Positions 1 to 64,000 of a stretch of 64,000 nt of DNA are shown here, piece after piece. The DNA lies in assembly GCF_964204865.1 (NCBI RefSeq), contig NC_135260.1, positions 19,034,001 through 19,098,000 on the forward strand, given 5' to 3'. The first letter of the stretch is position 1, and every line of letters begins with the position of its first letter. The notes beneath the pieces were generated by a model, which saw only the letters and a program-made list of their open reading frames with translations, was not told the origin of the DNA and made no database searches. The translations under genes and the position numbers were made by a program. This DNA comes from Styela clava. Its lineage: Eukaryota.

Positions 1-63
1 GTTAAGGTTACTTTTGAATCGTTGCGTTTGTTATTACCTTAAATATTTGTTTTTTTCTTCTAG

Positions 64-3000
64 GATCTCGTTTCAAATCTATTGATTCTCGGCCAACATA
101 TGGATGTCAGGTCACAGTTCAGGTAATTTTTTTCTCATTACATGGAATTTTTTTTCAATGTAATATTTCATGGATTTACCTGGAAAATTTTGAAAATTTC
201 CAGTTTTAATTTCTATAATATTTTTAGACTGATCAAGAAAAACAAGTATCAAAAGCATTCAGGCGAGAAGAGAAAAGATTTGCTAAGAAAGGAATGAAAA
301 ATGGAAATGATGATGGAGGAGATTCAGAAATAATGAATCCTGATTTACTGAGGGAACAAAGGTATGTTTGTGACAGTTAAGATAAATTTTCTATTGCTGG
401 TAGCCATGGAACAATTTTCTTCTTTTTGCCAGGGCTATGGCTTTACTACAAGCTGCATCTGCTCCATTGTTTTCTCAGAGAGGCAAAAGCATTGGAAATA
501 TAGAAAGATATCCTCATGTTTATGATTCACAACTCAGTGCAAAACATAGCGCAGCATTAGCTGGTGGAAAGAAGGTGTGGTTATATCCAAGTTTACGGTT
601 GTGCTCTCATACAGATCTGTTAGTGTTCATACATGTTTACCCCATACAAACAGGTCTTTTGGAACTTATTCTAGAGAAATCACAACTTTCGTGCAAAGCA
701 TCCTAGATTGCTGAAACTTTGGGTACAATTATAGGTGCTCCAGAAGTGTGTGTACCAATATATAGGTAACTAATTTTGTTCGCCAACTTCACATCAAGTT
801 GTGTAAAGGGACTGGAACCTATGGGCAGGGGGTATAATCACTTGGCTAAAACAGACAGTCCCCAAACTCGTAGTAGAACTAAAATAAGGAAAATTGGAAT
901 AAAATTGTAGCCTAACCCTCACATGGCACTAACACTACGGGTGTAACCAATTATACACAACAAAATCCAGGTGTTGGTTACTTTTTTGGGTTCTGTTTTG
1001 TTTTAGTCACCCTGTATTTTTTTAAAATTTGATGCACTACGAATGCCCAGTGACAGTTTAACACTATTCTTCTCTACCACTAAATATTTATTTCAACTCT
1101 TTCTCCAATCATGTGTTCACACTTTGACTCAGAACAAGGCCCTGTACAGGTCAGAGAATGTTGGCCTTGAAAAAGTTGATAAGATCAAATTACTGTTTTT
1201 CATGATGTTGTGTTTTGATTATATCTCAGTGCCTTTGTCACAAACCTGATATAATTTTTGTAAAATCTACGGGTTCCATGCAAGACTTTCAATAAATAAA
1301 GCAAGTTGTATTTCATTCTCATCTAGTCAAGTTATCAATCTAATCAAAAGCATTTCAGTTCAGATTTTAGTTTGATCTTTTGTTACTTAACTTGATTGTT
1401 TGTATATATTTACAGTCCTTTCGTGAAAAGTTGCATTTTCTTATGCAAATCTTCAAGCATCTTATTTCATACCCATAATTTTCTCACTTTAATATATAAA
1501 GTCTTAAATTATGTGATTTTGAGTTCCCTATAAACAGGATGACCCTCTGAAAAAATGGAACCTATAAATTTCCTTTTTACCTCCATGGAAATGTAGTAAA
1601 TTATTCAATTTTTTCTAAACTTGAACCTCTGTTTGTTTATGATTGTACCCAAAGGCACAAAAGGTATGTTGTCCGTAGAATATTCTTCAAATGCTCTTCT
1701 CGGAATTTGAAACATACTTGCATCTGCTGTGTAAAATTGTCAATCACTCGCATTCATTTGCTTCTCTTTTTCCGATTGTTGAGGCATTCGCAGTCTTCTG
1801 TTTGAAGATTGTTCTGATACACATTTTACTGCAACGCAACGTCACTGCTAGCTAAAACACTGTTAACTCAGCCTTTTCTGAAATCGCTCTCTCAGCCAGT
1901 TAAGGGTGTGGTTTGATGAGGGGGGGGGGGGGGGGGGGGGTTGCCTCGTCATGCTGGTACCCTGGGTTATTTTGATCCATTTCTCTACAATTTTCTATAC
2001 CAATTATGCCATGTTTGGAAATGATTACCCGTGCTGTGTACTTTACTGGGTGTAACGGTCTCTGTGAGACTTCTTTCGGAGGTGCTTTTTCCTGGTGGAC
2101 ATTTTTGACATGTCCTGACAGCAGAAATAGTGTGATTTATACTCTGGAATCAAGCTTGATTGTGTGAAACAATGATGCCCTGAAAATTAACATTTACAGA
2201 ATCAATTTTTTTGTTCGCAGATGACTCTACCTGAAGGATTTGAAACAAAATCAACAAAAGTTTATGAGGAAATTCGAATTCCAGTTAAATCATCTAATTT
2301 AAGATTTGATCAACCTCTGGTTAAAATTAAGGATCTTGATGAGGTAATGACTTGGTTGGTTAAGGTAGAAATTTGTTAAGGATATATGAAGCACAACCAA
2401 TGTAATTAAAACTATCCGATTTTCTAACCTGCAACTTCGAATTTCTGGGACGGTTTTCTGTATTTCCCAACATAATGATATCATCAATTGGTATGGCATG
2501 TATGGTATCGGATATTCCAAATTGATATGAAGTACCTAATTTAATTTCACGCAATCATGATGTACCGGTAGTCATTATTTGTGATTTTTTTGTAAAAAAA
2601 ATTTGAACAGAAAAGTATAATTTTGATTATTAATTTTTGATTAATTAATTTAGGTGTCTCAGCTAGCATTCAGTGGTATGAAGCAATTGAACAGAGTGCA
2701 ATCATGTGTTTACGAATCTGCATTTAAAACAAATGAAAACCTACTTATTTGTGCTCCTACTGGTGCTGGGAAAACAAATGTAGCGATGCTCACTGTGATT
2801 CGAGAAATTAAAAGAAACATTGTCGAAGGAGTGATTCAGAAAGACAAGTTCAAGGTAAGTCCTAGTAAGATATGATACATATTTATCCCGAGGAATGCCG
2901 ATAAGATGTCTTAATCATATGGTGAACCACGAACTCTCGTCTGGTTACCAGTCCATGTCGGGTATGGGATTAGTTAGCTAGTTATTTGTTTTCAGGTGCA

Positions 3001-5258
3001 TGGACTTGAATAGAATAAATAGCTACTTTACATATTCTTCATCACAAAGTTAAAATATGAGTTTATGAATAATTTTGTACCTACGTACAGTTATAGGTAC
3101 AAAATTAGGGTTTGTTATGTCTTATGTTACTTTCTTGTATTGTCATGAACAGCATGGTTAATGAGGGACCTGTTGTTAGTGAGTTTAATGCAGAAGAATA
3201 CCTGTTTGAATTCCATCACTGTCTACACACACATGGTTTTCGTAAACCATGTCCTGGATAAAAGCTAAAAGTTATTAGAAGTTCTGGATAAACAGTTATT
3301 TGGACATGAAGCTACTGAATTAGGAATGAACTGAAACTATTATCAATTAATTATTTAATTAATTACCCATAAATTAGTTTCGTTGTTCCACAAATACTGC
3401 AACCATTTGTTAATTAATTTATGCAAAATATTTAATAAAATATTGAATATATATTCTAGATTGTGTACGTTGCTCCAATGAAAGCTCTCGCTGCTGAAAT
3501 GACAAGAAACTTTGGAGGTCGGTTGGAATCACTTGGTGTCAAAGTTCGAGAGTTGACTGGTGATATGCAGCTGACAAAAAGTGAAATTATTGATACTCAG
3601 GTAACCTTTATTTTGTGTAATTTTCCTTTTTCAATATCCATCATTCTTTTTCCATGATTATTAATTGGTACATCCTTAGCTAAATTTCATATGTCATAAG
3701 TTTCATACACTTTCATACACAATAAATGTTCAGATCAATGCAACATGTTCTGAAATAAATATTTTCATTTCCACTTACTTACTACCTACAATCATAAACC
3801 AACTGCGAATATTTTAAATTTGAATTATGATGAATTACCAGACTAAACAACTAGCAAAGTTTATGTGTCTCAAGCATCATTTTTGATTGTGTAATGCTTT
3901 TTCAATCTGACTGTTTGTTCATGATTTTTGTTGGCAAGTTTCCTGAAAACGAAGACAACCCAGCAACTTACCGTATTTCCCAGCTAATAAGTCTACCTGG
4001 CAAATGAGACGAAGCCTATTTTCAGCATTAAAAAAAGAGGTTAGAAAAGTGACTTAATAGCCGGGAAATACAGTATTATCCCCTTTTTCTACATTATTTC
4101 TCGTTTCAAGAACCTGTATTTTTCAGTTTTTTTTGTGGTGACAATTTCTGTCACTCTTTCAAATCTTCGTGATGAAATATTTTTTTGATGCATTTATTCA
4201 ATATTTCTCAGTATTTATAATATATTGCATCATGGTCCAGTTACTATACCGTTTTTTAATGAAAATCAAATCAGATGCTCATAACAACACCCGAGAAGTG
4301 GGATGTGGTGACTCGTAAAGCAGTTGGTGACACAGCACTTGCTCAACTTGTTCGTCTTCTCATCATTGATGAAGTTCATCTACTGCATGATGAACGTGGA
4401 CCTGTGCTTGAAACATTGGTTGCCAGGACATTACGACAGGTAGAAATCCTTGGAAGATTGGTTTCATCTGGTGTATTATTGTGATATTGGATAACTCTAA
4501 AAATACCATGAAAATCATATAGGATTTGCTTTTGGAATGTTTGTCTGTGCCAAATTAGAACTAATCTAGTGTTTGACATCATTGTTACTGATTAATTGTC
4601 ATGTTTTGGAACAGAGGTCCTCAAATTTTTTTCCCCAGCGGACTGGTAACATCAAATGATGAGCAGAATGTCGCAGAAATTGCTCTTTCAGACTCATGTG
4701 GACTAAAGCATGTATTTGTAGATCCTTGGAATTTATAACTTACAAGGATCAACAAAAAGGATTTCGCGATAGATTTGGAACTGAAAAGTGTGAATAATCC
4801 CATCCAATACACCGCCGGGCAACCAATACAATGCTTGTCAAACACCCAAATTAATAATGGATGAGAAATGGCTAAATAAACTTTTCAGTAATCAAGCGGT
4901 TACGCTGGCAAAAAATAACAAAACAACAAAATTTTCGGGTATTGGTGAAGAGATTGTGCAGACCATCAGTTGGGAACCACTGTTTCAACACTCATTAAAT
5001 TTATAGCTTTTATTTGAAAGATATTTATGATAAGCAGGCTAAATTATTTGAACAAAGGGAAGAAGCAATGCATACTGAGAATTTCTCACAAGTCACAATT
5101 TTCCATAGCCTGCGTTGGCTCTCACTCTTTTTTCATTATTTTTTTGTTATTCTAACTTTGAAACAGGTTGAAACTCAACAGAGCATGATCAGAATTGTCG
5201 GACTCTCTGCTACACTGCCGAATTATCTTGATGTTGCAAGCTTCCTGAGAGTAAACCC
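64..5258 (+). CDS. ASCC3: ASCC3 exon block 1 (N-terminal region and RecA1 of the first cassette)
   Basis: 8 exons; Walker A APTGAGKT in 2654-2854, DEVH in 4275-4439, GLSATLPNY in 5167-5258 ending in a phase-2 donor (CC|gtgagt). Confidence 0.95.
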
Positions 5259-8200
5259 GTGAGTTGGTATCTTTTTATAGTTAATATAGGTTATTGATAA
5301 AGTATAAAATTTTATTTATTTTCGATTTTTACATATTATATTTTCCTAAAAAATCTGTGGGCACAGGTATATAGCTCATTTAGCGCAAACTGTTTTGATA
5401 TTGAAACTTGAGAGATTGAGAAGGAGCTTTTAAACTTAGTAGTGGCTGCTTGGCTATTGCTTTGATTGGGATGTAAATTGAAAAGGATATGTCTAACTGA
5501 AAAGCCATCATTTCCTCTGAAACATAGTAACTAAATATATCTAACCCTATCAGAATCTCATTTGGAGGTCACATGTGAAATGGGTAAGGTAGTGAACTGG
5601 AATGAGCAGCTCACTGGTTTCAAGTTTCGGTTAATGTCAATCCTTGTTTGCATCTTACATGTCAGACATCTCATAATATAATAACTTGAAGTTTGTGGTT
5701 CACAAGTATTTGGGGTGCATATATAAACAATATAACACAGGATGGTCAAACTGTGGGCCGCGGGCCGCAAGCGGCTTGCAGAACAATTTACAGTACCAAA
5801 CCATTGGCAGATATTGTATTTATTAGCAGAACAATTTAGATTTATTCCAACTGGGAATAGTTCTTTTCCTAATCCCGATGTCCGGATTGATGTCTGTCAC
5901 TTTGCGCCACGCGATCCATTTTTTTATATGAATTCGAGGTTCCAACTTAGACGGACTTGGTTGTTTTTTGACGACAGCACTATGCATGCTCACACTACAA
6001 GTAATGAAATTTTTCAAATATAACAATTCATCATACAAAGAGTGTAGAAAAAGTGTGTCCGAAGCAAACTGAGGGGAAATGTATTTCCTTACCCACACCA
6101 ACGGCAAACCACAGTGGCTGGTGTGCTTTTTAGTAATAACCGTCATGAATGAATATACGATAATTTTAGGCGACATTACAAAACCAAACACGAGAAAAGA
6201 GACCAAAAATACCACAATATTTCTCAGGAAGCAGTTTCAAAATAAATAAAGGCTTTATATAGTTATCTTGAAAAACTGATTAGAATGCTGAACTCTCATT
6301 CTTAAATATATTTAAAGTGAGTAAACTCGCGATGTTTTGATTACTTTTGGGTTTTTTCAGACTGCGGCCTGCGAGACTTCCCAAAAGTTTTTGCTGTCCT
6401 TAGACCTCGCAACCTTGGACCACCCTGAATAACATACGGTAATATAAATAATGAATAATAGCCCAAAAAAGGGAATAACACTCCATTGACATTCCATCTG
6501 CCGGTCCAGAAGCGATCTTTTAAAAAATACTGCTTGGAATTGTTGCTCACTGGATAGTTGACAATCTTTTACTCAGGAAATTTCATTGAATTTCCATTTT
6601 CCAAAGAACAGGCTTGTAAATCATTTTGTTTAACTGAGGGTCTTTGTCATCTTTGAGGTTGCTACATAAGTTTGAACCTTGATTAGGGTTTTATACTATA
6701 GTTCATTGAAACTGAAACTGAACTGTGTTGCTTTCTTGTTGCATCTTTCTCCCTATAATGCTTTGATTGCAAATCGTTAAACTTGTTGCATACATCAAAC
6801 AATAATATTCTTCGAATTTGCATTTTGGCTCATGTGAATAAAACCAAGTCGATATGTTTTCATCTCTACATCTTCCACTGAAAAAGTTTGTATTATTACC
6901 TGGAAATCTGATTGTTGCAGAATATTCCTGACTGCCTGCCTTTTCTGTTGTAGGGCTATGATGCATTTTTTAACAATAAAACAACTGCAATATTGCTTTA
7001 TTTGGACGCTTCCAGGTAATTCTCAATGACCCTTCTGGTTGTATTCATCACTTGGAATGTTTTTGTTCTTGTCGGCAAAAATATTTATTTTTCCAATATG
7101 AATATCAATATTACTTTACGCATATGAAATATCATGATTATGGTAATAAAAATGCAATTACAATTATTCAAATTATAGTTGAGTAATAGGATTTTTCTTC
7201 TAACTTGGTAGAGTCATAATTGTGAATTACCTTAATGTAATTTGATTATTTAAACTAGTGCTTCCTTACCAAACTGTGCACTGTGGACCACTCCAAATGT
7301 TGAAATATTATCCCACATCCCATTCTCTAAAACATTACGTAATATCCACAAGAAGGACTGGAAATATTTTTCAGATGTTGAATAAAATTACTTTATGAAG
7401 AATCTGATTATACAGAAAAATGATTTTTTTAGACCTTTTGGGCCTGAATATTCTTCTTGTGACACTTGCATGTTATCTGCTGTATTTTGAATCTAACTAA
7501 TCTTCTTTTCAAATAATAGCCACGCATTAGAACAATTCAGAATCCCATTTATTTTTATATAATTTGGGATCCTTTTTGCTATGAATGGATAAGAAATCTG
7601 TTTTTTAATAAAAATCCCACCTTTATACTTAATGTCACATTGAGTTGTTAATGATAAATTGAAGTGTATCATGGTGCGACTACTTACTGAATATTGGATT
7701 GAAACAACATTCTATACCTGTATATAGGCAAGCACATGCTGAGAAGTTCAATTCGTTTGACACCACGATTGGTTGGGTTTTGCGCTCTTGTATTAAAAAT
7801 TGACATTGACAAAAGTAAGACTACCAATCGGACATTCATTCTTTTTCTTGTCATAATTCAATGCTAATATAATGTTCAATTTTCTTTCCAGTATCAGCGG
7901 AACTTTGAATATTCGAGATAAATATATAAAAATTTTCAGCTCATCTCATTGATCATAAACAGGTTGCATATGAGATATTCAGCAGCTTGATGACTGAATA
8001 GATTCAATTATTTTTCCATATTTTTATATCTTCCGGGTGTTGTGATGGTACCTAATTTGAAAGCATATTTGCATTTCCTAGTACTGTAGTTAATAGGGTA
8101 TCTTCTTATTCATTATATACTAGAATACCCGAGATTCATAGTCAATTTATAATGATGATCTAACCATATGGATCTGATGTGATAAGCATAAGCAGAAACA

Positions 8201-11200
8201 TTTTTTTTTCAAAGTTGCTGGAAGTTGACTAGTTTTGGGTTATCATCACAAATATCGTTAATACTATCCCCTATCTATCAATCTTTGAATTGGGAATGAT
8301 TTATCCACCAATAAAATTTCCGCAAGATCAAAATTGAAATAAATAATGTTGTTCCTATTTGATATTATTGTCCAAATATATAACACTGAATAAATATATC
8401 ATATACAACTATTACTAAAGAGATTAAAATTATAGTTTCTTATCACATTAATATCTCATGAATATCTATCCATTGCAAGCGTTTTTTTTGTTTTTTTGCA
8501 ACTGGTAATCATTATTTTATTCATTGAATCGTTGAATCTTTCATCCCAAAACAAAGATTCCACTTGAGCTCCTAATCAATATTAGGGGAGTGATATTAAT
8601 CATACTTACTTTCCATCTGGAAAGTTTCTGGTCTGTTTAATTTAATCAGTTGTTCCCGTCAAGCGGTTATTAATAATTATAGAGGAAGTTATCATTTAGC
8701 TTTCTATTGTTACCTCAAAATATTATATATTGAATTAAATTTATCCCACATAACAGCACTATATCAATATTTTTTGTATTTGTTGTTTATTATCATTCAC
8801 ACAACAAAACTACGATATTTTTAAATGGGTTAAATAATTTAACATTGTACGAACTCAGAAACTTGACTTGTATTTCTTGTAATTTTATAAAACTTTTTGT
8901 TATCATAATACCAAAGTATAATCAAGCCTCATGCCTTGTCCCATTTCTTCAATTAATTTTGTTAATTCACATTCTTATTGGTATATCTTCTGTTTGAATT
9001 CATTCGTTACAATAAGAGAGGTAGCATTTCGAATTTTACAGAATTCTAGTGAGGTTAGACATAAATAGAACTTGATTGGAAAAAAATCATTCTGTTATTT
9101 GGGTAGCTTGCTTGTACTATACTTGGATAAACGATTACGGTAGCTTATAATGAGGGTATAGATTTTTTATAGGAATTTTGAAATAAAAAAATGTCTAGAT
9201 ACTGATATGTATCAGTTTTTGCTTTTGTTTGAGAAATCCTTCAGTCTTCAATACTTTATATTTTCTCCATTCAGTACATTTTAGTACATTGCATAGACAT
9301 CCAATGTTATATGTATAGTATATTTTATGTTCTCTTTTGATTGTTTTTGCTCGTTATTGAAGTCTCAATATTTCCTGTTTAATTCATTCATCTGTCTGAG
9401 TTTTTATGGATTGATCACGATTCTTGATAAATTCATCTTAGTGGTGGAAGCACAACATGATTTTTCCACCCCTGGTTATTGTCTCAAATATTTTCATATA
9501 CTTCACCATTTGGCAAATTTTCATACAGACTATCGTCAGTTCTTAAATTTTCGTAAGACAGAGCAGCAGTTGGTGTCACTTCATATTCTCCTTCAGCTGT
9601 TGTGGGATCATAATTTTCATAGGTGGCGGGTTGTTCCACATGTGTACTGTTTGCTGGTTCGACATGTACTTCAAAGCTTTCTTCATCTTTACTAGTTTTT
9701 GATTGTTTTCTTTTATTGTACCTATGTTGTAAAATATCAACCTAAATCAACCACTTCACACTTGCAGTAGAAAATTAATGTTGAAGCATAAATTTTATTG
9801 CACTTGCATGGTTATTAGGATGTTTACAAGCTATGGTTTTCGGAGCCATCCCATCAAACATAAATTTTAAAAGATGTTTAATTTTGAGATACACTTAGAA
9901 AATCTTTATGACCTACTGATGGCCGTGGCTGTGCGCTATTTTCTACTGAGTAACAGGCAAGATACTCATTTTAGTTTCATATTACTACCTTTGATGTTTA
10001 TTAGACAATTTATTCAGGCCACAAAAAGATTTCCAATTTTCTTGTTAATTTAAAAAAATGTTTTTCGTCATATTCTCTTCCGAATGTGCAATTTACATGT
10101 AGAAGTGTTTATAGGTAATACATTTGATAACCTCTCAATATGAATTACCTGAACAGTACATATGCAAAAATTGCTATCAACAGCAGTGTTGCAATAGCTA
10201 CTGGTACAATGATGACCACAAGATTCCCTCCTTGTGTACCCACAGTCGATGGTCCAGTTGTCATTGCTACAAAATAATATATCTTGATTAGCACTGATAT
10301 TTCTGTCTTGGCTCGGACAAATGAAAAAACATGCTTTCAGGTTTTTGATGTACCAATTCATTTTGGTATGGAGTAGTGTACTAAGTATTAATTGAACACT
10401 ATTTACTGAAATTTTCACTTGTGTTTTGTTAAATATGAAAACACTGCTCATAATACCAGATTTGTCGGCCAGATTTCTGCTTGTTGATGATACTTCTAAT
10501 GCAGTTGAGAGTGCATCAGCTGATTGAAGATTAATAATAAGTTATTATATGGAATTTTTATTTCATATCTACACTAAATCAATTATTGGTATATATACAA
10601 AGGCTGACAGAAACTAAAAGTTGCCAGAATTTTCATACAGACTGATTCAGATGAAATGGTAGAAGAAAATAGAACAGTACAAAAGTTTTAAAATAGTTTT
10701 TTCATTGATGCATCAGTGTGAAGGGAGAAGGATATCAAAGACTATTACAACATAAATAAATAATTCTGAAAAATAAAAAAGATAATATTGGGTTTGGATT
10801 AATATTATTTGATAGGAATTTCATGCTGATTTTGGGATCATTTCAGATTTTATTATTGCTGGAACAAAAATGTATCATTGAGGATAGTAGATTGAGTTCG
10901 TTATGGCAGAGGGAAAACTGAAATATGCATTATTCATTATGTTATTCATTCAATGCATGTACTTTTGCCCCAAACATTCTATGTTCAAACTAGGCTGTGG
11001 TGACCAGTTCTGTGAATTTGTTGTAAAACACATTCAAATACTTACCTGAGCAATTTATCACTAAATACTGGATTATAAAAGATTTTGAGAGTTCTGGGAA
11101 AATCAAATTGTATTCTATTTGAGTTGTCTTATTTTTCCATGAGTGAAAAGAAGTACATGTATGGTTGTCATATGGTATCTTTGTCTTGACATTGCTGTCG

Positions 11201-14200
11201 TTACAGACAGTTGAATTAGTTGCAAACATGAGACAATAATTTTTCTTGAAATCACATTCGTATTCCTCAGTTTCTAAATAGAATTCAATTTATTAAATAT
11301 TTTCAACAGCATTCTTCGAAACATATATTCAAAATACCTCAATTATTTCTGATGTATTTTGTGAAAATATGGGTTTATCAAGATTATAACTGTGTTAATT
11401 GTAATAATATTGGCTTGGTGATAAAAGCATCTTATGCAAAAAGTTGTTAGTGATCCTCTATCCTCCCTGTTTATTACTGTCTGGATAAACAAGGTTTTAT
11501 AAAATATTACTCCTCAATTTCTAACTTAGTCTTGAATAACAAAAAGTTTGTTGCACTTGGGTATCTGAACATCAAGTAAGGTTAGCTGAATCTTGAGCAA
11601 CAGATATAATTTCTATAAGGTTAGGTGATTAATGCTTTATTTATTTAGACTAACACTTTCTTCTATATTAATTATAAAGCACAATGGCACATCTAAGAAT
11701 CCCCCATTAGACTCTATTGTGCCGCACAGTATGGGTCCACAAGAACCATTAAGGATGGTCGAATTGCGTCTACATAAAAAAAATTTTCTGTCTATTCATT
11801 GTAATAGAGCTATTACAATGTTACTTTGAATCCATTGGATTTTAATCGTTTACAATTGCACGTCAGGGAAGTATTTAAAAATACCATCCTCCACATCTAA
11901 ATATAAAATTACCTGGAAATCTTAACTTCGCACTACATTCATTTAAATCCTTAAGAAATGAGGCATTGGTCAACACTAAAACGACTGCGATATCATTTAC
12001 TTGAACAGTTTCTGGTATTATCCATTGACAATCACAGTTGGATTGCGTACTTGAACCATGTGTAATATTTTTACTTTGATCACCAAGAATGATGTTTTTT
12101 AGGCAGTCTGTGCATTGAGCTGCAACGGCATCTTGAACCATTTTTTCTAAAAAAAAAAATTATTTTTACCTTATCTGTCTACATAATTTATATAAATATC
12201 CTCCACCACTGTATGTACTTATTCGATGCATACTGGAACATTTGGTCCAAATTTGAGTTAATGGTATTGTTTGAAATCTCTATTTTACTCCCAACATCGT
12301 CAGATAGATATCTGATTATGTTTTAATTGTTTGCATAGTTCTACAAAAATTGAAACAAATTGTATTTACGGATAAAAGAACTAATAATAAACTGAAATGA
12401 TCTATTTCTGTTGATCTATTAAGAACCTGAGAACATATGCTTACCAACAAGCAATAATAGCAAAATCAGCCTCCATATATTCGATCTATTTTTGATAGAA
12501 GCTGTAGTTTCATTCATTCTGAAAAATCAATACAATATTCAGAAAGTAAGTTATAATCATGGAATATACTTTACTTGAATTCAATAGGAAAGCAACGCTT
12601 AAATATATGAATGTGAAGAGCACGCATCGGTACTGATATGGTAAGGCCTTGAACTTCAGAGTACGGAACTTGCCGAAAAGATTGATAGACAAGCTTAGCG
12701 TAAAAGGGGTTTACTTCAATTAAAGAAAAATGCAGGAGGGATAACCAGTACCCTTTTTGCGGCTTCTGCCATCTTCATGTACTGATAATTTCAAATCGAT
12801 CGGTATATTTTTCCAGTAACAACCATAACTCCAACAACGATAACAATAACATGAACCGAATATTTTGGGAGATAGTCTCACATGGAGGGGTTGCTGGTCT
12901 TTATGCCATACGCCTAACCACTTTCAAACCTGGTAAAACTTACCTATTTTTATATTTGACGTGGACTGATATGTGATGAAAAAGTTTTTAATCATACACT
13001 TTTTTTCTAAGATTATCTAATCCTGTCTTTATGGTTTAACAAAAATTATTCGCTCTTGGTTTCTACTGTCTATCAGCCTGGTTTTAAATTAGATAACTTT
13101 TCCTTTATCATTCGAATGTGCATGTCTTGTGTAGCTGCACTACAAATTATACTTGCAGGCAAAGGCCCGATATGCGCCCGACAGAGTCCCCCTACCTGTC
13201 CCCCTAACTATACTAGTTAAAAGAGTGGGATTATTCCATGGCAAATCAAATTAGGAAGGTTTTGGTTTTTCTGTACTCAACTGTACCTCTAGGTATCTTT
13301 TTGTGCAGAGCCATTTATAGGGTATTAAACATTCAAAATGGTGATTAATAACATTTAATTTGTAAGGTTCTAAATTCCAGTTTGGATGGTTCCGGCATAC
13401 AAAATATGGTAACATAAACCATAAAGTCAATAACATAGGTTCAACAATTATTCATAGTTTCTTTTCTGGGTCATCTAATTTTTAAATGACATCTAAGTTA
13501 TGATACTCATTCGCTCATTTCTTTTTAGTACTAGAGCTAATATTTTTCCTGACTTTACCCTGACCTGCTTTAATACTTTCATCTAGAATGGAGTCATTTC
13601 CTCACATTAGCTGTGATGCCAATGCTGCTATTTTTGAATATTACTATACCAGTTGAAAAAGCTAGACAATGCAATGAATAAATTGCTTGACTCATATGAC
13701 GATGTCAAATATAAAATATCCTTCATACTGGGTATTTGCCATTAACGAAGTTCAGCCATTTATTTGATTGAGTTCGTCTCATTCTGCATTGAATTCAAAA
13801 TTTTCTATGCATTGCTGTTGCATTTGCCTGACTCATAAATTTTTTTGTGCTAAATGTATTTTATTAGTGATATGCATATTTATTATAAGTACAATAATAA
13901 TGATCAATCAAAACGAAGGAACAGACACATTGTTGCTTTTCATAATAACAAAATAGGATATAAGCAATCATCACGCAGTTCTTCGCTTATATATGACAAT
14001 ATTGGCATATGTCTTATTCAGTGTGATGTTTAATAAACATTTCTACTAAATATTAATTTCAGATATTAAAATTTAAATTGATATATATGTGGAAAATATT
14101 GAATACGTCTTCGTAGATTTATGGGTGTTAACTTTCCATTACGTGTCCCGTACTGGAGTAATTCACATGTTGAAATATTTTCTGAAGTTATAACTGCCCA

Positions 14201-17200
14201 GTATGAGTATTCTACCTTGCTTCCTGCTTCCGTGCCGTTTCACAAAAATTTTTATCAAGATTTGAATAGAATAATACCTGATTTGCATATATTGATACAA
14301 ATGATTGTTGATTATATTTATACTTAATAATATTATTTGATTCAAGTATCTTCGTTTGTTTTTACATCTATCATAAACAATGCAATTAAAAGAAAAAAGA
14401 ATAAGAATAAGATGAAATATTAACTATAAATTATGTCATTGATAATATTCAATAAAAAAGTGGGTTATATCATGTTTATTGACATATAGGAAGAATCAGA
14501 GTTTCCATGAAAATTCGAAACTTCGTAGCCCATTATAAAAGGTAATATTTTGGTTCGAAAAAAACTTTCATGATGGACCTTGAGGGAAGTTCCCATAGTT
14601 ATCTAAACGATAATTAACAATAGGGCGAAATAAACTTTGCGAACTTTGTTAATTTTGATGTGAACAACATTATAATCATCTATCAATTAGATTGAAAGAC
14701 CGCCCAAGAATGGTTCAGCAGATTTTTTTCTCTAAATCTGATAAATGTGATTAAATCTATGAAAATGCTAATAATCAATCATTACTATGATCACATTATT
14801 ATAAGTGAGTATAATAACTTTTATGTCAGATTCTAGCAATAGTAAATTGATCTTAATCAATTCTATTCTGTAGTTCATTTCACTTCTGTATGTGAATATT
14901 TATACCCTCTATATAATCAGCTCTTATTACACTTGTAGCTGTTGCATATAAACAATATTGTAATTTTTGATTTTCTTTGAAGCAATTCTTTTTTGAATAT
15001 GCTTGAACTTTGTTTTCTTGATTTAATCATTTTGACTTAATGGCGATCATCCCTTTTTTGCTACTGCAGCATAAATGTCTAGATCTCCTTTATTTTTTAA
15101 AATGATGCTGTCGTCGTATTCTGGTGAATGATCAACATTTTCGCCATGTCTTACTACATTGTCATCATACATCGGAGATGAAGCAACATTATCGTCATAT
15201 TGTGGTTCACCATTGTTATCAACTTCTACATCAACTCTTCTGTTCTGGGTTTCATGTCCTTCCATTGAAGTATAATCATCGGTTTCAACGTTTTTTCTTG
15301 TTGCTTTCCCGTATATTTCATCATCATCATCCACTTCTTCCACTTTTTCTTTATTGTTATTCTGATATGGTTCATACAAATCCATATTATCTGTATTTTT
15401 ATTCAACTGATTTTGTTGTATTTTGACTTGATTTTTTTTTGTTGTATTTCTGTTAAAATAAGTATTTGTGATAATATTTACAGATTATCTTATCTTATTG
15501 GGACTTTTTTAAATTTTATGAGATAAAATTTTTGTTTGTCAGAGACTAATTCAGATTGTAGTCATATAATTCGTTCATCTAGACTTTTGATCTGTCATAT
15601 TTTTCTCATACACATTTATATATTGAGATGAGAAGCCATGGTTTGCTAAATAGCTAAATTGTCCCATTTTTTAAACCTGCTCTTGTATATTTATAAGATG
15701 CCTTTTTTACTTTAATTCAAATTGACTTGCAGTTTCCAAAGTTTTCAAATACAAATGAATTCCAGAACAAAAAATTCAGAGGGTTTGAAGTGATAAAGAT
15801 GAGATTTTAATGCACTATTGACGATCAATAATAATATAATAATAACAGAAGTTAAGACTATGATATAATGTTACGGCCTATTGCGATAGCTCACCTTCTT
15901 AAGAACAATCCTATGGCCAGTGCCAGCAAAAACACTCCTCCGATTATAATTCCAATGATCATGATCATGTTTGTTGGGACACCGGTATTTCCTGACGAAG
16001 ATCCTGAATCATCAAAATTTGGTGGGTCTGTAACTAAAAAAAATTTAAATATATATTGTTGCTTCTTGATTACCGGTATATTTTGATATCATTGACGATG
16101 CATTATGCATCATGTTTGTAATTATTATTTCAAGAACCAAATGGTTCACTGCTGTGATTACACCTTGGGATATCCTGATCCTATGTTTATATATATATAT
16201 ATTTATTATTATAGTGAATCAGAACATATTTAGCTATTAAACAATTTTCTATATATCTGTGCTGAGCTAAAAGAATACCTGTATTTTTTGTAGTTGCTGC
16301 CTCAATTATTTTTTTTGTTTCAGCGGAAGTTGTCATCTGAGTTGTTGTTATATCACCTGTGATGATGCATTTCTTAGATTAAACAGAACTTACATAATTA
16401 ATCTTGTGACAATTGATTATACAATTAAGTAATCCTGCATTACCATATAACTTTTTGGAAATCATAAGTCTTCAGATTAATTTGACAAAGCGTTGTTACT
16501 TGTCAGGTTTAGGATCTCCTAAACCAATGATTCCCAAAGTGGGCGATATCGCCCCCCGGTGGGCGATAACGCTACAGAGGGGGCGAAAAAGTCGAAGGGG
16601 GCGATTTCTAAAAACCTGTTTTTGTTCGGCGCATCGTGCACTTGATTACTGTAATCTGCTTGCTTTCGTATGTTTGAATCACGTAGGCGATTATCACAAG
16701 CGAAAGGATTGCGGGACTCGTCTTCGCAGTAAGATACGGTCGTAAATAAACTGGAACTTCTGGGGAGACAAAGTGATCATTGACTTATTTTATTTATATT
16801 TAAATTTCCGAAAAACAACTAAAAACTAACGAATGTAATTCAAAAACGCCAAAATAAGGTAATTTTCACGACCACGTCTGAAAATCTGTCTGAGTGAGAA
16901 ATATGTCTGAGTGAGAAATATGAGCGGATGCAAAAGTGGGCATTGTTACGTTTATTTTTGCATCTTGCTGAATGGCCAATGTCACGACGTAAACAAGGAA
17001 GTCTATGCCCGGGGAAACATCCAAACGGCGGTTTTGGTGATGAATTAATTTTATTTACAATCTACGCTCGAGGAGTAAATTCATTTTTTTTATATAACAG
17101 AACTTATCGTGTGGCACGTTTAGACAAAATTTTATTATGGCCCTAAAATTTTATTAAACAGCTTCTCGTTTAACGAGCCTACAATCAATTATAATTAGAC

Positions 17201-20200
17201 AATAGGAAACACACGGAAAAGTTGATGCTGAGTGCAGGGGTTCAATAGCGCACTAAATATCAGAATATATTGCAATGCAATAAGGAAATAAAATTCATAT
17301 TCTATTCGAGGGATTCATCACTGCTCAATTTTTGTAAGAGTGTATCTTCTTAAAGAAAATCTTGATCAAAATTTGACAAACCATGCGAAAATATTCATTT
17401 CGATGTTTGGAAGTACATATGTGTGCAAACAAATATTTTCGAAAATGAACATTACAAAGAACAAGCTAGAACTAGGATTAGTGATGTCCATTTAGAAAAT
17501 CTTCTAATCTTGGCGTCGTAAAGCTATCAAGCGTGATGCAGCTACAAGACAGTGTCACATTAAATGTCATTGTAATAATTTTTTAATAAGACGACTGAGT
17601 TGAGTTCACAAATTGTCGCGTTTTTTTCCCGCTGTTCCGTTTTTAACTTTCAAAAAATATATGCGACCCGCAAAAGATTAGCAACCCTAAATGTAAAATA
17701 AGGTGAATTTAGGGAGTTAAATGCTATAAGGTAAGATTACACGGTGGTTTTTGCGGAGGTTGAACCCTAGATTCTTTTATTTCCGACCGCTAATATGATG
17801 AGGAGTTTTCAGCTGTGCTACTATTGCTATCAAAACAACGAAATCGTCTTTCCATCAGTAAACAGGGTCATTTTTGATATTATAAAAAACTCGCTGAAGA
17901 TCACCAAGCTCATTCATCTCATTAAAAAATACTATAAACTATGATTTGTCTCGTCATTTTTTTTGCAGTGCCGGGGGGCGATGAACTTGTATAAACTACT
18001 GTAGGGGGGCGATGATACAAAAAGTTTGGGAACCACTGTCCTAAACCACACAAAGAAATTCATTTCAATATTTTATTTCTTATATTATAAACAGCATATT
18101 TCAAATCCAGGCACATATGCATGTTTCCTCAAACTTCTTTTCTATGGACCTCAAAATGATTTTGCATTGCTTGAATTCTACAATGTCTCTCTGTTCTTAC
18201 ATTCTAAGCAGTGTCTTCAAATTATTTTCTAGTTGGATAAAAACAGCAAAATAAAGCATATGTGGTCACATTTTTAAAATAGATGAAATTAAAACATGCA
18301 TTTCAATCATATACTAAAAATTTCATTTTCTTATTTCATTGTCAAATTACTTGATATACATTCTACAGCCACAAGGAGTCAGCAAAAAAACGCTAAATGC
18401 TTTGCAGTATTGCTTTGTATGTGTCTCTTGAATTTTTAGAAGAATTTCATTCAGCAAACTTTATTATAAAACTTACTTGTTGTCGTTGGTGGTATACATG
18501 GTGTAACTAGATATTGTATAACAAATGATTTCGTGTATGGTGCGAAATTCTTTGCATTATACTTTATTTTGTATGGGGATCCTCCTGCTTTATTCCAATA
18601 TGTAGGTGAGCTGCAGTTTATTGTTTTGTTTCCAGCAAATATTTCTATTTGTTTGTTTTTGCATAGTGTGGATGATTCAGTCATAAATACCGAACACTGG
18701 TTTTCTACAAAGTCACATCTGTGCTTATCGCTACCTTTAAAACAAAATTCAACGAAAGGCCTTTAAACAATGAAAAACTAGTTTAGAAGAGAAATGAGGT
18801 ACTAATACATTATCTAGAATTTACTGTACAGTGGTTTTGTGTTTGAATCAGGAAAGCAACGGACAAAAATTGTGTGTGATATATAGAAACTGTTAAATCT
18901 GAAATTGTGTCTACTGGGGTTTTGTATGTGTAAAGTTTTCAGGTTTGAAATCATGTTTGGATGTACTGTTTGATATTGTAACTGGCTGAGAAATTTATTC
19001 ATACCAAATGAAACTAATTCATCATATTCAAATATAGCTTTGTTTTGACAAATTTTCTATTAATACCTGGTAACCTGATTTCTCCAGAGCAATCTATGCT
19101 TCCAGAACCTGTTGTCATTGGCAGGGAGATATTCTGAAGTAATAGTACAATTGCGTTGTTGTTATCTGTGGCAAATTTTACTGGTATTGTCCACTCGCAG
19201 TTGCAACTGTGTCCATTGCTCGGACCGTAGCTGATATTTCTGCTTTCTTTTCCAAGAATAATTTTTGGACAATCTGAACAAAACGCCGCTTTGCTCATAC
19301 TGAATTGATTTCCTGGAAAAAGATTTTTAATGTTCATTGTAAATTATCTGGATGGTAATTTTAATGCCGCGTCACTATGGTGAGGGAAAGTTGTGTTGTA
19401 ATTTGAGACCATAAAATATTCATAATCAGTTTGTATCTTGGACGATGGTCAAATGTAGGTACAATATAACACGGTAGCTTCATAAAAACCAACGAATTAT
19501 TGCATGCATAAAGATTCCTATGAAATTAATAAGCATTTTTGGGACCGTGCTTATGCTTATTAGTGTTGATGTTTTTTCTTGCTGAATTGGAATAGTGCTG
19601 GAATCGAATTACGGTAGTTATTGATCCCAATTGTCATTTAAATGAGTCTTTTTATGTACCTCGTCCTCACCAAAAACATTTGTCCATGCTTAGTTTAATT
19701 ACTTTTATGCTGTCAATTTGTATTTTATTTGTAAAATTATGAAGATAATATAAATATGATTATAGACATACCTGCTAAATAAATAATCAAGATGGGGATC
19801 TTGCAATAAATGGTGTCAGAAAACATCTTGCATCCACTTCTTCTGTAAATTGCATAAACGTGACTACATATCATAAAGAGCTTGCATTTGAAATTTTATT
19901 GAATAAATGAAAATTCAGTTTCACAAGGATGGAAAGACTTGTTTCTTAAATTACCTAAGGCAAACTTGAGTCTCGTGGAGATATTTTCACACAAATAATT
20001 AACAAGGGATTGATAGATTGAGGTGATACCTAAAAAACTTTATTAGCCTATGGGATTTTTTTGACTATTTTTCGAATTCAAACCGTTAGTTTATCTTCAG
20101 TTTAATGACTTAGTTTTAAACTTTCATACTGTCTATTGCTACTCTATGAATGCATCAATAATATTAAATATCAGCATAAAATTTGCTTTTGTATCTTGGA

Positions 20201-23200
20201 TTATTTTCTAAGGTAAAAGATTGTATTGTGCTACACTATAATGTAAGTTTGGCATACTATTTATTTATTTTCATTTATTTTTCGCTTATGCTATGCAGAA
20301 ATAAGTGGTTTGATTCCTGTTGAGAATATTTATGTGTACACGACCACTGAATACCTGTTGTAGTGTTTCGTCGTTTTGTTACCTATTTCTTGAGTATATT
20401 TATACATCTTAAATATTCAACCAGTTATTTTCACACACAACCTGAACAATCTATATGGCCTACAAGCTATGAAGCAGTTGCAATATTTGTATAAATTCAA
20501 CTTGTCAATTCAGCCATGTTTTTTTTATCTGACAATACTAGTAGAATGTAACAAATTGTTGAGAAAATTTTGCTCCAGCTTGCCGCTCCTGATGATTTCC
20601 TTGTCTGTCTCACTTCTTTTGAATGTTCCAGATTATGTTATGCAATTTTTTTTAGATTTGTATATTATATTCTTCTATGGTTTGTGTATTTTTCTTATTC
20701 ACAAAGCCACCTACTCAATGTTTAAGGAAGTTGGTAAAGCGTTGAAACATTGTAATTTGTGTGAATATATATGAAATGCAGTACACACAAAAAACATTAC
20801 TAATTTGTATTTAATAGGAATTCAAATATTCTTGATAGATATGAGTTACGAAATTGATTCTTTGCTAATAAATAGCTTTTGTGGATCAAGTCAGTTGATT
20901 GGCATCTTCACTGCAATTTTTTGTTGAACCCCATTGTATTTGTGTAGCTTATTTTCATCATGCTACGCAGGCTAGGTATGAAGCAGTTCTCTACCATTTG
21001 GCCCATTTTCAGTGCCAAAAGAAATCTTAGGCCGACAAAACCAATGATAAAATGTTACCCAAAATAAATTTTTGTTATTAATGAAAACTGAAAAAAAGTT
21101 GCCAAACTAAGGGGTCGGCTTATACATGATAACTCTGATCGCACTCGAACAAGTGACATTATGTTAACTTAATTCCAACAGCTACAACTCAATTCTCATG
21201 GTAAGAGCTTACAATTTGTAGGGTCGGCTTATATGCAAATTTTTAGTAACGTTTTATGGCTGTTTTTGTGGGGTCAGCTTATATGTGAGGATATACAGAA
21301 AATATATATTTTACTATGATGTATTTATTAATGTTTGTGTTAAGTTTATACTGTGAGAAATCAATAAATTCTGTCATCATGTAGTTGACAAATAATAAGG
21401 AAGTGCCACAGTTATATAAAGTATATTCAGTTGTCAATGGCTTGATTATATTTATTTTCATTATGAAACAAAAGAGCAAAATACTCAATCAATTGTCCTC
21501 AACAGCGTTATGCTCATAGATTTTAAAATACATAAACATTTTTTCGCATACTTGTTGCATACTATGACTAATGATGTTGCCATAATATGTGGGCTTTTAT
21601 GTTTATAATATCTCTGCATGTTGTTCTATTGTTTTGCCTTGTTTTGTCAATTATATTGCTCATATCTTGACACATATGTAAAAATTTTTTGTTTTAAAAT
21701 TCCATGTTAGTACAATGTCAACATCTCTCACATTTGGTTGAAAATTACGCTGCAGTCACGTTTTAAAGTTTTTAGTACCGTAAATCACGTTTTTGTAATT
21801 TCCAGATATGGTATTAATGAGTGCTCTAAACCCTTACATAGTAGGAATCGAATACTCCTTGCAAAACATCATATGTATGGCTCTTAAGGATGTGTTTTCG
21901 ACAACGCCTGAAGCACACCCCTATATATTTTTTTACACATTCATCACCATAAGTTACAATTTATATGCACGATACTTAAAATCTAGATGCATCTTGAGTT
22001 GACTCTAAATTATCGGTGCTCCAGAAGTGTGTGTACCAATATGGAGGTAACTAATTTTGTTTGCCTACTGCACATCAAGTTGTGTGAAGGGACTGAAACC
22101 TATGCACAGGGGGGTATATTCACTTGTCTAACACAGACAGTCCCCGAACTCGTAATAGAACTGAAATAAGGAATATCGAAATAAAATTATGGCCCAACCC
22201 CAGTAGTGGGATTCAGCCGGTCCGTCCGGAACCGTCTCACCGAATTTTATGAGATCAGCGAACCGGTTGGCATTACTGAAAAAAACATGACTTCTTGTAA
22301 CAGAAACGGCTGAAAAATATGACATTTGTGTGATGGAAATTTGAGTCCCATCACTGCCTAACCCTAACCTGGTACACACTCTTCGGGAGTACCCAATTAT
22401 CTATATTTCTGATCACCTATTTGCATAGAACTCCCGTGAACCTGAAGGTTAGGTTACTTTACTTGAAGTACAATTTCATGTGCTGTGCTTTCAGTTCTGG
22501 AGTGAATACAGTACGAGGTGGTTAATTATGATATTTCATACATCACCAAATACAAATATACTAGTAAATTTATATATTCTAATGTAGTAAAATGGGTAGG
22601 TTATGATAAATCATAATCATAATAAGCATAGTCAGTTTCCTTGTATCAGTGTCTATTCCCCTGGAGATCTATTAAGAGTAAATTATATCAATTTAAACAT
22701 TGTTCTATAATAGTGTTTGTATTTTGCGCAATTCTTGATACCTATTTATGACTGCGTTTTGACGATAATCCTATATCATATCTTAATTAGTTGGTTACAA
22801 CCATATACAAGTCTGTGTTATCTCTGAGATTTTCATACTGTCCATTGTCCGTCAAATTTTCATATTGAACGTCATTTCTTAGGTTTTCATATTGCATCAC
22901 AGATCTTGGAACTTCATATTCAACTTCATCATTTGTAGGTGTGTAGTTTTCATAACAACCCTGATCTTTGTCCAAAGTTTCAGAGCCATGATGTGAAGGG
23001 TCTTGATGTTGTACATTTGTTAGCTCTAATTTACTTAAATTTTCATCCTTTCTTCTGCATCTGTAAATTGTAAATTTCGTTGTACTATCAACTGTTTTTG
23101 GCTTGATCTAGTCAGGTATATCGTTAGATTCATTGAATAAACAGTTATAATCAACCAAGTAAGTCCTGTCTTAATACCAAATAAGTGGCACCAAAATTAC

Positions 23201-26200
23201 ATAATTGCTTGCCATCTCTTTCTGAACATTTAATATGATCACAATTCACTATCAGCTTTCGAGTCTTTTTAAATCTGACTTACCTTCGTATGATGCAACC
23301 GATTAGAAGACAGAGAAGGATTAGCCCAAGCACAGATGGAGCTATTACTATAAACAGCTGAATTTCAAAAGATTGTGAGACATGAATAGCCATTGTTGCA
23401 TTTGTATAGTTCAGTATCTCTGCAAATGAATTCATATTACAACTTTAAATATTGTCATCTGCCACAGCCTGTATTGGTTGATACTAATATATGAAATAAT
23501 AAACGAACAGTATTAAATCTGTTTGCCAGTACAATCAATTATCTAATATAGCCGATTTGTGTAGGAAAAAAACAATTCAATACTCATAACCTGTTCTTAT
23601 TACAATTCAAGTTTCAGAGATTTCTTCCTTAAACCCTACTTAAACCCTTTTACATCGCTGAATAGATGAGATAGGTTGCAGCTGTTAGATAAAAAAAATT
23701 GTAGATAGAGATGATCAAAATTTCCCAATCACCAGGGTTATACCACAAAGCTAAACAGCATTGTTTTAATAGCTGGGACTTACCATTGGTGGTTAATGTG
23801 ATGCTATTTTCAATGTTTTCAGTCAGTGTATTATTAATTTCTAAAGCTGAATTGGTTTTTGTCTGTTCTTCTGTATGTTGCTTAGTTGTCTCAAAAAAAT
23901 TCTCAGGAGAAATACCAATATAGCTCCCTAATTAAATAGAAAAAACTAATGAGTTTTTATAAAATTTAATCCGAGCTTTCTAAACCCCCCCCTAAATCCC
24001 ATCTTGGAAACATTAAGTAATTTTTATTATTTAAATTTATTAGACTGCAAGCGAGATGTTGAATAACATAACTTAATTTTGTAACTCCATATTCGCTTAA
24101 TTTGAATAGTGTTATTGTTTGAAGATTTTAGTCCCTTCGAAAATTGAGATTGTGATTTTAGAAACAACTGAACAAATCATGTTTTTTATGAAAATCTCAT
24201 GAAAATTTGGTCGAAAAATAAAGCATTAATTTGATCACAAAGTAAGTTTTGCTATCATTTCTGTTTGATGGTTGCTCTTAGATTTTAGGTGAAATTCTAG
24301 TACAGCAAACTGTTTTGTCATTACATTTCTAGTAGTCATAAGCTTTATCTGACTAACCTGTACTTGTTATTTTGACATCATTTGTAGTTTGTGTTTGTTT
24401 GCAGTAGAAAGGAATATAATTAATCTTGAATCTCCCTTCTCTCTTATTTTCTTGGGTGAATCTGATTTCTGGATTTTCTGTCCACTGCATGATAGATTTT
24501 GATCTACATTCCTGATCCACTTGCAGTTCATTTGCATTACACGCTGTGAATTTCGTCACATAAATAATGCAATCTCCTGAAGTATATTTGCATGAACTCT
24601 TCAGTCCTGTAAAATACATAAACATGAATTGACAAAATGTAATGTGTGAGGTAGAATCCTGCCACACGCAACAAGACTAAATTTTATATAATGTAGGTGT
24701 ATACTGCGATTTATACAATTTGATATATTAGGTGGTCTCGCAAAGAGGTTCAAAACTCTTGCCCCCATATTTTTGTTGTAAAAATTTTTGTTTTGTTCCA
24801 ATCAGAACAAGTCTTTATATAAACTCCACTTAGATATAATTATAAGGAGTATATGCTTCATTTCAGCTTTGCCTTTTTTGTTTGATGTTCTATGTCCTAC
24901 CATGATACGGTAATGGATATGAACCATTCACTGAGGTCCACACAAGGTCTGTAATTTTCAATGCCAGCCCAATTACCGGTAATCTAAATTGCCAATTACA
25001 TAGTTACCTGGTAGTGTCAAGTTAGCTTTACAACCATAGATATTTTCCATTTTGGCATAGTCAAAAGTGAAAGCAACTGCATAATTGTCAGAAACAATAT
25101 CAGATGAAATGTTCCAAGTACATGTATAATCTTCTTCTGGAGCAAGAAGAGTTTTTCTACTGTATATGTTATTTAGTAATATATTCTCACATTTTTCTCC
25201 ATATATAGTTTTGAACAGAATTGCTGTAGAAAAACATAAAATCTAATATTCAATCTTATTGTGTTAGGTAACATCAATGCTAATTCACTCTGTATACTAT
25301 CAATGAATTCAAATACATTTCATTTACAAGTAGAACTTATTCAATATTTGAACAAAAATGCAGATAAAACAGACATAAATAAATAATTTTAACTCACCTA
25401 TTGAAAGTAAAGTATTGATAAAGCTACATGGTGACATTTTGTTTTTGCTGTGCTACTGACAAAATGATGGTATAATGGTTGATGACATGCAACCGTATAT
25501 TTTATGGTAGAATTTAGTCCCATTTTCCTTAAATGACGCATTGTTTATTTACTTATTAAGAAGGACAAAAAAAGTGGTGTGATTATTTATTTTACGTAAA
25601 TAGAAATCGACTCGCACCTGCTTAAACTTATGCAAATTACAATTCATCATAACTTCCGCGTCGTTTCAGAGAAATTAAGTGGAAAGTTTTAAGACAATGA
25701 GTAATTATGAAACAGGAATCGCTCATAAATGTATATTGGTAGATAATATATCAAAACATCATACCTCCTAATGATATTTATTTTTACAAATTCTGAATAT
25801 AACAGTATATTTAATCCAGTCACAATTTAACACAAATCATTAATATAAAGTATAACTGTTTATGCTCTAGTTTTCTTCAAATTTAGGACAGGAAAGGCAA
25901 AGAGGGGCAAAGGGAATTATTATTTATTTCTCAAATTTTTGGTGTTTGATAGTCATATTATATAGAATCTTAATATCAATATATATTATATATTCATTGA
26001 ATCTTATATTAGACATTGAGCATCGACATTGAATTAATTTAAATATTTTATTATCCATAAACGTACAAAATAAGCAAAGATTACATAGATTTAAAAAATG
26101 GTAGAGACAGCATAAGTTTAAGCGTGTTGATCTTATGTTATTCCATCCATGTTGGCATCTTCAATTGTTCTTATCATTATGTGTAGAAAATTGAAGTGTG

Positions 26201-29200
26201 TGTACCAATATGGCCTCATTTTGTTCGCCTACTTTACATCAAGTTGTGTAAAAGGACTGAAATCTATGATCAGAGCCAGAGGGTATATTTGCTTGGCTAA
26301 TACAGACAGTCCCGAACTTGTAATAGAACTAAAATAAAGAAAATCGGAATAAAATTATGGCCTATCCCCAACCCGGTACACACACTATAGAAGTACCGAA
26401 AATTGGGTACATTTTATTAGATTTTGACTTTTCAACCTCAGTATCTCTCCCACTCTCCCAGTGCTTTCTCCCATTATTCAAACCTTGTATGTACTCTGGA
26501 ATTTTAAACATTTTTCAAATCAAGTATTTTGCTCAATTCGTTTATACCTTTCCAAGGTGAGAATTTACCCGACATTATGGTAGAAAATTTTCACATTCAA
26601 ATTTAGGACTTCTTTTTTTCAGACACAAAGGTCTATTTTACTTTGATGGAAGATTTAGACCAGTACCATTGGAACAAACTTTCATCGGCGTAAAAACAAT
26701 GAATCGAATGCAACAAGCACAAGATATGAATAATATTTGTTATGAAAAGGCTGCAAGAAATGTAGAAAGAGGACATCAGGTTTTGTGGAATATTTGCATA
26801 TTTTATTTTGACATAGTTACGTAAAGGAAGTCGTTTAAAATGACGACACAATGGAATTTCTGTTTGATCATATTACTATATTCGTGATTAGTTGATACAT
26901 CATTGTTTCAGCTTAATAACCTATGCAAATTTCCTGTTTGCAGCCTCAATTCAACCGCAAGAACTAAATTAATCGAATTGTTCATATTGACTAAACTATT
27001 TTGATATTTATTTGCTTTAAATCATATTAGCTTCCTTTTATCCTCCATCTTGTGACGCTATTGACCAGTTCTTGATAACCGTGAAAATTTCCATATTTCA
27101 ATAGTGACCCAGAATGCGCAATATAAAGTGCTTAAAAACATTGAAAATTTTTATGCTATTTTAAACTTTAATATTAACTTCCAGTAACAGGATAAAACAG
27201 GGGTGGTCAAGGTTTTTGGATCAGGGGCCACAAATTTTGCCCACCTAGACTGGTGGGCCATTTGAGTGTGATGTAAAAAGTTCATTTCGTGAAGAATATT
27301 TACAGTATCACAAAAGCAAAAGTGGAAAACAAAAAGCCTCGTGCCCAAACTAAATTTATTAGCAATTTCAACAAATTCCTTGAGCTATTTTTAGGTAAAA
27401 CATCATTTGTTTTTAGTTTGTTTGTGGCATCATCAGGCAGGCCAGATTGAACTATCTGACGTGCCGAAATACAGCCCGTGGGATGCCCATGTCAGGGATT
27501 AAAGTTTTTCCCTTTTACTAGATTTGTAATATGTGCCATTCATTCATTTTTTCTATGTTGTTAATTCTGTGTCATTCTTATCGATGTATTACTAACTAGA
27601 GATACTATGCCATAGTTTAGTAGCATTCTAAACTTTTTATTTTTAGGTTTTGGTTTTTGTCCATGCTCGAAATGCTACAGTTAAAACTGCTCAGGCTTTA
27701 TTGGAAATAGCAAGAAACAATGGAGAGACAGGATTGTTTGATTGTAGACAAATGTCGGGATTTGGGCAAGCGGAAAAACAGGTTTATATTAGAATATTTA
27801 TGTTTGGATATTGACTCCTATTTCTCCTGTCATTCTTAAAATTCTACTATAGAACTAGACTAGGCGAAAAAAAATTGAAATGGATCCTGAAATATTTTAA
27901 ATTGATTACGAGATATTTATTTCTATTTCAGACGTACCTGATTGTTGTGCAATATAATGATAACATAAGCTGAATTTCATTTTCCTGAATCCCGAATTCG
28001 CTCCAAATTTACTGAAAATGACGATTTTTATCAGATCTGAGTTCCTAGAAATAGAACTTATAAGCCAAAACCTTTAAATTTTCCTAATTTACAGTGTTAT
28101 CAAATTTACAAATGATGTATCGTACTTGCGTTGGTGCCCATTTTTTGTTCTGTGTCTCCTGGCTTGGCCTATGGTTAGGTATAAGCGTCCAACAGCGCAA
28201 TTTCGATACATTATATCATGTCACACTTAAAATTGTTGCGCTTTTTAGATGTCTAATTCAAGAAATCGTGAACTTCGTGAATTATTTGCATCTGGATTTG
28301 GAATTCATCATGCAGGAATGTTGAGACCCGACAGAAATTTGGTGGAAAGAAATTTTAGTCAAGTTAGTGATTAGTATTATCTTTTCATTCCAATTGAAAA
28401 ATATGAATTGAGGATTTCAGAATTTTTTGCTGAATGATATAAACTTGCTATCTCTTATAAGTATGGAAATACTGTTTTTGGAAGGTCTTATTTATCTAGT
28501 TGAATTTAGCCTACCTAATTCATCGCAACTTACAATGGATGAATATAGTATATTAAGATTTCTAACTTGTATAATTATAAGTATAAGTTTATTTCGACTC
28601 CATAATGGGAAGGTATTGATAAAAGATGTAGTACGTGTTCGATCACCCCATGTAATGCCGAAACATTTACAGTAGTACGATAAACACTATACCGTTGCTT
28701 CCCAACTTTTCAGTGTTATGATTTGCCTGCAAGTTATAGATTGATTCCTCTAAACCAGGGGTCTCAAACTCAATTTACTCAAGGGCCGCTGGGGCAGAGT
28801 CTAGGTGAGTCCGGGCCGCATCAGGTTTTACACAATAAAAGCTCAGCAACTCGTTTGGCTCCCTGATATATCGTATACTCCTCACGTCTTGTCATTTAAT
28901 GACGTTTTAAATTGTATTCCTTGTTCACTGCAACTTTCTCTATGCAGATGAGACATGTCGGGGTGCCAGTATGCTCAACAAAGAAATATTGCATTTCCCA
29001 CTTTTCTAGCAATTGTCTGTGCTGTTGCGCTGATGTTTCAACCAAGCATTTAGCCGATGGACAGTGATGTTTCATCACATGGAAAACATTGTTACAATGT
29101 ATTAATATAAATCTAAGCGTTAGTGATTGTGACATCAAAAATCATGGAACACTGTTTTAATTAACTTATTTCAGGCGGTTCCACGTTCGAATATCAGGCC

Positions 29201-32200
29201 TACAGGTACGGTACTGGTAGGTTACGGTACCGCATATTCCTTTCAGAAATAGATGATAAAATATTTTGTTTGGCCCTACGTGTACATATCTTATAATAAA
29301 TGTATTAATCATGATTAATAAATGCTAATTGAGCTGAGTGACTTGCGGGCCGCACTAACACTAAGCTTTTATACCAAGGCGGGGGCCACAAACTAACGTC
29401 CTGCGAGCCGCAAGTTTTAGACCCCTGCTCTAAGCAAATCCTAGCAATACTGTTATGCACAAATCTTTTAGAACCTGATAAAACTGCACTGCTTCGGGAG
29501 ACGAAGAAAAAATTTGGACAATGACATAAAATTTCACTTTTTTTGAAACATTTGTCACAGTTGAAATACTTGCAAGCAGAACAAACCTCCCATTGTACTA
29601 TCAATTAACAACTTGAATACTATTTTGAGATAAACACAATTTTTTCAAATGGACAGATATTATGTTCCTTCCCCCTTAGTCTTGAGTTGTTTTCATCATA
29701 TGCGAGCTGGACCACAATGAAGAGTAGTTTCATTTTTTCATTCGTTTCCATCTTGTGCATGTAAGGCTGCACTACAATTTCTGTGAACACCTGTGAGTTC
29801 CCCAGTTGGAAACCACTACAGTACACAATATGTCGCCAAGTTGAGAAAAATTTATATAGGATTGTATTAATATAGAGAAGTGATCCTCGAATGGTGGGGT
29901 GTGGACAATTTTTGGAGGAGGCATGGAGCTAATTAAAAATAAAAATATTTGTTAGATTTGATCTTGCCTGCCTTATTTTTTGACGTGTTTTTTTGAATAA
30001 AACATACTTTTGCCTAACTATCTGTTATTTGTATATTGTTATATTGATATTATATTATAGCAGTTATTTTTGAGGTGGGGCACGAGACTTGGCAACTTCT
30101 AAAAAGGGGCGTGGCCTAAAAAGAACCACTGATATAGAGAAAAGTATTGTTCAGACATCTTCTTGAATTCCATTTTTTATGACAGGGTTTTATCAAGGTA
30201 TTATGCTGTACAGCCACACTTGCTTGGGGAGTCAATCTTCCTGCACATGCTGTCGTAATCAAAGGTACAGAGATCTACGATGCAAAGCAAGGTACTTTTG
30301 TGGATTTGGGAATTCTTGATGTTATGCAGGTGTGTAGTGTTATATTTTTTGTTTTTTTACCATATGAATAATTTGACCCAACTATGTTATGTCAATTGAA
30401 ATAAGTAAAATAATATATTGAAAGCTCAAATTTAATCTGAAATTCACAGCCTCTGAACAGTTTGCTGCCAAGATCAACTTGAACTTTTTTGATTTTGGGA
30501 CCTAACGGTTGAGGCATCAGACTTAACTGTCTTAGTATTGCAGGTTTTACTCGGTTTCGAATCTTATGCCCACTAACTCACTCATGTTGTGATAAATTGG
30601 GTAAACAATGCCGAACCCGAAAGATAAAGGTCCAAAAACAGTTGATTGTTACATATCAGTGGCCCAATTTGCAGGGCGTTTTTCAGAGTGAAAGGAATGA
30701 ATGAGCATTGTATCTATATTTACTAAATCAGGGGTATGGGCCAAATGCGGCCCACAAGAAAAAATTGTGTGGCTCGCGGATATGTGCCAATTTATAATGG
30801 TGTGCCCTTGAAACAAGCTTTTAATTTAGTTTAATCTAGTATGTGCGAATCATTCCAATGCCTTCGCCCTGTAAGAGCTTGTGCAAAGCGAACCATGCAT
30901 GTCATAAGATCAAAAACCAAAATTTTTACTACCAGCAAACCTATGTCAATTAAATAAAAGTGCAGCCGACAGTTTCAATCAGGTATTTGTATCTGGCCCT
31001 TCTGTATTAATGGTTGCTCACCCCTGCACTAAAATATAATTGCTCTCAACTTATTTATTGAATTCTTACTTCTTCTAGATATTTGGACGAGCAGGTCGAC
31101 CACAGTTTGATACATCAGGAGAAGGAACAATCATCACCTCATATACTAAACTATCTCATTACCTTGCATTACTAACAAGACAAAATCCAATTGAAAGTCA
31201 ATTTGTAGCAAAAATAACAGACAACTTGAATGCTGAGGTAAAGTATGCTTTGCAGTAGTTTTGGATTACGTCTGCTGTCTGGTTTTATATATAACTTTGT
31301 TTTATTGTATATTCTATTTTATCACATGAGGTTTTCGATGATTTCCTCAAAAATAATTTGCTTATCTAATTAATTGAATTATTTAAATAATTGATCACTA
31401 ATTTTACCTAATTAAATACTTGTTTTAATTATTTTGTAGATCTGTCTTGGAACGGTCAATTCTGTGGAAGATGGTGTGAAATGGTTGTCTTATACTTATT
31501 TATACACCAGAATGAGAAAAAATCCTTTGGTTTATGGAATTTCATATGACAGACTTGCTGTATGTATTGTTCTTATCTGTTATTGACTATATTTCATTTT
31601 AAATAGATTTCATTGCTAGGATTCATAGATTCAAGAGTTTCTTTCAGAATTGTGGTATTCTAGTTCTCGGGGTTACAGCCCTAGCTATTGTGGGGCCAAG
31701 TTTGTGTATATATATAATGACTGAAATAAAATGGGATTTTGTAATAAAAAACGAATACTTTTTTATGTTTTACAAACTCAGGTTTAAAGAAACGTTATCT
31801 TGCAAACACTGTGCGCAGCAAAGTCAAATCTAACTTCACGAATTGGCAATCTTGAATTATTTTGATTAGTCTGAGACGCAAAAAGCTTCCACCAGATGCC
31901 ATATGAAACATATAATGAGTGCAATAAAATAGTTGGGAAAAACATCACATAGAATCAGGACCAACAAAAGTGCCATGCCCAATGCGGTTGTATTGGTTGC
32001 AGTGGCCCAAAGCCGGCAATACTTTCCCGCCTTGTATTTACAGACCAAGTCAACCCTTTTCGCTGACATCCACAAAGTACTAGTCTCGTTAACAATTTAC
32101 TATTGCTGTATGGTTCTTAGTTATTTCTCACAGCTGTGATTTTGATTTGCTGTTTCTCTTTTACCTTGGTGCCTGACCTGTGTCGTTATCTTGAACATTA

Positions 32201-35200
32201 TTGCATAGAATAAACTTGTGGGCTGTATTATCAAAGTAATACTATGGGCTTTGTAAAATATGCTGTTAAGTTTTTCATATATTACCTCAATTATTTTTTT
32301 TTATACTTCATAACAGCAAGATCCATTACTTGAAAGATGGAGATCTGAACTGATTGTCAATGCAGGAAAAAATCTTGCAAAAGCTAAAATGACAAGATTT
32401 ACTGAGAGAACAGGTAAAGTTTATCCGTAGATTGAATGGAACTGCTTTTTGTGGATTCAGAGCAATGCAAGCAAAATTTACACAACATGTTATTTACATT
32501 TTAGGTTATTTCAATTCTACTGATATGGGAAGAACTGCTTCTCATTATTATATCAATCATCACACAATCGAACTGTTCAATGAAATGATCAATCCAACAA
32601 TGTCAATCTCCAACATATTCGTAATGATTTCTAAATGCAGTGAATTTGAACAAATCAAGGTAATATACTATACTAATTATCTTTATTGTTTTTGTTTGGT
32701 CGCTTGCTCGATTTGTGTATTTGTGCCATGTGATTCAAATCCTATGCTTATCACCTCATCGAGGGATAATATATTATATAGGATATTTGATGAATCATGT
32801 GCTTTAGATACATTATCTGGCTATGTGGCCTCGCGCCCCCTGTTCGGAATAGCTGGTCTAGTGGTTAGAGAATTGGACATCGGCATCGCAGATTGAAGAA
32901 ATAAGTTTTAACCATCACCTCAATCACGGTGTAACAAAGTCGAACCAGAAAGTAACAGTGGCCGTTTAGAGACTGATTGGATTGAAGAGAGTAACGTGCA
33001 CTCCCTTTAATTTGCTTATTTATTTTTATTTTGGACTAATTTCAGCTTCGAGATGATGAATTGGAAGAACTTGATGATTTGATCGACACTATGTGTTTGA
33101 TACCACCTGGTGGTGGTTCTGAGAATACTTATGGTAAAGTCAATATTCTTCTGCAAACGTATATATCTCGTGGATCTGTCAGAAGTTTTTCTCTTACATC
33201 TGATTTAATGTATATTGCTCAGGTTTGTGGTATTTTCGTAGGGTGCTTTGAGATTGTAAATAAATGCAAAATATACTGTAGAAAGCTTTTTATATCGTTG
33301 TCATAACAGAGGAGAAGAGCATATAAGAGTGCATTCTGTCTGGTCAGGTGTGGTATATCTACCCACTGATGCATGCATAGATGGATGGTGCGGCAAGCAA
33401 TAACTGGCCATGACTAGTGGTTATATGAACATGATACCACAGTTCCAAGTCCAACTATTTTCTTGCACATATTCACGCAGTTATAACCTACTAAAAGTAA
33501 TCAATGTATGATGACTGGCATGGCATGATTTGTCGGCTGTCTAGCCACATTTTGAAATTTAAAAAAAAAAAATTTTTGTGTTCCTGGTATTATAATTACT
33601 CTGTGATGAAATTGAAATAGCGCTACCTAATGTGACCAACGTGGCACCACCTCAAGCATTCTGAAGATGTTAATAGACACAGGGCAAAAGGAGGCTTTTA
33701 TTTGGTTGAACGCTCTAAAACAACTACAAGTTATAGGTAAAAAAGCTTCGACCAAAGTCTTCATATTTTTGTTTTCATATTCAGAATGCTGGTCGAATCG
33801 TGAGAGGTTTATTTGACATTGCTGTAAAGCAAGGAGAACCAGTTCTTACGAAGAAGCTTCTTGATTTGTGCAAATGTGTTGATCGTAGAATGTGGCCCGA
33901 TGAATCTCCACTTCAACAGTTTCCGATTCTAAAATTTGAAACGTTGAGGAAAATCAAAGAACAACGACTCACAATTGATAAAATGCAAGACATGAATGCC
34001 AATGATATTGGTATGATATATTTGAACGAATTGATGAAACAATCAGATTAGTGTATTGGAAATATGTTTTGCAATTTTAATATTTTTTATGGGAAAGTAT
34101 GATGAAATGTATGATGTATAAAATATTGTGATTTCAGTGTGTTTAATTTTTAATTTACTGTGATACTTGAGTTTGGGATGTCCAAATTAAATTGAATATT
34201 TAAATAACCTTAAAATTATTTTTTTATCTTATGCATTAAAATATTTCTAATTCAATGAGGTGATTTTGGTATTTTTGCGATTATGCCATTGTGTCATAGA
34301 ATAACCCAAAAGTGTTTTTTTAATTTCCAAGATCCTTGGGAGTGTAACACTTAATGTCTGAACCACTGTCGTTCATGACAGGACAGTAAATTTTTCTAGT
34401 TTGACCCTCTCAGATTCGATCTCATTCAAGAATAGTCGTTTTTGAGTATTATCATGAAATAATGTTTTTAATTTCAGGTCACATGCTTCGTCATCCTCGT
34501 ATTGGCACAACTGTTAAAATGTGTGTTAAAGAATTTCCAGCGATTGAACTTGAGACAACAATTCAACCAATCACAAGATCTGTTCTCAGAATTCGTCTTA
34601 CCATCATTCCTAGGTTCAAATGGCATAGAAAAGTAAATTTCAAAATTCAAATTAACTATCGGTTATGGGTTATGTGAAACTATCCACTTACCCTTTTCCA
34701 TGATTTCGTGAATACGTATGTATATAAATATAATGCAAGAAAGCTGTAGTGTGAATAAAGCTGACTTATGTATACTTCTCAAACTGCTGCAAAATTGTAT
34801 TTATTTCTTTGCTTTTTGCTGCTACAAGATAAATCATATATTATAATTATATACCTATTTAGGCAATGATTTGCCTTTTCGTATTCTATATCTCTAATAA
34901 AATGGCAGACTGTGCTTTGCATTGGAACCTTTGTGAAGTTTTAATGTTGACGGCAATATTCTTTTGACTTTCTGATTTTGGATTCATATGTCGCCAAAGC
35001 AACAAGGCATCTTTAGCTGATCTTGACTCCCTGTTGTCCTCTGTCTCAACACTGATGTCTTGAATCTAGAAAATGAGATGGATTTTATTATTCAATGTCC
35101 TGAGGGAGAGGAGAAAAATTTTTTATAAGCGCTACTTGCCAATTACCGGTAGATATAGTGTGGTGAATGGAAATTACAATGGATAGGTGCCAGAAGCTAT

Positions 35201-38200
35201 ATCAACAAGATATATCTCAAAGGTTATACACTGCCTTTTGTTTCTTTAAGCTTTAGACAGTTTTGACTATTACCCTATTGTGTTCACTTTCAACCATAAC
35301 TATATACGCTTGTATCATTTTTTGAAGTTAATTATTATTAATTGCAGGTTCATGGAACAACAGGAGAACCTTGGTGGATTTGGGTTGAAGATCCTGAGAC
35401 CAACATGATGTATCACAGTGAATATTTTATTTTACATATGAAGCATGTAAGTCATTTGATTCATTTCAGATTGAAGATTATTTTATCTTTATTATTGAAA
35501 TTTCCTAAATACTATTTTCTGTTAGTTATTGTTTTATTCATATGGTTATGTTTATACCGTCATACATCAAAGTGTTCTTGAAAGATTTTTTCATGTAGAA
35601 CAAATGACTTGTACTAGTATTTAAATCAACTTGTTCTGGTACAGTGGACAGTGGCTCTCCAACTTTTTAAGCCGTGCCCCTTTTTAAAATTTGTCAATTC
35701 AAGTGCCCCACCTCAAAAATAACTAGCTACAAACAATAAACTACTAAGAACAGATAGGAAGGCGAAGGTATGTTTTATTCAAAATACACGTTGAAAATAC
35801 GTGGATGGAACGTAAATATCCAAAATAAGGCGGGCAAGATCGAATCTAAAAAATAATTTATTTTTAATTAGCTTCACGCCCTCTCAAAAAATTGTACACA
35901 TGCCCCACCGTTTGAGAACCACTGTTCTAGTACTTAAACCATCATGATATGGTTGGTACTGTAACATTACTTACTCACATGATTTATAGTAATAACATGA
36001 CATGATCATATATCAATACTTACTATGAGACTCTTTCGTTTATTTTTGAATATTCTAAATTAATTCGTTATAAAGATTTGACTCATTAGTAGCAAATTCC
36101 ATAAAATAGTGATGTTGGCTTCGATTATTTACATATTCGAGTTCATGATATTCATGTTTTCTAAATTTTTTCAAATATCTTCATTTTTAAATTTTCATCT
36201 GCATTCCCATTACGGTAATTACCACTCACACTCAAATTTCAAACATTTGTGAAAATAAAGAAATTTTTAAAGCTTATGTTATCTTGGTAGTTTCGCCTGC
36301 ATTTTACTTAAAATAAGCGTACTCATGGCTTTTGTGGAGCAAACTTCCCGAACATGGTCTTGACTTATTTTGCTGTATGTACCTTATGGCAATCTATATA
36401 ATCTGCAACAGGTTGAGAATGCTGAAGAACAACAACTTGTCTTTACTATTCCAATAGTTGAACCAGTTCCATCTCAATATATGGTTCATGCAGAATCAGA
36501 TAGATGGTTGGGAGCTTCTGCAATTTGTCCAATATCATTTCAACATTTGATATTACCAGATAGACATCCACCCCATACAGGTGATATATGGATAAAAACA
36601 GGAGAGCAATGCTCATGTTTATAGACATGGAGGGTGAACACTGATACTGAAAATGTCTTAGCTTACATCGCTCAGTGGAAGAAGAAATTGTTTCTATATA
36701 TCATAAAACAACAATAGGAATAATAAATGTTTCCAGCTTACAAACTTGAATTGTATTTGTCTTCTCATTTCATATTTTGATCTAGTAATTTACTTTAACT
36801 TTCTTTCTCTTCCAGAATAGAACCTTATACTTTGTATTAACAGCTGAATCTACCATTCCAAATATAAATAAATCTTGGTATAGTACTTGTTTAGTTATCT
36901 GAATAGTTTTTCAAAAGATGACAATAAATATTCTGGTTGCTCTCATTCAAATATCTAATAAAAATAATGTTCTAACTCCCAATATATTATTGTTTCTTTC
37001 ACAGAACTGCTTGACTTAGAACCTCTTCCTACTGCTGCTCTAAAGGAAGAATATCGTTGTTTGTATAAATTCACCCATTTCAATCCAATCCAAACTCAAA
37101 TATTTCATTGTTTGTATCACAATGACTGCAATGCCCTCATAGGTAGGTTATGTGAGTAGAACAAAAATAAAATTATATCTTTATTTGCTTGATCTCATTT
37201 ATTTTACCAAACTTTATTATGTGCTGTAGTTATGGATGTTCATACCCATATAATAGGATTTAGCTAATCCACAGTGCCATGTTATTAATCAATTTCATTA
37301 TTGAATGATACTATTGGGTTTGTACCATCTCATAATATCAATCATAATAACAGCAAGTTTTGTAATTTCTGTCTAACTATTTGGTTCGAATTTAGGTTTT
37401 TGTATTTCTTAATTGTATGAAGATATAGGTATAGGACATAGTTTCATATAAATTGTAGTTTCCACATTCATCTCTATATACATGCCACATTATTGAACAA
37501 AAACAAGAAATTAGACTCAATGCAACAAGAAGTAAAACAGACTAAAATGATCTCGAGGATCGCAAGAGAAAAATACTCGAGGCATGAGTATGTTAATGGA
37601 AGTATTTAAACAGGAAATTTAAAGGGGAACATTATTATTGGTCAAAACTGGTTGATAGCTCTGTTATTAACTAGTTTTGAACATGGGCATTCTTGTAAAT
37701 TATTTTTGTAATTTTCTTTTTTAGGAGCTCCGACTGGATCTGGTAAAACTGTTGCTGCTGAATTAGCAATATTGAGAATGTTCAACACACAACCTAAATC
37801 AAAAGCAGTTTATATTGCTCCAATGAAAGCACTTGTCAGAGAAAGAATCTCGGACTGGAAACTGAGATTTGGTGACAGATTAGGGAAAACGTAAGTTCTA
37901 CGTTATATATTGAATTATATACTGTTATGCAGGGGGACCCAAAAACGAAACCCAGATCATTTGGAACATATTTATATTTTAGAACATGACTCTCATGCAA
38001 AGTGTCCTACACAACAGAAATCTTCGGAAAATCAATTTTTTTTTAAAAAAAAGCTGCTTTTCTGGGCTAATAATGACATGCGCTCTAGCGAGCCATGAAA
38101 AACTATAATTTCATTATGATATTTATTAGTTATTATTTTCTAATACATAAATTTGAATTTTAAATATTATAAATTATATTAGTATTATGGGAGACATGAC

Positions 38201-41200
38201 TACTGAAAATTTTAAAACTTTTGGTTCAGTTATTAAAGAAAATAAGCTATTTTTTTTCAGCAAAAACAATAACACAATATATCAAAACTATTATTCATAG
38301 GTCAACCTCGTGCCCAATATTTATAGCATAAAATCGCCTGTTTCTGATTTTTCAATCTCAGATTTACAATATCCAGATATACAAACCAGTGATGTCCAAA
38401 ACAAATTTAAAATTCAAATACATTCGAATTTCATTATATTCGATATAGAAATTTTTTTAATTTATTTGAAAATTACCGGTAGATATTTTGCGCTGCCAGA
38501 CAAACCGATCAAAATGTACGATATCTCAACTGATAACACAGAAAAAACAATGACCTTTATATTCAGGTCGTTCAAGATGTGATCAACATGATTTATTTAA
38601 TTTTCCACAGGAACTTGCCCCCAATTTAGAATGTATTCGATATTCCATATTTATTAGTTTTCGTGAATGTATTCGAAATAGCGAAATATTCGGTTTTATC
38701 CAGCCCTGAACAAACTAACCATTTGTTACAGGTCCTTATGTATTTATTTTCAGAATTGTTGAGTTGACTGGCGATGTGGCACCTGACATGCGTGCTGTGG
38801 CACGAGCTGATATAATTGTGACAACGCCAGAGAAGTGGGATGGTATCTCACGTAGTTGGCAAACCAGAAACTATGTCAAAAGTGTTTCTCTCATCATCAT
38901 TGATGAGATTCACTTACTGGGTTAGTATTTGACAGATATAACTTGAGGTTTATTATGTGTTTTCACAGTTAACAACTTCGATTGGGCAACCAGCTGTATA
39001 AAAGTAAAAATTTAGGGATTTCATATTTATCCCAGGGCAAAAAAAGACATTTTAATCACATGGCGAACTACGACCGCTCGTCCGGTTACCATTCCATGTC
39101 AGATTTGAAAACTGTTTACCAGGTATTTGTTTTGGATGCATAGACTTGATGGCGGAGGAAGCCGTAACCAACCAGCGTTTCATGAAATACCATACGGCAG
39201 CGAGGAGTCAATCAATCCTCTCGCACATATATAATTATCCTTCAAAAGATTCAAATCTTCTCGGAGTAATTAGATGGAAAGTGTGTTTTTAATGCCTAAT
39301 ACGATGTGCCACCCTCTGATCATCGCATTGCGCCAACCTCCAAGCCAACCGTTTTATGAAGATTCTTAAAAATATGTCCATTTTCTCAGGTGAGGATCGA
39401 GGGCCAGTTTTGGAAGTGATCGTGTCGCGAACTAACTTCATATCATCTCATACTGATAGACTTGTTAGAATTGTCGGTTTATCTACTGCATTGGCTAATG
39501 CAAGAGATTTAGCTGATTGGTTGGGAATCAAACAGGTAAAAAAAAATGTGATGATTTTGATTTTTGTTACATAATTGGGGATCTATGTTTTACAATTCGC
39601 CACATGGATTGGGTGACATTACCCAGGTCTAAACAAAATTCAACCTGCATTAAAATCCTGAATAAATTATCCCAGTGAATGAGATATTATGCACACTATT
39701 TTGACACTTTTTTTTCAAGTTGTATTTCCTAATGAACCCTAAAATGTCTCTCAAATCTTGGGTAAATTGTATAGCTATGTAATGAGGTTATATTGAGGTC
39801 TAATGACAAGTGTGACTTGCCAGTCCATATCTTCAAGCTTTCTAAAAAAAAAACTAGAATTATCTGATAATATATTTCTTTCAACCAGATTGGCTCTAAC
39901 TTGTTGAATGTTAATTATGATAGTTTTCCTCTTATAGCTCCAATGTAAGGTGATGTTAATTACACATATTTTTGACACGAAGTGTATCTGTAAATCGTTT
40001 TGGTGTCATGTTGTAATTGACAAGACTCTTTTTCTTGTTCTTCTTGTTGTTGTTGGTGTAAAAAATCACCTTCCTCTTCAACTACTAAACCAAAAAAAAT
40101 TAAAAAAATTTTAAATTTAAAAAAATTAAAAACGTATCGGTGCCTAAATATTGTTGTTGTTGCGTGAGGGCTAATACTTTTATTCATTTCAAAAGTTTTT
40201 TGTGAGCTTTATGAAATTCGTTTTTTTGTGTGTCATGACAAAATCAAAAATTGGGCATCTTGTTCCGTGTTCGCATTCGCTTTCGTTGCTATCTGGTGGT
40301 CAGGTGAAGTCTGAAAGACTTAGGTATCGGTAGTTTACTGTAAAAGATTATATACTCATACTACTTTGTTTGGCTGTCCATATATATATGTGAGCATTGT
40401 TCTCTTATTATATACTAATTACCATCTTCATTTCTCTAATTAGCTTGGCTTATTCAACTTCCGACCTTCTGTCCGTCCCGTACCAATGGAAGTTCATATA
40501 CAAGGATTTGCAGGGAAACATTATTGCCCAAGAATGGCTTCTATGAACAAACCATGTTTTCAAGGTAAGAACTAAAACCGTTTAGAAGTGTTGCAATTTT
40601 ACCATGAATTTTGTTTTTTTGTTTCGGAACTTATTATTAGATTTGGAATTATTATTCGATTTTTTTTATGTTCTTCCAAGGTTTTATTGGAGAAGTGACT
40701 TAGACAATATTTTACACGTTCACATTGAAAACAAAATTGAGCTGCTCAATTCTTTGATTAAATGTAATAATTTGCGTTTATCTCCTGTAGCCATTAGGAC
40801 TCATTCTCCAGCCAAACCAGTTTTAATATTTGTTGCATCACGTCGACAAACTCGTCTCACTGCTTTGGACTTGATCGCATACCTCGCTGCTGAAGATGAC
40901 CCGAAACAATGGTTACATATGGATGAATGGCAGGTAGGGAGGGACATTTGAAATTCAGTGTGCACTGAAAATTGATTGCAGTCTTTTTTATTTATTATCT
41001 AGATCTAGATAACCAAAATGTAGAGTAGAAAAATGTGAGATCTAAGCGTTAGGAATACGCTCGCCACCGCACACACTGTAGGGTGGTTCACGTAACTGCT
41101 CATCGGTTACGGCTTCCTCGGCCATCGAGTCCATGCTTCCGAAAACAAATAACTTACTTATTCCATACCCAACATAGAATGGTAACCGTGCGAGAGGCCG

Positions 41201-44200
41201 TGGTTTGCCATATGATTAAGCCGTCTTATCGGCTTTCCTCTCTCCTGTGATAAATATGTAAATCCATCCTATGAAAATATTACTGAACTATTAGGCGAAC
41301 AAAATTAGTTACCTCCATATTGGTACATACACTTCTGGAGCGCCCACATTTTTAAATAACGTTAAGACTTGTGAATTGAATAGAAATTTTTTACTATCAT
41401 ACTCAAATACATATGAATAATATCCAAGTTATTTGAAGAAAAAAAATGGCGAAGGAAATTCTTCAATTAAAAAATATGCATTTAACAAACTGTCATACTT
41501 CCACCCTAGTCCTAAAATGTCGCTTTATTTTTAAAGAGCCAGAAATTTTACAGTTCCGCAGTGCTTGCCTAAGAACGAGAGATCTTCAACGTCAGTTGCC
41601 AATGTCGTTAGGTCTATTGTGGCTTTACATTACATTTTACAATTATCAAACTCGTGTCTAATATTTTTAGATGGAAGAATTAACAAGAAATGTTCAAGAC
41701 AATAATCTGAGATTAACACTCGCATTTGGTATCGGACTTCATCATGCTGGATTAGTTGAAAAAGACAGAACATTGGTGGAAGAGTTGTTTGTTAACCAAA
41801 AAATTCAAGTAAATTGTTAACATTTGTTAAATGTTGTGATTATTCAAAATGGAAATATCTATCAAATTTTACAACATATTGTGTCAAAATTTTCTGCATA
41901 AATGCTCTGTTTGCTTAATTCAAAACTGCACTGTAGTGAAATACACAGCATATTCTAAATTACCTTTGTTGTTTTTCCATTTCATCTTCTGTGTTTGAAT
42001 GAAAAAATTCTGAATTTTTTTGTTTTAGATTCTTGTTGCCACAGCAACAGTTGCGTGGGGAGTAAATTTTCCAGCTCATCTTGTCATTGTGAAAGGAACT
42101 GAATACTTCGATGGAAAAACAAAAAGATATGTTGACTTTCCTATCACAGGTGACAAATATCTTCAGCTCGCAGATTCACTAATTTTGCTGAAATTAAACC
42201 AAGAATTGATCAAGTTCCACTATCTATTCAAAATTATTCTTGTATGTGCTAGGTGAATGTACCAGTCTAATACAGGCAACTACGTTTTGTATTCCCCCAG
42301 ATCAGGTTTTTGTGATATGAAACAGCATAAAACTTTTATTATAATAGTCTGGTGCTATTTTTTAGTGTTTTTAATATTCCAGAGATGTGTTTTTTGTATT
42401 TTATGTGAGAAATCTTGAAGAAATTTATACAAACCCATTCTAATCATTTTTTTCGCGACTAAAACGAATTAAAATTAATCAAAAAATGAATTTCTGAATT
42501 TCTAACTATAGTCCAAGTCGATTCCAAGAATAGGCCCCATATGTAGTCATCGTTCGCTCATTGTACTGTCATTGGTAAGGGCGTTTACAATCCAATTATG
42601 CAGCAATAGTGTGTCGAAGGCAAATTTTAGCTGGCAACAGTTATAGGATCCTTGACACTTGCACCAACGAAAAATTCATTTCTTTTTGATCGTTCCTGCT
42701 AGAAATTCACCTGATTCGTCATGATTACCAAGCAACAAAAGCGTCGTAATAACAAATTTTCTGTTGCTGTAAGAATGAACGTTGCTTCTGTCACCCAAAT
42801 ATCCCATTTCAGAATGCTATTTTGGGTCAGGTATCTTTAATGGTAATTATATCTCAAAAGTTGTCAAACTACATACACTTTTTACACATATTTTAGAGCC
42901 ATCCACGAGCTAGCTATCTATTCTGTATCATTCAAAATAATTCTATTTCAGATGTTCTTCAAATGATGGGACGAGCAGGAAGGCCGCAATTTGATGATAA
43001 TGCAGTTGCAGTTGTTCTTGTACATGATGTGAAGAAACATTTCTATAAAAAATTCTTGTATGATCCGTTTCCTGTTGAATCAAGTTTATTGGATGTAAGT
43101 TGTATTGTTGCTCATTAAATTTTCATAATTATAAGTAAAGTATAGCAATTTATTATTGTCCTACAACAAATTATTTGTTCATATTTTACACTATTTTATT
43201 AATGATCAACCTATGAGTGGGAAATGAATAAATAAAATTTTTGGCAGGGACACACTTGAGAAAAATTTGATCAATATTTGGTTTAAAATTTTGTAATACA
43301 AATGCTTCTGCTTCGAGAAACACGTTGGCTTTTGCTTTCTATAGATATGTGTTTTGTATATTTTTTGTGTTCTGTCTTTTTTCTGTCAGTGTCAAAGATT
43401 TTATTGCTTTTCCTAAACTGTTCATTTGTTATCCCAGGTTTTGCCTGACCATCTCAATGCTGAAATAGTTGCCGGTACAATCATGAGTAAACAAGATGCC
43501 TTGGATTATTTAACTTGGACTTATTTCTTCAGAAGATTATTGATGAATCCTACTTATTATAATCTGGAGAGAATAGGTATGTCAAAAGTGGTAAATTATA
43601 AAATTTGTTCAATTTAGCATGCCCTCTGAAATATTCAATTCTGCTTGAGCCTATATTTCTATGCTATAATTTTTTTACGGCTTTGAAACTATCAGTTGGG
43701 GTTACGCAAGACTACTAACTAACTTTCCTTGCCCTATGCCTTTGTGGAAGAGGATCCTTATGCGTGTAACGCAAGGATGCTGTGGCAAGAATAAAGATGC
43801 TTGTTTTGCAAACCATTATTTGAGAATACGTGGTGCTTAGCTAAGGGCTTACCAGTATCGATGTCCTTCATGTCCCCCATATTTGAGCATGGCTCTCTTA
43901 TATCAACAGACAGTGAGAATACTGAATTAAAGATACAAGCAGGTCAGAGTCGTTGTGGCAGTAGTTGTTTTATGGTTCATAAGCTAATCCTTTCATTAAA
44001 AAGTTGAATTATGTGAAAATGTGAATTGCTATTTTTTTCCTTAAAATTTGATATTCAATAAAATGATTGAAAATTTTTAAATTGAACTGTGTAAATTTTT
44101 AAATTGAACTGTGTAACTTTATACAGTTATTATTTGAATGATTTGTGAGAATTAATGAATTTGTGACCAGTTAAAAATATTTCATCAAAATAACTAATGG

Positions 44201-47200
44201 TTTTAATGCTACATTGCAGACATAGACATGCATCTCACATACAGATAGTTGTAATATACTAATCTATAATATACAGGGTGGGGCAAAAATCTCCCCATCA
44301 AATTTATTTTAATTTAAAATGTGGAAGGTTTTTTTATCACCCTGTATTACATTTTGTTATGTTAATTCTCGTTTTGTTAAATTAAGGTAAACATCACTAC
44401 CATATTTATAAAAATAAGGAAATATGTGTATAGTAGTTATTTGATGCAATTAGATATATTTACTCAAGTTAAAAGATTCTGATTCACGGTGGTTTAATAG
44501 TTTAATTTGTTCATTAGCGACTACTAATCACGAATATTATTCAGTTTTAAGATGTGAATACATACTTAAATTTGTTTGAATAATGTTTGAAATCTAATTC
44601 AGTATTTTAGAATCACAGTATTTATTATATGTTTTTTTACCGAATGGGTGCAATAGCTTAGCGCGGTTGGTCCTCAACCTTTTTTCTTTTGTGGCCCATT
44701 TTCATTGCACGAAAATTCTGCAGCCCATTAACTTCATCATGCAAGGGAAAAACTACAAGAAGAGCGAGAAACTATGTCCGCAAAAATAGAAATTTTCACT
44801 TCAATAATTGGAATGAAAATTATCCCTCAGTAAAATAAAAAACAATCAAAATTTAACTATAGTGACACAAATGAGAATGAAGTTATTAATAACTCTAGTA
44901 ATTATTCTTGCTTCTTGCACAGTGCCTCGTTCTGAGCGAAAGGTGTGAATGCACATTGTATATACAAAAATTCAAAATATTCATAATCATTTATAGAAAC
45001 AGACATGATCAATGAGTTTTTGACTGGACTTGTCGAGAAAGAACTTTCTGAATTACTTCGTTCTTGTTGTGTTGTTGTTGATGACGTTGATGATGTCACA
45101 ATCGAACCTACAAGTATTGGAAGAATTGCTTCATATTATTATCTCAGTCATCTCACTGTGAGGTAAGATCTAATGGCAGATAAAATTTATTATTCCAAAT
45201 ATGTGGACATTTGTGACTAAATGAATCTTTTTTTTCTTTTTATTAAATCACTATCTTTTATCACTTCTGTGATATTCGTATCATATATTCTGGAAGCCTT
45301 CGTAATTGCGTCAAATCCATACATCTAGAACAGCAGTGGGCAAATTACGGCCAGCGAGCCAGATCTAGCCCACCGAAGTGTTTCCTTTGCCCATTCGTGT
45401 CTGCTGAAATTACGACTATAGTATTTATGAATATAAATTTTCATTGAAAATAACGTCCTAATGACCTCGATTGTTACACCATGCTTCTTATTATTATGTA
45501 AATGCTAGCCTAGCTGTTGGACTAGCGTTTGTAAATAAACTGTTTTTATTCATAGTTTTTCATGAGTTTTAAGCCTCCAGCCCAGTAACAAAGTTTATTT
45601 TCTGTAACTGGCCCACTCAGTAAAGTAATTGCTCACCCCTGATTTAAAATGAACAACTGACTGAATATTCTCTTACAAGATGTGGACTGGTATTCAAACA
45701 AAGGCTGTGGTTCACCATATGATTGAGATCCCTTGAGATCTCCCTCTGGATAAATATGTAAACCCTTCTAATTGTGGAATTTTCATAATATTGTATCTTA
45801 TTACATCAAAATTTCTCTATATGCAGGATGCTTTGTCAAGAAATGAAGTCAGGTTCAACAATACCTGATATATTACAATTATTAACTGAATGTCAGGAAT
45901 ACAATGAACTTCCCGTCAGACATAACGAAGATATTATTAATAAGTAAGATAAAAAATAGGGGTTCATATATTATTTTACTAGAATTATCGCGCTATTTTT
46001 TTGCTCAATCATCAATATACACACCCCTTTGCTGAACTTGGTATTTCAAAATGCAACCTTGTGTCCCAATCATTGTCTAATAATCAGAGGTTTCAGATTC
46101 ATAATGTCACGACCAACTAATTACCTTTTTGTCTTCTTGTAAGCCAATAATACTCTGACTATAAATATTTTCATGTATGAGTTTGAGTATGAATAAAATA
46201 GACTGCAAATCTCCAACAAATCACCAATCCAAGTATTTCTGGAAACACAATATTTTTATATTTACCATTTTTTAAAAACTAATCTTATTTTCCTATCTAA
46301 TCCAATTCAATCATTTCTTTAAAGAAATTTGGTTAGGTTTGGTATAGAAACTTCTATTTCTATCAGAAAATATTTCCAATTTGTAACCTTGCAGAAAAAC
46401 ATTTTTGTGTGTGCAATATTTAAATTTCTTTGAATGGACATCTACAGCTCTTTGCATTATATACATACGAATCCACTATTGCATAGTAATAAGATGAAGC
46501 AAATCGTTTCTTATGAATTTGTAGCCCGCATTTAAGATCAACAATTTATTTTATTCAGAAACTTATCAGAACATTTACCGCTTCAAGTCAGTCCAGATTC
46601 ATTTGGATCATCAAGTACCAAAGCACATCTTCTGTTCCAAGCACATTTTTCTAGAATAAAGATGCCTTCATCTGATTATGCAACTGACTTGAAATCTGTT
46701 CTCGATCAAGCTTTCAGGATATTGCAGGTAGAATTTGAAGAAAAAATAGTTTTGCTCAGCGACAGTTGCATTGTTTTGAGCGTTATCGAGTATTTGACCA
46801 CCCTTTACTGGAATGACAGATTTTAGTGCAATGGTTTTTTTTACAACCCGTGGCTCCCTGCACATCTATAGAGTTCCTAGTTTTGCATTTGGCATGTTTC
46901 CATCAGTTATTCTATGCGTTTTTTTTTCGGATGAAAGCAAAAGTATGGAAGCATCAGTCAGGGGATTAAATTAATCGAAGTCAATTTTATATTAAATTAT
47001 TGGAGTTATCGCTAATAGTGAAAGGATTTGTTCGTGCCCCCCTGAGAATCACTCCTAGAGGGCCGACAGTCTAGTTGAAAAAACCTGTTTTAGCGTCTGG
47101 AAGGATGGTTTACTTACGTCTTAGACAATTGCTGGAATTCCTACAAATGCAGTGTGATTTGCATATTTGCTGGTTGGTTTATGACTTTGTCCAAACGCGT

Positions 47201-50200
47201 GGTTCATCATAATGATTGAGCTGCCCCATTGGTTTTCATTCTTTCTCTAGTGTTAAATAGGAAATATCATACCCCAATACATATATTCAAAAATAATACT
47301 TGGTGTTTTTTATAGTTCGGGCGTCCCAAGTTTCTGAAAGTGTTTTTAACGCTGCTATCCAATTTTATTTCATGTCAATACTAATTCGACACAATGCTGA
47401 TTTCATCTGGAATTCACAAATCAAATTGACTTGTATACAGTCAAATTAAAATTTGCTAATGTTATTTTGTAAAGGTTAAAGGTTAAAGAATATTTTGTGG
47501 AATGTTCGTCATCGGTATTAGTATTGTATTATCTTGTATCCATTTCATACACAGGGTATGATTGATATCAGTGCGGATGAAGGAATGCTGATTACAACAC
47601 TTCGTGTTATGCATATGGCACAGATGGTTGCACAAGGAATATGGTTTGATAATCGTTCAACATTGTTAACTCTTCCATATGTGGAGGAAAAAAATCTGTT
47701 TGTCTTCAAGTAAGTTTTTTACAGTTCTATATACTTTTAACAGCATGGAAAATGTGAAAGGACAGCAAAAGACAGTCTAAGAATTAAAAAATTCACTGTC
47801 AATTTACTTTAAATTAATGTTGTCGCAAATGATACCTAGTGATGACCTTTGCTCTTAGTTCCACGAGAATCTTTTCCCGACCTCTTAGAGGGCAGAGAGC
47901 ACGGTTTGGGAAACCCTAATTTGAGCAAATAATCACTTATATGTTTGGATGTACAGGTTTCATTCATCCGATCACAATTTTTAGCTTGACTTAGTCAACC
48001 GAATCTATTCTGTTAGTGGTACCTTGGTGATATTAAGTAAATAGTGTGTTTGGATGGATATAGCGCATAGGCAGATAGTCAAGAATATATACAAGATTCA
48101 TGCTATTTCATGTTTTCATTCACCAATAAATTATAATAATATTTCAGGCAGTTCTCATTCAGAGGAGATCAAGTTCGACACTTGCCTGAACTAATGTCAT
48201 TATGCAAAGAAAATCCAAGTTACGTTAAAGATGTTCTGATGAAGCATTTCACTGAAGCTCAAGCTAAAAAGGTTACTTTTTGATATATGCTCACTTCTCA
48301 TCGTTGGCAGTAGACAAATGTTTTAGTGATGTCCAAATCTATATAATTTGGTGATCTGTCTTGGAATAAATATTCTGTATGACATATATGAAATTGCAAA
48401 AGTTAAAAATATTAATGATTGGGAACGTATAGCATGTATAAATAAAAACCTCGAATTGAAAATTTCCAAATTTCATCCTACTTAATTTAGTTTTATCATA
48501 TGCTTTGCTTAATATTTTGTCATCCTGTTTTAATCCAAGCGATATCCTGGAATGATACTTGTTTGAATATTTTTATACAGTGCGTATTCACTCCCTTCGT
48601 TTTGAACAAGGCCACGTATAGGTGTCTGCTATTTGACGATATGTGAGAAGCTACTTTGGAATGACTGAAATCGTTGATTTTGTCTATCCGAAATACTACA
48701 CCATGGGATGTGTAACATGCAATATCAACACATTTAGTCTTTTTCAAGTGCTATATCAACACACCCACTATCTCGCTGCCATTGTTTCTATCCTAAACTT
48801 TACCTTACCATTTTAATCTTTTTTTTAGATTTGCGATCATTTGCGAAATCTTCCTGTTGTTGATGTAAAGTTACATGTAAAAGGAAGTTGGGAGAAGAAC
48901 GAGAAAATAAAACAAAAGATTGTTCCAGATGTTCATGGTATGAAAGTATTTTGAATCATTTGCTCCTACCAGTCAGTCGACTTGATCACCCAACAATTTT
49001 CAATTCTCTATCAGATTATGTTAGTCCAACTTGGGCATATTTCCCAATAGTAGGTAGCTTGGGACCCGAGTTACTTCGACTGTCTTTAACAGTCTTTTTT
49101 ATATATAGTCTCGGTTCTTCTAGCTCTTTTTTCTCATTTGCTTGGTTTTTAGTTGTATGTACATTGTACATTATTATACTTTTAACACTATAATCTTGGC
49201 ACACTTTTTATTATTATTAGAGTTTCGGGATTTTTGTAACAAAACTTTACACAGTTCTTGCCAAATATGTTATCATTCTTAACTTAAGCTAAAGGCATTT
49301 GGACACCTAATGAAAAGTCTTTACATAAACATTGCACTTCTTGTGTAGCTGCCCTAAAAATTAAATCAGCTTTCAAATATAGCAGTCCAATATGACCTCT
49401 GAATGGGAAGATATGCAAATGGGTATTGGGACCATAAAACCATTCCCACACAATTTAAATGAAATATTAATTTTGTGAAGAAACCGAATTATTACTTGAA
49501 CCATTTGTAATGTTGCAGTTGCAGTGTTTGCAAATAATGAAATTCCACTTATTTGTTGATGGCATTGCTTTTCATGTTTGAAATCGGGGCTTATTTTATT
49601 ATATAAAATACATAGCATATGATTTTCTCTGTTGTTTTTTAAAACAAAATGATTTTAAAAGCCAATGAAAGTTGTTTTGAAGCTTATGGAGAAATAAAAA
49701 ACTTTAATGCTTTAATCCAGTGGTTCTCAAAGTGGGCTTGGCGACGCCCAAGTGCGTCGTTGCAATTTTGCTAGGGCCTCGCAAAACTTTTTTCTTTTGC
49801 GAAATTGTACCTGTTTTGCGGTGGGTAGAAGAAGTCTAAATATAAAATTGCACTGCCGACATGTACAAGCTTAAGCGCTACTGAACAAAAAAAGTCTGAA
49901 CAAAGAATTCGCAAGTATAATGATAGCAACTTGAAATTTGGATCGTTCAGTTTTCGTGTAAAAAAGATCCGTGGTTTCTGTTGCAACTGGGCATGCGATG
50001 TTACTCAATGCCGGTTAGGCTTATTAGATAACATGCTTTCACTGGCTAAAATCTTGCTACAAACAACACATTGCAACTGGAATCGATATAAAATGAATTG
50101 TATATTTTGAAAAGTTTTTGGATTTCTCTGGATGAAGATTATCTTCCTTAAATAAAAAAGCGATGGGCACTGTCATCCCCTTTGTGACTTCTTATTTATG

Positions 50201-52811
50201 TGAAGCAAACTTTTCTATCATGAAAGTAATAAAGGCAAAAAATCTCTCTAGAGTAAATGTTAAAAGGGAAATGCATGCGGCTCTCACAGTTCACTCCCAA
50301 GGTTGAATGACAAATAGTTGTAAAAAAAAGCAAGTGCACCCATCAAATTAAATGCGATTTCACTAACTTTTGTGAAGTTTTGTTTGTTTGTTTAAATGAA
50401 ACACATTGCAAAAAAAGTTCTTTTATTAAAGGGTACTAAGACGTTTTTTATGGGGAGTCGCAACTTGAGCATATTTTTTTTGAGTGCGTCGCAATACAAA
50501 GAAGTTTTAGAACCACTGCTTTCATCAATACAGGTGTTGGGATACAAAATCGTAAGACGTGGATGGATGTTCACATGAATCAAGAATATCACGTTGCAGT
50601 TTCTCTAGCAAGATTAAACAAGGGACATGTGAGTTTTAGTGATAAATATATATTTAGTTGTTGAAATTGATTGAATTTTCCAATTCAATTTTGCCGTAAA
50701 TAATTTGATTTTGTTTGTGACTGGTTGCTTTATTTTTCACATATCATAATGAATTGTTTAGTACTAAAATAGTACATCTTTAAGTTATAACCTTTTCTTC
50801 TTCCAAATTTAAATGTTTCAATTGGGAAAATTTTACCTTACATTCGCATGTAGTATAATTAATATTCTTTACTTATCTAAAGTTATTTAATACACATATA
50901 TAGGCCTATATGTACACATTATGGACTATTCAAACTGTACAAAAGCCACAGTAAGAATTGTACATATCACTAAGCTCAGGGGTGTGGCACATCGTGCTAA
51001 GCGTTGGGAATATGCTTGCCACCACTCCCATGCAGGGTTAATGATTACCGGACTCCCCGTCACCGCAGGGTGGTTCACGTAACTGCTGGTCAGTTAGGGC
51101 TTCCTTCACCAAGTTCACAACTGGCTAGGTAATCCTTTAAATCTTAAAAATCCTAATAGCTAATAATGATCCATAAAAGATTTTATATACATATTGAGCG
51201 GGAATGAAGAATTTCAAAATAGGCAAAGAGAGGTCAATAGCAAAAAAATTGGGAACCAATGCCTTGGCGTAAGAACATAGTAAGCCGAACAAATAAATAA
51301 CTTTTTGCCCACAGCCTACTATGGTATTTTAATTTTTCTTACTTTAATGATATTACTTTTGTTGTGAAAATATAATATGGTGCTCTACAGACGGTGACTA
51401 ATACCCATTTTTCTACGCAGCATGATGGTAAAGCTCTCACCCCACGTTTCCCTAAACCCAAATTAGAGGGCTGGTTTTTACTGCTCGCTGACGTAGAACG
51501 GAAAGAAGTTATCGCACTAAAGAGAGTACAGACATTACGGAACAGAACTACAGAACTTCTGTCATTTTATCCTGACAATATTGAAAGGTTTGTGAATTGT
51601 TTTATTGAAAAGACAAAACTTAACTTTGTCATTAATTTAATAATTGTTATACTGACCAGTGACACTGAATGATATTTGCCATACGTGCCCAATTACGCCC
51701 ACGTGTTGAAAGAGCCTGTGTAGTGCTTGGCTATAATTTGTGGGGTTGACACGCACATAGCGTATGGTTCTCGCCTTTGATTTATGATAAAATAATTGGA
51801 ATAATAAATTGAAAGAAGAAAAACTGAATCATCCAATTCATCCCTTCGTGAAATATAATACATATATTTTGCGCTCTGTTTGTTGCATTTTGGAACCTGG
51901 ATAGTGAATCTAGGGATAGAGTAACTATGTACTTAAGCTCTGTTATGCACTATTTATTCTACTATTACTGATATCAAAGAATGGCGTGTGTGCACTGTGA
52001 AGTCTGTGATGAGTGGATTCTTCAGATAAGCTATACGTTATTGATTTCATAGAATACTATTCTGTTCTGTGTGGTTGTCTTTGGAACTATTTTTTTTACA
52101 TGGTAAAAAACATTTTGTTCTGCCGAAACCCTTTTCGAATTTCGAAGTACTTTGACTGGTTTATTTACCATAAATAAATTGTATCTCTCCTCCATTTTGA
52201 TTCATAAAATTTTGACTCATTTCCCTTATCTTCCAGTTTGTTGATAATAGCCTTCACCTAAATAAATGCCAGTTATTTACCCGAATTGCACAGGTAAATA
52301 CTAATTTAATAGTCAGTTCTCTTTATTGAAGGAGAAACATACAATTTACATTCTCTCGCGTCATTTGACCTTTCCCAACTTGAATAAAATCGCAAACGTT
52401 TTACACGGTGTGATATAACTAATGAATTTATTCATCAGGTAGTGACATTTGTTGGGTCGGTCGACCTTGTTGACCTTCCAGTCTTTCCCTTCCCCCTTAT
52501 ATTTTATGATTACTATTCCATTCTTTTTACTGCAATGTGTACTATGATAATATATTTAGAAATAAATCATTTTCTCTCTCTATCAGTGTTTATGATCAGA
52601 AAATGGGTTATTCATTTATTAGCAATGTATACCGTATTTGTTTAACACACTTTATTAAATATGATTTTCTTAATTTTAAAATTTTAATTACAGGAAAGTT
52701 TATTCTGTCTGGTTGGTCTCGGATTCGTATCTTGGATTAGATCAACGGTACGATGTTCGGATAAATGTCACACAACCTATCAGCAATTTTCAACAAGATG
52801 AAGATGGTTAA
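64..52811 (+). CDS. ASCC3: ASCC3 (activating signal cointegrator 1 complex subunit 3; Slh1/Brr2-like tandem Ski2 helicase), 5'-partial, 40 exons in window
   Basis: GT-AG exons with consistent phases: 64-122, 228-361, 433-574, 2221-2343, 2654-2854, 3460-3600, 4275-4439, 5167-5258, 26623-26779, 27647-27781, 28249-28362, 30186-30329, 31079-31237, 31440-31559, 32317-32413, 32505-32659, 33046-33222, 33785-34010, 34478-34632, 35348-35446, 36412-36580, 37005-37142, 37725-37890, 38754-38920, 39390-39535, 40444-40564, 40791-40933, 41671-41808, 42029-42149, 42952-43094, 43438-43576, 44997-45162, 45827-45943, 46559-46727, 47555-47709, 48148-48271, 48829-48937, 50534-50628, 51421-51587, 52694-52811 (TAA). 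Two helicase cassettes ([29 protein letters not shown] and [29 protein letters not shown]), each followed by a Sec63 region. Segments such as [28 protein letters not shown] and [11 protein letters not shown] match ASCC3 as I recall it rather than SNRNP200. Confidence 0.95.
734..949 (+). mobile_element. MITE family R1 (~220 bp, ~24-bp TIR GGTRCTCC.GAAG.GTGTGTACCA), copy 1
   Basis: Same sequence recurs at 22015, ~26193 and (inverted fragment) ~41294; the TIR pair is clearest in the 22015 copy. Confidence 0.75.
1675..2115 (-). mobile_element. Degenerate Tc1/mariner-superfamily transposase relic (rosa/maT-like)
   Basis: Frameshifted peptides [30 protein letters not shown] (cf. FQQDGATPH), [48 protein letters not shown] occur in the expected order. 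Confidence 0.75.
1920..1940 (+). repeat. G21 homopolymer
   Basis: 21 consecutive G inside the mariner relic. Confidence 0.95.
2877..3009 (-). mobile_element. SINE family R2 3' fragment
   Basis: tacatatttatccc...cttaatcatatgg...ttatttgttttc matches the R2 3' half. Confidence 0.65.
3971..4073. mobile_element. pogo/Tigger-like MITE
   Basis: TIRs CCGTATTTCCCAGCTAATAAGTC / GACTTAATAGCCGGGAAATACAG, flanked by TA on both sides. Confidence 0.75.
4612..4982. mobile_element. Non-autonomous hAT (Charlie/Buster-type) element
   Basis: Termini CAGAGGTCCTCAAA ... GTTGGGAACCACTG; TSD degenerate. Confidence 0.55.
5738..6427 (+). mobile_element. hAT Buster/SPIN-type deletion derivative with BED-finger remnant
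   Basis: TIRs CAGGATGGTCAAA / TTGGACCACCCTG; GCGGGCCGC subterminal motifs; remnant [16 protein letters not shown]...VMNEY...FRRHYKTKH. Confidence 0.75.
6700..7090 (-). pseudogene. Nested receptor paralog D (pseudogene; remnants of ectodomain exons 2-3)
   Basis: IFADKNKNI...H*ELPGSVQI / [12 protein letters not shown] / [18 protein letters not shown] / [24 protein letters not shown] align to gene [10 protein letters not shown]...[10 protein letters not shown] / [13 protein letters not shown] / CSAKLRFP / [24 protein letters not shown], with stops (including TGA at the conserved Trp) and frameshifts. Confidence 0.8.
9484..12517 (-). CDS. Nested receptor gene A: type I TM protein (~317 aa), CUB-like ectodomain, YEN-repeat ITAM/ITIM-like tail
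   Basis: Exons 12517-12445 ([24 protein letters not shown], signal), 12146-11913, 11273-11046 (Cys-rich, CDCQWIIP...[12 protein letters not shown]), 10519-10457 (S/T stalk), 10266-10149 ([26 protein letters not shown]), 9721-9484 (tail ...[46 protein letters not shown]). All GT-AG; intron phases 1,1,1,1,2; total 954 nt in frame. Confidence 0.88.
15047..19826 (-). CDS. Nested receptor gene B: type I TM protein (~392 aa), CUB-like ectodomain, acidic tyrosine-rich tail ending [10 protein letters not shown]
   Basis: Exons 19826-19772 ([18 protein letters not shown]), 19312-19067, 18734-18477 (CNCEWTIP...[12 protein letters not shown]), 16356-16279 (T-rich stalk), 16033-15895 ([25 protein letters not shown]), 15449-15047 (tail with LYEPY, IYGK, DYTSM, 3x YDD, DIYAAV). 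Phases 1,1,1,1,2; 1179 nt in frame. Confidence 0.88.
16525..18038 (+). mobile_element. 1.5-kb hAT (Buster/Charlie) deletion derivative in the third coding-region intron of receptor gene B
   Basis: TIRs CAATGATTCCCAAA / TTTGGGAACCACTG; perfect 8-bp TSD TCCTAAAC with central TA; dimerisation-domain remnant [28 protein letters not shown] at ~17382-17465. Confidence 0.9.
21111..21298. mobile_element. pogo/Tigger-like terminal relic
   Basis: Three GGGTC(G/A)GCTTATA repeats ending in GAGGATATACAG; no partner end identified. Confidence 0.45.
22015..22393 (+). mobile_element. MITE family R1 copy 2, interrupted by a hAT MITE
   Basis: GGTGCTCCAGAAGTGTGTGTACCA ... TGGTACACACTCTTCGGGAGTACC inverted termini; collinear with 734-949 apart from the insert. 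Confidence 0.75.
22201..22356. mobile_element. 156-bp hAT-type MITE nested in R1
   Basis: TIRs CAGTAGTGGGATTCA / TGAGTCCCATCACTG; 8-bp TSD CCCAACCC / CCTAACCC. Confidence 0.75.
22787..25437 (-). CDS. Nested receptor gene C: type I TM protein (~352 aa), divergent CUB-like ectodomain, triple-YENL tail
   Basis: Exons 25437-25398 ([13 protein letters not shown]), 25223-25008 (CTWNI...CKANLTLP), 24606-24358 (...[12 protein letters not shown]), 23927-23784 (stalk), 23419-23284 ([25 protein letters not shown]), 23060-22787 (tail ...[56 protein letters not shown]). Phases 1,1,1,1,2; 1059 nt in frame. Confidence 0.88.
26193..26397 (+). mobile_element. MITE family R1 copy 3
   Basis: gaagtgtgtgtaccaat...catcaagttgtgtaaa...acagacagtcccgaact...ggtacacacact matches copies 1 and 2. 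Confidence 0.7.
26623..36580 (+). CDS. ASCC3: ASCC3 exon block 2 (RecA2, winged helix and Sec63 of the first cassette)
   Basis: Resumes in phase after the 21.4-kb intron (CC+A = Pro, then [20 protein letters not shown]); also [34 protein letters not shown]. Confidence 0.95.
27198..27490. mobile_element. hAT-type MITE (degenerate)
   Basis: CAGGGGTGGTCAA 5' end with GGGCCA/GGCCAG subterminal motifs; 3' end decayed. Confidence 0.5.
28756..29427 (-). mobile_element. hAT SPIN/Buster-type deletion derivative with BED-finger remnant
   Basis: TIRs CAGGGGTCTCAAACT / AGTTTTAGACCCCTG; TSD CTCTAAAC/CTCTAAGC; peptide [40 protein letters not shown] (GTF2IRD2/SPIN-like). Confidence 0.9.
29878..30131 (-). 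mobile_element. hAT MITE (same family as 35642-35924, opposite orientation)
   Basis: Perfect TSD ATATAGAG; end AGAACCACTG; internal sequence is the reverse complement of the 35642 copy. Confidence 0.75.
30729..31026. mobile_element. hAT MITE
   Basis: CAGGGGTATGGGC ... TTGCTCACCCCTG; TSD-like TACTAAAT/CACTAAAA; similar termini at 45331-45641. Confidence 0.65.
35642..35924 (+). mobile_element. hAT MITE
   Basis: CAGTGG(ACAGTGG)CTCTCCAAC ... TTTGAGAACCACTG; TSD TTCTGGTA/TTCTAGTA. Confidence 0.75.
37005..52811 (+). CDS. ASCC3: ASCC3 exon block 3 (second helicase cassette and Sec63, to stop codon)
   Basis: [63 protein letters not shown]; stop TAA at 52809-52811. Confidence 0.95.
39016..39340 (-). 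mobile_element. SINE family R2 copy
   Basis: Reverse complement of the 41042 and 50981 copies, including the head region. Confidence 0.65.
41042..41270 (+). mobile_element. SINE-like interspersed repeat family R2 (tRNA-like head), best copy
   Basis: Shared core GGGTGGTTCACGTAAC...CATATGATTAAG...GATAAATATGTAAATCC; other copies at 2877-3009 (-), 39016-39340 (-), 45680-45765 (+), 50981-51130 (+; head GTGGCACATCGTGCTAAGCG). Confidence 0.7.
44274..44344. mobile_element. Tiny Tc1/mariner-type MITE
   Basis: TA|CAGGGTG ... CACCCTG|TA; a similar 5' end occurs at ~58042. Confidence 0.55.
45331..45641. mobile_element. hAT MITE
   Basis: CAGCAGTGGGCAAATTAC ... GTAATTGCTCACCCCTG inverted termini. Confidence 0.65.
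49718..50518 (+). mobile_element. hAT Buster/Charlie deletion derivative (801 bp)
   Basis: TIRs CAGTGGTTCTCAAA / TTTTAGAACCACTG; TSD CTTTAATC/CTTTCATC; remnant [34 protein letters not shown] (ZBED5/Buster-like C-terminus). Confidence 0.88.
50981..51130 (+). mobile_element. SINE family R2 5' fragment
   Basis: gctaagcgttgggaatatgcttgccacc...gggtggttcacgtaactgct matches the 41042 copy. Confidence 0.6.
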
Positions 52812-54214
52812 TTTATAATAGTTGTTGTTTCTTCCCCGCTATTTATCAATGTACAAGAAATCTATTATCTGTAAACTTCAAATTCCTTTATAAAAGTTCA
52901 TTGTATTAGTTCACATGCATATCTATATTGTACTTGCTGACAGCGACTTCGCAAAATTTGCTGATGCCGATTTTTTAAACGGCAAATATTTCCCACTTTC
53001 TGATAATTCGATTTCTGATAATTATAATATAAAAGAAATATGCACGACTCATATTGGTTTCCTGATTCTGTGGTGATAAATATATTTTTCAAAACTTGAA
53101 TATCTTAATTCACTCAATTGATAACAGAATTTGAGACGTTTGGAGATCGGATATATTCAAGGTGTCAGTTTATTTAAATCAAACTCAATTTTGGTGTGCC
53201 GACTTCATCTTAATTTTTTATTGCGATATTCTGAAATATCGGTAATGTAGGCCTCGTATTTTTCAATATAATAACAACATATCGGCGCTTGTCTGGTGCA
53301 TACCTAGTTCCTTAAACTATTATTAATCAGATGGCCAATCTTATTTGCCAATCATCCGGTTTCCGTCATTATTGTGTCAATTTGTTCAAAATGTATCTGA
53401 GGATTTTGTGTGTTTTTTTTGAACTTTCCTCTTCAATACATTGTGAGGTGCAATAAACCGTGCCATTTTATTGGTGGATGAATATGTGTGTTTAGTCATC
53501 TCTCAGTACTACCTATCGACAAGGAATTATCAGTGCGTTGCCGTTTCGACAAGTGCTGTTGGAGCCGCCATGGACGACAATTTTTTTTTTATATATATTC
53601 AATTTCTGATTGAGGAAATCCGATCAAATAGCATAATAATAGGAAACGTGTCGTCATTCAGTCACTAGTATGTGTCTGATAGGATAAGTAATAATACCAT
53701 ATCAACCTCTAACACGACATACAATGATGATACAACAACGAAGAGATACAAAAATATAGCATGCCAATGTCGTCTCGTTGACAGGAAAATTAGCTATGTT
53801 GCAATGGGGTTCTAACAAGCTTACTTCGTGGTTCTAAATCAATACAATGCACATCGTTGCATTTATACAATTCTCAAATTGTTAAGATCACGCGGGACAT
53901 TACATACACCTTGCCCTGACAGAATTATCAGCTCGAATCAATGTCGACCTAGTTTGTTATTTTACAAGATACTGGTGGTTTTACGTGAATGAGTCGCCTT
54001 ATCGGCCTTCCCCTCCACTTTGAGAACTATGAACAATTTTGCCAGGTTGTTATTGAAGCATAATATACGAGGAAATACATATTGAGAAACGAAATTTCAA
54101 AATTATGATTGATGATGTCATCAAGTTGACATATGCCCTGCAAACAAGCATCCGTTGTGGTGATACTGATTCAGATGCTATCTTCAAGTTGCAACATGAA
54201 ATTTGTAAATTAGA

Positions 54215-54520
54215 TTTGACCAACTTTTTGGGTGGCCTTGTCAGTTGGCCATGCGAGGTTTGGAGTGTAATATTCCTTAGTCACTATTTCGTCATAATTT
54301 CTTGCGCAATAAGGCTGGTATGTCGATTTCCATTACCAGCTACGCCCAGTATTGTGTATACGACGGTTACGGTTTGCTGCTACCAGTGTTCATGATTGAT
54401 AGTTACTATTAATACTTTTAGACTTTGTCGCTGGAATATTCAATTTACTGTCGACCCAAGTTTGGCGGTTGCAGTCATGCTTATGTACCTCTCGTTTGAC
54501 CGATTTTTTGGAATGCTTTT
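54215..54520 (-). mobile_element. BEL/Pao LTR-retrotransposon pol C-terminal relic
   Basis: RNITLQTSHGQLTRPPKKLVK (54277-54215) fits the BEL/Pao terminal motif RxVxxKTxxGxxxRPxxKL; upstream sequence is decayed. Confidence 0.5.
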
Positions 54521-54845
54521 GTTCCGCCTACGTCGCGGTGTTTGGGACCGACAATTTGGTAACAACTCGAAAACGTAGGTTGCGAAATATTTGGCGAGGT
54601 AAAAATGAATTGACCGTTAGATTATAACTTTTGATTTCATTACGCAAATTGAATACCAAAAGCCGGTATTTGATGTCAAAATCGAGGTATGATTATAGCA
54701 TATATGGTTGTTAATGAATGTTATGTTACCGTATATTGCTATTTCGTAGATTGTCTCTGACTTGCAAGTTACCCGTTCACCCTTCAGCTTCAACGCCCAC
54801 GTGAATGAAGATGCGTTAAAAATCTCTATATGTTTTTATTCGTAA

Positions 54846-55270
54846 ATTTCCACAACACACAGAATATAAATCTTATAACATTTATCCAGACTAGCTTAGA
54901 ATGGTTTACATCGTCTTCTCTCTCCCTATCGAAAGATATCGGAGTCGTATTTATACGTTGAGCATAAACCTTATTAAATACTGTAAACGTGAGCTCGTGA
55001 TTCACGTTATAAACAGAAATTCCTATTATCTCAACAAGGGTAATTAGGTACATCGTACGGATGGGAACTTAGATATAATTATTTCAATCAGTGCCAAAGG
55101 TCTTGAGAATATAGATTTTAATTTGATAATGACTGGATGGAACCTGTTATGTTCTTAAACCTGGTGTAATTTGATTCCTACGAAAGTCTTTGTTCGAATT
55201 TTGGGAAAAATTAACTGTGTTTTCATATTTTAACATGAAATGGGGTACATTTGGGGGTTAGTTGCTATAT
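54846..55270 (+). repeat. 425-bp direct repeat, copy 1
   Basis: Essentially identical to 56621-57045; the only mismatches seen are near the left edge. Confidence 0.95.
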
Positions 55271-56620
55271 TATCTCCCCATCTTACTAACTGGAAGTTTA
55301 AAGATTTGGCACCCTCTAATAAAGTGGAAATATATCGAAAAATACAATACACAATGCTAAAATTAATGATATAGGTCAAAAAAATATTTACATGTATATG
55401 ATCTACAATGAGACACGACATTGAAATAAAGAAGAGTTTATAGAAAGAGTAAAGATTGTAAAGTAGAATTACAGAAGGATGGCGTATTTTTATTTAAAAA
55501 ATTTTGGTTTGGACGGTTAAAACATATTTTCAATTTAATGTATTTCGCTAAGTTAAAATACTTATACTCGCTTTATCGCATTGTTACGATTTTGTAGACC
55601 TAGTTGGTCAATATATGCTTGTCCCATGTCGGGAAGAAAAAACGCATTTTTAAGTTTATGCCATCTCAGGGCTTTTTTGAAAAAATAACGCTTTTGGATA
55701 CAATTTTTGTTTAATGAGCTTATTATTTCACCGTTCTATATGACGGCTTTGTAAATAATTTAAAGTATGACTCGCTCGAATCTACTTTTAGAAAGCATTT
55801 TAATTCCAACGAAATCTATTTAATCGAAAATGAATGTTAACCACAAATATTTAATAATATAAATCTCTAAAAGGTATTTGAAATTAAAATATTCAAAGTT
55901 GTTACCATTAATTAATTTATAAAAATTAAAAGTCGAATGAAACGCCATGTATATATAAGAAGAAAAAGAAGTACTTTACCTTAGTATTAGTGGAAGAATG
56001 AAAAATGTCTGTCTCAATGAGGAGAAAAACCTGCAAATCATGAAACAAATTGTAGAATTACATGCTCCTGATCTGTATATCCAATAGGTAAGCGCGACAA
56101 TTTCTCTATTGTTCGGAATAGAGCGCGTAATTTACCGTAAAACAGTCCATATAGTTCATTGTTTTCAACAGTTCGTTTTTGATTAGGTTTTTCACCTCGA
56201 ACATATATCATGTTCTAAAAGAGTTCATTTCGATCGATGTTCAATACAGTCCATATTCATGATTTTAACGTTTCCAGAGTCCGTTACCATAGTTCAACTG
56301 TTTTCAATTGAGATTATTGTCTTTTCATAATGTTTTTGATTATTTCGGCTTGTCAGCAATTTGCTACTTCAATCGTTGTTCCAGGCAATTTGAATGTCCT
56401 CGACGTTCGTAAGTTGGTCGAATTTGATTTTCGCACGTTTTGTATAGATGGTTTCTCGGCAATTGTTGGAAGCTTTCGCTTGGTCTGTTTTTTGGTTGAT
56501 TCCTTCCAATTGTTGCTTGTTGTCCGTTGATCTGGTCCGTTTCAGAAGGTTAATTCAAGTCGGCTTTGTCACCATTTATAGCATAAATAATGGGTAAATT
56601 CTGTTTGATTTTATTCTCAG

Positions 56621-57045
56621 ATTTCCACGATACACAGAATATAAATCTTATAACATTTATCCAGACTAGCTTAGAATGGTTTACATCGTCTTCTCTCTCC
56701 CTATCGAAAGATATCGGAGTCGTATTTATACGTTGAGCATAAACCTTATTAAATACTGTAAACGTGAGCTCGTGATTCACGTTATAAACAGAAATTCCTA
56801 TTATCTCAACAAGGGTAATTAGGTACATCGTACGGATGGGAACTTAGATATAATTATTTCAATCAGTGCCAAAGGTCTTGAGAATATAGATTTTAATTTG
56901 ATAATGACTGGATGGAACCTGTTATGTTCTTAAACCTGGTGTAATTTGATTCCTACGAAAGTCTTTGTTCGAATTTTGGGAAAAATTAACTGTGTTTTCA
57001 TATTTTAACATGAAATGGGGTACATTTGGGGGTTAGTTGCTATAT
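56621..57045 (+). repeat. 425-bp direct repeat, copy 2
   Basis: Essentially identical to 54846-55270. Confidence 0.95.
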
Positions 57046-60000
57046 GATAACTCTTCTGTCAAAACTTAAGTCACAAAAGGTTTCCTTGCATGTTTTTGAC
57101 TTCCAGGGCGTGATCCCTTCCGTATATTGCATTCTGAAAATCGCGCGTTAATAATTTTACCAATATTATAGGACTCCGTTGTGCGATGATGTCAAGATAG
57201 TATTTGCTTCGCCATTAGAAAGACAGCATCTATTCGTCAATAATGCACGTGCAATATATACTTACCGGAAAGCATAGAAATCTGGTATCTCACCTTACCG
57301 ACAAGCAGGGCCGGTGTGACTAAATGGGGTTTGTTTTGAGCTAATCATTGCCGTGATATTAGAATAGATATTAGATCAAAAGTTGCAGTAAGACAATAAA
57401 TTAAATAACGTCAATTATCTTCCGACGCTTGTGACCTGTGTGTATTTTGTTCTATTAAAAATTCCATTAAACGTTTCGTTTCATATTGAATTTTATATTC
57501 ACCTATTTGTATAAGCAACAGAGTAAACTCGCGGCGATATCCCAACCACATGAGGTGTTCTTATCTCCCAAAGTTTATTGGGTTAGACCGGGTGTATACC
57601 CTGATCAAATATGAGAAAATCACAACGTTGTTATCTGTTGTATATGCTTGATCAGACTTGGAAATTGAAAGGCGAATTGGGATGAAATAAGAAAACTCGT
57701 ATGTACACGATATAGGTGAGACCAAGGTGTAAACCACAAAAAAAACTAGCAACATACAATTTGTGAAGTATTAACAGCATTGCTTATAAGATTAACTTAA
57801 TGAACTAGTATCAATTGTTCTTAAGTATAATCTTCCCGCTATTTCATGACTCGAAAGAATAATGTCATAGTAAACAATCTAATCTAAATTCCTTTGGTTT
57901 CAAACGATTACTGTTTTAAAACATTACAAAAAAAATCTATTAGATCGGGAACTAATCGAGTTTGAGCAGGATAAATCAGATGGCAAAACGGGCTTTGACC
58001 GATTATGGTACCTTTGCAGATTCAGAAGTGACTGGTTATATACAGGGTGGGCCAAAAATGTTACATATATATATATATGCGTACATTGCTTTTCGTTATG
58101 GATTGAAGCAATCCTTTCAAAGGTGCAAAACCCGTGATACGAAAGGGAATTGAGCATTTTCGTTCAATTTAGTTCGTATTTTCAAGTTCGCGCCAAAAAA
58201 AAAAAATCGCAACCAAAGGTAACTTTGGCGCATAATCTGCATCCGAACGTACATGCACCTAATGTAATTAGTTCACCGCCACGAGGTTTTGTGTTTGCTC
58301 TGAATTGTGTTTTTTTCTCCACGAAAATCAAATCTATTTTCGCAAAAATATCTCCAGTTTTTGTAAATTTGTTCTGCCAAATATCACAATTCACGAACGA
58401 TTCAACTTTGTCGAGCCACACCTCTGGATAATAAATCGCGTAAACCGCCAATGATTGATAAGAAGAAAAATCAAACAAACTCTTTATAATTTAATTATCT
58501 TGTCAAATAATGTGAGAGAATTTTTATATTGTCGGGCAGAAAAACATATTTGCACAATCTCATTTGAATCCTTTGTGAAACATTGTGTGTACATTATTTC
58601 AACCTGTTCAACAAACAGTCTCACCCTATAAATGAGTTTTTGGGTGAAAATTGTGTTGCCGAGACCAGAAGAGTTCTATATATTATAAACTATAGAATCA
58701 AAAAAAGTATCTAAATTGCAGCAAGGTGCAAGGTATTTGAATATATCACACACGTATGCCTAAATGAGTTTCACATATGCGCACTCCGAGTATATATAGA
58801 TTACACGTATGTATGGAGGAAATTGCTTAAAACAAATGTATTTTTTATTCAAAGGTTGTGTTCGAAAGTCGCGATTCCATCCTAATAAATCGAATGTAAC
58901 GTTGTAATTTTTGTACAGGCCTTTCGATTCATTACGTACAGGCCCGTAGAAGCAATACCGCTTCGAAGTTGATAACAGTAAGACTCAAAATTATTGAGAG
59001 TTTTAAAAAGCTTCTCCTTCGCGATAAAAGTTGTAAGTCGATTTCTTACGCCTTGAGCCAATGTCGATAGTATCGGCTCAAACAATTTTCGATAGCACTT
59101 TTAAATATACATAAAAACTACATAAGTTGTTGTAAAATATGTTTTATTCAGTATATTAGAAAGTGTACATTACGATATAAGATATAATATTGTTCTGAAA
59201 CTTGTAATTGGATCAAATCAGGAAAAAAAGGAAAGGTGTTGGATGGAAAAATTTCGGTCAAAAAGTGACCTGATATGGTTCGATTTTATTACATTCTGGT
59301 CAAAATAATTATGGCGAATTACAAATATCATGATTCAGTACACAATTGTAATAAAAACAATTTCAAAAATATTTTACCAAATGCGGAATGGCTGTGAAGC
59401 GTTAGCATAGAAAATAGCAAAAATGATTTAAACTGAATTGCATTGCAAAATACACTTTTCGTTTAAAACCTGATTTTCTGGTTCATGGTATTATATGGTT
59501 ATGACGTGGAAGTGAGAGAAAATGCAATATATGTAATGAGCGGATAAGTCCTGAGTTTGCCTTGACCACAAACCATTTCATTATTACGATAAATACGGTT
59601 TTAGGTTTTTGATATTTCAGATCGAACTATCATATTTTTGCTACCGTATTGCCGCACACATTACGGGGTCGCAGTAATACTAAGCCATGAAAAGAGAATT
59701 AGCTAGTTATAAGAGAGTACCACGAAAGTAAAACGTACATTGTACAAATTAGACCAAGGTACCGCAAAGCAGTTAATATTCGCATTTCCTACGCATCCTA
59801 CGCTCGAAAGCAGCGCTATAGCAAACACAGTATTGAATATTATTCAACTTGGCATGTTTAATCGTATGAGCACGAAAATCCGTACAAGTTTGTGTTCCGT
59901 TGCCAACATATTCTCAGGCACAATGTAAAAAAAATTCTTTGCGTGAAAGTTATTTTGTCGTGTAAGGGCGGACACCTCAAACGCACTGAGAAACAATGGC

Positions 60001-61527
60001 TATTCACAAATTTTGGAATATTCCGACACATGCATGTTCATAATTTGTTTTTCAATTTATATCAATTCGGGAACCGGATTCTGTGAGCTAGGCAAATATA
60101 TAGATTAGTACAAGTGATGAAATTGCCTTTACAGGTATGAGTATCTTTTCGTGTCATTCGATTATTTGCATTAATAAATAGCACGAATGGTGTAAAAACA
60201 TGAATGTGAATAAAAATATCATTATTTAGGATTATATTGTTAAAAAATTATGAGAAAATTGTGTTGAATTTTATAATCATAATGTTGGTGACGAGGGGTT
60301 TTCGTTATAAAATTTCATCATCGATTCAGGGTTGTTTAAGCTCGAACCACATACCATAAGTTCGTACTTGACGTAACAATGAAAATTCATCAATCAACTT
60401 TACTTTTCGGTGAAGTTCATTTCGATTAGGTTCAGATTCCACAAAAGCAAGAGAAATTTCTTTGAAAACAAGTCTATGTCGTTGCGTGTGCATCACGCTC
60501 CATGCTTTGTAGTTCGGGCTGTTGTAAGTAATCCAAAGCGCCAGTTTCCGAGGCTTCTTGACATATGGCACAGCATGGAAGACAAAACCATAAAAAGCAA
60601 TCAACAAAAAATGAACCTTCAATTCCCTGAAATTACAAAGATGGTGAGTATGAAGTACAACTCAAATTATATATTTATGTCAATCAAATTGACATTTACA
60701 AATATATATGATTTGCACAATCCAATATAAAAAGTAATTGCAAAAACAAAACATTTGTGTGGAAAACATACTATTTGAAAAATGTTATAGGAGCTGACAG
60801 TGATAAATGTACAATATGGACAAGTGGTATTTTCCTACCAATGCGTGGGCCATATATGATTTCCAAACCGCCTCGCTAATATTTTAATACCAACAAATAC
60901 AATTCCAAACTAAACAACGTTGATTTATTATTTTATTAATATTAAATGAGTTAAATTTCATTTTGAATTTAATCGAACCTCATTTCAAAATATAAAACCT
61001 TAGCATGAGACTTGTGGAGGAAATAAATAATATCTTATAATGAGATAAAGCGTACAGTTTTTTGCTGTGCAAACAACGTAGCAATGATAAACATTTATTG
61101 AATTTATATTAGCTCGTGGAGGAGCAAGCAAGGAGTAGGTAACCATACATTTATACTCATTAGAAACCTACGATTGACTGTGAATATGTTGATATTCATT
61201 TTTGTTAAATTTAGTTATTGTTACTCGCCAGACCGTGTTATCACAAATGTCTATAATTTAAGAATCGTGTATAAAATCAAGTACAACCAACGCCCTGTGA
61301 ACCCGATTAAACACACAATTTTATATTGGTTCATATTCCCGGTATGAAAAGATCATTGTCCGTTCGTTTTATTCGGAGATAACACGTCGCACGATTGATC
61401 AGACTACACAAGAGTCAATTTATCGTAATTTACAATTTTAAATACAGTTTTGAATATATAAATATATATTTTAGTTTTTACAATGAACGTCGATGAATTG
61501 ATGGATTAAACGCCTTTTTATACCGAC

Positions 61528-61722
61528 CTTCTTTTTCCTAATTAGTCCTCGAAGCAAAGCACCAGCAACACATGGAGCATACATGACAGCAATCACCCAC
61601 AGAACTGAATTTGGTTCACCGACAGCTTCTGCGTTTTTTCCCACTGCAAGGGGGAAAGCGCAGCATGCCAAAAAGCTTAAACTTGCGTTACTAAAACATC
61701 CAAAAAGTCCTTGCTTCCACAT
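61528..61722 (-). CDS. PLAC8/cornifelin-family protein, first coding exon (downstream exon not located)
   Basis: MWKQGLFGCFSNASLSFLACCAFPLAVGKNAEAVGE...PCVAGALLRGLIRKKK followed by a phase-0 GT donor; fits the family pattern WxxGLxxC...GxNAE...RxxIRxK. Confidence 0.75.
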
Positions 61723-64000
61723 TTTGCTTCTTTCAAGTAATGCTACAAAGTAGATGAACAAAAATCAAGATGTAATGACTGAATATCTAACTCTGTATTA
61801 AAATAGAGAATTGATAACTTGATAAATGTCTTCGTCAGGGATGAATAGCATATCAGGGCGAGGCATAGTATCTTGGACAAATTCAATTTTTGACGATGTT
61901 AAGTCAATATTGGGGTAAATATAACTCGGCAAACATTTCGTAAACGTTTGGTTTAGCGGTCGATGTATTTGCCCATACTATGTAAAATATTGTAAGCGTT
62001 GGGTAAGAATATCGTTGTGTGAATTTTAAGCTTTCTTCATTCATGATATATAATTAAATTCAATCTTAATTAATTGAAATTAATTGATAATGTATGCAAA
62101 ATGCACGATGCAATAATTCAACACTTTTCAAATAGACGCCCATTCTAAACCAAGACATCAATGTTCAAATATATGGGTTGGTAAACCCCTACATCGCTGA
62201 GTTTGGTGAAGAGATCAACGGACAAGAAACACGGATGCGGTCGAGCACTACTACACAACAAGTGTTCCCCTTGAATAAGAATAAGACAGCAAAGTTTTGG
62301 TTAAATATCGGGTACTCTAGGACTCTAGGAAATTAAAAAAGTAGCGACAACGACAACGGTTAGCAAAACGAACATGAACAATTCGTATCCGATAAAGCAA
62401 GATCAGTTTTTAGTTTTAGCAGAATATTTCTCATACCATTCCGTATGTGCGAGTGGGCTAATATTGTGAATCAGTGACGAGAAATCGAATCCGTATCATG
62501 ATCTAAATGTCGGAAGCGTTAGCGTGATTGTCTTAAACAGCGTGACAGCGTTAACTCATGTCACATTTTGACGTATAGCTTGACCATATGTTCGTTGAAA
62601 TGACCATTAATAATCTAATTCTTCAAATATGACAAAAAAAAACGAAGAATCATTGCACACAATTCAAATTACTAGAAAATTAACCGTTTGAAAGTAAAGC
62701 AAATCAAGCTAAATAGAACTAACATAATCGTCCTTTTGTGGAATGAACAGTATTGGCCAAAAGCAAGTCGCGAGTGTAGAAAAAGCAGTTGTGGGGTCAC
62801 AAAAGATTGCTGAAGCTTCGGAGCCCGGAGATTTTGCAATTCAAATTTTGATTTACATTGCCTCAGAGTACACATTTACGTGACAGCTCAAACAATGTTA
62901 ACTTGTTTATTTGGTCCTACTGAAGAATATGGATTCCACCCAATCAAGGCTCCTTGCGACCTTGCAATGTAGATCTCATTCAACGAATATCATAGTTCAT
63001 ATTAAACCTTTGTACACAAATCGTAAATATGCAACAATATAAAATAATTTTGTTCAAAGATGCTGAATTTTAGAAATTTTAACGGCTTTATCGCAGTCAG
63101 CATTCTACTCATAATAGTGGCAAACTTGGTGGGAGCTGACTTTGATGATCGCATGTTCATTTGGCTCCTATACCGAAAATACCATTATATGATTGCATTA
63201 CTTTTCCTTTCCATTATGTCAGTTTAATTCCGGTCTACATAAAGTAATATCTCATCTAACAACTGAAGTCCCAGAATTCAGATAAACGGCTCTAATTCTA
63301 ACATTGGCGATGTTACCTCCAATAAAACTGCAGGACATATTTATAAGACTGGGATTTGTCTGATCTCCAATACTTTATAAAACAGTCAAAAGCTTATGAT
63401 ATCCGGTAAGTTATCCTATGAATGAATCATGGTTGAGTAAAACGTCGTCAGACCAATAAGAATGAAAAGATGTGTACATGCGTGGAACCACCTTTTTAAA
63501 TCACATACACACATATTTATATTCAAAGCTCTAAATGACCTGTTATATCCAGTGTAAATTTGCGCTAATCTCGTTTGATTTATTTTTGATTTTTACTCGT
63601 CAAAATTCCAGATAAAATAACATGTTTCATATATTTCTTTTTACGTCGAAACGAGTCATACGTACGCTAAAAATGACACAAAGACAGCATGAATCTGCTG
63701 AACCTGCTCCGTCGTTTTCAGCCTCCATTTCAATCGCATCGACCCTCAATATGTGTTCGCCGTTTTTGAAAATAAGAAACATCAATCACGTGATGACGTA
63801 TACCTGAAGGATGTCTTGAGGTTCCATCGCGGCGAACCAGCTAAGTATGCGGTAAACGCGTATAAGCCGACTGACTTTTTAGCAAAACCAGTGATCCGCG
63901 TCAAATACCATCGCTGTAAAAAGCACTATTAAGCTGAGACGTCATCTTCCATTCACGATGTAAAAATGCACGTAAGACGCAATGAAATTCAACAGACCAT

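Follow-up and report, generated by a model that had tools for sequence, protein, structure and literature searches.

In the 64,000-nucleotide stretch of DNA analysed here (the window), the minus strand of a single intron (~21.4 kb) of the ASCC3 gene of Styela clava contains three intact genes (A, B and C) and a relic (D). A, B and C are genuine genes, intact and each spliced on its own, with one decayed copy beside them, and they are old, diverged outliers of a ~45-copy family. The best explanation, which we hold with slightly more belief than doubt, is that the family encodes single-pass recognition receptors with a CUB-like ectodomain and tyrosine-signalling tails, forming a paired activating/inhibitory system.

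Genes in the ASCC3 intron

The exons that flank the genes match consecutive residues of human ASCC3, and therefore the ~21.4 kb between them are a single intron; Brr2 and SLH1 both scored below ASCC3. Exact spliced mapping of three public RefSeq proteins gave GT-AG at all junctions of A, B and C. Gene A (LOC144429976, protein P0036/XP_077974359.1) encodes 317 aa in six coding exons at 9484-12517, with intron phases 1,1,1,1,2. Gene B (LOC144429975, P0035/XP_077974358.1) encodes 415 aa at 15047-20407. Gene C (LOC144429880) lies at 22787-25437 and has two RefSeq isoforms: X1 (P0078; 352 aa, six coding exons, phases 1,1,1,1,2) and X2 (P0043), which skips the stalk exon. All three are on the minus strand, and their LOC1444... 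identifiers belong to the newer RefSeq annotation, the only one to include them. The features are as follows (positions in the window).

5146..5259 (approximate bounds), plus strand: host ASCC3 exon, 5' flank of the intron; human ASCC3 (8alz_B) residues 232-269, E 3e-13
26624..26785 (approximate bounds), plus strand: host ASCC3 exon, 3' flank of the intron; human ASCC3 (8alz_B) residues 270-323, E 8e-20
6724..6988, minus strand: relic D, end of ectodomain exon 1, short in-frame intron, start of ectodomain exon 2 (genome paralog search)
12445..12517, minus strand: gene A coding exon 1, start codon and signal peptide; GT donor, phase 1 (P0036 exact spliced mapping)
11913..12146, minus strand: gene A exon 2, N-terminal half of the CUB-like ectodomain (P0036 mapping)
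11046..11273, minus strand: gene A exon 3, C-terminal half of the CUB-like ectodomain (P0036 mapping)
10457..10519, minus strand: gene A exon 4, short Ser/Thr-rich stalk (P0036 mapping)
10149..10266, minus strand: gene A exon 5, transmembrane helix; phase 2 donor (P0036 mapping; model helix 216-248)
9484..9721, minus strand: gene A exon 6, cytoplasmic tail and stop codon (P0036 mapping; motif scan)
20355..20407, minus strand: gene B additional 5' coding exon (RefSeq model only)
19772..19842, minus strand: gene B signal-peptide exon (P0035 mapping)
19067..19312, minus strand: gene B ectodomain exon, N-terminal half (P0035 mapping and genome paralog search)
18477..18734, minus strand: gene B ectodomain exon, C-terminal half (P0035 mapping and genome paralog search)
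16279..16356, minus strand: gene B stalk exon (P0035 mapping)
15895..16033, minus strand: gene B transmembrane exon (P0035 mapping)
15047..15449, minus strand: gene B tail exon (P0035 mapping; motif scan)
25398..25437, minus strand: gene C exon 1, start codon and signal peptide (P0078 mapping)
25008..25223, minus strand: gene C ectodomain exon, N-terminal half, very divergent (P0078 mapping; family alignment)
24358..24606, minus strand: gene C ectodomain exon, C-terminal half (P0078 mapping; family alignment)
23784..23927, minus strand: gene C stalk exon, a cassette present in X1 (P0078) and absent from X2 (P0043) (isoform mapping)
23284..23419, minus strand: gene C transmembrane exon (P0078 mapping)
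22787..23060, minus strand: gene C tail exon (P0078 mapping; motif scan)

The original prediction of three antisense genes and a pseudogene in an ASCC3 intron was thus borne out, with the exons placed correctly; position 25437, at which it ended the cluster, is the gene C start codon. The proposed order of signal peptide, ectodomain, stalk, transmembrane segment (TM) and tail agrees with the RefSeq protein mapping. The pseudogene D is real, and what is recognisable of it is ectodomain remnant, ~28 residues from the end of ectodomain exon 1 and ~40 from the start of exon 2; a TM or tail exon of D was looked for and none was found. The proposed common layout of six coding exons with phases 1,1,1,1,2 holds for A and C, but not for the RefSeq model of B, where the additional 5' exon makes seven exons with phases 2,1,1,1,1,2. 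The cluster had also been called hidden, wrongly, because the NCBI annotation covers all three genes, each as "uncharacterized protein".

A family of about 45 copies

Exon-pair matches indicate roughly 45 or more copies of the family in the S. clava genome, where about 40 exons are paralogous to gene A exon 2. About 40 paralogs form a tandem array at 5.53-5.79 Mb on the same chromosome, 13 Mb from the ASCC3 intron cluster; smaller groups exist outside this main array, and five more distant relatives are modelled on other chromosomes. The genes in the ASCC3 intron are therefore not the whole of the family.

The array is divided into blocks by tail type, class II at 5.540-5.590 Mb and class I at 5.608-5.787 Mb. 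The tails of the two classes are unrelated to each other. Their ectodomains form one poorly resolved clade in the ectodomain tree and can be aligned along the entire domain, so that a single tandem cluster combines related ectodomains with two types of tail, the opposed signalling of which is suggested by their motifs only.

In an exhaustive profile search, the ectodomain had no match beyond S. clava proteins, apart from a single transcript contig of a different species. This contig is the nearest relative of gene C, with the string of tail motifs kept and the ectodomains only ~28% identical. That the proteins belong to no recognised family, as had been supposed, is confirmed inasmuch as all members are annotated as "uncharacterized" and no published description of them was found in the literature. 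TMEM154 (PF15102) was the sole Pfam model matched above its cut-off, in gene C (32.0 vs 30.3 bits, residues 156-269); P0042 (29.9 bits) and A, P0004, P0041 and P0049 (18-20 bits) scored below it. The match in gene C may be compositional, because it covers nothing beyond the stalk, which is of low complexity, the TM and the juxtamembrane start of the tail. To our knowledge, TMEM154 has no CUB-like domain.

Predicted fold of the ectodomain

Each gene is shown or predicted to encode a type I membrane glycoprotein with a signal peptide, an ectodomain of one domain, a Ser/Thr-rich stalk, one TM helix and a tyrosine-rich tail; N-glycosylation sequons occur in the ectodomain only. The Cys-rich ectodomain of ~145 residues is predicted to adopt a CUB-type beta-sandwich fold. 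In the AlphaFold model of gene A (ectodomain pLDDT ~90), compared with 48,161 chains, the top 20 matches were all CUB domains with Z of 8.2-10.2, values of 8-10 being no more than a moderate excess over the background quoted for the search tool; non-CUB chains began at Z 7.7, and the best-fitting CUB chains superposed at an rmsd of 2.7-3.1 A over 99-107 residues. An independent model of the array member P0004 gave the same CUB ranking (Z 7.0-8.8). Foldseek assigned its CUB matches a probability of 0.95-1.0, but E values of 2.6e-3 or weaker, and a feature search of the ESM Atlas returned CUB, CRF-BP_N and AGRB_N as named clusters. The jelly-roll beta-sandwich of ~110 residues that is typical of CUB domains is thus supported at the level of predicted models, those of A and P0004.

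The term "CUB-like" used in the original prediction is thus supported by the predicted fold, but not by sequence: the CUB profile (PF00431) had no match by exon at E <= 10 and none in ten full-length members at E <= 1, and the family profile, run against the PDB sequences, matched only noise in the TM segment. The conserved Cys/Trp scaffold proposed with it fared well, as one Trp, five Cys and one Phe do not vary among 12 members whose identity to gene C is only 15-28%. Gene A exon 2 has the pattern CxC...CxCxW...AVVL...C...RFP, and the "CxW" of the family, with the hydrophobic strand and Cys that follow it, resembles the N-terminal half of a CUB domain. CUB domains have four conserved Cys in two disulfides and, optionally, an acidic site that binds Ca2+; of the 8-10 ectodomain Cys here, five are the invariant ones. 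The likeness to the CUB superfamily (PF00431: C1r/C1s, MASP, neuropilin, spermadhesin, TSG-6, Gpr126) is therefore one of predicted fold, whereas the S. clava domain is longer, contains 8-10 Cys, has an additional short helix in the model and lacks a sequence match.

Tyrosine motifs in the tails

Two main types of tail occur in the family, class I rich in YEN and YEVP (1-3 YEVP repeats per tail) and class II ending in the ITIM-type SIYAVV, and the motifs are kept across paralogs; the tail of a divergent relative, P0056, contains no Tyr. The gene A tail has seven Tyr, four YEN motifs and one ITAM of canonical spacing (YENL-x6-YENL). The gene C tail has YENY, YEVP and three YENL motifs, with LYMVV at the terminus. 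Four YEN[LIVY] motifs are thus present in each of the two tails, a number reached by none of 20,000 shuffles, and the gene A ITAM was reached by 87 of 20,000. In a scan for Yxx[LI]-x6-8-Yxx[LI], gene A matched once and gene C contained only the variant YENL-x6-YMVV; no canonical ITAM was found in gene B or in any array tail scanned. The ITIM consensus [SIVL]xYxx[IVL] is matched by class II of the array, where SIYAVV is conserved; matches in A and C are a by-product of the YENL repeats, which they overlap. The gene B tail has eight Tyr, three Y[DE]D[NS] motifs and a C-terminal DIYAAV, which misses the ITIM consensus at position -2, and a canonical ITIM was not found there either. Tyrosine-motif tails, as originally proposed, are thus borne out by motifs in excess of shuffled sequences; among the tails scanned, a canonical ITAM is limited to gene A.

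Several YxN (Grb2-type) tail sites recall the adaptors LAT, NTAL and GAPT, and YENL is one of the Grb2 sites of LAT. This likeness is at the level of motifs and below Pfam cut-offs (the GAPT model matches the gene A tail weakly, E 0.04), and those adaptors, unlike the S. clava proteins, are nearly without an ectodomain. Tyrosine-docking tails are also found on non-immune adhesion and growth receptors.

Possible mode of action

In the mechanism that we propose, the variable loops of the CUB-like domain would bind an extracellular ligand, upon which the tail tyrosines would be phosphorylated and recruit SH2-domain proteins. The tails of A, C and array class I (YEN, YEVP, YE[IV][IV], and the ITAM in A) may dock SH2 proteins of the Grb2, Crk and Src/Syk types and would activate the cell, the receptor having a scaffold of its own that is to some extent comparable to LAT. 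The array class II tails (canonical ITIM SIYAVV, LYAVV) could dock SHP- or Csk-type proteins and thus inhibit, while gene B would represent a third tail type, acidic and with a class-II-like motif at its terminus only. It is from the presence of an activating-type and an inhibitory-type tail that we infer a paired recognition system. By analogy, an immune or self/non-self role would be its likeliest use, yet this is the weakest step of the interpretation. In ascidians, Src, Syk, SHP, Grb2 and Crk are reported to be present, and LAT and SLP-76 to be absent (PMC12065747).

A bolder version, which we regard as tentative and probably an overstatement, sees in S. clava a large, highly polymorphic CUB-fold paired-receptor system, an independent invention of the KIR/FcoR kind, with loops reading self/non-self, LAT-like class I tails and ancient conserved genes in the intron. 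If true, the class I Grb2/Crk scaffolds would make up for the reported absence of LAT and SLP-76, a solitary species related to Botryllus would be using a CUB fold where Ig or lectin domains serve elsewhere, and the intron genes would be ancient conserved members, perhaps with monomorphic roles, with an ortholog of gene C in another species.

Sequence variation and alternative explanations

The original prediction named allelic polymorphism and ectodomain dN/dS among its checks. Proteins of the same LOC differ between two RefSeq annotation releases by 11-19%, nearly all of it in the ectodomain, a comparison that may blend alleles with paralogs of the tandem array. The dispersed relatives differ between the same releases by 0.3-2.7%. 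Variation is clustered in the domain loops 31-37, 50-56, 85-93, 105-113 and 158-167, and residues 124-147 are strongly conserved across the array. Pairwise dN/dS between paralogs is about 0.6 for both ectodomain and TM; the tail, for which only 10 pairs were compared, gave 0.44. In these sequence comparisons dN/dS shows the expected fast evolution, but it does not demonstrate diversifying selection, nor ectodomain-specific positive selection, because the ratio is similar in all gene parts measured.

The conserved segment and dN/dS < 1 also suit a different explanation, unlikely in our opinion though it deserves serious attention, namely that the proteins are non-immune adhesion molecules or co-receptors of the CDCP1, DCBLD2 or neuropilin type. 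Their CUB ectodomain would bind matrix, tunic or growth-factor ligands, the tail would be a general phosphotyrosine docking platform, and the expansion would reflect tissue or environmental specialisation. Conservation of residues 124-147 points to a common ligand or partner, less to specificities that have diversified, and CUB folds are characteristic of matrix, complement and growth-factor co-receptors. CDCP1 and DCBLD1/2 have CUB-type ectodomains, one TM and a tail with several SH2-docking Tyr, including YxxP repeats; YxN docking motifs are also carried by the tails of DCBLD2 and CDCP1. The class I tails with their YEVP repeats follow the same logic. However, CDCP1 and DCBLD1/2 are encoded singly or as gene pairs, have further domains and do not form a large tandem family of paired receptors, and neither the profile search nor Pfam analysis of members revealed sequence similarity to the CDCP1 or DCBLD families. 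Moreover, ~40 tandem copies bearing activating-type and ITIM-type tails on near-identical ectodomains are a signature of paired immune-type receptors, and from one assembly to the other the ectodomains encoded at one and the same locus diverge strongly.

An array of tandem copies whose ectodomains evolve fast and differ strongly between individuals would also fit loci of fertilisation and self-incompatibility, where a polymorphic family expressed in the germ line or follicle cells of this hermaphrodite would discriminate self from non-self between sperm and egg. Ascidians do have such systems, and a polymorphic receptor expressed by Ciona follicle cells is cited in PMC5465252. We nevertheless consider this role quite improbable for the S. 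clava family, as SH2-docking ITIM/ITAM tails would be atypical of it. We know of no ascidian self-sterility protein with tails of such logic. Least probable of all is that function is confined to the big array, A, B and C being decaying or non-functional duplicates that landed in an intron and are hardly expressed or not translated: their neighbour D is clearly a relic, their divergence from the array is high, with saturated dS, and the older annotation lacks them, but they keep open frames over six to seven exons, canonical splice sites, the scaffold Cys/Trp and dense tail motifs, which at saturated synonymous divergence requires long-term purifying selection, and the nearest relative of gene C is a transcript of another species.

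Comparison with known receptor systems

The preferred reading, paired recognition receptors, has its closest parallel in FcoR/fester of Botryllus schlosseri, a member of the same ascidian family (Styelidae), where FcoR comprises 53 loci encoding type I membrane proteins whose tails carry ITIM, hemITAM or bare Yxx[ILV] motifs, and where alternative splicing mainly affects exons between ectodomain and TM (PMC12065747). The S. clava proteins likewise are type I membrane proteins of a large multigene family with tyrosine-motif tails, and the cassette stalk exon of gene C fits this splicing pattern. In contrast to the IgV, sushi and C2 Ig ectodomains of FcoR, they have one domain, predicted to be CUB-like; Ig or sushi domains had no Pfam match in the S. 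clava exons or in ten full-length members, which sets the family apart from FcoR/fester and Hydractinia Alr alike. Unlike Botryllus, S. clava is solitary.

Tandem clusters with pseudogenes, activating-type or ITIM tails on ectodomains that are alike, and fast ectodomain divergence are shared with Hydractinia Alr and with KIR, LILR, Ly49 and CEACAM. The ectodomains of Alr and of the vertebrate paired receptors are IgSF or C-type lectin domains, however, and the candidate activating members in S. clava bear docking tyrosines of their own, unlike the vertebrate receptors, which use a charged TM residue and an adaptor. Finally, a haemocyte membrane glycoprotein of Halocynthia roretzi (Takahashi et al. 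1997), cited in PMC5465252 as having two ITAMs and a part in aggregation and phagocytosis, is an earlier example of ITAM signalling among solitary stolidobranchs.

Receptor Genes in an ASCC3 Intron

Between 6.7 and 25.4 kb of the window, the stop-to-stop frames of the minus strand include three sets of paralogous exons, each consisting of two Cys-rich ectodomain exons, one hydrophobic exon and one terminal tyrosine-rich exon. All three genes (A, B and C) are matched by S. clava RefSeq proteins, retrieved by an exhaustive profile search and exact look-up and each named "uncharacterized protein".

Family members in the ASCC3 intron
Minus strand, gene A: XP_077974359.1, LOC144429976, 317 aa
Minus strand, gene B: XP_077974358.1, LOC144429975, 415 aa
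Minus strand, gene C, isoform X1: LOC144429880, 352 aa
Minus strand, gene C, isoform X2: XP_077974228.1, LOC144429880, 304 aa
6724-6988, minus strand, relic D: limited to the end of ectodomain exon 1 and the start of ectodomain exon 2

By script mapping, the RefSeq proteins of A, B and C were placed exactly on the window, with GT-AG at every junction, which confirms the minus-strand receptor cluster of the original prediction. The proposed division into six coding exons (phases 1,1,1,1,2) is reproduced by the same exact mapping for A and for isoform X1 of C; the RefSeq model of gene B has two 5' exons followed by the same five 3' exons as A and C, and isoform X2 of gene C skips the stalk exon 23784-23927. 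D was rightly called a pseudogene, only partial ectodomain exons being recognizable, and no family fragments besides A, B, C and D were found in the 64-kb window. The genes had also been described as hidden, which is incorrect, as RefSeq already models all three. The full-length proteins searched and folded below are database entries rather than exon models joined by us.

Of the flanking plus-strand exons, the one at ~5146-5259 corresponds to residues 232-269 of human ASCC3 (8alz_B) and the one at ~26624-26785 to residues 270-323; both fit ASCC3 better than Brr2 or SLH1. Since these residues are consecutive, the A-D cluster lies within a single ~21.4-kb ASCC3 intron, antisense to its host. A transposon origin of the genes was rejected; no evidence for one was seen.

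Predicted Ectodomain Fold

The ectodomain had been called CUB-like, a description that stands at the level of the predicted fold but not at that of sequence. No CUB or other ectodomain domain was found by Pfam in the exons or the full-length proteins, and comparison of a family profile with PDB sequences gave only transmembrane (TM) noise. In an AlphaFold2 model of gene A built on a 32-sequence alignment, the ectodomain has pLDDT ~90, and when this model was aligned with 48,161 PDB representatives the top 20 were all CUB domains (Z 8.2-10.2), among them those of Gpr126, C1s, TSG-6, neuropilin, spermadhesin, MASP, Kremen, cubilin, enteropeptidase and PCPE. The best structural rows have an rmsd of 2.7-3.1 A over 99-107 residues, and non-CUB chains appear from Z 7.7. 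A separate model of the array member P0004 (ectodomain pLDDT ~75) gave the same CUB ranking with Z 7.0-8.8; Foldseek assigned probabilities of 0.95-1.0 to CUB rows, though with weak E-values (2e-3 and worse), and the named clusters in an ESM Atlas feature search were CUB, CRF-BP_N and AGRB_N, all with lead-level scores. The ectodomain contains 8-10 cysteines, and its ~145 aa exceed the usual length of a CUB domain. From these models we conclude that it probably has a CUB-type fold diverged past sequence recognition.

The stalk, TM and tail of gene C (residues 156-269 of isoform X2, P0043; window region 22787-24606) match the Pfam family TMEM154 with 32.0 bits against a cut-off of 30.3, and five further members reach 18-30 bits in the corresponding region from stalk to juxtamembrane part. 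This match may reflect either true remote homology to a vertebrate single-pass protein or composition.

Cytoplasmic Tails

The members of the tandem array at C14:5.53-5.79 Mb, on the chromosome-scale contig whose positions 19,034,001-19,098,000 form the window, carry two classes of tails on alignable ectodomains. Class I tails contain TYENYTPTSDESGYEVP, one to three GYEVP repeats and a terminal QQYE[IV][IV]..YQY[DE]N, motifs of the YxN, YxxP and YEEI-like types. In class II, the tail contains AIYG, EIYD, CLYAVV and a C-terminal SSIYAVV, which is a canonical ITIM. The two classes occupy separate blocks, class II at 5.540-5.590 Mb and class I at 5.608-5.787 Mb.

In the intron, the gene A tail carries four YEN motifs plus a single ITAM of canonical spacing (YENL-x6-YENL); the motifs of the gene C tail are YENY, YEVP, three copies of YENL and LYMVV. 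The gene B tail, with three Y[DE]D[NS] motifs and a terminal DIYAAV, aligns with neither class; gene B was accordingly rejected as a homologous class II member. Tail motif counts exceed those in all 20,000 composition-preserving shuffles, and the ITAM pattern was reached in 87 of the 20,000. Potential SH2 partners of the tail motifs were assigned from general SH2 specificities. A review (PMC12065747) reports Src, Syk, SHP, Grb2 and Crk as present in ascidians, and LAT and SLP-76 as absent.

Family Size and Distribution

A search of the 377-Mb S. clava genome for further paralogs, as proposed with the original prediction, gave 41 and 44 matches for the two ectodomain exons of gene A. About 40 exon pairs lie on the plus strand of C14:5.53-5.79 Mb at ~5-kb spacing, four or five more at C14:6.16-6.19 Mb and one on another contig, C13; distant members of the same architecture (P0041, P0044, P0048, P0049, P0056) are modelled on other chromosomes. 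The array map, built from 38 DNA islands of ~3-10 kb and RefSeq proteins, is incomplete and has DNA-derived tails for only some genes. In-frame stops in some of the genomic exon matches suggest that the array includes pseudogenes.

Two details of individual copies may be added. Near C14:5763082 (stretches L026 and L060), the conserved CDW motif in the first ectodomain exon of one array copy is interrupted by an in-frame stop. The C13 paralog (5747-6418 of stretch L061, G000:C13:18933746-18934417) has a short intron between its two ectodomain exons that contains no stop and preserves the frame; the older RefSeq protein P0002 keeps it as 28 extra residues, and the newer P0001 has it spliced out.

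A 26-sequence family profile gave 40 matches at E <= 0.001 among 1.84 billion representative proteins. For the ten matches whose source was checked, those covering the ectodomain are S. clava proteins and P0042, the product of a 1,420-nt Logan contig. The best match of P0042 in the S. clava genome is the tail exon of gene C, at 41% identity; its coding sequence was not found in that genome, and P0042 therefore derives from another species, probably from a transcript, since its frame is uninterrupted. In the tree P0042 groups with gene C (support 97/87), but both are long branches; the two have a common tail-motif string, and their ectodomains are only ~28% identical. These comparisons suggest that the family predates S. 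clava and lacks sequence-detectable relatives in other annotated proteomes. A homologous-protein search with a divergent family alignment returned only three proteins, and one with P0042 returned P0042 itself only.

The proteins had not been recognized as a known family, and this holds: all are "uncharacterized", no publication was found for six older LOC identifiers of the family, and searches of the literature on Styela ITAM/ITIM and on tunicate CUB with ITIM yielded no description of it. Thus the genes are already modelled in RefSeq, yet the family is undescribed as far as our searches show.

Sequence Variation

Pairwise Nei-Gojobori estimates for the ectodomains of 19 array genes, which are crude and ignore gene conversion, are dN 0.156, dS 0.253 and omega 0.59 (interquartile range 0.50-0.73, with 8% of pairs above 1); omega is 0.60 for the TM exons and 0.44 for five class I tails. 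This comparison, proposed with the original prediction, gave no ectodomain-specific signal, and ectodomain-specific positive selection was rejected on these crude values; they rather suggest fast, relaxed evolution over the whole gene. Amino-acid variability is highest in loops 31-37, 50-56, 85-93, 105-113 and 158-167, and entropy is higher in loops than in secondary-structure elements (0.82 versus 0.52, p = 0.02); strong conservation marks strand 71-81 and segment 124-147. Between A or B and the array synonymous sites are saturated, indicating that the intron cluster is old.

We also compared the proteins filed under one LOC identifier in an older and a newer RefSeq annotation release, taken to be two assemblies. 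The difference is 11-19% at four loci of the array or C13 and 0.3-2.7% in three dispersed relatives. In the sole full-length ungapped pair nearly all differences fall in the first ~190 residues, and in the other three they are also concentrated in the N-terminal part. The 11-19% differences may reflect extreme allelic polymorphism or, alternatively, haplotypes that differ in gene content.

Functional Interpretation

The structural picture is solid: the genes are intact and code for type I glycoproteins that combine a predicted CUB-fold domain with a stalk, a TM segment and a tail bearing tyrosine motifs; they are part of a large tandem family in which two tail types predominate. We regard the family as a paired tyrosine-motif receptor cluster, a known kind of system, here on a CUB-like fold. 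The motifs and architecture suggest that ligand binding by the ectodomain would lead to tail phosphorylation and SH2 docking, and that the family may include both activating and inhibitory members. The original interpretation is supported in part, as to architecture and predicted fold; the putative immune or allorecognition role is suggested by analogy with KIR/LILR, Hydractinia Alr and, above all, Botryllus FcoR, which is alternatively spliced between ectodomain and TM like the stalk cassette of gene C.

Among living animals, tunicates are the nearest relatives of vertebrates. Styela clava is a solitary ascidian of the family Styelidae; in Botryllus, a colonial styelid, Ig-domain ITIM/hemITAM receptors have only recently been tied to histocompatibility. 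As cited in one source (PMC5465252), Halocynthia offers a solitary-ascidian precedent for haemocyte ITAM signalling.

Among other roles, that of a non-immune CUB co-receptor is a conceivable but clearly less favoured reading, and a gamete-recognition molecule seems improbable. Non-functional copies are the unlikeliest of all, as frames and motifs have been preserved long-term.

The putative immune receptors touch on how tunicate germline-encoded innate recognition systems relate to vertebrate ITAM/ITIM signalling. If the interpretation is true, they would add to the styelids a second large family that joins the same signalling logic to another fold, implying that tail logic is conserved and the ectodomain interchangeable, and would be candidates, in solitary ascidians, for the receptors behind haemocyte recognition or graft rejection. 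A family definition also becomes possible for ~50 RefSeq "uncharacterized" proteins: a CUB-like domain, stalk and TM segment followed by a tail of either main class.

Other Elements of the Window

An interspersed repeat of ~100 bp, probably a short mobile element, occurs in copies 85-87% identical; one copy separates gene B from gene C and another directly precedes the downstream ASCC3 exon, and translations of the repeat share the string "TDSP..R/ELK". Two copies of a ~280-bp segment, ~1.8 kb apart and 97% identical, share a minus-strand ORF start of 66 residues. By eye, frames resembling transposase or zinc-finger relics (e.g. "GQWFPNF...") were seen in another ASCC3 intron and in the long intron of gene B, and an ORF close to the window end, possibly a distinct gene on the minus strand, resembles PLAC8/cornifelin-type Cys-rich proteins.

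Other elements
819-918, 22100-22200 and 26281-26370: ~100-bp repeat
54820-55100 and 56596-56875: duplicated ~280-bp segment
28896-29604, minus strand: relic-like frames, another ASCC3 intron
16413-18060: relic-like frames, long intron of gene B
61471-61761, minus strand: ORF starting "GLFGCFSN...CCAFPL"

Follow-up and report, generated by a model that had tools for sequence, protein, structure and literature searches.

Three neighbouring genes for small receptors, here called A, B and C, lie in a 64,000-nucleotide stretch of Styela clava DNA (the window; NC_135260.1, positions 19,034,001 to 19,098,000), and they raise the question of whether signalling tails have been exchanged between related binding modules. 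A first, sequence-only reading had described A as having an ectodomain of the B type and a tail of the C type, and this was ascribed to a tail-exon swap or to replacement of the tail in B. In the present study, the three genes were compared with their family of roughly 45 genes, against which the exon-shuffling signature of the three neighbours vanishes. The explanation towards which we lean is that A, B and C are old and divergent family members, that A and C carry the standard tail and that the tail of B was changed, most likely in place.

The positions of all exons are collected in Table 1. The gene models of A and C were built by hand and analysed exon by exon, and RNA and annotation support was available for the model of B only, for which the database entry P0001 served as the full-length protein. 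All three genes are read from the minus strand with GT-AG introns, and they have in common the intron phases 1, 1, 1 and 2 and one exon plan, consisting of a signal exon, two phase-1 ectodomain exons, a transmembrane (TM) exon with a phase-2 end and one undivided tail exon. At the border between TM and tail an Arg codon is split in the same way in A, B, C and the genes of the distant array described below, with AG on the TM exon and the last base as the first base of the tail exon, and the intron ahead of the tail exon is phase-compatible in all of them. The shared plan with a single tail exon after a phase-2 intron had been recognised correctly for the three genes, but a sixth exon of B (16356-16279) had been overlooked. 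In addition, the NCBI model of B has about 23 extra codons 5' of Met 19826, which come partly from a further, unplaced 5' exon. No charged residue is present in the TM helix of A, B or C. Among the window genes, the CxDC / CxCxW and QYLV motifs are found in A and B only, and exon 2 of C has retained one Cys at each of two Cys pairs.

Table 1. Exons of the receptor genes, the gene fragment and the host gene, in positions of the window
Feature	Positions	Strand	Basis
Gene A exon 1: start codon 12517-12515, signal peptide, phase-1 end	12445..12517	-	sequence read, GT donor 12444-12443
Gene A exon 2: Cys-rich ectodomain, first half (CxDC..CxCxW), phase 1-1	11913..12146	-	exon-2 family profile E 2e-26
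Gene A exon 3: ectodomain, second half (..IQYLV..C), phase 1-1	11046..11273	-	exon-3 profile E 6e-27
Gene A exon 4: stalk and uncharged TM helix, AG end (phase 2)	10149..10266	-	sequence read
Gene A exon 5: class-1 type tail (YENY, EYEV, 2x YENL, YENI), stop 9486-9484	9484..9721	-	
Gene B signal-peptide exon, Met at 19826	19772..19826	-	
Gene B exon 2: ectodomain, first half	19067..19312	-	in P0001; joint near 19065 in RNA-type contigs
Gene B exon 3: ectodomain, second half	18477..18734	-	in P0001; RNA-type contig joint at 18477
Gene B extra Thr-rich stalk exon, 78 nt, phase 1-1	16279..16356	-	contig joints 16355/18477 and ~16033/16326; in P0001
Gene B stalk/TM exon, AG end (phase 2)	15895..16033	-	RNA-type contigs, P0001
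Gene B tail exon, coding part	15047..15449	-	orphan acidic tail; 3'UTR to at least 14400
Gene C exon 1: start codon 25437-25435; signal peptide extends into exon 2	25398..25437	-	
Gene C exon 2: strongly divergent ectodomain, first half	25008..25223	-	exon-2 profile E 3e-15
Gene C exon 3: divergent ectodomain, second half	24358..24606	-	exon-3 profile E 2.5e-16
Gene C stalk/TM exon, AG end (phase 2)	23284..23419	-	
Gene C tail exon, class-1 type (YENY, EYEV, 3x YENL, LYMVV)	22787..23060	-	
Fragment D: exon 2 end (..IRFPG), short in-frame intron-like stretch, exon 3 first half, one open frame	6706..6969	-	
Host gene upstream exons: DEAD-box helicase core, ASCC3/Brr2-type helicase	2654..5259	+	Pfam DEAD, ORF list
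Host helicase downstream exons, including Sec63 Brl domain	26561..34048	+	Pfam Sec63 E 3e-11 for 33737-34048

The three genes belong to a large Styela clava family of about 45 (at least 45) paralogs, which lie mostly in one tandem array 13.5 Mb off on the same contig and encode small type I membrane proteins; A, B and C would be old and divergent members of it. Beyond the window about 42 matches to exon 2 were found, in the array at 5.53-5.79 Mb (n=38), at 6.16-6.19 Mb (n=4) and on C13 (n=1), and the array past 5.725 Mb and the 6.16-6.19 Mb cluster were read from 3.2-kb loci only. Each member is predicted to begin with a signal peptide, followed by a Cys-rich ectodomain of about 155 aa that is all-beta and split over two phase-1 exons. 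Then come a Ser/Thr stalk, a TM helix without charge and an acidic, disordered tail, which bears several tyrosine motifs and has one exon to itself behind a phase-2 intron. The 32 annotated family proteins are all 'uncharacterized' proteins of S. clava, and none of them has a Pfam domain. Pfam searches with single exons and with full-length proteins gave nothing significant, and no CUB, Ig or Sushi match was obtained. The AlphaFold2 model of B, based on a family alignment of 19 rows, had a mean pLDDT of 49 (53-74 in the ectodomain), and Foldseek comparison of this low-confidence model with the PDB returned weak jelly-roll/CUB rows and no match at E <= 0.001. This is an uncharacterised family with a non-Pfam ectodomain, so far found only in Styela clava and apparently specific to Styela.

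The homology of the A and C tails, as claimed earlier, was confirmed. The two tails are 42-44% identical (A-B 14%), the A tail matched the C tail in tblastn with an E of 4.6e-9, and in the class-1 tail profile they scored 74 bits (A) and 85 bits (C), values reached by none of 500 shuffles. This class-1 tail, with its YENY, YEVV and YQYEN motifs and GYEV repeats, is the commonest in the family (at least 16 readable array genes and the C13 copy), and its presence in A therefore makes no chimera of this gene. The C tail matches array tails down to E 1e-9, and its 44% identity to the tail of the array gene P0004 is the same closeness as to the A tail. The tails of the family are fluid; from one gene to its neighbour, the copy number of a 15-aa GYEVP unit ranges between 1 and about 25. 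No tandem DNA repeats were found by TRF in the tail exons of the three window genes. A regular-expression scan for ITIM-consensus ([SIVL]xYxx[IVL]) and ITAM matches gave two ITIM sites and one ITAM spacing in A, one ITIM and no ITAM in C and none in B, and the matches of A and C are not conserved between the two. Phosphotyrosines in the tails would offer docking sites to SH2 proteins, and B is accordingly expected to signal unlike A and C.

A second class of tails was found in the array. In class-2 tails, which carry SIYAVV, the C-terminal end holds a pair of YxVV motifs with a spacing of 33 residues; these tails are unrelated to class-1 tails by hhalign (P 0.69), and none was found outside this family, so that they are not a cassette shared with other receptor families. 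The ectodomain exons of array genes are 67.5%/74% identical between the two classes, equal to the identity within a class. When monophyly of class 2 was examined on the ectodomain exons by AU tests, p was 0.11 and 0.09, which leans against a clade without rejecting it; since the clade was not rejected, shuffling at the level of the family is likewise not demonstrated.

The concrete oddity of this locus is the expressed orphan tail of B. Spliced RNA-type contigs contain the junction of exons 4 and 5, as does the NCBI model XP_077974358.1, and the tail is spliced on as predicted and is expressed. It is acidic with 8 Tyr (LYEPY, EIYGKA, DDYTSM, 3x YDD[NS], DIYAAV), its length is 133 aa versus 73-100 aa, YDD[NS] stands in place of YEN, and the four YxN sites that A and C have are all missing from it. 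Its position, phase and split Arg codon are the same as in all family tails. A search of the genome and of 1.84 billion representative proteins matched only the tail itself. Against the HMM of class-1 tails it scored -4.9 bits, a value that 315 of 500 shuffles attained, and against that of class-2 tails -2.4 bits, attained by 155 of 500; hhalign gave P 0.18 and 0.085 over just 13-15 columns, and direct comparison with the A and C tails was not significant. Gap-tolerant alignment with class-1 tails was better than shuffles, of which 2-7 of 400, or 3-6 of 500 within 30-aa blocks, reached the same score, a marginal result (p about 0.01, range 0.006-0.02) that the acidic, N/K-rich composition and post hoc motifs could inflate. 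The collinear matches to class 1 are IQQNQ with IQHQQ, YEPY with YENY and [10 protein letters not shown] with VDNKNEQQYE. The B tail had been called unrelated to those of A and C; it is indeed distinct and without a significant profile score, with a weak likeness at the level of motifs. As a class-2 tail (IYAAV..KKG against IYAVV..KDKK, EIYG against AIYG), homology was rejected by the HMM and hhalign values given above, and here too a motif-level likeness remains.

Two accounts of this tail deserve to be weighed. In the one that we favour, B would have retained a near-consensus ectodomain, and its tail exon, unchanged in place and phase, would have been altered beyond recognition, most likely by rapid in-place divergence of a disordered tail made of short motifs, with insertions and turnover of motifs. 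A would simply have the standard family architecture, and C would have retained the class-1 tail and undergone the fastest ectodomain divergence. The second account, which can be put forward tentatively, is a true replacement, in which a class-1-like exon was lost and a new phase-2 exon came from non-coding sequence or from a vanished donor, and the ordinary family ectodomain of B would gain a new output. The missing relatives, the profile results, the greater length and the different motifs of the B tail all speak for replacement, as does the phase-2 boundary throughout the family, which makes an exchange frame-neutral; furthermore, the existence of the unrelated class-2 tail implies tail turnover at least once in the family. 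Against it, neither a donor nor a relic of the old exon was found, and between the TM exon of B and gene A no remnant of a class-1 or class-2 tail exon was detected. The likeness to both tail classes, weak but repeatable, is collinear, and the juxtamembrane start, the acidic Tyr-rich composition and the C-terminal IYA[AV]V..K end resemble family tails. The replacement proposed in the sequence-only reading is the less likely of the two; the weak motif likeness and the missing relic fit divergence about equally well. Overall, the B tail appears to have arisen in place.

The ectodomains were compared at two scales. Inside the window A and B are the closest pair, as had been stated (exon 2/exon 3: A-B 41%/35%, A-C 20%/19%), but family-wide each is nearer to array genes than to the other. 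In the family alignment the identities are 39/31% for A-B, 22/22% for A-C and 23/25% for B-C, and those to array paralogs are 44/43% for A and 60/48% for B. The best single matches of B are 67% in exon 2 (to L004) and 52% in exon 3 (to L017), and those of A to array genes are 50%/49%. The general proposal of related binding modules coupled to different outputs is supported at the level of the family, where array ectodomains are alike across tail classes; near-identical ectodomains of this kind are not seen among the window genes, with the identities given above.

The exon-2 and exon-3 trees of 38 paralogs were star-like, and free searches left A, B and C unjoined. Compared with the free tree, the likelihood was better with A+B constrained on exon 2 and with A+B+C constrained on exon 3. 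In AU tests, neither the A+B clade (p 0.57 for exon 2, and 0.45) nor the A+B+C clade (p 0.68 for exon 3) was rejected, and with trees so poorly resolved and A, B and C on long branches, this gives weak support for any given history. The tail tree paired A with C (support 91/83). Three genes by themselves are incapable of showing topological discordance, and among the 38 paralogs no supported discordance was found between ectodomain-exon and tail-exon trees; the separate exon trees that had been suggested as a check for shuffling thus gave no discordant topology. The star-like exon trees, the AU results and the pairing of the A and C tails fit a plain ((A,B),C) history.

It could also be supposed that B is no sister of A but arrived later and independently from the array, with its TM and tail end rebuilt during or after the move, which would make the window cluster polyphyletic. 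B is the most array-like of the three genes, the identity to array genes in exon 2 being 60% for B (67% at most), 44% for A and 21% for C, and the free searches kept the three genes apart. We consider such an arrival quite improbable, as B lies well outside the within-array identity of 65-75% and the constrained trees were likelier than the free ones, although long-branch attraction is a possible cause of the latter. The weakest account, that A itself is a chimera formed by exon shuffling or unequal crossing-over from a gene with a B-like ectodomain and one with a C-like tail, agrees with the similarity pattern inside the window, with the phase-2 intron ahead of every tail exon and with the adjacent position and shared orientation of the genes, but it is very improbable and the tail-exon swap was not supported, since both ectodomain exons of A are ordinary and nearer to array genes than to B, the 'C-type' tail is simply the commonest of the family, P0004 and A have tails equally close to that of C, and three taxa have one unrooted tree.

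The family may be compared with three known systems. The Fester co-receptors (FcoR) of Botryllus schlosseri are clustered type I membrane proteins with Ig-Sushi-Ig-Ig ectodomains (PMC12582321). Their tails combine ITIM, hemITAM and 'core' tyrosine motifs and are swappable via alleles and alternative splicing, and the core-2 motif [A/D]VYxxV is found solely as a C-terminal pair with a spacing of 29-33 residues (PMC12582321). The Styela genes likewise form a clustered multigene family and encode type I membrane proteins, in an ascidian that is also a styelid; their tails, too, differ between close relatives, and the class-2 YxVV pair, 33 residues apart and C-terminal, is similar in motif grammar only. 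In the B tail only the distal core-2-like motif (DIYAAV) is present, and A and C have none. The Styela ectodomain differs as a single Cys-rich module of about 155 aa, with no Ig/Sushi Pfam match on P0001, P0009 and P0012, and the likeness to FcoR does not imply a link to allorecognition; Styela clava is solitary.

With the vertebrate paired receptors (KIR, Ly49, LILR, SIRP and PILR, and NITR/NILT of fish), the family has in common its tandem, fast-evolving nature and, in the array, ectodomains that are alike across tail classes with alternative cytoplasmic ends. In classical activating paired receptors, a short tail is combined with a charged TM residue through which ITAM adaptors are recruited. 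In contrast, long Tyr-rich tails are found in all members of the Styela family, A, B and C lack charge in their TM helices, and the ectodomains of these three, at 21-39% identity, are far too divergent for a shared ligand to be assumed by default. The third likeness is to CUB/jelly-roll domains, with an all-beta ectodomain and a C..CxW..I-type start. Weak Foldseek rows were obtained for the C1r CUB, the neuropilin CUB and a spermadhesin (prob up to 0.63, E 0.04-0.1, on the low-confidence model), but there was no Pfam CUB match, exon-wise or full-length, and no structural match at E 0.001.

Tunicates are the nearest invertebrate relatives of vertebrates, and clustered tunicate receptors with tyrosine-motif tails bear on the origin of activating and inhibitory immune signalling. 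The family defined here combines a non-Pfam ectodomain with two tail types at least and perhaps with a third, and the class-2 tails of the array are tied by motif grammar to the Botryllus allorecognition co-receptors. A bolder reading, which we hold to be rather unlikely, is that the Styela family would be a non-Ig counterpart of Botryllus FF/FcoR, with a fast-evolving recognition module and at least three interchangeable tyrosine-motif cassettes, namely class 1, class 2 with its FcoR-like core-2 pairs and a recently born or replaced orphan tail in B. The B tail would then join a class-1-like mid motif to a class-2-like C-terminal motif, and in this solitary ascidian the phase-2 tail exon would serve immune or self/non-self signalling as an evolutionary plug-in point.

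The surroundings of the cluster were also read. Fragment D matches the exon-3 profile at positions 2-38 (E 2e-11), is by eye closest to gene A and is probably a pseudogene remnant, that is, a fourth, fragmentary copy of the family. Pfam DEAD was matched with E 2e-7 and 4e-7 by the ORFs 2654-2872 and 4263-4481. Since helicase exons flank both sides on the plus strand, the receptor cluster lies antisense within a host intron of about 21 kb.

The three receptor genes occupy 9.4-25.5 kb of the window, which is AT-rich with a GC content of ~33%, and all of them run on the minus strand. Their exon models were built by hand from the sequence, with GT-AG at every intron, and A and C were analysed exon by exon. 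The products of A, B and C follow a common plan, in which a signal peptide precedes a Cys-rich ectodomain encoded by two phase-1 exons, and a short Ser/Thr stalk leads to an uncharged transmembrane (TM) helix; the TM exon ends in AG (phase 2), and the first base of the single exon that encodes the tail completes an Arg codon. These models bear out the structural description in the sequence-only reading, in which one tail exon after a phase-2 intron was shared by all three genes. Gene B has an additional Thr-rich stalk exon of 78 nt, which was absent from the earlier model.

Coordinates of the receptor genes, their surroundings and individual family members
Feature	Coordinates	Strand	Basis
Exons of host gene, ASCC3/Brr2-type helicase	2654-5259 and 26561-34048	plus	Pfam hits and ORF list
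Fourth, fragmentary family copy	6969-6706	minus	one open frame
Gene A exons	12517-12445, 12146-11913, 11273-11046, 10266-10149, 9721-9484	minus	read from sequence
Gene B exons	19826-19772, 19312-19067, 18734-18477, 16356-16279, 16033-15895, 15449-15047	minus	sequence, P0001, spliced contigs
Gene C exons	25437-25398, 25223-25008, 24606-24358, 23419-23284, 23060-22787	minus	read from sequence
Class-2 tail, one example	L032:8506-8829		
Long tail exon of one array gene	L040:1169-2425 (C14:5616169-5617425)		
Lone paralog on contig C13	L017:1432-2103 (C13:18933746-18934417)		

In the surroundings of the cluster, plus-strand ORFs at 2654-4481 matched the Pfam DEAD helicase domain and a plus-strand ORF at 33737-34048 matched Pfam Sec63 Brl. 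These matches and the ORF list place the whole receptor cluster antisense within one ~21-kb intron of an ASCC3/Brr2-type helicase gene. In the fragmentary copy, the last part of an exon 2 is separated from the first half of an exon 3 by a short, in-frame, intron-like segment, and by eye the copy most resembles gene A. The remainder of the gene was not found, and the copy probably represents a pseudogene remnant.

Searching the window's own genome with a profile built from the exon-2 peptides of A, B and C gave 47 matches. A single tandem array on the plus strand of the same contig, at 5.53-5.79 Mb and 13.5 Mb away from the window, accounts for 38 of the 47; four lie at 6.16-6.19 Mb, one on contig C13, and the remaining four are weak (E 0.002 to 1.8) and on other contigs. 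In the 200 kb of array sequence that were read (L031-L050, C14:5525001-5725000), the ectodomain exons match B best among the window genes (E 1e-25 to 1e-32), and the tails of most genes match C (down to E 1e-9), with a weaker match to A. A B-like ectodomain with a C-like tail is therefore simply the standard architecture of the family. The usual, class-1 tail consists of YENY, 1 to ~25 copies of a 15-aa GYEVP unit, YEVV and YQYEN; its iterated profile gives 74 bits for A and 85 bits for C, and 0 of 500 shuffles reach either score. The class-2 tail (..IYGTS..IYDTT..LYAVV..SIYAVVNKDKK) is carried by a run of nine neighbouring genes at the array's 5' end, and none was found beyond the Styela clava receptor family. 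Word-index protein searches returned 20 proteins with the B query and 32 with a 19-row family alignment, all of them S. clava proteins titled 'uncharacterized' and none with a Pfam domain; relatives outside S. clava were not found by these searches, which can miss distant ones. The family is undescribed, apparently lineage-specific and otherwise ordinary, and its one real oddity is the tail of gene B.

An exhaustive protein search with the B tail led to a single protein, P0001 (XP_077974358.1, 'uncharacterized protein LOC144429975 [Styela clava]'), whose sequence agrees with the hand-built B exons, stalk exon included. Contigs of four public runs, which we take as RNA by a guess that their spliced contigs fit, were aligned to the B region (14400-19950). 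Spliced contigs join 15448/15900, ~16033/16326, 16355/18477 and ~18722-18734/19065, and the 3'UTR extends to at least 14400; therefore, gene B is expressed and the unusual tail exon is truly spliced to the TM exon. At the exon 4/5 junction (15895-15903 and 15449), spliced contigs from two of the runs show 3-4 differences within 9 bases, all synonymous (Leu-Arg-Arg is kept), whereas the flanks differ by ~2%; these differences may reflect allelic haplotypes, a close copy that escaped notice or an artefact of assembly. Within intron 3 (2.1 kb), contig depth rises to ~2000 at 16446-18119, with many partial contigs of 90-95% identity in all four runs, which suggests expressed high-copy repeats or transposon pieces in the intron.

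The B tail has 133 aa, is acidic (net charge -15) and contains 8 Tyr. It matched only itself in its own genome and among 1.84 billion representative proteins. The earlier description of this tail as unrelated to those of A and C agrees with profile alignment, which shows no homology: the class-1 tail HMM gives -4.9 bits (315 of 500 shuffles reach this score) and the class-2 HMM -2.4 bits (155 of 500), and hhalign gave no significant match to either class, with two short alignments only, one of 15 aa to the class-1 stretch VPIPVDNKNEQQYEI (P 0.18) and one of 13 aa to the class-2 C-terminal stretch EDESSSIYAVVNK (P 0.085). These profile results speak against the reading to which we nevertheless lean slightly, namely that the ancestral tail exon of B would have diverged in place. 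In its favour, Smith-Waterman scores with cheap gap extension exceed shuffles against class-1 tails (2-7 of 400; 3-6 of 500, the latter even with shuffling confined to 30-aa blocks) and against class-2 tails (~10 of 500), but not against the tails of A and C themselves. The full-length BLASTP alignment of B is also collinear from the ectodomain into the tail (IQQNQ~IQHQQ, YEPY~YENY, VDNNGEPQY~VDKKNEQQY), and a relic class-1 or class-2 tail exon was not found between the TM exon of B and gene A. Recruitment of a new exon as the B tail, on which the same profile and pairwise alignments bear in the opposite sense, is possible but rather unlikely.

Within the window, A and B are 41% identical in exon 2, 35% in exon 3 and 14% in the tail, and A and C are 20%, 19% and 44% identical (tblastn of the A tail against the C tail, E 4.6e-9). 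The observation of similar A and B ectodomains, similar A and C tails and a different B tail is therefore largely real, and A and B are the closest ectodomain pair among these three genes. This pairing does not extend to the family-wide alignment, in which A and B share 39% (exon 2) and 31% (exon 3), and each is nearer to the class-1 array genes, A with a mean of 44% and 43% and B with 60% and 48%. The best single matches reach 67% (exon 2, locus L004) and 52% (exon 3, the C13 paralog) for B, and 50% and 49% for A; C has 19-30% to everything in both exons. Three sequences alone are incapable of showing tree discordance, and IQ-TREE trees of exons 2 and 3 were made from 38 paralogs. They are star-like, with A, B and C as long branches off a polytomy. 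In AU tests, the A+B constraint was not rejected for exon 2 (p 0.57, the constrained tree exceeding the free tree by 3 lnL units) or exon 3 (p 0.45), nor was A+B+C for exon 3 (p 0.68, 8 lnL units better); the better likelihoods may be partly due to long-branch attraction. The class-1 tail tree joins A with C (91/83) against the array, and the C tail is also 44% identical to an array tail, which equals its closeness to A. All of these identities and trees fit one plain history without a swap, in which the window cluster goes back to a single founding family member, ectodomain divergence was very uneven (most rapid in C, slower in A and slowest in B) and tail change was confined to B. An independent, later arrival of gene B from the array, with its higher identity to array genes on one side and the unrejected A+B grouping on the other, is improbable. 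The proposal that gene A is a chimera, with a B-type ectodomain and a C-type tail brought together by a tail-exon swap, matches the real within-window pattern, but it is very improbable and is not supported, since its architecture is standard in the family and no supported discordance was found between the ectodomain-exon trees and the class-1 tail tree.

Pfam searches with every exon and with the full-length proteins gave no family match. AlphaFold2 with the family alignment produced a poor model of B (mean pLDDT 49), in which an all-beta ectodomain and a single TM helix are predicted at low confidence, with both stalk and tail disordered. Foldseek with this model returned nothing significant; jelly-roll capsids and CUB domains are among its weak rows, so 'CUB-like' is only a hint for the ectodomain. 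By motif scan, the A and C tails have four YxN and three to four Yxx[ILV] sites, and the A tail also shows two matches to the ITIM consensus and one ITAM-consensus spacing, not shared with C. The B tail has none of these sites except a terminal YAAV. Judged from known motifs, the tails look like putative phosphotyrosine docking platforms, and it is plausible that the SH2 partners of B differ from those of A and C.

Botryllus belongs to the same ascidian family as Styela. The nearest described system is the Fester/FcoR receptor complex of Botryllus schlosseri, in which the FcoRs, allorecognition co-receptors with Ig-Sushi-Ig-Ig ectodomains, are type I receptors arranged in clusters, with tails that combine ITIM, hemITAM and two 'core' tyrosine motifs, core-2 ([A/D]VYxxV) occurring only as a C-terminal-end pair 29-33 residues apart (PMC12582321). 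In the Styela class-2 tails, the C-terminal end likewise carries a pair of YxVV motifs with a spacing of exactly 33 residues, but the Styela proteins give no Ig or Sushi Pfam signal. Compared through the published motif description of FcoR, the two resemble each other in motif grammar, which does not imply membership. The classical activating partners of vertebrate paired receptors carry a charged TM residue, whereas no Styela member does, and A, B and C do not fit the paired pattern. At the array level the comparison fits, as ectodomain identity between the tail classes (67.5% and 74%) is the same as within them. Tail shuffling at the family level is only suggested, because the ectodomain exons disfavour monophyly of the class-2 genes without rejecting it (AU test, p 0.11 and 0.09).

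Several members of the family depart from the common form. The NCBI model P0002 (LOC120347104, 624 aa) joins two neighbouring array genes (45 and 49 kb, L035-L036) in the order ectodomain-TM, then ectodomain-TM-class-2 tail; the own tail exon of the first gene was not found, and the protein represents either a model that reads through both genes or a genuine product with tandem domains. Four 'short' copies at array positions 104122, 115354, 132575 and 143209 (L041, L042, L044, L045) alternate with full genes and have exon 2 cut to its first ~24 codons, whereas their stalk/TM exon is normal and their tail exon is of class 1; they represent either tail carriers that lack an ectodomain or duplicates that have decayed. 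In the lone C13 paralog, which has a class-1 tail and is annotated as P0005 (LOC120337975), the ~87-nt intron that separates exons 2 and 3 is an open, in-frame stretch, and both ectodomain exons read through as one 224-codon frame. In one array gene, the tail exon is a single open frame of 419 codons with ~25 tandem copies of the 15-aa unit GYEV[PI]xPVDKKN[EK]QS; the neighbouring genes have 1-5 copies, which shows that the tails of this family change length quickly.
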